A stretch of DNA of 32,000 nucleotides, taken from NCBI RefSeq assembly GCF_009939295.1, contig NZ_WVIC01000013.1:1-32000 (forward strand), in the 5' to 3' direction. This DNA is from Petrachloros mirabilis ULC683. Lineage in GTDB: Bacteria > Cyanobacteriota > Cyanobacteriia > Thermosynechococcales > Thermosynechococcaceae. The notes beneath the pieces were generated by a model. That model was not told where the DNA came from, made no database searches, and was given only the letters and a program-made list of their open reading frames with translations. Positions 1 to 32,000 of this stretch are shown one piece after another (within the stretch, counting starts at the first letter, position 1; each line of letters starts with the position of its first letter). A program made the position numbers and the translations under genes.

Positions 1-46
1 CGCAAGTCTGGTAACTTAGCACATTTTCTTGATCTTTTTCTTGCGC

Positions 47-463
47 TTACCCTGCTTTCACTCCCAGCCCTTGATAGACTTTGAGTTTGTCAATACTGCC
101 ACTGCTAATCACGATCTCAATGGCCAAATCTGGAAGTTCTTTGCGAGTTCCAATGCAATAGCTTTCATCCGGTTCCAGTCCTCTTGCTGCCGCTTCTTGC
201 CTAAATGTCGCCGAGCCGCAGCTAAACAAATCAATATCTCGCTCCAGGGCATAGGTCTCTAATAGACGCGCAATCATTTTTTTAAGCATCTCATGCTCAG
301 GAGAGATGGTCATGATCTCCAGATTTCCCTCCAGATAGGTGAGGCGCAGGCGAGGGCGATCGCCAAACATTGCAATCAGGGTTTCGTATTGCTGCCAGCT
401 CACATGGGGCAGAAAAATTCGCTCCTCAATGAGGGGGTCGAGCGGTTTTGCCAGCACAGTCAT
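47..463 (-). CDS. Uma2-family (DUF820) PD-(D/E)xK putative endonuclease, short form of 138 aa that appears to lack the C-terminal ~45 aa of the family
   Basis: Family-typical blocks are present: LEGNLEIMTISPEHE, GLEPDESY, PDLAIEIVISSGSIDKLKVYQGLGV. The ORF stops where the full-length paralogue at 15995-16567 continues with EYLLID plus ~45 aa. Its ATG (461-463) overlaps the upstream gene's TGA (460-462) as ATGA. Confidence 0.7.
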   Translation of the reverse strand: MTVLAKPLDPLIEERIFLPHVSWQQYETLIAMFGDRPRLRLTYLEGNLEIMTISPEHEMLKKMIARLLETYALERDIDLFSCGSATFRQEAAARGLEPDESYCIGTRKELPDLAIEIVISSGSIDKLKVYQGLGVKAG

Positions 464-2031
464 TGGCTCACCTCTAAGGGAATGTAAAAGTCCATGGCTT
501 CGATCGCATCAAAATAACCGCAGGTATTATCTAGCCACCCCTGTTCTGCCAGCGGGGATTTCAGTCTGCGATCGCTACCAGGCATTGGGGGAAGTGCCTC
601 TCGCTGATAAGCCGTTAAAAACTCTTTGGTTGCCGCTGACCCTCGTCTCAGCACCTCTCGGAGTGCCATCACTTTATTTCGCTTCTCTTTCCAGTCTTCT
701 CCTGTAAATGCTTTGATGATGGCTTCAAAATTTGCCCAATTTTGCCAATCACCGGGGTCAGCATGTAGCAGAAGCGGTCGCATTTCCAAGTGCTTCAAGT
801 GCTTATTGTCCTGAATACGGTATTCCCGTTCCCGAATTTCTGCTAAATCACCCAGCAACCCACTGGCTACGATATGCCAGTCAATGGCAGAAGCAGGTTC
901 CAGACGCTCACCTCCGCTCCGGTCGCGTTTGGCAACTTTTTTTGCAGATCGACACAGGGCTTCACTGAGTTCATAGGCTCTGGCGAAGGGATAGTGTGCT
1001 TTCACAATGCAAACGCCAGCACAGGCTGTCAGTGGTTTACCGTCTGCAATCGGTTGTGTTTCAAATAACTGAAGGGCGCGAACCGCCAGTGTTAACCCTA
1101 GACGACCATCGCAGACAAACGTAATATCATCTCCACCGTAAACCAACGGACGGAAGGGTAATTGTTGGGTTGTCAGGTCTAGTTTTTCTTGGAGAGTGTC
1201 CCAGTTGGCAATCAGTTCTTGAGTCAACTGCTGGAGCACAGCTTTCCCAGCTTTTTCAACACTCTGAGAAAGGTCGCGCATGGCAGTGATGTAGTCTTTG
1301 TCGTTTTTACCCTCGGCAAATCCCTGAAATCTTTTTCCCATACTGTTGCCATCTATATGCACGACGGCAAGGTAGCTCATTTCGTCCCTGGAACGTCCAA
1401 AGGCGTCGAAGTCTAAAGGAATATCCCATCCATCGGGCAGGTGCAGTGTTTGTTGCAATTGCGTATTGGCAAGCTTGACAGCATCTAGTTTTGCCACAAT
1501 TTCTCTGGAAACCGGATAGTCCGCAGGTGAACTATGATTCTTTCTCTGATCGACTGCCACCAAGCGAGTTGAGTTGCAGTCTTGCGTCACACCCAAACCT
1601 AAGAGAGGAGAAGAGGGGATGCGCGATCGCTTCTTCACATCCAGGTCATCTTTCATCATTTCCTGGACTATATCGTAAAGCTGATCTTGATCCCACTCAA
1701 AATCATGGCGATGAGCAACAACCAGGTTAATCCCTGGCGCTTCTTTCAGAACCTTAAGACTGAGTTTTTTCGTGAAGTCGATGGCCAAGTCAGCCGACTG
1801 AAACAGTAAGACGGTGTTACCACCTCCAGCATAAACTAGCTCTGCATCCTGAGTTTTAATCGAGGCTTCAGGGTTCGTAATCTTAAATTTCTGATTCAAA
1901 ATTTGCCTGACCCAGGCATCCGTCACCTGCCCAACCAGATAGGACGCGCCAATATTTTCTCGAAGACGGTTGCTGCCGAAAATATAGGACTGTATTCCAG
2001 TGGTGTCGAGAACTGTCACGGTTAATTTCAT
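460..2031 (-). CDS. Cas10-like / mCpol-like nucleotide cyclase with two tandem GGDEF-type palm domains and no HD domain
   Basis: 523-aa ORF. The N-terminus VLDTTGIQSYIFGSNRLRENIGASYL matches the Cas10 Palm1 signature (D-x2-GIQ-x-[FY]-I-F ... R..x.S.L). Palm1 carries YAGGGNTVLLF rather than GGDD. Palm2 carries VVHIDGNSMGKRF and VYGGDDITF (GGDD = nt 1126-1137). No HD motif and no Cys-rich zinc finger are seen. There is a ~170-aa helical C-terminal region. Both gene junctions are ATGA overlaps. Confidence 0.75.
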   Translation of the reverse strand: MKLTVTVLDTTGIQSYIFGSNRLRENIGASYLVGQVTDAWVRQILNQKFKITNPEASIKTQDAELVYAGGGNTVLLFQSADLAIDFTKKLSLKVLKEAPGINLVVAHRHDFEWDQDQLYDIVQEMMKDDLDVKKRSRIPSSPLLGLGVTQDCNSTRLVAVDQRKNHSSPADYPVSREIVAKLDAVKLANTQLQQTLHLPDGWDIPLDFDAFGRSRDEMSYLAVVHIDGNSMGKRFQGFAEGKNDKDYITAMRDLSQSVEKAGKAVLQQLTQELIANWDTLQEKLDLTTQQLPFRPLVYGGDDITFVCDGRLGLTLAVRALQLFETQPIADGKPLTACAGVCIVKAHYPFARAYELSEALCRSAKKVAKRDRSGGERLEPASAIDWHIVASGLLGDLAEIREREYRIQDNKHLKHLEMRPLLLHADPGDWQNWANFEAIIKAFTGEDWKEKRNKVMALREVLRRGSAATKEFLTAYQREALPPMPGSDRRLKSPLAEQGWLDNTCGYFDAIEAMDFYIPLEVSQ

Positions 2032-3356
2032 CCGCCAGCCTCCGCATCACTCTCTCGAATCCATTGCTCAATTTTTGCAGATAGATTGAGTAAATCCTCA
2101 CATCCAAATACGGTCAGCTTACTGTCGCCTTGAGTATTAGAATCAGGGTTTGATTTGAAAACATTGGTGATCTCTGTTTTCAATGCATCCGTATCTTTCT
2201 TGTTTGCACAGCAGACTAAAGCAACCCTTGCTTCATCACCTCCTAATTGCCGCGCTCGAATATAAGACTCAAATAGCTTTTGCTTACATCCAGGTTTCTC
2301 ATCAATCGTTGTACATGAAAGGGCAAATAGCTGATAGCCTCTAGTAAAAGCAACATCAAATTGAAACTTTGTTCTGTTCTCAGCGCTAGCGGGGTCTTTA
2401 ATCCAAAAGGAAGCTGCACTCTCATATATTTTGAGTGCTTTTGGAACTTCCTGGACTTGCTGCAAAGTGTAATCTTCCAGCCATTCTCCATCTAGCCACT
2501 TACAGAGATTGGATAGATCTTTGAATCCTGCTTTCTGAATCTCCTGTAGTGAAATTGTATTATCAGCGTCGGAGCATCCAAGCATTTTTAGAGCTGCAAT
2601 AATTTTGGAATAGTTTTTTAGAGAAGCTTTCGGCCCGATTTCTGAATCAGAAGGTATTTCCAAAGATAGAGGGGCAACTTCTTTTAATTCTTTTTCCTTT
2701 AGCCATCTGCCCTGTCTATTACGAGTAGCCTTACGCAGCACTGTGTTACACCATTCACGCCATGATTTTCCTAGTTCAGGATAGGCATGGAATTGGGCAA
2801 ATGCTGAAGCTGCTTCTGGACTAGTCGGTGTATAGTCTGGATCAGATAGCCATTGCCAGCCGTGAATCTGGAAAATTTTAGGTATCTTGACTTCTAAATC
2901 CTCAGGATGAACTTTGAGGCGAATACGATCGCCCTCTTCGCGATCAACGCACATTTCTAATTGTCGCGGATCAAGATAACTGAAAACTGCTTGCTGTCCC
3001 TTCTCTTTGAACATGGCACGATAGGCGTGGACTGCCATAGCCTTCGTGCCGCCTGTGTAATTCAGTCCGACTTGTCCATTAAGTTCCTTCAGAGCTTGCT
3101 GAATTCTGGTTTGAATTTGGTAGGCATCAGATTCATACTCTTCCAGAGGGACTAACTGAGCCTGTTGAAAGCCAGTTAGCTCGCTATCCAAAATCTTTTT
3201 TAGTCGCTGAGCGGGTCTTTCAGTTCCAGTGGTATAGATCAGATAGGGGGTGCCACCTCCTTTGAGCAGCAGCCTGGTTGCCATATAGTTCGGCAAGGGG
3301 TTTTCGCCGATTAGCAGAAAGAGAGAATCGACTTTATAGCTATCAAATTCAGCCAT
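2028..3356 (-). CDS. CARF-domain protein fused to a DUF1887/Card1/Can2-like PD-(D/E)xK-fold domain
   Basis: 442-aa ORF. N-terminal Rossmann-like CARF features: LFLLIGENPLPNY and LNYTGGTKAMAVHAY (TGGTK ligand loop). C-terminal blocks typical of Card1/Can2: DGEWLEDY, FQFDVAF, QLFALSCTTIDEK, QLGGDEARVALVC. Sampled GC (~33-48%) is lower than the flanks. Confidence 0.75.
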   Translation of the reverse strand: MAEFDSYKVDSLFLLIGENPLPNYMATRLLLKGGGTPYLIYTTGTERPAQRLKKILDSELTGFQQAQLVPLEEYESDAYQIQTRIQQALKELNGQVGLNYTGGTKAMAVHAYRAMFKEKGQQAVFSYLDPRQLEMCVDREEGDRIRLKVHPEDLEVKIPKIFQIHGWQWLSDPDYTPTSPEAASAFAQFHAYPELGKSWREWCNTVLRKATRNRQGRWLKEKELKEVAPLSLEIPSDSEIGPKASLKNYSKIIAALKMLGCSDADNTISLQEIQKAGFKDLSNLCKWLDGEWLEDYTLQQVQEVPKALKIYESAASFWIKDPASAENRTKFQFDVAFTRGYQLFALSCTTIDEKPGCKQKLFESYIRARQLGGDEARVALVCCANKKDTDALKTEITNVFKSNPDSNTQGDSKLTVFGCEDLLNLSAKIEQWIRESDAEAGG

Positions 3357-3388
3357 ACTTATGGAATTTTATCTGAATATTAATACCA

Positions 3389-3416
3389 ATATTAGCTTGG
3401 AAACTAACATTGGCAA
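3389..3416 (-). promoter_or_regulatory. Candidate sigma70-type promoter for the CARF/Cas10-like/Uma2 operon
   Basis: On the minus strand: TTGCCA (3416-3411), 16-nt spacer, TAATAT (3394-3389). It lies ~33 nt upstream of the CARF ATG, inside the AT-rich 84-nt gap after the cbiA stop. Confidence 0.3.
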
Positions 3417-3440
3417 TCTGCGATCGCATCCTTACGCTTC

Positions 3441-4835
3441 TTAAACCATCGTCCAATTGGCACAGTGTTGCACAAACCGCTGCGGGATTTCAGGCTGAGT
3501 TCCCCAGTGTAAGTGGACATAGGAAGCATGAACATTCTGGACACACCAACCCTCTGACTGGATGGGCTGCGCTTGCCGAAACCGATTCGTTATAAACAAT
3601 GGTTCTGAAGGAATTGGTGTGGTTTGGGAGTGATGAAATTCATGTCCCCAGACACACTGACCTTGGGTCACCAGAGGGGAGTGCCTTTGGGCAGTGGCCT
3701 GACGGTAACCCAGCGTCAGGCGTGGCTGCATGGTCACAGTTGTGGGAAGCACACCCACCATCGGAAAAGATTGACCCTGGAGATCTTGGATGGCCTCACA
3801 GAGATACATCAGCCCCCCACATTCAGCATAGGTGGGGATTCCAGCTTGAATCGCTGCTCGAACGGCTCCGAGCGCGGGCTGATTGGCACTCAGTGTCGCA
3901 GCAAAAATCTCGGGAAAGCCACCGCCAAAATATAGCCCCTGGACATTTGGGGGCAACGGATCCTGTAGCGGACTCCAGTAGACCAGTTCCGCACCACAAC
4001 GCTCTAGCAGTTCCAGGTTATCGGCGTAGTAGAAATTGAAGGCCGCATCTCGGGCAATTGCAATTCGCACGGATCCCGAAACAACCTGGCAGTTCTGGGT
4101 GGCCATGATGCTGGCTTGGGCAGGAGAACTCTGAAGCAAGGGCAAGAGAGCCGACCAGTTAAAGCTGCGATCGCCCACCTCCGCCAAGCGATCGATTAAG
4201 ATCCTCAGCTCCGGCAGCTCATCAGTGGGCACCAGTCCCAAGTGGCGATCTGGAATCGTAATATCATCTTGACGTCGGAGCACCCCCAACACTGGCATTT
4301 GGATGCGAGCCAGGGCACTTTTAAGAAAATCTAAGTGGCGATCGCTCCCCACTCGATTCAGCACAACCCCCGCAATCTGTAGGCGTGGGTCAAGAGATTG
4401 ATAACCCTTAGCTAAAGCCGCCACCGATCCAGACAGGCGCGAGCAGTCCAGAACCAGCAAAATCGGCAAATCTAGCAATCGGGCAATATGAGCTGTACTC
4501 CCCCAGTCATCTTCTAGAGTCGCCCCATCAAACAGACCCATCACACCTTCCGTCAGGCTGTAATTTGCCCTAAGGGCATGAGTCGCAAAGCAGTCTTGAA
4601 CATAGGATTCCGAAGTCAGGACTGGATCCAGATTGCGGCAGGGGCGACCCGTCACAAATTGATGAAACATAGGGTCGATATAGTCCGGCCCCACCTTGAA
4701 AGACTGGACTGAGATCGCCTGAGCGTCTAAACGGATATGGGCAATGGCTCTGCCTCGGCGCAGACTAGCGAGCAATGCCAGAGTGGTGGTGGTTTTGCCC
4801 GACCCGCTGCGTTCACCTGCGATCACCAAAGCCAT
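3441..4835 (-). CDS. cbiA: Cobyrinate a,c-diamide synthase
   Basis: N-terminal P-loop VIAGERSGSGKTTTT, FKVGPDYIDP, and C-terminal glutamine amidotransferase blocks GLYFGGGFPE and AECGGLMYL. Confidence 0.9.
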   Translation of the reverse strand: MALVIAGERSGSGKTTTTLALLASLRRGRAIAHIRLDAQAISVQSFKVGPDYIDPMFHQFVTGRPCRNLDPVLTSESYVQDCFATHALRANYSLTEGVMGLFDGATLEDDWGSTAHIARLLDLPILLVLDCSRLSGSVAALAKGYQSLDPRLQIAGVVLNRVGSDRHLDFLKSALARIQMPVLGVLRRQDDITIPDRHLGLVPTDELPELRILIDRLAEVGDRSFNWSALLPLLQSSPAQASIMATQNCQVVSGSVRIAIARDAAFNFYYADNLELLERCGAELVYWSPLQDPLPPNVQGLYFGGGFPEIFAATLSANQPALGAVRAAIQAGIPTYAECGGLMYLCEAIQDLQGQSFPMVGVLPTTVTMQPRLTLGYRQATAQRHSPLVTQGQCVWGHEFHHSQTTPIPSEPLFITNRFRQAQPIQSEGWCVQNVHASYVHLHWGTQPEIPQRFVQHCANWTMV

Positions 4836-5041
4836 GACGATACCTTAAGATTAGGGTGTCTCCGGGAGTGTTGATTCAACGTGACGTATTTTAGTTGTAC
4901 AAGATTACCCGTTCATCGTTGTGCCAAGATGACGTTCCCAGAAATCTGCAAAGCTCTCAATCTCAAAGAAGTGCAGTACAGGTGTCACTCTGGGCTCCGG
5001 TTTGCCCATACTAAGTTACAAAGCTCTGTTGCCGATCAATT

Positions 5042-5437
5042 GTGAGAATCTACAGTATGGTTAACCCCCTGGATAGTATTCAGCCTGTATCCCATCGAGA
5101 GGTGAATGTCTACCTACCCTACTACCAAGGCTCTAAACGAGACATGCTCCCCCTGGGCATCAGTCTTTATCAGAGCGGTAATCTAGAGGGGGCGCGAGGT
5201 ATTGAAGGTGGAGAGAATATCCCTTTCGTAGCCACCTGGAATGTGTCTAACCTACCCGCCGATCTAACCCGATGCCGTATTCAGTTCTCGGCAGATGCCG
5301 ATCTCAGCTATGAGGTGACCCTGACCAACTTTGAGTTCATTGGGTTCTTAATTGAGCTGTTGGCCAACTACAAACGAGCCAAGCTCGCTGACTTTCCGAA
5401 GCCCTTCTATCGCAAACTACTGCGCTTAGACGACTAA
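5042..5437 (+). CDS. Hypothetical protein (start could be ATG 5057 instead of GTG 5042)
   Basis: Only an intact 131-aa ORF in an otherwise empty interval. No recognisable motifs. Confidence 0.4.
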   Translation: MRIYSMVNPLDSIQPVSHREVNVYLPYYQGSKRDMLPLGISLYQSGNLEGARGIEGGENIPFVATWNVSNLPADLTRCRIQFSADADLSYEVTLTNFEFIGFLIELLANYKRAKLADFPKPFYRKLLRLDD

Positions 5438-5495
5438 AATCTGTCCGTGGCTACACTTCCTGCCCGCAATCTATGTTTAACTTACTCGCAGAAAC

Positions 5496-5533
5496 CGTTA
5501 CGATTGTGTAACGCAAGATATGTAACGCAAGAT
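5496..5533. promoter_or_regulatory. Inverted repeat plus 14-bp tandem direct repeat upstream of the DRTGG gene; possible operator
   Basis: CGTTAC (5496-5501) / GTAACG (5508-5513) are separated by 6 nt. TGTAACGCAAGAT occurs twice with 14-bp phasing (5507-5519 and 5521-5533), ~50 nt upstream of the GTG at 5585. Confidence 0.3.
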
Positions 5534-5584
5534 CTTGGCCAGAGTCTTGGTTGAGTCTGGGTCAGTACAGCAAGGAGTGAGGGT

Positions 5585-6667
5585 GTGCCTAACACGGCTA
5601 AGTATCTGCTCGTAGGTTCAGTTGAAGCTTACAGCGGTAAATCTGCAACCATTTTGGGGTTGGCACAACTGTTGGTTAAGCGAGGAGTTGATTTTGCCTA
5701 TGGTAAGCCCCTGGGAACCTATCAAGAGGAAGCAGAGCGGTCTCCCTACGACCAAGATGTGAATTTTATTACGAAAACCCTGGGCTTGCCTGACTCTCAT
5801 GTCTGCCCTACAATCCTTTCGCCCCACCTAGGCGTAGTCAAAGATTGTCTGCAACACGAACTTCGTCCCCAGTTCGAGGCACAATTGATGACTTATCGCC
5901 AATCACAGGCGGGGGATCTGGTGATGTTGGAAGGACCAGGCTCTCTGGAAGAAGGACAACTCTTTGGCTTGTCGCTCCTGGAAATGGCCAATGGCATGGA
6001 TGCCAATATTCTTTTAATTGCTCGGTTTCATACACTGGGAGCGGTGGATGCTCTGCTGGCCGCTCAGGCCAGATTGGGATCTCGGTTGTTGGGGGTAATG
6101 CTCAACGATGTGCCTGAAGCAGACTGGCACCTGGCACAGGAGTTGGTGAAACCCTTTTTAGAAAGCTGTGGTATTCCAGTGTTTGGAATTTTACCCAGTG
6201 ATCAGCTACTGCGCAGTGTCAGTGTCTCAGAGCTTGTGCATCAGTTGAGCGCAGAGGTTCTGTGTCGCCCTGATCGTTTAGACCTGCTGGTAGATCAGCT
6301 CACTATTGGGGCGATGAATGTCAATTCGGCGCTGAAATATTTTCGCAAGGGTCGGAATATGGCTGTGGTTACGGGAGGCGATCGCACCGATATTCAGCTC
6401 GCGGCTCTTGAATCTTCGACCCACTGTCTGATTCTGACCGGGCACTTTTCGCCCAATTCTATGGTGCTCACTCGTGCCGATGATTTAGAAATTCCAGTCT
6501 TGGGCGTGGATCTAGATACATTAACTACGGTAGAAATTGTCGATCGCACCTTTGGACAAGTGCGACTTCACGAAGCGGTAAAAGTGGAATGCGTTCGACA
6601 GCTCATTGAGGCCAATTTTGATGTAGATCGGCTCCTCAGTAGCCTGGATATGAGGTCAGAATTCTAA
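5585..6667 (+). CDS. Phosphotransacetylase-family protein (BioD-like N-terminal domain + DRTGG domain)
   Basis: N-terminal LLVGSVEAYSGKSATILGL. DRTGG motif in AVVTGGDRTDIQLAALE. AAGGAG Shine-Dalgarno sequence 7 nt upstream of the GTG start. Confidence 0.75.
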   Translation: MPNTAKYLLVGSVEAYSGKSATILGLAQLLVKRGVDFAYGKPLGTYQEEAERSPYDQDVNFITKTLGLPDSHVCPTILSPHLGVVKDCLQHELRPQFEAQLMTYRQSQAGDLVMLEGPGSLEEGQLFGLSLLEMANGMDANILLIARFHTLGAVDALLAAQARLGSRLLGVMLNDVPEADWHLAQELVKPFLESCGIPVFGILPSDQLLRSVSVSELVHQLSAEVLCRPDRLDLLVDQLTIGAMNVNSALKYFRKGRNMAVVTGGDRTDIQLAALESSTHCLILTGHFSPNSMVLTRADDLEIPVLGVDLDTLTTVEIVDRTFGQVRLHEAVKVECVRQLIEANFDVDRLLSSLDMRSEF

Positions 6668-6671
6668 GCAG

Positions 6672-6914
6672 ATGGCGAAACAACGGTTCCCCTATCTGTT
6701 GGGGTCTAAGTGGACAGCTCAGGAAAAGACCTTTGGGTGGCGACACTTTCAAGTTGTGAACCGCAAAAATCAAGGCCACGTTATTTTTGCAGAGTTGGTG
6801 GCAGCCTGTGACGGGTCAGTGCGGTTTTGGGTCAATGCAGCGACACTCCAAAACCGGAGACTGTGGCAGGCCGGGTGGCAATCCCTGACGGAACAAGCTC
6901 ACAAAAAGCAGTAA
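6672..6914 (+). CDS. Small Trp-rich conserved protein (TIGR02450-like)
   Basis: 80 aa with GSKWTAQEKTFGWRHFQV ... RFWVNAATLQNRRLWQAGWQ, resembling the Trp-rich small-protein family as I recall it. Confidence 0.55.
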   Translation: MAKQRFPYLLGSKWTAQEKTFGWRHFQVVNRKNQGHVIFAELVAACDGSVRFWVNAATLQNRRLWQAGWQSLTEQAHKKQ

Positions 6915-6981
6915 GCTTGCACCATAAGGATTCAGCACATTTAAATTTAATTGGCACCCTGGCTAGAAATTTGAGGGATCT

Positions 6982-8076
6982 ATGACTGTGGGATCGGATG
7001 TTGTGATCATTGGCGGTGGCATTATTGGACTGGCTACCGCCGTTGAACTGTCGCTGCAAGGGGCACAGGTGACGGTGCTATCTCAGCAGTTTCGAGCAGC
7101 GGCAGCCCACGCGGCGGCTGGGATGTTGGCTCCGCAGGCGGAGGGTATTTTGCCAGGGGCGATGTTAGATCTATGTCTTCGCAGTCGGGCATTGTATCCA
7201 GAGTGGGTTCGGAAGCTGGAAGGACTGACAGGACTGGACACGGGTTATTGGCCCTGTGGTATTTTGGCACCCTTGTATGTAGATTGTCTGCCAACTCCTC
7301 AAAAGATGGAGGGGCTGTGGCTAGATAGAGCCGCGATCGCACATCATCAGCCCGGTCTTAGCACCGAGCTAGCAGGCGGCTGGTGGTTCCCCGAAGATGG
7401 ACAGGTAGATAATCGCGCCTTGATGCAAACCCTGTGGATCGCAGCTCAGACCTTAGGCGTCACGCTTCAAGAGGGAGTGGCAGTCCACAACATTGAGTAT
7501 CAGGGGCACCGCATCACCCAACTTCAGACGAGTGCTGGAGTGCAGCAAGGCGATACCTATGTCCTAAGTGCAGGGGCATGGTCTGGCCAATTGCTGCCCC
7601 TCCCTGTGGTGCCGCGCAAAGGCCAGATGCTCGCACTCCAGGTGCCCACTGAATTGGAAGCGCCCCTCTCCCAGGTATTGTTCGGCACTGAGATTTACAT
7701 TGTGCCCCGCCAAAATGGCCGTATTATTTTAGGAGCCACCAGCGAAGATGTGGGCTTTGCCCCCCACAATACACCCGCAGGTATCCAACAGCTCTTGAGT
7801 GGTGCCACCCGTCTTTATCCGGCTCTCAAAGACTTTGCGATCGCAGAATTTTGGTGGGGGTACCGTCCAGCCACCCCCGATGAATGCCCCATCTTGGGAG
7901 CTAGCCCCTACCAAAACCTGGTTTTAGCCACCGGACACTATCGCAATGGCATCTTACTAGCTCCAGTAACCGCCAGACTTATCGCAGCATTAATTGGCCA
8001 GAGCAATGAAGATCCGCTGCTGGCTTCATTTAGCTGCGATCGCTTTGCTGTTCCTGCTGCCAATACACTTAGGTGA
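6982..8076 (+). CDS. thiO: FAD-dependent glycine oxidase
   Basis: Dinucleotide-binding DVVIIGGGIIGLATAVEL at the N-terminus and C-terminal ATGHYRNGILLAPVTA typical of ThiO/DAO-family oxidases. Confidence 0.75.
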   Translation: MTVGSDVVIIGGGIIGLATAVELSLQGAQVTVLSQQFRAAAAHAAAGMLAPQAEGILPGAMLDLCLRSRALYPEWVRKLEGLTGLDTGYWPCGILAPLYVDCLPTPQKMEGLWLDRAAIAHHQPGLSTELAGGWWFPEDGQVDNRALMQTLWIAAQTLGVTLQEGVAVHNIEYQGHRITQLQTSAGVQQGDTYVLSAGAWSGQLLPLPVVPRKGQMLALQVPTELEAPLSQVLFGTEIYIVPRQNGRIILGATSEDVGFAPHNTPAGIQQLLSGATRLYPALKDFAIAEFWWGYRPATPDECPILGASPYQNLVLATGHYRNGILLAPVTARLIAALIGQSNEDPLLASFSCDRFAVPAANTLR

Positions 8077-8136
8077 CATCATCGTTATGTGTCAAAATTA
8101 GGCATAGAGATAAAGACAGAATGATTTTCTGGGCTA

Positions 8137-8165
8137 TTGACTGTACTATATCAAAAAGTATAAAT
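8137..8165 (+). promoter_or_regulatory. Candidate strong sigma70-type promoter of the R-M operon
   Basis: TTGACT (8137-8142), 16-nt spacer, TATAAA(T) (8159-8165), ~95 nt upstream of the endonuclease ATG. GAGGAG Shine-Dalgarno sequence just before the ATG at 8260. Confidence 0.4.
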
Positions 8166-8259
8166 ACATTGTTTTACAGCCACTAAAAATCTTCTCAAGA
8201 AAGATAAGTTTTGCTTTTTTAACAAAAACAATGTGTTCAGACAAACTTAAAAGAGGAGC

Positions 8260-9003
8260 ATGAGAGATTATAATCTTAGTTTTATAAGTAATGAAGACAT
8301 TTATAATCATGTCAAGGAAACCGTAAATAAATACAGATTTAATATCAACTTAGCTGAATTTAACAGAAATTTAGTAGATCCAATAAAATTGACATTTGAT
8401 ACAAAAATTTATCATAAAGATATTAAATTTATAATAGAAAGTGAGGTGTTAAGACAAATAGATAAATCCAATACAAATCATATTGGATATTTTCATCAAA
8501 ATATATTTCGATATTTGGGTAACGGATGGGAAGTTCCTTCAAAAGGATATGACATTGTTAATTCTAAATTCATGTATTTTGTTGAAATGAAAAACAAGCA
8601 TAATACCATGAATTCTTCATCTGCTCAGAAGACTTACATGAGAATGCAAAATACTTTACTATCTAATCCAGATGCAACCTGTCTGCTAGTAGAAGTAATT
8701 GCACGAAGAAGTCAAAATATTGTATGGAAAATGAGTTTAGATGGTCAAGCTGTGTCAAACAAAAGAATACGTCGGGTTTCCATTGATAGATTTTATGAAT
8801 TGGTGACTGATAGCCGAGTTGCATTTAAAGAATTATGTGAAAAGCTTCCTTTAATAATTCAAGATGTTGTCGAGGATAGCAATTTTGAAGCAGAGTCTAA
8901 CTCAGTATTCACAGAGTTAAGAGCCATTGATTCTAACTTATGGAAAAGTATTTATTTGCTTTCATTTAGAGAATATGAAGGATTTAATGATTTCAATATT
9001 TGA
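8260..9003 (+). CDS. Type II restriction endonuclease of the PD-(D/E)xK class (possibly Eco47II/Sau96I-like, unverified)
   Basis: GYDIVNSKFMYFVEMKNKHNT gives D98-x10-E109-x-K111 (nt 8551-8592). It lies directly upstream of, and overlaps, a C5 methyltransferase gene. GC is very low (~23-35% in sampled lines). Confidence 0.65.
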   Translation: MRDYNLSFISNEDIYNHVKETVNKYRFNINLAEFNRNLVDPIKLTFDTKIYHKDIKFIIESEVLRQIDKSNTNHIGYFHQNIFRYLGNGWEVPSKGYDIVNSKFMYFVEMKNKHNTMNSSSAQKTYMRMQNTLLSNPDATCLLVEVIARRSQNIVWKMSLDGQAVSNKRIRRVSIDRFYELVTDSRVAFKELCEKLPLIIQDVVEDSNFEAESNSVFTELRAIDSNLWKSIYLLSFREYEGFNDFNI

Positions 9004-10303
9004 TTCAGATCTAATTTCAGCAGAATTGGTAGCAGATATAATTTCCGTATCCAAAGCCACACTATTAAAGTGGGAAAAAGGTGGAAGATTAATTCCTTTT
9101 CAAAATCCCATCACGAACAAAAAAGAATATAAGACTTCTCAGCTCATTCAATTTGAAGAAGTCAGAAGCATGTTCAAAAGTAATTGGGATGAAGAATTGA
9201 GGGTTAAGCCTGCGAGAGACTTTTCATCAGTTGAACTTTTTGCGGGGGCAGGAGGACTTGCTCTAGGGTTAGAAAAAGCTGGATTCAATACAATAGCTCT
9301 CAATGAACTTGATGAAGATGCTTGTAAAACTCTTCAAGCCAATCGTCCCAAATGGAATGTCATTGAAGGTGACGTGAAAAATGTGGATTTTAGTAAATTC
9401 ATTGATATTGATCTTGTTTCTGGTGGATTTCCATGTCAAGCATTTTCTTATGCAGGGGAAAAATTGGGATTTGAAGATACCAGAGGTACGTTATTTTTTG
9501 AATTTTCCAGGGCAGTAAAAGAAATAAGACCAAAAATTTTCTTAGGTGAAAATGTGCGTGGCTTATTAAATCACGACAATGGAAAAACTTTGTCCGTTAT
9601 GAAATCAATTATTTCAGATCTAGGATATACACTTATTGAGCCAAAAGTTCTGAAAGCATTGTTTTATCGTGTTCCCCAAAAAAGAGAGCGTTTATTTTTT
9701 GTTGGCATCAGAAACGATTTGATTAGGTTTGCAAAATTTAAATGGCCATCACCCTATTACAGAATACTCGTTCTCAAAGACGCTTTGAAAGCTGGTGAAC
9801 TATACGATACCGATGTACCAGAATCAGAAGGTCAGTCTTATCCCAACAGAAAAAGAGAAATATTATCTCATGTGCCTCAAGGTGGCTATTGGAGAGATTT
9901 ACCAGATAACTTGCAAAGAGAATATATGCAGGGTAGTTATTTCTTAAGTGGTGGTAAAACTGGCATGGCACGTCGGCTCTCATGGGATGAGCCGAGCTTA
10001 ACTTTGACCTGTTCCCCCGCTCAAAAACAAACCGAAAGATGTCATCCAGAAGAAACGAGACCCTTAACGATTAGAGAGTATGCCAGAATACAAACTTTCT
10101 CAGACGAATGGTGTTTTTCAGGTTCAGTGAGTAGTCAATACAAACAAATTGGTAATGCAGTGCCCGTAAATTTAGCTTATGCAGTTGCTCGAAGTATAGT
10201 CGCGCTATTAAATAGTATTGACGCAAAAGTCGATCTAGAGGGTAATTTCTTAGCATCTAGTGAGTTATTTCAACCAAGGCAACTGACTTTGCTAAACACA
10301 TAA
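8975..10303 (+). CDS. DNA (cytosine-5) methyltransferase with an N-terminal excisionase/MerR-type HTH extension
   Basis: Canonical m5C motifs: I ELFAGAGGLALG, IV GGFPCQAFS, VI ENVRGLL, VIII QKRERLFFVG, X YKQIGNAVPV. An N-terminal ~85 aa carries ISVSKATLLKWEKGGRLIP. The start is uncertain: ATG 8975 or 8987 is likelier than the track start at 8927. Confidence 0.9.
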   Translation: MKDLMISIFDSDLISAELVADIISVSKATLLKWEKGGRLIPFQNPITNKKEYKTSQLIQFEEVRSMFKSNWDEELRVKPARDFSSVELFAGAGGLALGLEKAGFNTIALNELDEDACKTLQANRPKWNVIEGDVKNVDFSKFIDIDLVSGGFPCQAFSYAGEKLGFEDTRGTLFFEFSRAVKEIRPKIFLGENVRGLLNHDNGKTLSVMKSIISDLGYTLIEPKVLKALFYRVPQKRERLFFVGIRNDLIRFAKFKWPSPYYRILVLKDALKAGELYDTDVPESEGQSYPNRKREILSHVPQGGYWRDLPDNLQREYMQGSYFLSGGKTGMARRLSWDEPSLTLTCSPAQKQTERCHPEETRPLTIREYARIQTFSDEWCFSGSVSSQYKQIGNAVPVNLAYAVARSIVALLNSIDAKVDLEGNFLASSELFQPRQLTLLNT

Positions 10304-10422
10304 TACTCGGGTTCACCAGCCTCTTGAAAGCTGCTAGTACTGAATTTAAAGTTATCTGCCGCCGTTGATTTGAATGACAAAACTCATCGCCCTCATCCCC
10401 TAGACTCTTCTCCCCTTGTGGG

Positions 10423-10615
10423 CTACTGTGTATACATAAGTATGAGAAAAACAATTTCACCCTGCATTCGCCCCCTACATCCCCCATTCTGGGGGACTGC
10501 GAGATATTCAGAACCCCCCAAATTAGGCCCTTCGGGCACGCTTCGCGAGGGGGGGCGAGTGTAAGGATGTTAGAGGCTTTTAAATCATCTCCTTAGATTT
10601 GTGTGTACACAGTAG
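10423..10615. mobile_element. MITE-like non-autonomous element (193 bp) with 13-bp terminal inverted repeats and an 11-bp target-site duplication
   Basis: Left TIR CTACTGTGTATAC (10423-10435) matches the reverse complement of GTGTACACAGTAG (10603-10615) at 12/13. The element is flanked by perfect direct repeats CCCCTTGTGGG (10412-10422 and 10616-10626). Its interior contains C5-7/G5-7 hairpin modules shared with the repeat at 26355-26474. Confidence 0.5.
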
Positions 10616-10676
10616 CCCCTTGTGGGAGAGGGGTTGGGGGTGATAAGGATTTGTTGGCTAATCAGCCCAAAGGACT

Positions 10677-12365
10677 TCATTCACTTGTTGGGTAGGAAAT
10701 GCTGTAGATGGTCTGGGTTTCTAGGTTCTGGCACGTGGGGTAGGGCAAGTCTTCTGGTGACACTGACCTGCGGTCAAGCTGAATTTGGAGATTTTTGAGT
10801 GGATCTATGCAGTTGGAGATGAGAAACTCTAACCGGTTGATCGCGCCCCACCCTTTGAGTTGTGCCAAAATCTCTGCGATGGCTTTCACGTAAGGGTGAG
10901 AGGGTTGCTGATACCAGTCAGGAGCCGCTACATGGGGTTGATCGAGTCCTAAATGCACAATCAAGCCCGGATGCCCAAAAAGTGCGATCGCAACTGGGCG
11001 TGCTTCTTCCTGCAAGAGCAAATGCTGGCTGGTAGCCAAATGCCGTAGCTTTTCTAAATACTCATAGCGGTCAGTCACACTGAGGGAGACATCTTGCCAG
11101 TGAATAGCCACGGTCACCAGATAGGTCTGCAACAGCATATGACCTAGCTTCTCGGCCTTGGTAGCCAAATATTGAGTGTTGTAGGGCGTGGCCTCAATCA
11201 ACAAAGGCAAGCGATCCACAACTTCTAGACCATAGCCCTTGAGTCCAGCGATTTTGCGAGGGTTATTGGTAATCAAGCGAATTTTCTTGATGCCCAGATC
11301 ATTGAGAATCTGGGCACCCACACCATAATTCCGTAGATCTGCCGGGAAACCCAGCTTTTCGTTCGCTTCTACGGTGTCTAAGCCCATATCCTGTAACGAG
11401 TAGGCTTTGAGTTTGTTGATCAAGCCAATGCCCCGACCTTCCTGACGCAGATAGACCACAACACCCTGTCCAGCGGCTTCAATCATTTTGAGAGCCGCCT
11501 GAAGCTGCATCCGGCAATCGCAGCGCAGCGAACCGAGTGCATCCCCCGTTAAACATTCCGAGTGCATTCGCACCATCACCTGCCCATGGTCAAAATTAGC
11601 CGGATCACCTTTGACAATAGCGACATGATCAGAGTCATCTAAGGAGTTGTGATAGCCATAGATATGAAAATGACCAAACTCTGTGGGTAAATCAGCTACA
11701 GACTCCCGATGGACAAAGCGCTCATGCTGCAATCGATAGCTGATCAGATCAGCAATGCTGATAATTTTGAGCTGATGCTGTTGGGCATACTCCACGAGTT
11801 GCGGCAGACGAGCCATAGAGCCATCAGGATTTTGAATCTCGCAAATCACCCCCGACGGATATAACCCCGCCAACCGTGCCAGATCAATCGCCGATTCCGT
11901 ATGTCCCGCCCGTTTCAGGACACCGCCTTTGCGCGCCCGCAACGGAAAAATGTGCCCCGGACGCCGCAGATCGGTTGGTCGAGTTTCTGGGTTGATAGCC
12001 ACTTGAATTGTGCGCGCCCGATCTTCCGCCGAAATGCCAGTAGTCACACCCAAGTGGGGAGAAGCATCAATGCTGACCGTGAAGGCTGTTTGATTACTGT
12101 CGGTGTTGTGGGTAACCATCAGCGGCAAGTCTAGGGCATCGAGACGCTCTCCGGTCATGGCTAGGCAGATGAGCCCTCGCGCATTCACCGCCATGAAGTT
12201 AATCATTTCCGGGGTGGCAAACTGAGCCGCACAAACCAGATCGCCCTCGTTTTCTCGCCCTTCATCATCCACGACAATCAGCGCGTGTCCGGCCTTAAAT
12301 TCTGCAAGGGCAGCTTCAATGGAGTCAAATTGAAACGACTCCCCACTGGTAAACGTCGAGACCAA
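10677..12365 (-). CDS. ribBA: Bifunctional 3,4-dihydroxy-2-butanone-4-phosphate synthase / GTP cyclohydrolase II, with a ~150-aa C-terminal extension
   Basis: DHBP synthase block [21 protein letters not shown] cyclohydrolase II blocks [20 protein letters not shown] and [11 protein letters not shown]. The start codon is uncertain (the track uses TTG). Confidence 0.9.
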
Positions 12366-12516
12366 GGTTGGACTACCTGTTAAAATTTCTTAACAACTTA
12401 GCTCTATTCTAATCGATGGTCAGCCTTTTCCGTGCTGGGAATGGCTTGGGTCAGCCAAACCATCGTCTAGAATGATCTAGGGTTATGCGTCGTGACCAGT
12501 CTATCGAGGTAATTCT

Positions 12517-12693
12517 GTGGATCCCCAGTTGATGCAAGAGCGAATGGCCTATTTAACCCAAAAGCGCGAAGTCTTAGTGCAGCTTTTAGAGCAACCCGAT
12601 CTGGGAACGCTGCGGATTGATGTTAACCAAGCCCTAGAAGAAATGGATGATCTCTTAGAGGAGTTTCAGCGCACCTTTCCAGCGGCCTCCTAA
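12517..12693 (+). CDS. Possible small acidic helical protein of 58 aa, below the ORF-track cutoff
   Basis: Hand translation from GTG 12517 (or ATG 12532): DPQLMQERMAYLTQKREVLVQLLEQPDLGTLRIDVNQALEEMDDLLEEFQRTFPAAS, stop TAA 12691-12693. GAGG lies 7-8 nt upstream of the GTG. Confidence 0.3.
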   Translation: MDPQLMQERMAYLTQKREVLVQLLEQPDLGTLRIDVNQALEEMDDLLEEFQRTFPAAS

Positions 12694-12859
12694 ACCTGTA
12701 GTGAAGCCATCTCGCCCACCCGTTCAGTCCGACCATCAACTGGGTTAACCCCGCCTGCCGAGGTCGCTGACACTCCGCAACCTAAAAGTGTGGATATTTT
12801 CAGTTCGTTAGGCCGGTACGCAGCAGCCCCATCAGGAGAGTGAGATAAACTGACGTATA

Positions 12860-13855
12860 GTGCAAACGGGTGATTTAACTTTGCAACTTACGTTTCTTGG
12901 TACTAGCTCTGGTGTTCCCACGCGATCGCGCAATGTCTCCAGTATTGCCCTGCGTCTGCCCCAGCGTGGCGAAGTCTGGCTGTTTGACTGTGGCGAGGGC
13001 ACCCAACATCAGCTTCTGCGCAGCGAGGTCAAGATCAGCCAAATTCGTCGCATCTTTATTACCCACATGCATGGGGATCACATTTTTGGCCTGATGGGGT
13101 TGCTGGCGAGCTGCGGCATGGCAGGCAATCCAACCCAGATTGATCTCTATGGCCCACCAGAACTAGAGGACTATCTCAAAGCCTGTCAGCGCTATTCTCA
13201 AACCCATTTTTCCTACCCGATTCAAGTGCATGGGGTGCAGCCCGGGCAGGTCTATGCTGATGATGAGTTTACAGTATCCTGTCTGCCCCTGACCCATAAA
13301 GTGACGGCCTTTGGCTATCGGATCCAAGAGTGCGATCGCCCCGGACGCTTTGATGTCAAAAAAGCCACTGTCGCTGGCATTCCCCCTGGTCCTCTCTACG
13401 GTGAACTCAAGCAAGGCAAAAAGATCAAACTTCCTGATGGCCGCACCTTCAAGGGCAGTGACTTTTGCGGCTCCACCGAAACTGGACGTGTGCTGGCCTA
13501 CTGCACCGACACCATTTTTTGCGAAAATGCCGTTACCCTAGCCCAGCAAGCAGACGTGGTGATCCACGAGTCAACCTTCGCCCACCAAGATGCCGAAATG
13601 GCCTTTCAGCGCCTGCACTCCACCTCTACCATGGCCGCCCAAGTTGCGTTAGCCGCCGAAGCCAAGTTGTTGTTTCTCACTCACTTTAGTCCCCGCTACG
13701 CACCGGGCAATCCAATTGAACTGCATCATCTAACTGAAGAAGCACGAGCCATTTTTGCCAACACCAAAATGGCCCATGACTTTCTGACCTACGACATTCC
13801 TCGCCACGTCCCTGAGGTGACCATGCCAGCGGCACTCACCCGTTCAGCGTCGTGA
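12860..13855 (+). CDS. rnz: Ribonuclease Z (tRNA 3' endonuclease)
   Basis: LTFLGTSSGVPTRSRNVSS and the metallo-beta-lactamase motif ITHMHGDHIFGL. Confidence 0.85.
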   Translation: MQTGDLTLQLTFLGTSSGVPTRSRNVSSIALRLPQRGEVWLFDCGEGTQHQLLRSEVKISQIRRIFITHMHGDHIFGLMGLLASCGMAGNPTQIDLYGPPELEDYLKACQRYSQTHFSYPIQVHGVQPGQVYADDEFTVSCLPLTHKVTAFGYRIQECDRPGRFDVKKATVAGIPPGPLYGELKQGKKIKLPDGRTFKGSDFCGSTETGRVLAYCTDTIFCENAVTLAQQADVVIHESTFAHQDAEMAFQRLHSTSTMAAQVALAAEAKLLFLTHFSPRYAPGNPIELHHLTEEARAIFANTKMAHDFLTYDIPRHVPEVTMPAALTRSAS

Positions 13856-13912
13856 CATTCTCCCAACGGACGTTAACTTTTGGGGGACTGTGCGGGCTTC
13901 CTGCGTGACATC

Positions 13913-14485
13913 CTAATCCGGTAGCGGCGAAGCCTGACATTGGTTGGCAATCTGTGTCGGGTCGGGAGGGGTACCCTGACCAGGGTTGGCACCAGCGTAG
14001 TTCCCCGTTCGGATAATGCCTAAAATATCAGACACCACAATACAGCGCATTTTAGCGGTGCCATCAGTGTTGTAAATCAAAAAGCTGGCCTGGGCGTTGG
14101 TGGTTCCACGATAGGTAAATCGCACAGTATTGGAACCCGTAATCACAACGGGGCTGTTTTCAACAGGCAACACACGATCGCCAGTAATCAAGCATCGCTC
14201 TTGTCGTTCATCGGGTTTAGTAGGATCAGGCGCTTCACCACTCAATACCTCTGTTGCCGTCACCTCAACACTACAAGCTCGACTTCTTTTAATTGCCTCT
14301 GACTGGGCTTCCCGCAGTGCCCCTTCCAGTCGTACAACCGAGTCATCGACACGCTTATTATTCACCCAACTCAGGTAGCTGGGAATGGTAAAGGCAGCCA
14401 TAATCCCAATCATGACCACAATCACCAGGTTTTCTGCCAGGGTAAATCCAGCGGTGGAAAGGGAGGGCTTTGGCGATCGCAGCAT
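13913..14485 (-). CDS. GspH/FimT-like type IV pseudopilin (minor pilin)
   Basis: Prepilin signal ...STAG|FTLAENLVIVVMIGIMAAF (Gly-1, Phe+1, Glu+5), then RLEGALREAQSEAIKR typical of GspH/FimT. The start is taken at Met21 (ATG 14485) of the track ORF. Confidence 0.7.
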   Translation of the reverse strand: MLRSPKPSLSTAGFTLAENLVIVVMIGIMAAFTIPSYLSWVNNKRVDDSVVRLEGALREAQSEAIKRSRACSVEVTATEVLSGEAPDPTKPDERQERCLITGDRVLPVENSPVVITGSNTVRFTYRGTTNAQASFLIYNTDGTAKMRCIVVSDILGIIRTGNYAGANPGQGTPPDPTQIANQCQASPLPD

Positions 14486-14630
14486 GGTGTTCACGGCGGG
14501 CAAGGGATGAATGAACCAAGAATGCCTAGGGGATCTTGAGCGCATTCTATATCTTCATAATGCCCAAGCTTAAGTAAAGTTCAAGCAAAGGTTGAAGACT
14601 TACAATAATTGATACCAAGGAGGACAGGGC

Positions 14631-14912
14631 ATGACTGAGCCAAACAATCAGCTTGCAGTGCTAATTGACCAGGTTGGACGCTTAACTGAGGGATTAACCG
14701 AATTTCGAGCCGATATGGCAGACATCAAAGAACGGGTTCGGGAACAACTGGTTGTTGCTCAGGCTCAAGCTGAGAACATCAACCGTCTGGCTGAAACAAC
14801 TGATCGGCAAACGATTTTATCTGAGCGGCTGGTAGCGACCGTTGAGCGACAAGCAGCGACCGTTGAGCGACAGGCTGTAATGCTGGAAGCCTTACTCGGT
14901 CGGCAGGTATGA
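14631..14912 (+). CDS. Small coiled-coil protein of unknown function
   Basis: 93-aa heptad-rich ORF with a GGAGGA Shine-Dalgarno sequence upstream. Contains the in-frame tandem duplication ATVERQA-ATVERQA. Confidence 0.5.
   Translation: MTEPNNQLAVLIDQVGRLTEGLTEFRADMADIKERVREQLVVAQAQAENINRLAETTDRQTILSERLVATVERQAATVERQAVMLEALLGRQV
14835..14876 (+). repeat. 21-bp tandem duplication (2 copies, 19/21 identical) inside the coiled-coil ORF
   Basis: GCGACCGTTGAGCGACAAGCA (14835-14855) / GCGACCGTTGAGCGACAGGCT (14856-14876). Confidence 0.9.
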
Positions 14913-14947
14913 TGCACATCAGTGTTCTCTCATGATCGTCTTTCAAT

Positions 14948-15961
14948 GTGACGGGTTTTCTACTTACCCTCTTGGCCGAGCAACCAGTGGTTTTGATTTT
15001 GGTTGCTGCGGCGCTTCTCGATTTTCTAATCGGCGATCCGTGGGGATGGCTCCATCCCGTGCAGGCGATGGGGTGGGTGATTCAGGGCTACTGTTCCTGG
15101 GCGTTCAAGGTCTGCCAGACGCCACGAGCTGAAAAGCTGGCAGGGATTGGACTGGGGTTGGGGCTGGTGCTAGGGAGTGGGGCGATCGCAGCCCTCTTGC
15201 TCTGGGGAGCCTATACCCTCTCGCCCTGGTTAGGCATGGGGTTAGAAGTGGTTTTGCTGGCCAGTTGTTTCGCTGGCCGCAGTTTGCGCCGAGCGGCTGA
15301 AGATGTTCTCAAATCGTTGATGGCTGGGGATGAACTGATGGCGCGATCGCGCCTGCGCCTTTACGTAGGACGCGACACCGAAGATCTCACCGCACCCGAA
15401 ATGCTGCGCGCCATTCTAGAAACCGTCAGCGAAAACGCCACCGATGGCGTCTTTGCTCCCCTTTTTTACGCCATCCTGGGCTATACCCTCACCCATTGGA
15501 GCAGCCTCACGATCGACGCTGGAGTGCCCCTAGCCCTGGCCTACAAAGCCGCCAGCACCCTGGACTCCATGGTGGGCTATCGCCGTGCCCCCTACACCCA
15601 CCTGGGCGGGTTCAGCGCTCGCCTGGAAGACACCCTCACCTGGCTGCCCTGTCGTCTGAGCGTTGTTACCCTGGGCGCAATCTCAGGGCGGATCGCCCAT
15701 GTGTTGCATCTCTGTCGGCGGGATGCCTCCAAAGATCCTAGCCCCAACGCAGGCTGGAGCGAATGTGCCTACGCCGCCATTTTAGACGTGCAGCTCGGGG
15801 GGCTGAACACCTACAAAGGCATCCCCACCCTCAAACCCAAGCTGGGCAATCCCCATCGCCCCATCACCCCGGAGCGCATTCATCTGGCGCTGCGTCTGAC
15901 CCGCAATGGCTTTTTGCTCTGGCTTCTCATTGCACTGGCTATATTGGGAGAACCAACCTAG
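14948..15961 (+). CDS. cobD: Adenosylcobinamide-phosphate synthase CobD/CbiB
   Basis: Polytopic membrane protein with LDFLIGDPWGWLHPVQAMG, SENATDGVFAPLFY and PSPNAGWSE blocks characteristic of CobD/CbiB. Confidence 0.85.
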   Translation: MTGFLLTLLAEQPVVLILVAAALLDFLIGDPWGWLHPVQAMGWVIQGYCSWAFKVCQTPRAEKLAGIGLGLGLVLGSGAIAALLLWGAYTLSPWLGMGLEVVLLASCFAGRSLRRAAEDVLKSLMAGDELMARSRLRLYVGRDTEDLTAPEMLRAILETVSENATDGVFAPLFYAILGYTLTHWSSLTIDAGVPLALAYKAASTLDSMVGYRRAPYTHLGGFSARLEDTLTWLPCRLSVVTLGAISGRIAHVLHLCRRDASKDPSPNAGWSECAYAAILDVQLGGLNTYKGIPTLKPKLGNPHRPITPERIHLALRLTRNGFLLWLLIALAILGEPT

Positions 15962-15994
15962 TCGGCCACCTATCAGCCCAGAGGAACCTCCATC

Positions 15995-16567
15995 GTGACG
16001 TCTGCTGAAGCCAAACCAATTTACACCACAGACGAGTATTTTGCACGGGAACTCAGCTCCGAGATCCGTCATGAATTCATCAATGGAGAGATTATTCCCA
16101 TGACGGGTGGCACCCCCGAACATAACGAAATCACCAGTATTCTCAACGCCGTCTTGCGGCTAAACCTGAAAGGAAAGCCCTACAGCATTTTTATCGCCGA
16201 TCAACGCCTGTGGATTCCCCAACGCAATCTCTACACCTATCCTGATGTGATGGTTGTCCCCCGTCCGCTAGAGCGACAAGTCGGACGGAGTGATACGCTG
16301 GTCAACCCAATCCTGATTGCCGAAGTTCTTTCAAAATCCACTAAAAACTATGATCGGGGTGAGAAATTTGCCGCCTATCGCACCCTTCTCACCTTTCAAG
16401 AATATTTGCTCATTGACCCATCCACCCCTCAAGTGGAACGATACTTCAAAACTGGATCCTGCCAATGGATTTTTACGGAGTACAAAGATCTGAATGCTTC
16501 GATTTCACTCGAATCGATTCCCTGTAACATCAGGCTCTCGGAACTCTATGAAGCTCTTGATGCTTAA
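15995..16567 (+). CDS. Uma2-family (DUF820) putative endonuclease, full length
   Basis: [65 protein letters not shown]. Confidence 0.8.
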
Positions 16568-16587
16568 TCCCCATTCCAGACGCAATC

Positions 16588-17130
16588 ATGCCCAGCAACC
16601 CAGTTGAAATTCTCAATGCCGAGGAACTGCGACGGATGGTAACCCGCCTGGCTTCTCAGGTCGTTGAGCATGTCCGCGATCTAGATCAGTTGGTGCTCGT
16701 CGGCATTCACACCCGAGGCGTGCCTCTGGCTCAGAGTTTGGCACAGCAAATTCAACTGCTAGAGGGCATTGAGGTTCCAGTCGGCAGCCTGGACATCACC
16801 TTCTATCGGGATGATCTCGATCAAATTACAGTCCGAACCCCTGCCCTCACAGAATTTCCCAGTGATCTGTCGGGTAAAACGGTGGTGCTGGTGGATGATG
16901 TAATCTATAGCGGTCGCACGATTCGAGCGGCACTCAATGCCATTAATGACTATGGGCGTCCGGCCATCATTCAGCTTTTGGTACTCATTGATCGGGGGCA
17001 TCGAGAGCTGCCCATTCACCCCAACTATGTGGGCAAGGTTTTGCCCACCGCCCGCCATGAACAGGTCAAAGTTTATCTACAAGACCCCGATCAGCGCGAT
17101 GCCGTAGAGCTGAGGTCAGGGATTCCCTAG
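16588..17130 (+). CDS. pyrR: Bifunctional pyrimidine operon regulator / uracil phosphoribosyltransferase PyrR
   Basis: [18 protein letters not shown], and the PRPP-binding loop [18 protein letters not shown]. Confidence 0.85.
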
Positions 17131-17157
17131 CAGTCTCAAAGAGATGAACAGTTTTGG

Positions 17158-17517
17158 TTACAGACCTTGCCCTGGGAAAAACGCCATCTTAATCAAAGAC
17201 CCCAACAGTACAAAAGTTAAAGTTATCAAAATGCCCCAGGTGCGAGCATCCTGGGTTTTGTTCTGGTTTTTGAGATCTACCATTTGGGTTTCAACAGCTT
17301 TCAGGTTCTCATCGAACCGAACCTGAGCAAATTTGACCTCCAGCATATCCGCTTTGATGACCGCCACATCAGACTTGACTTCAGCCAACTCGGATTTGAC
17401 TGCTGCCACATCAGACTTGATCGCTGCCACGTCATCTGCCAGATTGTCAATTTTGGTGACAATCTGCTCCATGGCAAACTCAATTCGATCGAGTCGATCT
17501 GGCGCGGTCGAGGTCAT
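17158..17517 (-). CDS. Tail-anchored coiled-coil protein (heptad repeats + C-terminal transmembrane helix)
   Basis: DVAAIKS/DVAAVKS/ELAEVKS/DVAVIKA/DMLEVKF heptads followed by WGILITLTFVLLGSLIKMAFF. Confidence 0.55.
   Translation of the reverse strand: MTSTAPDRLDRIEFAMEQIVTKIDNLADDVAAIKSDVAAVKSELAEVKSDVAVIKADMLEVKFAQVRFDENLKAVETQMVDLKNQNKTQDARTWGILITLTFVLLGSLIKMAFFPGQGL
17344..17448. repeat. About five units of a 21-bp periodic repeat encoding the heptad array
   Basis: Plus-strand units CATATCCGCTTTGATGACCGC / CACATCAGACTTGACTTCAGC / CAACTCGGATTTGACTGCTGC / CACATCAGACTTGATCGCTGC / CACGTCATCTGCCAGATTGTC. Confidence 0.8.
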
Positions 17518-17565
17518 TGATCTAACCTGATAGAGACAAAGCCTTTCCTATACTCTAACCTAGCC

Positions 17566-18030
17566 GTGACCGATTCCAATTCTGCCACCCCCACCTGCAA
17601 AATCAAGCTACTTTACGATGGCGAGTGTCCACTGTGCTTGCGCGAGGTCAACTTTTTGCGGCAAAAAGATGGGGGTCGAGGTCAGGTTGCCTTTGTGGAT
17701 ATTGCGGCTCTTGACTATAATCCTGGTGAATATGCTGGCATCAGCTATGAAGCGGCCATGGGGCGCATCCATGGCATTTTGGCGGATGGTACGGTGCTCC
17801 GGGATGTGGCTGTGTTCCGGCAGGTTTACAATATTTTAGGTATGGGTTGGGTGTATGGGGCGACGCGGTTGCTGGGTGTGGGTGCGATCGCAAATACCCT
17901 CTACCGTCTCTGGGCCCACTGGCGACTCCGTCTGACTGGGCGACCCTCGCTTCCCACCCTGATTGCGGAACGGCAACAAAAACTAGGTGAGATCCCAGCG
18001 AATCGCTGTCGCCTGCCCCACCAATCCTAG
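17566..18030 (+). CDS. Thiol-disulfide oxidoreductase, DCC family (DUF393)
   Basis: LLYDGECPLCLREVNFLRQKD, the CxxC motif of the family. Confidence 0.75.
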   Translation: MTDSNSATPTCKIKLLYDGECPLCLREVNFLRQKDGGRGQVAFVDIAALDYNPGEYAGISYEAAMGRIHGILADGTVLRDVAVFRQVYNILGMGWVYGATRLLGVGAIANTLYRLWAHWRLRLTGRPSLPTLIAERQQKLGEIPANRCRLPHQS

Positions 18031-18216
18031 CTGGCAATAAAAAGAGCGAACATTTCATTACAGATCCTATGATAATCCTCTGCTTTTCTGGGGCAAACTG
18101 GAGAAAGAGGTTTAGCTCTTGTGTTTTAGGGTGTTACTGTCCCTAGGCCATTACAGATGGCGAAAACAATAGAGAAAGGCTGATATACTACCTTTGCAAT
18201 CATTGGATAATAGGAG

Positions 18217-18756
18217 TTGGGCGTGGCAGGGCACAAAATCTTAGTGATTGATGACAGTAAGGTCATCCGCATGAGAGTCCGAGATATGCTGCCAGACGGC
18301 AATTTCGAAGTCTTAGAAGCCAAGGATGGTGCTGAAGGACTAGATCTGATTCGCAATGAGCGTCCCAACCTGATTATGCTGGACTTTCTACTGCCCAAGT
18401 TGAGTGGGTGGGAAGTCTATCAAGAATTACAGCAGCAGCAGGACTTACAGAAAATTCCCCTTGTGATCATGTCCGGGCGCAAAGAAGAAGTCACGGACAA
18501 ACTGCAAGAGCCTTTTGAATTCTTTGAGTTTATCGAAAAACCCTTTGAGAAGCATCAATTACAAGAAGCGATCAAAGGGGCAATCGAAAAATCCAAGCGT
18601 CCTCGAGTGCGGACAGACGCCAAGAGCACAATTCCTGGGGTAGATGCGGCTGAAATTGCAGAGCTGCATCAAAAAATGGAGAGAATGGAAGCTGAAATCG
18701 CCAATCTCAAGCGCACCATTGTCCAGTTAGTGACCTTCGTCAAGCAAAAACTCTAG
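18217..18756 (+). CDS. Single-domain response regulator (REC) with a C-terminal coiled-coil tail
   Basis: KILVIDDS, LIMLDFLLPKLSGWEV, LVIMSGR and FIEKPF receiver motifs. The last ~45 aa are heptad-like. The start is TTG/GTG and uncertain. Confidence 0.8.
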   Translation: MGVAGHKILVIDDSKVIRMRVRDMLPDGNFEVLEAKDGAEGLDLIRNERPNLIMLDFLLPKLSGWEVYQELQQQQDLQKIPLVIMSGRKEEVTDKLQEPFEFFEFIEKPFEKHQLQEAIKGAIEKSKRPRVRTDAKSTIPGVDAAEIAELHQKMERMEAEIANLKRTIVQLVTFVKQKL

Positions 18757-18775
18757 CCATCCCAGATTCAGCCTA

Positions 18776-21451
18776 CTAGAGCGCAATCGGTCCGGCTGAA
18801 ACAATCACGAACTGGTCAGGATGAATTAGCTCTTGCAAAGCGGTTTGTACCTCTGCCACAGTGACAGCTTGTAGCCGCTGGGGAAACTGGCGAATTTCAT
18901 CTCGGTTTAGTCCATACACCGCACTCATTAAGACCCGCTGCGCCAAAATATCGGGGTTAGCCAGCTCCACCGGATAGCTGTTCAGCAAAGACTGTTGCGC
19001 TGCCTCTACTTCTGTGGCCATCAGACCTGTATTCCGCAGGTGCCGCAAAAGTGACAGAGTACTATCGATCGCTTGCTGGGTATCTTCCGGAGCAGTTTGC
19101 ATTTGAATCACAAAATGCCCTGGCTGTTTCCCAGCGGCAAAATAGCTATAGATGCCATAGGTGAGTCCCTGGCGATCTCGAATTTCTGTGCCTAGGCGAC
19201 TGGCTAGGGTGTCGCCTCCTAGCACTTGATTCAAAATTAACGCTGCATAAAATCGCGGATCGTGGCGATCGATGCCGGGATGCCCCAGGTAGGTAATCAC
19301 CTGAGTTTTCCCAGACAGGGGAACTGTAATAGTCTGAAGCGCAGGCGGAAACGAAACTGCCGGAAAGCTCAGGGTGGGGGCTTCACCTTCAACTGTCCAA
19401 ATTCCCAGGGTAGATTGTAGGTGCGATCGCACCCCTTCCAAATCAAAATCACCCAAGAGCGTCAACACAGTGCGCTCGGGGCGATAGTGCTGCTGATAGA
19501 ATGCCTGCAAATGATCAGGTTGAATTGCCGCCACTGTTTCCAGAGTCGGATAACCATAAAACGGATGCTCAGCGGGGTATAGATGCTGTTGTAAAACCCG
19601 CCGCGCCAGACATTTGGGATCATCCAGCTCAATTTGCAGATTAGCCAACAACCGTTGCTGAGAGATCTGAAACTCCGCTGCCGGAAACGTAGCATTTTGG
19701 AGCACATCAGCCAAAATTTCGAGCAGTAGAGGCAAATCTTCAGCCAGCGCATAGCCCTCAATATCCACACCCTCTCGAAGCGCCTGGAAATCAAGACTAG
19801 CTCCGCGCTCCTCTAAGCGTCGTGCCAGCATTTGATCATCTTGGCTTTGGGTACCACTCAGCAGGTTGTCCGCCGTGAGGCTGGCCAACCCATAGATTTC
19901 TCGATCAAAAGCACTGCCTGCCTCTATATACCCATTTAAAGTCACCGTCGGCGTACTCGGATCCGCTAACAGCAACACCCGCAATCCATTGGCCAAATCC
20001 AGCACTTGGGGCAAAGTTTGAGAAGAAGAAACCGTCGCAGGCGGAAATTTTGGCAAATACTGCGCCACGGTTGCCGGGTCAACCGGCTCCCCAGGCATAA
20101 AATTTTCCCGAGTTTGGGTAGCCCCCCCTGAGTCAGGCGATAAATTCGGCTCCAAACGGGTAGGCTCAAACAGCCCCAGAGTGCGCCGTTCCAACTTCAG
20201 ATAAGTTTGAGCGACACGTTGCACATCAGCCACACTCACACCGTTCACTGCCGCCAAAAACACATCAGTATAGCGATAATCGCCCGCGACCAAATGGTTA
20301 TAGGCCAACTGGCTAGCTTGGGTTTCAATATCCCGATTACTGAGAATCAGATTTGCCCGCAGTTGCACTTTTGCTCGGTTGAGCTCTGCTTCCGTAACCC
20401 CTTGCTCTTGCAGATCTTTCAGGGTTTGCTGTAGCACCTGATCTAGTCCCTTGAGATCTTGACCCGGCACCGCCGTCAGGGCAATTTCATACCACCCTGG
20501 ATCTTGCATGGCCACCAGATAGCCCCCCCCATGGCTGGCGAGTCCTGAATCAATAAAATCTGCATAAAAGCGAGAACTTCGCCCTGAAGTCAAAATAGTA
20601 TCCATCACCTCCAGAATCGGAATGTCTGGATGGCCAATGGCCGGAACCGGGTAAACGGCCTGCAACAATGCCGCACTTCCAGGTTCTCGTAAACAAATCG
20701 GCTCAGATGAGGATTCCACGTCAGACCTGACAGTGGAAGTCTGATGCGGAGGCGCAGCCGTAGAGACAATACCACCAAAAGTCTCCTCAATTAAGGCCAG
20801 AGTTCCAGAGGTTTCAAAATCTCCCGTCACCACCAATACGGCATTTCTGGGTGAATAATATTGACGGTAATAACCTTGAACTTGCTCTAAGGTAAAAGCT
20901 TCCACATCCTCCTTCATCCCCCCCACTGGCAATCCATAGGGATGGCAGGGAAATGCCTGCCGCATCACGGCTCGACTCAGCCGATAGTCCGGGCTGTTGT
21001 CATAGCCTTGCAGTTCCGAAATCACGACCCGCTTTTCACTATCAAGCTGGTCAGCATTGATCAAGGCATGTTGCAAGCGATCAGCTTCCAGAATCAGCAA
21101 AGCTGCTAGTTTATCCTGAGATACTGTGCCATAGTAGGCGGTCATGTCGTAGCTAGTAAACGCATTCGAGGCGCTGCCTAGGGCACTGAAGAGCTGCCCA
21201 AACTGAATCGGACGCGCCTCTGTTCCCTTAAACATCAAATGTTCAAGCTGATGAGAAATACCATTCAAGCCCGGTGCTTCATTGCGAGAGCCAACGCGAT
21301 ACCAGATTTGGACACTCACCACCGGAGCGGTATGCACTTCCTTGAGCAGCACTGTGAGGCCATTGGCCAAAACGGTGTGATGAACCCCCGAAGTCAGGGA
21401 GAGAGCAGGCTGTGACGCAGAAGCGGTAGAAGGCATAGCAAATATCGGCAT
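18776..21451 (-). CDS. M16 (pitrilysin/insulinase) family zinc peptidase, duplicated two-unit form of 891 aa
   Basis: HQLEHLMFKGT (HxxEH zinc motif) near the N-terminus. A second M16-like half begins around residue 470. Confidence 0.85.
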   Translation of the reverse strand: MPIFAMPSTASASQPALSLTSGVHHTVLANGLTVLLKEVHTAPVVSVQIWYRVGSRNEAPGLNGISHQLEHLMFKGTEARPIQFGQLFSALGSASNAFTSYDMTAYYGTVSQDKLAALLILEADRLQHALINADQLDSEKRVVISELQGYDNSPDYRLSRAVMRQAFPCHPYGLPVGGMKEDVEAFTLEQVQGYYRQYYSPRNAVLVVTGDFETSGTLALIEETFGGIVSTAAPPHQTSTVRSDVESSSEPICLREPGSAALLQAVYPVPAIGHPDIPILEVMDTILTSGRSSRFYADFIDSGLASHGGGYLVAMQDPGWYEIALTAVPGQDLKGLDQVLQQTLKDLQEQGVTEAELNRAKVQLRANLILSNRDIETQASQLAYNHLVAGDYRYTDVFLAAVNGVSVADVQRVAQTYLKLERRTLGLFEPTRLEPNLSPDSGGATQTRENFMPGEPVDPATVAQYLPKFPPATVSSSQTLPQVLDLANGLRVLLLADPSTPTVTLNGYIEAGSAFDREIYGLASLTADNLLSGTQSQDDQMLARRLEERGASLDFQALREGVDIEGYALAEDLPLLLEILADVLQNATFPAAEFQISQQRLLANLQIELDDPKCLARRVLQQHLYPAEHPFYGYPTLETVAAIQPDHLQAFYQQHYRPERTVLTLLGDFDLEGVRSHLQSTLGIWTVEGEAPTLSFPAVSFPPALQTITVPLSGKTQVITYLGHPGIDRHDPRFYAALILNQVLGGDTLASRLGTEIRDRQGLTYGIYSYFAAGKQPGHFVIQMQTAPEDTQQAIDSTLSLLRHLRNTGLMATEVEAAQQSLLNSYPVELANPDILAQRVLMSAVYGLNRDEIRQFPQRLQAVTVAEVQTALQELIHPDQFVIVSAGPIAL

Positions 21452-21790
21452 CCAATCAGAATAACAACGACCAGGCGCTACCCCATGGCACTCGCCCTAG
21501 ATCGCATCAACACGTTCGTTCATTGTAGAAACAAAGTTGTCACTGGCCAGTGTTTTCAGTCCCCGATCAATTTTTTTTAATTTTTATGTAGTCTTGCCAA
21601 CAGTCTTAAGAACCCTCGGGGATCAAGGGCAGCCTAGCAAATACAGACCTATCTGAGGAAAGAAAAAAGACGACCTAGAGCTCGCCTAGCCTCAGAGGGG
21701 TATTTTAGGTGCGTTGCTTGAGCCACCTCATGGGTGGGTTTCATAGCGCGCGCAGTTAGGGCATCGTACATGCAACTGAAGGGACGAACT

Positions 21791-23032
21791 ATGGGCTTAG
21801 AGCAAGCGTCGAAAATACAAGGTGTTTTATCTCCCCAACAACTCCTGCCAGAGGTCTTACATCAAATTGCCAGCGCATCGTTTCAGGGCTGCCTCTGGGT
21901 CAAACACCAAGCAGTCACTTGGGCAATCTATATCCAAAACGGTCATCTCAACTATGCCACCCATTCCATTGACCCCACAGATCGCCTGGACAGCCAGTTG
22001 CGACGATTAAGTCATCAACTACCAGCGCTAACCGATGCAGTTCGTACCCAAACCCGCCTCATGCTGGATGTGCACACACCGATACAGGGACAACCGAGCC
22101 TAGATTACCAAGCCATTGAAACCTTGGTCGAGCAGCAGCATCTCACCGTAGCCGATGTAAACACCCTTATCACCCGACTCTCCCGAGAGGCTCTCTTATT
22201 TGCGTTTACCCTAACAGAAGGCAGCTATCACTTTCAGCCCGAAGCAGGCATTCAGTCACCATTGTGCCAGCTACCCCTATTGTCTTTGATTGATCATTGC
22301 CAAAAATATCTGCGTGCTTGGCAGTCTCTTGGTCCAGAAATCAGCTCTCCAAATCAGAAACTATACTTCTCAAGCCAAAAATATGCTCATCCTAGGTTAT
22401 CACCCGAGCAAGCCCGCAGACTTGGGAAATTGTTGCGTGGCTTTAGCTTTAGGCATTTAGAGGCCATCTTAGATCAAGATGCCATTAAAATTGCTCAAAG
22501 TCTATATCCATTGATTATGGATCGCACGATTTTATTGCGAGAGCCACAGCATCCCTTTAATCAACTTCCTAAAATCCTAGACTTCAATCAACACTCTCAT
22601 TCCAAAAACACAACGCCCGAAGTAGAGACAGAACTAGATGTCTTGGTCAATCAAGAATCAAGTCAAAAAATCTATCGAATTGCCTGCATTGATGATAGTC
22701 CGAGTGTATTAAATGCTATTCAGAATTTTTTGGATGATGAATCTATATCTCTGACGTTAATCAACAATCCAGTTCGAGCTTTAGTTGAAATCATTCGAGT
22801 CAAACCTCATTTAATTCTGTTGGATGTTGGTATGCCTAGGGTTGATGGCTATGAACTCTGTCGATTAATTCGACGCAATTCTTCTTTCAAAGCAGTTCCC
22901 ATCGTTATGGTGACTGGAAATACGGGTTTAATTGACCGAGCAAGAGCAAAGGTTTCTGGTGCAACAGATTATATGACAAAGCCTTTTACTCAAGAAGAAT
23001 TATCCAAAATGGTGTTTCGCTATCTGAGTTAA
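21791..23032 (+). CDS. PatA-type response regulator (N-terminal PATAN/DUF4388 + C-terminal REC), PilG/PixG/HmpA class
   Basis: N-terminal FQGCLWVKHQAVTWAIYIQNGHLNYATHS. C-terminal REC with IACIDDS, LILLDVGMPRVDGYEL, IVMVTGN and YMTKPF. Alternative starts are GTG 21734 and ATG 21770. Confidence 0.8.
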   Translation: MGLEQASKIQGVLSPQQLLPEVLHQIASASFQGCLWVKHQAVTWAIYIQNGHLNYATHSIDPTDRLDSQLRRLSHQLPALTDAVRTQTRLMLDVHTPIQGQPSLDYQAIETLVEQQHLTVADVNTLITRLSREALLFAFTLTEGSYHFQPEAGIQSPLCQLPLLSLIDHCQKYLRAWQSLGPEISSPNQKLYFSSQKYAHPRLSPEQARRLGKLLRGFSFRHLEAILDQDAIKIAQSLYPLIMDRTILLREPQHPFNQLPKILDFNQHSHSKNTTPEVETELDVLVNQESSQKIYRIACIDDSPSVLNAIQNFLDDESISLTLINNPVRALVEIIRVKPHLILLDVGMPRVDGYELCRLIRRNSSFKAVPIVMVTGNTGLIDRARAKVSGATDYMTKPFTQEELSKMVFRYLS

Positions 23033-23210
23033 AAACTTACAAGATTTCACTCATTCAAATTTATGATAATTTTTCTTGTCTATAATTTATCTAAATTTTT
23101 CTTTATTGATCTGTTTTTATGATCTTTGGGAACACTAATTATAGATTAATAGTTTGCAGACAATTCTGCTCAATCTATACATTCGTAACTATTCCTTGAG
23201 GCTCTGCGAC

Positions 23211-23573
23211 ATGAGAAAAGTTCTGGTGGTTGATGATACAGCTTCTGAACTAGAGTTAATGTCTATATATTTGCGCGAAAGTGGCTACACAGTCATCAAT
23301 TCTAGTGATGCCAAAGATGCTTTGAACAAAGCAATTTCTTTACAGCCAGATGTAGTTATAACAGATGTTGTCATGCCTGGAATGAGTGGATTTGAGTTGT
23401 GCAGAACTCTAAAAAAAACAGAGCAAACCAAGAAAGTTCCTGTTGTGGTTTGCACCTCTAAGAATCAAGAGCTTGACCGACTGTGGGGCATGAAGCAAGG
23501 GGTAGATGTCTATGTGACGAAGCCCTTTAGTCGAGAGGAATTAATTCGCGCTGTTCAATCGGTGGTGGCCTAA
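23211..23573 (+). CDS. CheY-like single-domain response regulator (PilH class)
   Basis: KVLVVDDT, VVITDVVMPGMSGFEL, VVVCTSK, VYVTKPF. The start is taken at the internal ATG 23211 of the track ORF. Confidence 0.85.
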   Translation: MRKVLVVDDTASELELMSIYLRESGYTVINSSDAKDALNKAISLQPDVVITDVVMPGMSGFELCRTLKKTEQTKKVPVVVCTSKNQELDRLWGMKQGVDVYVTKPFSREELIRAVQSVVA

Positions 23574-23577
23574 AGCA

Positions 23578-24081
23578 ATGAGTATGACCCTTTCAGCCGG
23601 GTGGGTCGCACCCCAAGTGGGGACAGGGGGCGATCCCTACCTGAAGCTGAGGCTGGATGCCGAAATAACCGCTTTAATTCCCATGGTCTTTGCTCAAGAA
23701 GTCTTGGTGGTGCCTGAAGAGCGGCTAACCCTGATTCCTAACATGCCTGCTTGGGCACTGGGGTTACTCAATCAGCGCAGCCGGGTTTTTTGGGTGGTCG
23801 ATTTGCTGCGCTTGTTCAATCAGGATGCCTTTGCCGTCAGCCAGCGACTCTACAACATTGTGATTTTACGGGCAGACCAAATGCCTCTGGGCATTGCTGT
23901 TCCCCAGGTGAATGGTGTGCTGCGGTTTCCATCGGAGGCATTGCAATCTCCGGTGGGCGCTGTCTCAGATCATCTCACGCCCTATTTACGCGGATGTGTG
24001 CCCTGGGAAAACGACATTTTATTGGTTCTTGATCCCCAGGCAATTGTGCGGGCGGCTGTGCGGGCAGGCAGCGCAGGGTAG
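23578..24081 (+). CDS. CheW-like coupling protein (PilI class)
   Basis: YLKLRLDAEITALIPMVFAQEVLVV...IPNMPAWALGLLNQRSRVFWVVDL...LGIAVPQVNGV...LLVLDPQAI, the CheW domain pattern. Confidence 0.8.
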   Translation: MSMTLSAGWVAPQVGTGGDPYLKLRLDAEITALIPMVFAQEVLVVPEERLTLIPNMPAWALGLLNQRSRVFWVVDLLRLFNQDAFAVSQRLYNIVILRADQMPLGIAVPQVNGVLRFPSEALQSPVGAVSDHLTPYLRGCVPWENDILLVLDPQAIVRAAVRAGSAG

Positions 24082-24124
24082 AGATGCAAATACACGTTGA
24101 GATTGATAGAGGTGACAAAGGTCA

Positions 24125-25798
24125 ATGACACTTTTCAAAGATGAACACATGCCGAGCGACCACGCTGAACAAACCCCGACTGAATGGGTGACGCTGGAGC
24201 CAGCACAAGCCACTGTTACGGAGCTGGCACAGGCTGGGGAAGACCACAGCCCAGACGCACTAACCCAAGTCACCCCTTCCCTCACGGGACAGCAATTTAA
24301 AGGGTTGCGGGCGAAGGTGACCGTGGCTGCGATCGCACTCAGCACCATTCCCCTCGCCATCACGGGCGGCATCACCTGGAGCGCAGTTCAAAGCGCCATC
24401 CCAGCACCAGAGACAGCACCAGAGACAGCAGCAGTCCAGCAACCCGGAGCGGCCACCACCAACCGCCTACTTCTGATTCTGATGGCAAATCTGGTCGTGA
24501 CTGCTGCCGCCGTCGGCTGGATCGCTTGGCTCTTGAGTGAACGCGCCACCCAACCCCTGACAAAAGCTACCCAGGCCATTCAAGCTATTCGCCAAGGGGA
24601 CTTAGACACTCGTCTTAGCGTCACCCCCGAAGATGAGCTAGGGCATCTGGCCACCCAAATCAATGAGATGGCCGAGCATTTGCAAAATCAAGCGCAGGAG
24701 CAAGCCCTTGCCCTCCAGAAAGAGCGAGAAGTCCACGCTGAAGTCATGGCCCAACAAGCCGCAGCCGCTGAGCGCGATCACCAACAAAACCTGGCTCTCC
24801 AACAAGAACTGTTGCAGTTGCTCTCAGAAGTCGAAGGAGCCACCAGCGGCAACTTGATGGTACGGGCTGAGATTGGTGAAGGCCAAATCGGCATTGTCGC
24901 CGACTTTTTCAACTCCATTATTGAGAGTATGCGCGACATTGTTACCCAAGTGAAAGCGGTGACTGTTGAAGTGAACAGCGCCCTGGGACAAGACGAGGCC
25001 GCCATTGGTGATCTGGCCAAGGAGTCCAGTAAACAAGCGAAAAAAATTCAGCGGATGCTCACCTTTGTCGAGCAAATGGCGCAGTCTATTGCAGCCGTGG
25101 CCAGCAACGCCCACGAAGCCGCTGAAGTGGCGCGCAATGCCTCTAGCACTGCCGAAACCGGTGGAGAAGCTATGGATCGGGTGGTGCAAAGTATTGTCCA
25201 GCTTCGAGAAACGGTGGCTGAAACCGCCAAGAAGGTGAAGCAACTCGGTGAGTCTTCGCAGCAAATTTCCAAGGCTGTGTCTTTGATTAACCAAATCGCC
25301 CTGCAAACCAACCTGCTAGCCATCAACGCCAGTATTGAAGCCGCGCGAGCAGGCGAAGAAGGTCGAGGCTTTGCGGTGGTGGCCGAAGAAGTGGGGGCAT
25401 TAGCGGCTCAATCAGCCACCGCCACCAAGGAGATTGAAAAAATTGTGGAATTGATTCAACGCTCTACCAGCGAGGTGGTCGATGCCATGGAGCGGGGCAC
25501 CACCCAGGTGGTCGAAGGCAGTGGCCGGGTGGAGGAGGCCAAACACAGCTTGGAGCAAATTATTAGCGTTTCCCACGACATTGACCAGTTGGTGCAATCT
25601 ATTTCCACCGCCACTGTGTCTCAAGCCAAAACCTCTGATCTGGTGAAGGCGCTGATGCAAGACATTGTGAAGACCTCTGAGGAATCCTCCAAATTTTCTA
25701 ACCGGGTCGTCACATCCATCCACGAAACGGCTGGCCTGGCCCAGCAACTCAAAACCTCTGTGGATGTGTTCAAAGTGAGTGAAGCTGTTGAAGTTTAA
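24125..25798 (+). CDS. Methyl-accepting chemotaxis protein (2 TM + HAMP + MA signalling domain) with a minimal extracytoplasmic loop
   Basis: TM helices [19 protein letters not shown] and [23 protein letters not shown] flank a ~25-aa loop. HAMP block [13 protein letters not shown]...[13 protein letters not shown]. Highly conserved MCP tip [37 protein letters not shown]. Confidence 0.9.
24404..24427 (+). repeat. Perfect 12-bp tandem duplication encoding APET-APET in the MCP loop
   Basis: GCACCAGAGACA occurs at 24404-24415 and again at 24416-24427. Confidence 0.9.
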
Positions 25799-25815
25799 TT
25801 GCTCACTGTTGGGTT

Positions 25816-25851
25816 GGCAATTTTCTAAACCCTAAAATTGCCGTCATTTTT
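25816..25851 (+). terminator. Possible weak intrinsic terminator after the MCP gene
   Basis: GGCAATTTT (25816-24) / AAAATTGCC (25834-42) form a 9-bp stem with a 9-nt loop, followed by GTCATTTTTA. The stem is AT-rich, so it is weak. Confidence 0.35.
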
Positions 25852-25880
25852 AATCCTTATCAAAAAGCGAGGAATTTATC

Positions 25881-26204
25881 ATGTTAGCCAATAGCACTGC
25901 CACCAAAGTTTATAAGGTCACCTTGGTCAACGAGAAGCACAATCTACGCGAAACCATTCGAGTTCAAGATGACGAGTACATTTTTGATATAGCCGAGCAA
26001 AAAGGCTTGAAGCTACCGGTTTCTTGTCGAGCCGGTGCCTGCGTCAGTTGTGTGGGGCGCATTACTCAGGGTGAAGTGGATCAAGATCACTCCTTTTTGA
26101 CAGCCAAAGAACTAGATGCGGGGTTTGTCTTGACCTGTCGCGCCATGCCGCTCTCTGATTGCGTGATTGAAACCCATCAAGAAGATGCCCTGCTCGATCT
26201 CTAG
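25881..26204 (+). CDS. Plant-type [2Fe-2S] ferredoxin
   Basis: YKVTLVNE..., cluster ligands in SCRAGACVSCVGRI and LTCRAMP, C-terminal ETHQEDAL. GAGGA Shine-Dalgarno sequence 8 nt upstream. Confidence 0.85.
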   Translation: MLANSTATKVYKVTLVNEKHNLRETIRVQDDEYIFDIAEQKGLKLPVSCRAGACVSCVGRITQGEVDQDHSFLTAKELDAGFVLTCRAMPLSDCVIETHQEDALLDL

Positions 26205-26354
26205 TCGGTTGTGTACCGGTCAAGACGAGTTTGATTCAGTCTTAGCTACCAAGTCCAAATATCTCGGCTCTTGCCCCCTCAATCCCCTTTTTCCAGAGCG
26301 GCAGAAGGAGATTGAGGGGAAAGACCTAAGAGCTTGTTTGAGAAGTTGCTTAGA

Positions 26355-26474
26355 CCTTGCACTCCGCCCCCCTAGCCCCCCAATTCTGGGGGGAAATGGT
26401 CAGAGCTTTTGGCTTTCTCCCCCCAAAATTGGGGGGTCGGGGGGCTAATGCAGGGATGAATGAGGCTTTTCAAA
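26355..26474 (+). repeat. Second copy of the C/G-run hairpin repeat family also found inside the MITE at 10461-10584
   Basis: Shared collinear blocks: CCT(T)GCAYTC(C)GCCCCC, CCCCC(C)A(A)TTCTGGGGG(G), CCCCCCAAA(A)TTRGG, GAGGCTTTTMAA. Both copies are in the same orientation. Confidence 0.55.
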
Positions 26475-26576
26475 CGGCCTCTAACAGCAATAGCTTCAGG
26501 GGCTGGAGCCAACCAAACTAGCCTGAATAACTGCTCTTAAAAGGGTCTGCATAGACTTTTACCAACAGGGAAAATA

Positions 26577-29537
26577 ATGCCACAGGATAGTGAACAACAG
26601 GTGCGGCTCCAGTTTTTAGAGGAAGCCCAAGACTATCTGCACCAGATTGAAGCGGAACTGTTGAATTTCGAGTCCCAGGGAAATCAGCAGCAAGCTTTGA
26701 ATGCCATGCTGCGTGCGGCTCATTCTATTAAGGGTGGGGCTGGCTTGATGGGGTTTCCTTACCTGAGTCAGTTTGCACACCGGTTTGAGGACTTCCTGAA
26801 GGTTTTGAAGGTGAGTCGCCCCGCTGTGGATAGCAGTCTAGAACAGGAACTGCTGCGTGCCGTTGATGACATGGGGCAGGTGGCGACTGCCTACCGACAG
26901 CACGGAACGGTGGCGGAGGACTGGGTACAAACCGCGATTACGCCCATCTTTGATCGCCTGCACCAGCGGCTTGGAGATCCACAACCCGAAGATGCCGCTG
27001 CCCTGCTCTCGGAAGAAGTGGGGGAAGACATGACCCGACTGTTGTTTGAAAGTGAGGTGGAAGCCTGTTTACAACGGCTAGAGGCTGTGACCCAGCAGCC
27101 AGAGATGCCTTGCTTGGTAGAGGAGGTGGAGATCGCAGCCCAAGAACTGGCTGGCTTAGCAGAAATGCTGGATCTGTCAGCTTTTCAGAGTCTCTGTCAA
27201 TCTGTGTCTGAGCAATTGCAAGCAGCACCTACCCCTACCCAAGGGGGAGACATTGCCCAATTAGCCATTCAGCAATGGCGGCGATCGCAGGCACTGGTCT
27301 TGGTGGGGCAAGCCACGGCAATTCCCACCCAACTGGAGCGGGAAGCCATTCCTCATGAGACACCCATTCAGTCAGTTAGCAAGGGTCTCCCAGACTGGCT
27401 AGATACACATCTGAGCGAGCCTGATTTGCCTGAGTCTCTGACTGCTTCGGAAGCGGTCTCCTTGCTGGCAGATTTAGAAACAGACTTCGAGGCAGGCTTG
27501 GAGACCGGGGTAGAAGCTCCACTCTCACGGTCTGCACCACAACAGTCTGCACCAGGCAGGGTGTTATCTCCTCAAAAAGCAGCTTTAGAATCGGAGTTCT
27601 CTGAACCTTCTGTCACCCCAGGTGATACAGAGCAAACGATTCGGGTTCCTGTGCATAAACTCAGCCAATTGAGTGAATTATTTGGGGAATTGATCATCGA
27701 GCGCAATGGGCTATCCCTACAGTTGCAACGCCTGCGCGATCTGATGGGATTGCTCAACCAGCGGGTACAGACCCTAGAGCAATCGAATGATCAGCTCCGC
27801 AGTGCCTGCGATAGTCCAAGACTGGCCTACGGCCATCGCACCACTGCTCAAGGCGAGTTGCCCCAACTCATTGGTGCCGCCCTCTCAGGGATCTCTGCCA
27901 CCCTGGGCGAGCGCTTTGATGGACTAGAGATGGATCGCTACAGCGAGTTACATCTGTTTTCCCAAGAATTGAGCGAAACCGCCGTGCAAATCCAGGAAGT
28001 CACCACCGACATGAACCTCAGTCTGGAGGACGCCGAGCAAACTGCCCGCGCCCTGACGCGCACCAGCAAGCAACTGCAAAGCACTATGACCCAGGTGCGG
28101 ATGCGCCCCCTCTCAGACCTACTCTCTCGGATTCCCAGGGTGCTGCGCGACCTCAGCCATACCTACGGCAAGCAAGTCGATCTGAACATCACGGGCGGCT
28201 CTACCCTCATCGACCGTGCCATTCTGGAAGCCCTGCACGATCCTTTGATTCATCTGCTTCGCAACGCCTTTGACCATGGCATTGAACCCCCGCACATCCG
28301 CACCGCTCAGGGCAAACCGGAGCAGGGACTGATTGAGATTAAGGCCGCCTATCGTGGCAACCAAACTGTCCTCATACTACAGGACGACGGAGCAGGCATC
28401 GATCTCGACAAAATCAAAGCCCGAGCGCTGATGATGGGACTCGACGACGCCGTGCTCAACCGCGCCAGCACCCAAGAGCTACTGGAACTCATTTTTGAGC
28501 CAGGCTTCAGCACCGCAGATCAAGTAACCGACCTCTCAGGCCGGGGGGTGGGCATGGACGTGGTTCGCACCCAACTCAAACAAGTCCGGGGCAACATCAC
28601 CGTCGATACCCGACCGGGTCAAGGCACCACCATGACCTTGACGGTGCCTTTCACCCTCTCGGTTCTGCGGGTGCTGCTAGTGGAAGTGCAACAAATGCTA
28701 TTGGCCATCCCCACCAACGCTGTTGAAGAAATGGTGTTGTTGGCCTCGCAGCAACTTCGTCGGCAGACGGGCAGACCTCTACTGAACTGGGAAGGACTGC
28801 TAGTGCCCCTATTAAATTTGAAAGACTGGTTACGAATGCCCCGGGTGCCCCATTTACCCGAATCAGACGCCAGCCCTACCATTGACGAACCCCTGGTGCT
28901 GATGGTGGCTCATGGTGAAGACATAATGGGTCTACAAGTGGATCGCTACTGGGGCGAACAGGAAGTCACCATCCGTCCTGTGGAAGGTCAGCTCCCGCTG
29001 CCGCCTGGTTTTGTTGGATGCACGATTCTGGGCAATGGGCGCATTGTGCCGCTGGTCGAGCCGGTGAATTTACTGCGCTGGATCGAGGAGCAACAGGCTC
29101 AGTCCCCGACGCAGAGCTTGACAATGCCCCCAACACCCATCACCACTGCCCCCAGCACCCCGTTGATTTTAATTGTGGATGACTCGGTTAACGTGCGCCG
29201 CTTTTTGGCGCTCACTCTAGAAAAAGCGGGCTACCGGGTCGAGCAAGCCAAGGATGGTCATCATGCCTTGGAAAAACTGCGGGCAGGTCTGTCAGCCCAA
29301 GCGGTCATTTGTGACATTGAAATGCCCCGCCTAGACGGCTACGGATTTCTCGCCCATGCTAGGGCAGATCAGCGCTATCAGTCTCTGCCGATCCTGATGC
29401 TCACCTCTCGCAGTGGCCACAAACATCGGCAGTTGGCTATGACTCTGGGTGCAACAGCCTATTTTTCTAAGCCTTTCCAAGAAACTGAGTTGTTGGCCAC
29501 CCTACAGCAAGTGATCGCCAATCCGATGCTTGCTTAA
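26577..29537 (+). CDS. Hybrid CheA-like histidine kinase (Hpt - long linker - HATPase - CheW-like - REC), PilL/HmpE class
   Basis: Hpt LRAAHSIKGGAGLMGF. Kinase boxes LIHLLRNAFDHGIE, DDGAGID, GRGVGMDVV. CheW-like region ~residues 700-830. C-terminal REC with LILIVDDS, VICDIEMPRLDGY, LMLTSR, FSKPF. Confidence 0.9.
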   Translation: MPQDSEQQVRLQFLEEAQDYLHQIEAELLNFESQGNQQQALNAMLRAAHSIKGGAGLMGFPYLSQFAHRFEDFLKVLKVSRPAVDSSLEQELLRAVDDMGQVATAYRQHGTVAEDWVQTAITPIFDRLHQRLGDPQPEDAAALLSEEVGEDMTRLLFESEVEACLQRLEAVTQQPEMPCLVEEVEIAAQELAGLAEMLDLSAFQSLCQSVSEQLQAAPTPTQGGDIAQLAIQQWRRSQALVLVGQATAIPTQLEREAIPHETPIQSVSKGLPDWLDTHLSEPDLPESLTASEAVSLLADLETDFEAGLETGVEAPLSRSAPQQSAPGRVLSPQKAALESEFSEPSVTPGDTEQTIRVPVHKLSQLSELFGELIIERNGLSLQLQRLRDLMGLLNQRVQTLEQSNDQLRSACDSPRLAYGHRTTAQGELPQLIGAALSGISATLGERFDGLEMDRYSELHLFSQELSETAVQIQEVTTDMNLSLEDAEQTARALTRTSKQLQSTMTQVRMRPLSDLLSRIPRVLRDLSHTYGKQVDLNITGGSTLIDRAILEALHDPLIHLLRNAFDHGIEPPHIRTAQGKPEQGLIEIKAAYRGNQTVLILQDDGAGIDLDKIKARALMMGLDDAVLNRASTQELLELIFEPGFSTADQVTDLSGRGVGMDVVRTQLKQVRGNITVDTRPGQGTTMTLTVPFTLSVLRVLLVEVQQMLLAIPTNAVEEMVLLASQQLRRQTGRPLLNWEGLLVPLLNLKDWLRMPRVPHLPESDASPTIDEPLVLMVAHGEDIMGLQVDRYWGEQEVTIRPVEGQLPLPPGFVGCTILGNGRIVPLVEPVNLLRWIEEQQAQSPTQSLTMPPTPITTAPSTPLILIVDDSVNVRRFLALTLEKAGYRVEQAKDGHHALEKLRAGLSAQAVICDIEMPRLDGYGFLAHARADQRYQSLPILMLTSRSGHKHRQLAMTLGATAYFSKPFQETELLATLQQVIANPMLA

Positions 29538-29575
29538 GTTCTTTAATCTTGCTGTTTTAGCCCCAAATTGTCTCT

Positions 29576-30085
29576 ATGGCCATTTTTTCTCCCCTGCGAT
29601 CGCGGCGCATGGCTCAGCAACCCCATGCCGTCACTGTTCCTTTGATTGCCTTTCAACTGCGCCAGATTTGGTTTGCCGTACCGATGACAGCCATTGTGCG
29701 GGTGATGCCCCTCGGCCCCATCTATGGCGACCCTCAGCACACTGGCATCAGCGTTACCCGCTACGACGATCAGGAACTGACCGTAGTGGATGTGGGGCAT
29801 CGCATTTTTTCCGACCCAGGGGCACTTCCCGCCGAAGTTTTGGATGACGCAACCCCAGCGACCCAAAGCTGCCTGGTGGTGCTCCAAACCCGCCAAGGCG
29901 AACGAATTGGGCTGCCCATTGATTCTCAGCCGGAGGTGCGACGAGTGCCCGAAACCCAAATTGTGCCGCTACCGGAAACCTATCGGCAGCATGGCAATAT
30001 TCACTGTATTAGCACCCTATCAGTGCAGGCCGCCGATCAACCGCCCCTGTTTATTTTGGATCCAGACCAACTCAGGCAACAATAA
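29576..30085 (+). CDS. Second CheW-like protein
   Basis: IAFQLRQIWFAVPMTAIVRVMPL...ISVTRYDDQELTVVDV...LVVLQTRQGERIGLPIDSQPEVRRV...LFILDPDQL follows the CheW domain pattern. Confidence 0.7.
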   Translation: MAIFSPLRSRRMAQQPHAVTVPLIAFQLRQIWFAVPMTAIVRVMPLGPIYGDPQHTGISVTRYDDQELTVVDVGHRIFSDPGALPAEVLDDATPATQSCLVVLQTRQGERIGLPIDSQPEVRRVPETQIVPLPETYRQHGNIHCISTLSVQAADQPPLFILDPDQLRQQ

Positions 30086-30593
30086 CCGATGAGGGGCACG
30101 AAAAATTTTGTTCAACGCACCAATCGAGAACTGAAAACGAGTCCCTATCTGCATGACTGATTAGGCAGCAACTTCTATGTAGGTTGATGACGTGGAGGGT
30201 TTCTGATAGATCGATTAACCCTTGATTTGCAGCGTCATCCAAGATTCCGAGGGTGCCAATGATAGGGACACCAAGATTCTTGGCAGCTTCCCTTCCTAAA
30301 CGCTCATCAATGATTAGCAGGTCTGCTGGCAGAGCTTGAGCCAGTGTAATGGCGGCTTGCTCTCCGGGGTCGAGAGAATTCAGATTTCTATCCATTACAG
30401 ACACAGCTTTGACCTTAAACCAATCAGGAGGACTGGCAATCCATTTCTGAACAAGTAGCGGTGCACCTGGGTCACGCATTTCATTATGCACTACATCAGG
30501 AATTACAATTTTTTGAAATAAATAAGGCAACAGGTCAATCTGCTCAATAAGCAACAGATAGTTAATCGGTGAGGTGTCCGCAACAACAATCAT
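30072..30593 (-). CDS. PIN-like nuclease toxin, DUF3368 / COG2405 family
   Basis: MIVVADTSPINYL (first acidic residue), LDPGEQAAITLA, LLIIDERLGR, IIGTLGIL. It lies 6 nt downstream of a UPF0175 gene. Confidence 0.7.
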   Translation of the reverse strand: MIVVADTSPINYLLLIEQIDLLPYLFQKIVIPDVVHNEMRDPGAPLLVQKWIASPPDWFKVKAVSVMDRNLNSLDPGEQAAITLAQALPADLLIIDERLGREAAKNLGVPIIGTLGILDDAANQGLIDLSETLHVINLHRSCCLISHADRDSFSVLDWCVEQNFSCPSSVIVA

Positions 30594-30599
30594 GGATTG

Positions 30600-30860
30600 C
30601 TATTGGTGCCGAAGTTGGCGAAGAGTTTTGCGATCGCACTCTAAATCCGCCTCATCATAGTGCAGGTCAGCATTTTTCTGCTTCAAAAATGCATCGACTG
30701 TCCAGCGAGAAGGTAACCCTAAAATACGACCCACTTCAGCATGAGTAATTTTCTTATTTTGATAGGCATGTACCACCAAAACTTCTAGGACTTCACGGGC
30801 AAGGCGATCAGAATTAAAGTGCTGCACTAACGCTTCGGGAAGATCGATGGTAATTTGCAT
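30600..30860 (-). CDS. UPF0175 (COG2886) family antitoxin
   Basis: 86 aa. ITIDLPEAL...LVVHAYQNKKITHAEVGRILGL is typical of UPF0175 partners of DUF3368 PIN proteins. Confidence 0.7.
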   Translation of the reverse strand: MQITIDLPEALVQHFNSDRLAREVLEVLVVHAYQNKKITHAEVGRILGLPSRWTVDAFLKQKNADLHYDEADLECDRKTLRQLRHQ

Positions 30861-30976
30861 GATTTAAGCTCCACGATGAAAACCAAGCGTCTCGGAATGA
30901 CCTTTTCACCACATATTGTCTAGGATCGGCAAAAGCCCTGTTCATAATCTAACGTCCTGTTTTGGCTCCGAGCTAT

Positions 30977-32000
30977 ATGCCTTCTTTCTTAACCTGGGGA
31001 CTGTTGCTGACGACGGTCTTGGCGGGTGTTGCTTGGGGTGCGATCGCACGCTTTCACCAAACCCTGCAAGCCTCCCTTGATGCCGCGCCCCAGCTCTCAC
31101 CCCTGGGCACCCCTCCCCCAGATTTACCGACCCTCTCGGTGATTATTCCGGCCTATAACGAAGCCGAAAACCTTCAGGCTTGTGTGGAGGCAGTTCTGGC
31201 CAGTGAACTCCCCAACCCTCAGTCTCTACAAGTCTGGATCGCCGATGACGAGTCCACCGATGCTACTGGATACATTGCTCAAACCCTCGCGGCAAAAGAC
31301 TCCCGAGTGCGGGCGCTGTCGGTGCCGCCTCGACCCCCGGATCAGCTCTGGCGGGGCAAAAACTGGGCCTGTACCCAAGCAGCAGCCCAGGCCACGGGTA
31401 CTTATTTGCTGTTTATCGATGCGGATGTACGGCTGCAACCGGGTGCGATCGCAGCGGCTCTCTGCGAAGCCGAAACCCAACAAACCGATCTGCTCAGTTG
31501 CGTCCCCGCAGTTGAGTGTGGCTGTCTGGCCGAGTGGTTGGTGCAGCCCCTCATCTTTATGTTGATTGCGGCCAGCTTCAACTTTGCGGCTGTGAATGAC
31601 CCCACCCAGGCCACCGCCTTTGCAGCCGGACCCTTTATGCTGTTTCGTCGAGACACCTACGAAACCTTGGGCGGCCATCGCGCCGTCGCCGCCAACTTAG
31701 TTGAGGATGTCGGGCTGGCTCGCCGAGTCAAGCACAAAGGATTCAAGCTGCGCTTCATCTTGGGCTTAGAAGTCATACAGGTGCGCATGTATCGCTCCTT
31801 TGCAGCTCTGTGGGAAGGCTGGACAAAGAACCTATACGAAGGCTCTGAACGGAACCTGTGGAGCACCCTGTGGGTCGCCTCCATCATGGTGATGGTCTTT
31901 ACCCTCCCCTGGGGATGCGCCTTGCTGAGTGGGCTGTTAGGGGGTGCTATGGTTTTGAATCCAGAGGCATATTCCCCAGCTCAGGGCATCCTGCTATTGC
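30977..32000 (+). CDS. Family 2 glycosyltransferase, membrane-associated; 3' end runs off the window (absent from the ORF track)
   Basis: Hand translation from ATG 30977 gives MPSFLTWGLLLTTVLAGVAWGAI...LSVIIPAYNEAENLQACVEAVL...VWIADDESTDAT...YLLFIDADVRL...FMLFRRDTYETLGGH...EDVGLA. The frame stays open to nt 32000. Confidence 0.75.
   Translation, partial: MPSFLTWGLLLTTVLAGVAWGAIARFHQTLQASLDAAPQLSPLGTPPPDLPTLSVIIPAYNEAENLQACVEAVLASELPNPQSLQVWIADDESTDATGYIAQTLAAKDSRVRALSVPPRPPDQLWRGKNWACTQAAAQATGTYLLFIDADVRLQPGAIAAALCEAETQQTDLLSCVPAVECGCLAEWLVQPLIFMLIAASFNFAAVNDPTQATAFAAGPFMLFRRDTYETLGGHRAVAANLVEDVGLARRVKHKGFKLRFILGLEVIQVRMYRSFAALWEGWTKNLYEGSERNLWSTLWVASIMVMVFTLPWGCALLSGLLGGAMVLNPEAYSPAQGILLL

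Follow-up and report, generated by a model that had tools for sequence, protein, structure and literature searches.

A 523-residue protein of Petrachloros mirabilis belongs to the short, HD-less Cas10 family of cyanobacterial type III-D complexes

Introduction

[quoted passage not shown] PCC 6803, which has no working HD domain, keeps its GGDD motif, makes cyclic oligoadenylate (cOA) only in the presence of target RNA, and activates Csx1 (PMC11026444). A D308A/D309A mutant of that Cas10 loses Csx1 activation, the C-terminus of the solved protein is helical and small-subunit-like, and an HD domain is predicted to be missing from most Cas10 proteins of type III-D (PMC11026444). A Cas10 with neither HD domain nor finger is already known; for type III-D it has been described as the norm. 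Cas10-type palms also occur in mCpol, where a single palm homodimerises and is constitutively active, without the regulatory or C-terminal region of Cas10 (PMC12657230).

We analysed a 32,000-nucleotide stretch of the genome of Petrachloros mirabilis ULC683 (contig NZ_WVIC01000013.1, positions 1 to 32,000), here called the window. An earlier note on this DNA had described one of its genes as a Cas10-like enzyme reduced to two palm domains. We find that the encoded protein, 523 residues long, is a typical representative of the short HD-less Cas10 proteins that cyanobacterial type III-D complexes contain, a large family characterised before. Very probably it is the Cas10 large subunit of a III-Dv-like effector in which cas7 and cas5-cas11 are separate genes, making cOA on target RNA. 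The gene lies 460 bases from the window edge, so that a reader given only the window cannot see its defining neighbours.

Results

The open reading frame at 460..2031 on the minus strand is identified as cas10 from the ORF call together with profile, PDB sequence and fold matches; it encodes the large subunit, here without an HD domain, of a III-Dv-like CRISPR-Cas effector of type III-D. The AlphaFold model of the 523-residue protein (pLDDT 84.7, pTM 0.87) shows two beta-alpha-beta-beta-alpha-beta palm units in a single chain and a mainly helical C-terminal part, bearing out the tandem-palm layout proposed in the earlier note, with neither a single-palm nor a non-polymerase fold. According to the secondary structure of the model, Palm1 comprises residues 1-135 (1627..2031, minus strand), with strands at 2-11, 63-69, 72-77 and 102-112, helices at 23-49, 80-97 and 118-135, and a degenerate GGGN loop at 69-72. 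Since its first strand already begins at residue 2, there is no N-terminal HD domain. The inter-palm linker (residues 136-215; 1387..1626, minus strand) includes a low-confidence loop, with pLDDT values of 37-69 over residues 140-170, and it carries an invariant motif. C152 is the sole cysteine between the palms and the remaining ones lie at 307, 337, 341, 360 and 504, a distribution that leaves no zinc finger or other four-cysteine finger there; the absence of an HD domain and of a treble clef had been read correctly beforehand, as had the single inter-palm cysteine.

Palm2, the cyclase domain, spans residues 216-390 (862..1386, minus strand), with GGDD at 299-302 encoded, according to the translation, at 1126..1137 on the same strand; the Pfam model Cas10-Cmr2_palm2 matches residues 220-371 (E 6.6e-14). 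The motifs quoted earlier, including GGGN and GGDD, all sit where they had been placed: LDTTGIQSYIF at 8-18, YAGGGNTVLLF at 67-77, HIDGNSMGKRF at 225-235 and YGGDDITF at 298-305, and the C-terminal stretches beginning HADPGDW and LKSPLAEQGW at 423-442 and 490-508. The earlier division into two palms and a C-terminal part stands, but its boundaries shift: the model carries Palm2, through a helix at 349-368 and a strand at 382-387, to about residue 390 rather than 350, so that the C-terminal domain (residues 391-523; 463..861, minus strand) has about 133 residues and not 170. It is mainly helical in the model (432-443, 451-462, 465-474, 488-497 and 507-516) and we read it as a Cas11-like (D4-type) Cas10 domain.

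This open reading frame is a real, conserved gene. Among the candidates scored, 2743 homologues were found at E<=1e-5; at E<=1e-30 the family counts 1340 cluster representatives. GGDD is invariant across the family alignment (60 members); also invariant in the family are G70, G71 and N72 of the Palm1 loop and the linker motif P142-L143-x-G145-L146-x-x-T149-x-x-C152-x-S154. At the 195 alignment columns with at least 90% conservation, the window protein deviates three times, compared with a median of four for the other members.

The PADLOC profile Cas10d (PDLC02057) matches the protein end to end, aligning residues 3-520 with profile positions 2-461 of 462 (E 4e-148). Its best PDB sequence match is the Synechocystis III-Dv Cas10 (8s9t_C, E 2e-31), with which its GGDD aligns, and its best fold match is chain C of 8s9t/u/v/x (E 5e-29, TMq 0.78-0.79), followed in the listed matches by chains from Csm/Cmr effector complexes of type III. 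Conversely, hmmsearch with the family profile aligned residues 4-554 of the 558 in Synechocystis Cas10 (E 1e-61). The earlier view that the protein is neither a canonical Cas10 nor obviously a single-palm mCpol was right in doubting mCpol and in pointing to the missing HD domain and finger; it missed that the protein is a regular Cas10 subunit of type III-D.

Two other assignments were considered and rejected. An mCpol has to be discarded, since one chain holds two palms and mCpol is absent both from the sequence matches at E<=1 and from the fold matches listed. A GGDEF diguanylate cyclase finds no place either, as no GGDEF family appears among the Pfam matches at E<=1, where Cas10-Cmr2_palm2 is the sole palm match.

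To place the gene in its genomic setting, we used 84 related loci for neighbourhood counts, each count being limited to loci with enough flank; 92 loci were fetched in total, many of them short. The scan of genome contigs, with a single-protein query, yielded one locus, and the metagenome scan used an alignment as query. Directly downstream of cas10 and on the same strand, cas7/cas5 genes are present in 74/74 loci, cas5-cas11 follows in 61/61, and the full set of cas5-cas11, cas7-2x, csx19 and cas7-insertion in every one of the 38 loci whose downstream sequence reaches 7 kb or more (38/38). The family thus lies inside type III loci wherever the flank suffices, an occurrence that the earlier note had itself set beforehand against its proposal of a C-terminal sensor replacing the Csm/Cmr-crRNA input; with the chain also matching III-Dv Cas10 in fold, that proposal falls. 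Directly upstream of cas10, a Can2-like CARF nuclease is encoded in 63 of 65 loci, and likewise in the window.

The 85%-identical orthologue of Trichothermofontia sichuanensis (L002) illustrates the arrangement, with can2, cas10, uma2, cas7, cas5-cas11, cas7-2x, a 224-residue gene, csx19, uma2 and cas7-insertion, to which PADLOC assigns Cas7_IIId, Cas5_IIId (Csx10), Cas7_IIId (double Csm3), Csx19 and a Cas7_IIId with a gRAMP-like part. The same gene order is found on Synechocystis pSYSA and on an Anabaena cylindrica plasmid, where cas6 and an array of 40 repeats lie next to it. L002, L004 and the majority of related loci encode Cas7 (~217-230 residues) and Cas5-Cas11 (~531-548 residues) in separate adjacent genes, and not as the single Cas7-Cas5-Cas11 polypeptide of the Synechocystis III-Dv prototype. 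Among the 92 fetched loci, many of them short, CRISPR arrays were detected in 11, L004 and L005 being two of these, and cas6 is present in a few.

The C-terminal domain is best read as a helical Cas11-like tail, as in the solved III-Dv Cas10, a modelled assignment based on fold and position and not on sequence. The whole-chain TMq of 0.78-0.79 exceeds the ceiling of 0.746 that would apply if the 133 C-terminal residues were left unsuperposed, which supports this reading, as do the helical content of the domain and the Cas10d profile, which reaches residue 520. Taken alone, the domain matched no PDB sequence in a search with a 13-sequence profile (best E 0.37, a xylanase), and a 60-sequence C-terminal profile scored 1.7 bits against Synechocystis Cas10, below shuffled controls (up to 5.6). 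Its isolated model, which is poor (pLDDT 62.9), gave no fold match at E<=0.001, and Cmr5 and Csm2, with E values of 4-5, carry no weight as evidence. Because the domain alone gave no match, the equivalence of R458 with R490, which are paired in the full-length alignment, is only tentative.

Within the window, cas10 is enclosed by two minus-strand genes, a can2-like gene (2028..3356; 442 residues) and uma2 (47..463; 138 residues); the can2 stop overlaps the cas10 start, and the cas10 stop overlaps the uma2 start, each in an ATGA. The can2-like protein combines CARF and PD-(D/E)xK nuclease domains and is a predicted cOA receptor (PADLOC CARF4--CARF_PDDEXK, E 7e-155), with Pfam scores just below gathering thresholds. 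Its closest solved relative is TbrCan2 (8q3y, E 8e-25), a nuclease activated only by cA4. From the E-ExD-SxTTS-K motif, 6 of the 7 residues checked are present (E294, D334, S347, T349, T350 and K358), and the equivalent of TbrCan2 E341 is Q332, as in 16 of 82 orthologues. Such an E-to-Q exchange at a metal-binding position in the linked nuclease, which we regard as clade-wide, may be of interest to specialists, as may the Uma2 genes that are embedded in the effector operon and decay there. A promoter and terminator scan returned 7 sites against 5.0 expected, no better than chance; one promoter-like site lies at 3416-3389, in the cobB-can2 spacer.

In this clade, uma2 lies between cas10 and cas7. 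The window copy (Pfam Uma2, E 3e-13) is truncated: its alignment to the 201-residue copy of T. sichuanensis ends after residue 136, and the blastn match between the two loci spans window positions 3347 to 57 only. The tail at 1..56 occupies the place at which one would look for cas7 and the remaining effector genes. It is without homology to related loci, and no copy of it turned up in the 92 loci or in the rest of the window; the breakpoint is at ~56/57. Effector genes are absent from the window, which ends 56 bases beyond the breakpoint, and its 32 kb hold no CRISPR array, cas6, cas1 or WYL regulator.

These features bear on the state of the locus, not on the identity of the gene. It is a serious, if tentative, possibility that cas10 is a type III-D Cas10 by descent whose operon was broken within uma2, through either an insertion or a deletion, with cas7, cas5 and csx19 gone and the can2-cas10 pair inactive and awaiting decay. 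The cut at residue 136 of 201, followed by 56 bases unrelated to any relative, fits such an event, as does the absence of the WYL regulator found upstream in L002 and L003, with cobB abutting can2 in the window. Moreover, no cas5-cas11 from the same sample (SRR11067108) is on record in the seven clusters closest to the L002 cas5-cas11, of which nine members were looked up, none of them on a 92,890-base contig, but missing from the record does not prove absence. Against decay, both cas10 and can2 remain intact; their start and stop codons overlap, and their conservation is normal. A Logan contig from that sample stops at window position 26, exactly 31 bases past the breakpoint, and 31 bases is a common assembly word size. 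This contig end therefore suggests a repeated element, for example an IS, with the operon possibly continuing beyond it; that two independent assemblies stop near the breakpoint also argues against a severed operon.

Discussion

Homology, fold, motif conservation and the operon context in relatives point to the Cas10 subunit of a III-Dv-like effector, and from these we infer its activity, the identity of its signal and the persistence of the complex in this genome. As in relatives, Cas10 would join Cas7, Cas5(Csx10)-Cas11, Cas7-2x, Csx19 and Cas7-insertion around a crRNA. Binding of complementary non-self RNA may then activate the inter-palm pocket, where the invariant Palm2 GGDD would use ATP to make a cyclic oligoadenylate, cA4 being the most probable one. 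The product is predicted to bind the CARF domain of the upstream Can2-like nuclease and switch it on. The helical C-terminal domain would play a small-subunit-like role along the Cas7 backbone, and not that of an autonomous sensor; with the HD domain missing, this Cas10 would have no ssDNase arm.

That a complex-bound Cas10 makes another product here, such as the SAM-AMP of type III-D2 and Bacteroides fragilis III-B, seems very unlikely. The related intermediate subtype III-D2 does make SAM-AMP and SAM-AMP2 and no cOA (PMC13294483), but SAM-AMP systems pair with CorA effectors, while the partner here is a Can2-type CARF nuclease (63/65 loci) whose characterised relative answers only cA4, and cOA is the product of Synechocystis III-Dv, which is the closer relative. 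The motif is also GGDD here, whereas the III-D2 catalytic mutant D347A/E348A implies a D-E pair in that Cas10.

A further possibility, which we consider highly improbable, is that the Can2-Cas10 pair survived and works without a crRNA backbone after the operon was cut inside uma2. If true, the pair would be a natural intermediate between a complex-bound Cas10 and free-standing cyclase-effector pairs such as mCpol/Panoptes. We give almost no credence to a CRISPR-independent cyclase whose C-terminal domain senses infection in place of the crRNA complex and signals to the CARF nuclease: free-standing Cas10-like cyclases do exist, in mCpol (PMC12657230) and in type II Panoptes with its CARF-TM effector (PMC13577387), the window holds only can2-cas10-uma2 without effector genes or array, and the C-terminal domain lacks an independent sequence match, but in every testable case the family sits within type III-D effector operons (74/74, 38/38), the whole chain including its C-terminus appears to superpose on a Cas10 solved inside a crRNA complex, and the Cas10d profile already available extends over the C-terminal domain.

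As a III-Dv-like Cas10, the protein is of slight importance beyond its correct annotation, the Synechocystis homologue already having a structure and a cOA assay. The two proteins (523 residues here, 558 in Synechocystis; 8S9T/8S9U/8S9V/8S9X chain C; PMC11026444) are alike in length class and share the lack of a functional HD domain, two palms, GGDD in Palm2, a single linker cysteine and a helical C-terminal domain, and the Synechocystis operon with cas7-2x, csx19 and cas7-insertion is matched in relatives of the window gene. Their identity is nevertheless only 24-28%. Synechocystis has one 791-residue fusion where the clade of the window gene has separate cas7 (~217 residues) and cas5-cas11 (~531 residues) genes; the linked effector is Csx1/Csm6 there and a Can2-type nuclease directly upstream here; this clade has Uma2 genes within the operon, unlike Synechocystis III-Dv; and H487, at cleavage site 3 of Synechocystis, is not conserved according to a tentative alignment.

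Canonical Cas10 proteins (Csm1 of III-A, Cmr2 of III-B) have the same order of Palm1, Palm2 and helical C-terminal domain, as well as GGDD, with fold matches at E 1e-15 to 1e-10. Compared with them, the 523-residue protein lacks the N-terminal HD nuclease and the cysteine-rich inter-palm zinc finger and is ~200-300 residues shorter, and its whole-protein scores remain far below the cut-offs of TIGR02578 (Csm1; 32.7 vs 170) and TIGR02577 (Cmr2; 27.5 vs 79.4).

With mCpol of Panoptes (PDB 9NWN; PMC12657230, PMC13577387) it has in common the Cas10-type palm and the nature of an HD-less cyclic-nucleotide synthase, and the CARF protein partner of type II Panoptes resembles the window pair (PMC13577387). 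It differs in having two palms per chain and a C-terminal domain read as that of Cas10, and its family occurs in crRNA-effector operons; mCpol is partnered by a 2TM-beta or CARF-TM effector, the window family by a Can2 nuclease and RAMP proteins. That nuclease shares the CARF and PD-(D/E)xK architecture of Can2/Card1 (TbrCan2, PDB 8Q3Y) and departs from TbrCan2 in having Q332 for E341. Finally, III-D2 differs in its Cas7x3 and Cas7-5, its lack of Csx19, its CorA effector and its use of SAM-AMP instead of cOA, but its Cas10 belongs to the same series of III-D variants with fused Cas7, which stand between multi-subunit and single-protein III-E effectors (PMC13294483).

The protein is a type III-D Cas10

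The 523-aa open reading frame lies at window positions 460..2031 (-), with its GGDD codons at nt 1126-1137. All six peptide motifs quoted in the earlier note were found at the residues it gave, the single cysteine between the palm regions is C152, and the protein sequence has no N-terminal extension large enough for an HD domain. An AlphaFold2 model built from a family alignment of 60 sequences was confident (pLDDT 84.7, pTM 0.87), and shows a first palm unit (residues 1-135), a partly disordered linker (136-215), a second palm (216-390) and, at the C-terminus, a region made mostly of helices (391-523). The motifs and domain layout had thus been described correctly, except that the C-terminal domain spans ~133 residues rather than 170.

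Pfam recognises only the second palm domain of Cas10/Cmr2 (residues 220-371, E 6.6e-14), and the NCBIfam models for Csm1 and Cmr2 give weak matches, well under their cut-offs. The PADLOC profile Cas10d matches end to end (residues 3-520 against positions 2-461 of a 462-position profile, E 4e-148). Sequence and structure lead to the same relative: the top PDB sequence match is 8s9t chain C, 'Cas10' (E 2e-31), and the predicted fold matches the Cas10 chain of 8S9T, 8S9U, 8S9V and 8S9X (E ~1e-28, TM 0.78-0.79), which represent the type III-Dv effector of Synechocystis sp. PCC 6803 (PMC11026444); behind them come chains from further type III (Csm/Cmr) effector-complex entries. The family profile aligned with residues 4-554 of 558 of the native Synechocystis Cas10 (E 1e-61). 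The family is large: at E<=1e-30 it comprises 1340 cluster representatives (50% identity), nearly all of 510-600 aa with the match reaching residue ~520. The protein is a member of type III-D Cas10 and by homology should work like it; its kind is already known, and the family is already covered by public profiles.

The C-terminal domain is a probable Cas10 helical tail

In the solved III-Dv complex, the Cas10 C-terminus is highly alpha-helical and small-subunit-like, running along the Cas7 filament beside Cas11 (PMC11026444). The C-terminal domain of our protein is helical in the AlphaFold2 model, sits where the solved protein carries this tail, and is traversed by the existing Cas10d profile. 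Had its 133 residues contributed nothing, the whole-chain match could have reached at most 390/523 = 0.746; the observed TMq of 0.78-0.79 is too good to leave the domain out. Together these four lines suggest that this region is the equivalent helical tail. On its own, the domain could be matched by sequence neither to the Synechocystis C-terminus nor to any PDB entry, and its isolated model was too poor for a fold search. Full-length alignment places the invariant R458 opposite Synechocystis R490, which belongs to RNA cleavage site 3, but has no statistical support in this region; their equivalence is a lead only.

The family resides in crRNA-effector operons

Upstream of cas10, a can2-like gene (2028..3356 (-)) encodes a 442-aa CARF plus PD-(D/E)xK protein (PADLOC CARF4--CARF_PDDEXK, E 7e-155); downstream lies a Uma2-family gene (47..463 (-), 138 aa), after which the window ends. 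Both cas10 junctions are ATGA overlaps. The closest complete locus belongs to Trichothermofontia sichuanensis B231, whose genome is complete and whose cas10 orthologue is 85% identical; there a WYL regulator precedes can2-like, cas10, uma2 (201 aa), cas7 (217 aa), cas5/csx10-cas11 (531 aa), cas7-2x (489 aa), a 224-aa gene, csx19, a second uma2 and an insertion-bearing cas7 (739 aa). The same annotated gene order recurs on an Anabaena cylindrica PCC 7122 plasmid, adjoining cas6 and a 40-repeat array, and on Synechocystis pSYSA, but there with cas7, cas5 and cas11 fused.

The earlier note had proposed the C-terminal domain as a candidate sensor or regulatory domain replacing the Csm/Cmr-crRNA activation input. 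We compared 84 related loci (80 metagenomic at 40-55% identity, and four others) with reference proteins by tblastn; as some are near-duplicates, the following counts are not fully independent. A same-strand cas7 or cas5 starts within a few hundred bases of cas10 in 74/74 loci with at least 700 nt of downstream flank, cas5-cas11 is present in 61/61 with at least 2.3 kb, and cas5-cas11, cas7-2x, csx19 and cas7-insertion in 38/38 with at least 7 kb. With zero exceptions among loci with enough flank, the family occurs in complete type III loci, an outcome that the earlier note had named as refuting its proposal. A same-strand can2-like gene lies upstream in 63/65 loci with at least 1.5 kb of flank.

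Further features were seen in related loci, here the T. sichuanensis locus (L002) and L003, L086, L089, L090 and L093. The 224-aa gene between cas7-2x and csx19 (L002 15880-16554, L003 15454-16128, L086 13059-13733) is conserved in the closest relatives, is matched by neither PADLOC nor Pfam, and is missing from the Anabaena and Synechocystis loci. In close relatives, additional type III loci directly adjoin the III-D operon (L002 20291-21563; L086 1-6028 and 16981-21596): downstream, RAMP genes accompany another, longer Cas10 (793-805 aa), and L086 also has a Cmr2/Cmr3/Cmr5-type module upstream. Uma2-family genes, putatively restriction-endonuclease-like (PADLOC PDC-S17), lie inside the operon of the Leptolyngbya-like clade (window 47-463 (-); L002 11560-12165 and 17123-17692; L093 2204-2809). 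The first, between cas10 and cas7, overlaps the cas10 stop codon and reaches its full 201 aa in L002 and L093; L086, L089 and L090 have a 56-aa ORF at this position, its N-terminal part uma2-homologous in L086. The second separates csx19 from cas7-insertion.

The operon breaks off, probably at a contig end

At the DNA level, the T. sichuanensis locus matches the window from position 3347 to 57 only. The window uma2 breaks off after residue 136 of 201; 'AG', a stop codon and 46 unmatched bases come next, and the 56-base tail (1-56) is unrelated to every fetched locus. In Logan, a contig of sample SRR11067108 has the same sequence as the window and stops at position 26, 31 bases beyond the breakpoint. 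Assemblies commonly use a word size of 31, and the length of the 56-base tail is close to another such size, from which we infer that both assemblies stop where a repeated element begins, the window starting at its contig's end. The tail pattern points to the border of a repeated or mobile element and to a contig end.

The effector genes may continue beyond an inserted element. Their loss from the genome is a lesser, though appreciable, possibility. Among the closest clusters, no cas5-cas11 came from sample SRR11067108 or from a 92,890-base contig. The 32 kb window has no WYL regulator, cas6, cas1 or CRISPR array. On the other hand, cas10 has no sign of decay, deviating at 3/195 conserved columns, where other members have a median of 4.

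Proposed signalling

An HD domain is predicted to be missing from most type III-D Cas10 proteins; the Synechocystis III-Dv Cas10 has a large N-terminal truncation and a disrupted HD pocket, and keeps GGDD (PMC11026444). That complex makes cOA only on binding target RNA, activating Csx1, and mutation of Palm catalytic residues abolishes activity, the Cas10 mutant built being D308A/D309A (PMC11026444). By homology, the window Cas10 would be the signal-generating subunit of a III-D-type complex, its product being received by the upstream can2-like nuclease. We favour cA4 as this product, because the closest solved relative of the nuclease, TbrCan2 (8Q3Y, E 8e-25), responds to cA4 but to neither cA3 nor cA6. 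SAM-AMP, the signal of type III-D2, appears unlikely, since those systems pair with CorA.

Within the E-ExD-SxTTS-K motif of the can2-like nuclease, Q332 (codon ~nt 2361-2363) occupies the position of the TbrCan2 metal-binding catalytic E341, giving QxD instead of ExD; the other six motif residues checked are present. This variant is common to 16/82 cas10-linked can2 orthologues, including those of L002, L003, L086 and L090, and is therefore a clade trait, not a lesion.

Other features of the window

An Eco47II-type restriction endonuclease and C-5 cytosine methyltransferase pair (8260-10303 (+)) lies in a markedly AT-rich stretch (GC 0.31-0.37, compared with ~0.50 around it), and looks like a horizontally acquired restriction-modification island amid housekeeping genes. 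A chemotaxis-like signalling cluster unrelated to cas10 (21734-29537 (+)) encodes a DUF4388 response regulator, an MCP with a HAMP domain and a hybrid CheA-CheW-receiver kinase.

Comparison with known systems

Unlike canonical Csm1/Cmr2, the window protein has neither HD nor zinc finger. It is 24-28% identical to the Synechocystis prototype, from which the operons of its kin differ in having unfused cas7 and cas5-cas11. In contrast to mCpol, the minimal CRISPR polymerase of Panoptes systems, it combines two palms and a Cas10 C-terminal domain in one chain, and its family sits within crRNA-effector operons.

Follow-up and report, generated by a model that had tools for sequence, protein, structure and literature searches.

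A previously undescribed clade 1 Can2 protein with glutamine at the metal-B position, encoded in an IS-split cyanobacterial type III-D CRISPR-Cas operon

Clade 1 is the largest clade of Can2 proteins and is found in type III-D loci; its members lack the (E/S)CK motif and have E-ExD-SxTTS-K instead (Jungfer et al., PMC10783487). In TbrCan2 of Thermoanaerobacter brockii (PDB 8Q3Y-8Q44), Mn-A is bound directly by D343 and Mn-B by E341 together with D343, outer-sphere contacts are made by E304, S356 and K369 with E372 close by, and the substrate is held by T358, T359 and S360, which grip its phosphates, and by K301, which forms a salt bridge with the scissile phosphate (PMC10783487). The substitutions introduced into this protein have three outcomes: (i) E304A, D343A and K369A abolish DNase activity, (ii) E341A gives a DNase-dead protein with residual RNase activity, which served as the inactive form in DNA co-crystals, and (iii) S360A reduces activity (PMC10783487). 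NxTGGTK is the conserved cOA-binding motif, and the allosteric relay of TbrCan2 is made up of F340, R376, I380, D383 and E384 (PMC10783487). TresuCard1 and SthCan2 (clades 5, 2/6; 6WXW, 6XL1, 7BDV) are likewise ancillary nucleases of type III systems, activated by cA4; they carry E-ExD-(E/S)CK with the lysine on the strand, and their activation relay differs ('pull-and-rotate', PMC10783487).

Two described systems bring a Cas10-type cyclase together with a sensor-effector. In the III-Dv system of Synechocystis sp. PCC 6803 (8S9T; PMC11026444) a short HD-less GGDD Cas10 is accompanied by Csx10, Cas7-2x, Csx19 and a large Cas7; Cas10 makes cOA upon target binding (PMC11026444) and in this way signals to a CARF effector, the characterised one being Csx1, a HEPN RNase. 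In Panoptes (mCpol + 2TM-beta or CARF-TM; PMC12657218, PMC13577387) a small Cas10-like palm cyclase adjoins the gene of a cyclic-nucleotide sensor-effector. These two genes form a guard that is independent of CRISPR, synthesises its signal constitutively and acts through membrane effectors.

Here, we analyse a locus in which a CARF nuclease gene precedes a short cas10 at the very end of a contig of Petrachloros mirabilis ULC683; the window, i.e. the whole stretch of 32,000 nucleotides that was analysed, starts at base 1 of this contig (C23). The nuclease, P0001, is a previously undescribed member of clade 1 Can2. Its sequence and that of its neighbours suggest that it is probably an active, ligand-gated Can2 ancillary nuclease of the TbrCan2 type that belongs to a cyanobacterial type III-D CRISPR-Cas system.

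Identity and fold of the Can2 protein

The can2 gene lies at 2028-3356 on the minus strand and encodes a protein of 442 aa composed of a CARF domain, a helical insertion and a PD-(D/E)xK nuclease domain. In Pfam, CARF_Card1 scores 23.3 bits, slightly below its cut-off of 24.6, and Card1_endonuc is also sub-threshold (18.7 bits, cut-off 26.4); PHROGs and NCBIfam gave no useful match for P0001, and the PADLOC model CARF4--CARF_PDDEXK covers it end to end (E 7e-155). By sequence, the top PDB match is TbrCan2 8Q3Y (phmmer, E 8e-25; entries 8Q3Y-8Q44, 'DUF1887 family protein'). An AF2 model made with 39 homologues as input has a pLDDT of 88.3, and the ten best Foldseek matches to this model are all TbrCan2 chains (E 2e-23). 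Aligned with VIA-align, the model matches TbrCan2 chains with Z 27.6-28.4 over 370-386 residues at an rmsd of 3.9-4.3 A, and its CARF - helical insertion - REase architecture is superposable on that of TbrCan2. Other Can2/Card1 structures and VC1899 give Z in a similar range; TresuCard1 and SthCan2, which share the CARF + PD-(D/E)xK fold, reach Z 22-28. The ligand-binding motif NxTGGTK is present in the CARF domain as N99-Y-T-G-G-T-K105 (3042-3062, minus strand) and is near-invariant in 264 homologues. P0001 has the three domains, the CARF motif and the type III-D locus in common with TbrCan2; the two proteins are about 24% identical. As a separate observation, P0160, a protein of 1873 aa, carries a complete C-terminal Can2-like region (residues 1451-1868, 39% identity) and would be a large fusion.

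The type III-D operon and its IS insertion

The can2 gene comes directly after cobB (3441-4835, same strand), and the 84-nt gap between them holds a promoter-like TTGCCA-16-TAATAT at 3388-3416 on the minus strand, a consensus match only. The can2 stop is overlapped (ATGA) by the start of cas10, located on the minus strand at 460-2031, which encodes P0002, a short HD-less Cas10 with GGDD at residues 299-302. Next is the 5' part of a uma2 gene (55-463, minus strand), which is inserted between cas10 and cas7. Its frame runs to a stop at 47-49 inside the end of a multicopy IS element; this end occupies positions 1-54, and the element disrupts uma2 and causes the break in the assembly.

The operon resumes on a second contig (G000:C39). 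There the Uma2 frame is taken up again in C39:51-260 and ends right before the start codon of cas7, and the genes that follow encode Cas7 (261-914), Csx10 (918-2513), Cas7-2x (2510-3976) and Csx19 (4644-5219). In total, the type III-D effector genes span C39:261-8099, across the IS insertion from can2-cas10. Two ORFs separated by a 71-nt gap, 5866-6387 and 6459-8099, encode the large Cas7_IIId (profile PDLC02114). They cover profile positions 1-135 and 141-544 and may be a natural split or the remnant of a frameshift or insertion. At each of the two contig starts, C23 and C39, the initial 53-54 nt recur identically at four other contig ends, and we therefore attribute many breaks in this assembly to the same IS. 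The IS ends form inverted repeats (TIR CAGGGTAAGCGCAAG...) and are flanked by a 10-bp target duplication, GGAGTGAAAG. The assembly is thus broken at this point by one IS, which has gone into the uma2 gene that separates cas10 from cas7.

Among 80 related loci in species genomes, cas10 directly follows can2 in 76, and in 71 of the 80 the genes that come next, in the same orientation, encode Cas7/Csm3, Cas5_IIId/Csx10 and Cas7_IIId, with GGDD kept. Upstream of can2, the related loci have a divergent WYL regulator (56 loci) and Csx3 (26 loci), neither of which has a homologue in this genome. We suggest that the IS insertion may exert a polar effect on cas7 and the later genes and in that way silence the effector genes, and that the type III-D system may be decaying in this strain, given the insertion and the lack of WYL and Csx3; the two ORFs of the large Cas7 also bear on whether it still works. 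No CRISPR array is found within 16 kb on C39; arrays are present elsewhere in the genome on C5 (33 repeats), C18 (22), C57 (12) and C77 (14). None of the arrays in the genome could be linked to this locus. The gene content parallels that of Synechocystis III-Dv, and cOA signalling to a CARF effector would likewise be shared; the differences are that the effector is Can2 and not Csx1 and that Cas7 and Csx10 are encoded by separate genes.

The genome also has a second type III locus (L082/L085, G000:C56, about 7293-18300), in which a CRISPR array of 9 or more repeats (7293-7881; GCTTTTCCTTACCACTACCCCG...) and the gene for a 573-aa HD-less Cas10 (about 13150-14870, 34% identical to P0002) are followed by RAMP genes. 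Two further Uma2 genes lie near the type III loci: one is full-length and lies within the cas operon described here, with csx19 on one side and the large cas7 on the other (C39, L084, 5216-5785, 189 aa; Pfam Uma2 E 2.5e-39, PADLOC PDC-S03), and the other is found just upstream of the second type III locus (L082:239-823). With roughly 70 Uma2 places in the genome, simple abundance is a possible explanation for these extra genes.

The active-site motif and the metal-B position

P0001 was mapped onto TbrCan2 in gap-free HMMER blocks anchored on G-x-W-x-E-x-Y and F-x-x-D, and TbrCan2 numbering was checked on the deposited E341A and E364R mutant chains, in which the chain number is the paper number plus 2. 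The original prediction had reported S-C-T where Card1 and Can2 carry E-x-K, a retained D334, and Q rather than E just before the strand with the aspartate. The codon check bears out all three: on the minus strand, S347-C348-T349 is encoded by TCA TGT ACA (2310-2318), Q332 by CAA (2361-2363) and D334 by GAT (2355-2357), and the landmarks GEWLEDY, KQKLFE and QLGGDEARVALV are present in the translation. Nor is the S-C-T that stands where E-x-K was expected a matter of chance: S347 is found in 256, C348 in 231, T/S349 in 241 and T350 in 236 of the 264 aligned homologues.

Together with T350 (2307-2309), S-C-T forms the strand segment S347-C348-T349-T350 (2307-2318, minus strand), which aligns with S356-L-T358-T359 of TbrCan2. 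On this alignment the segment is the published SxTT motif, i.e. the substrate-phosphate-binding SxTT(S) of clade 1 Can2, and neither a dead site nor a degenerate ExK. The (E/S)-C-K triad of clades 2, 5 and 6 is absent from P0001, as Thr replaces Lys and the strand reads S347-C348-T349 where TresuCard1 and SthCan2 have their strand lysine. The original prediction was thus right in that the canonical E-x-K is missing and that the catalytic lysine must come from elsewhere; its source is, as judged from the alignment, not the D352-E353-K354 triplet but K360, which lies on the following helix in K358-Q-K360-L-F-E363 (2268-2285, minus strand) and aligns with the catalytic K369 of TbrCan2. In the same way, E363 aligns with E372 and D334 with D343. 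The lack of the ECK triad, the SxTT strand and the lysine on the next helix are all shared with TbrCan2. Neither the S-C-T feature nor the relocation of the lysine is novel; both were described before.

The remaining residues of the site and of the relay follow TbrCan2 to different degrees. The helix acids of GEWLEDY are E291 and E294 (2475-2486, minus strand); E294 corresponds to TbrCan2 E304, is kept in 261/264 aligned homologues and is, like the strand Asp, also common to TresuCard1 and SthCan2. Across the family E294, D334, S347, T350, K358, K360 and E363 are near-invariant. The relay comprises R367 and the segment L371-G-G-D374-E375 (2232-2258, minus strand), with R367, L371, D374 and E375 equivalent to R376, I380, D383 and E384 of TbrCan2 and F331 equivalent to F340; R367 and E375 are invariant in alignment A1. 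P0001 differs from TbrCan2 in having P355 for the base-selecting E364, E291 for K301 and, at the fifth SxTTS position, I351 for S360. The last of these positions is variable in the family (T 61, S 57, I 53 and D 51 of 264). An alignment with characterised Can2 proteins, the check that had been proposed, did not bring back a canonical ExK; it recovered a TbrCan2-type site of E294, D334, SxTT, K360 and E363, in which the strand Glu is Q332. Of the helix Glu and strand Glu pair of E-ExD, E294 is present and the strand Glu has become Gln.

This exchange lies in the strand Q332-F-D334 (2355-2363, minus strand), the equivalent of E341-x-D343. From the alignment, we consider Q332 in place of the metal-B Glu as the sole real departure of P0001 from the TbrCan2 motif, with E291 alongside it in this lineage. 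Of the 264 homologues, 170 have E at position 332 and 87 have Q, and the 87 Q332 proteins otherwise retain the site (D334, K358 and E363 in all 87, S347 in 86, K360 and T350 in 85, E294 in 84) and are encoded in complete type III-D operons with a GGDD Cas10. A FastTree tree calculated after removal of columns 332 and 291 requires at least 24 changes between E and Q at position 332 and at least 16 changes of E291. Of 21 phylogenetically independent pairs with different residues at 332, about 10 show a co-directional change at 291, none shows an opposite one and about 11 show no change (median sign-test p ~0.002). E291 mostly occurs on Q332 backgrounds (73/82 occurrences in the 264-homologue set, 16/19 in the species genomes), and it is missing from 15 of the 31 Q332 proteins in the species genomes. 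Given these 15 proteins, we regard E291 as an associated change, and its role as an obligatory compensator of Q332 was rejected. A carboxylate at position 291 could plausibly come within reach of the metal site, since the aligned K301 of TbrCan2 touches the scissile phosphate. Gln at position 341 is not mentioned in the main text of PMC10783487; the QxD state with E291 departs, as does its repeated turnover, from the published clade 1 motif.

Alternative readings, mechanism and implications

The deviations at Q332, I351 and E291 raise the question of whether P0001 is a nuclease at all. The original prediction had offered a dead effector as one of its two readings. P0001 would then be an inactive cOA binder, i.e. 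a sponge, scaffold or regulator, whose nuclease would have been killed by Q332 and by loss of ExK and of the last Ser of SxTTS. The choice of TbrCan2 E341A as the inactive protein for DNA co-crystals and the deviation of each of the three residues from the TbrCan2 motif speak for this reading. However, active clade 1 Can2 proteins normally do without ExK, TbrCan2 E341A still has residual RNase activity, the other catalytic and substrate-binding residues are near-invariant in the 87 Q332 proteins, which is unexpected after loss of function, and E and Q toggle at least 24 times within intact type III-D operons with a GGDD Cas10. As the rest of the site is near-invariant and the operons are complete with GGDD Cas10, we argue that the Q332 site works and consider an inactive binder unlikely. 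The second reading, a register-shifted active site with D352-E353-K354 (2295-2303, minus strand) as (D/E)xK, draws on the location of the triplet five residues past S-C-T and on position 354, which is usually K/R. Nevertheless, the two acids are not conserved: of the 87 Q332-type proteins, which make up the closest subclade, 30 have D352 and 8 have E353, and outside this subclade both are scarcer; moreover, the triplet aligns with the non-catalytic S361-T362-R363 of TbrCan2, and it is mutation of K369, the equivalent of the near-invariant K360, that abolishes DNase activity. A shifted site is therefore highly improbable, and we do not treat the triplet as a catalytic motif.

A third reading concerns the locus and not the residues. 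The window shows no RAMP genes, has cobB upstream and reaches the end of the contig 46 nt past the stop of the truncated uma2, and it is from this picture that can2, cas10 and uma2 had appeared as an orphan module: a stand-alone CARF effector with a minimal cyclase, similar to mCpol/Panoptes, lacking CRISPR guidance and having Uma2 as a third partner. The missing genes, however, start 260 nt into C39, after the other IS end and the rest of uma2, and Cas7, Csx10, Cas7x2 and Csx19 come next in 71/80 relatives. P0002 matches the III-Dv Cas10 (E 2e-31), and no mCpol structure matches it at E <= 1; by these matches and by the neighbours of the locus, P0002 as a Panoptes mCpol was rejected. A self-contained cyclase-effector operon devoid of Cas7/Cas5, as in Panoptes, is not what is found here; rather, the cyclase belongs, as a subunit, to a complete type III-D effector operon headed by can2-cas10. 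Uma2 follows cas10 in 4/80 related loci, two of these being 43-aa remnants, and occurs anywhere in the locus in 5/80. With these counts, the roughly 70 Uma2 places in the genome and the IS-disrupted copy at this locus, the suggestion that Uma2 supplies the catalytic activity to Can2 was also rejected. We give the stand-alone module next to no credence.

Returning to an active Can2 nuclease within a type III-D system, we suggest the following model by homology. Binding of target RNA by Cas10-Cas7-Csx10 would cause the HD-less Cas10 to make cOA, most likely cA4, and this ligand would bind to the CARF pocket (NxTGGTK, Y127) of a Can2 dimer. Its presence would be sensed by the GGDE loop and helix (R367, L371, D374, E375), which would then push the Q332/D334 strand into the active site. 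From the alignment, the PD-(D/E)xK domain would cut single-stranded RNA and perhaps DNA using one or two metals, with E294, D334 and K360 as the catalytic set and E363 nearby, and with S347, T349 and T350 holding the substrate backbone and also making outer-sphere metal contacts. D334 together with Q332 and/or E291 may hold metal B, or this metal may be largely dispensed with, and RNase activity would then be favoured over DNase activity. Q332 could cripple at least DNA cleavage; most plausibly, given the phenotype of TbrCan2 E341A, it weakens DNase more than RNase activity, and P0001 is possibly biased towards RNA.

For the annotation of this genome, the analysis replaces an orphan CARF/cyclase/Uma2 module by a type III-D CRISPR operon that is split by an IS over two contigs. 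A short HD-less Cas10 and a stand-alone mCpol are easily confused if just two genes are visible, and here it was the contig edge that made the locus an 'orphan'; where a clade 1 Can2 is found beside a short Cas10, downstream genes for Cas7 and Csx10 should be looked for before the pair is called CRISPR-independent. S-C-T in place of E-x-K is explained by published structures and is not to be pursued as a dead effector or as novel catalysis.

More tentatively, it is possible that in cyanobacterial type III-D Can2 the metal-B ligand acts as an evolutionary switch, in which recurrent exchange of Glu332 for Gln, often together with an acid gained at 291, retunes metal binding and moves the nuclease between DNase+RNase and RNase-biased modes; the odds are, in our estimation, against this idea. 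If it were true, E-ExD-SxTTS-K would describe just one of two functional states of these proteins, and an RNase bias might limit harm to the cell's own chromosome. The E-to-Q exchange and its link to E291 constitute a small, testable point on how the metal site of Can2 is tuned and, possibly, on its preference for RNA versus DNA, a preference that is relevant to the self-toxicity of type III systems and to Can2-based diagnostics.
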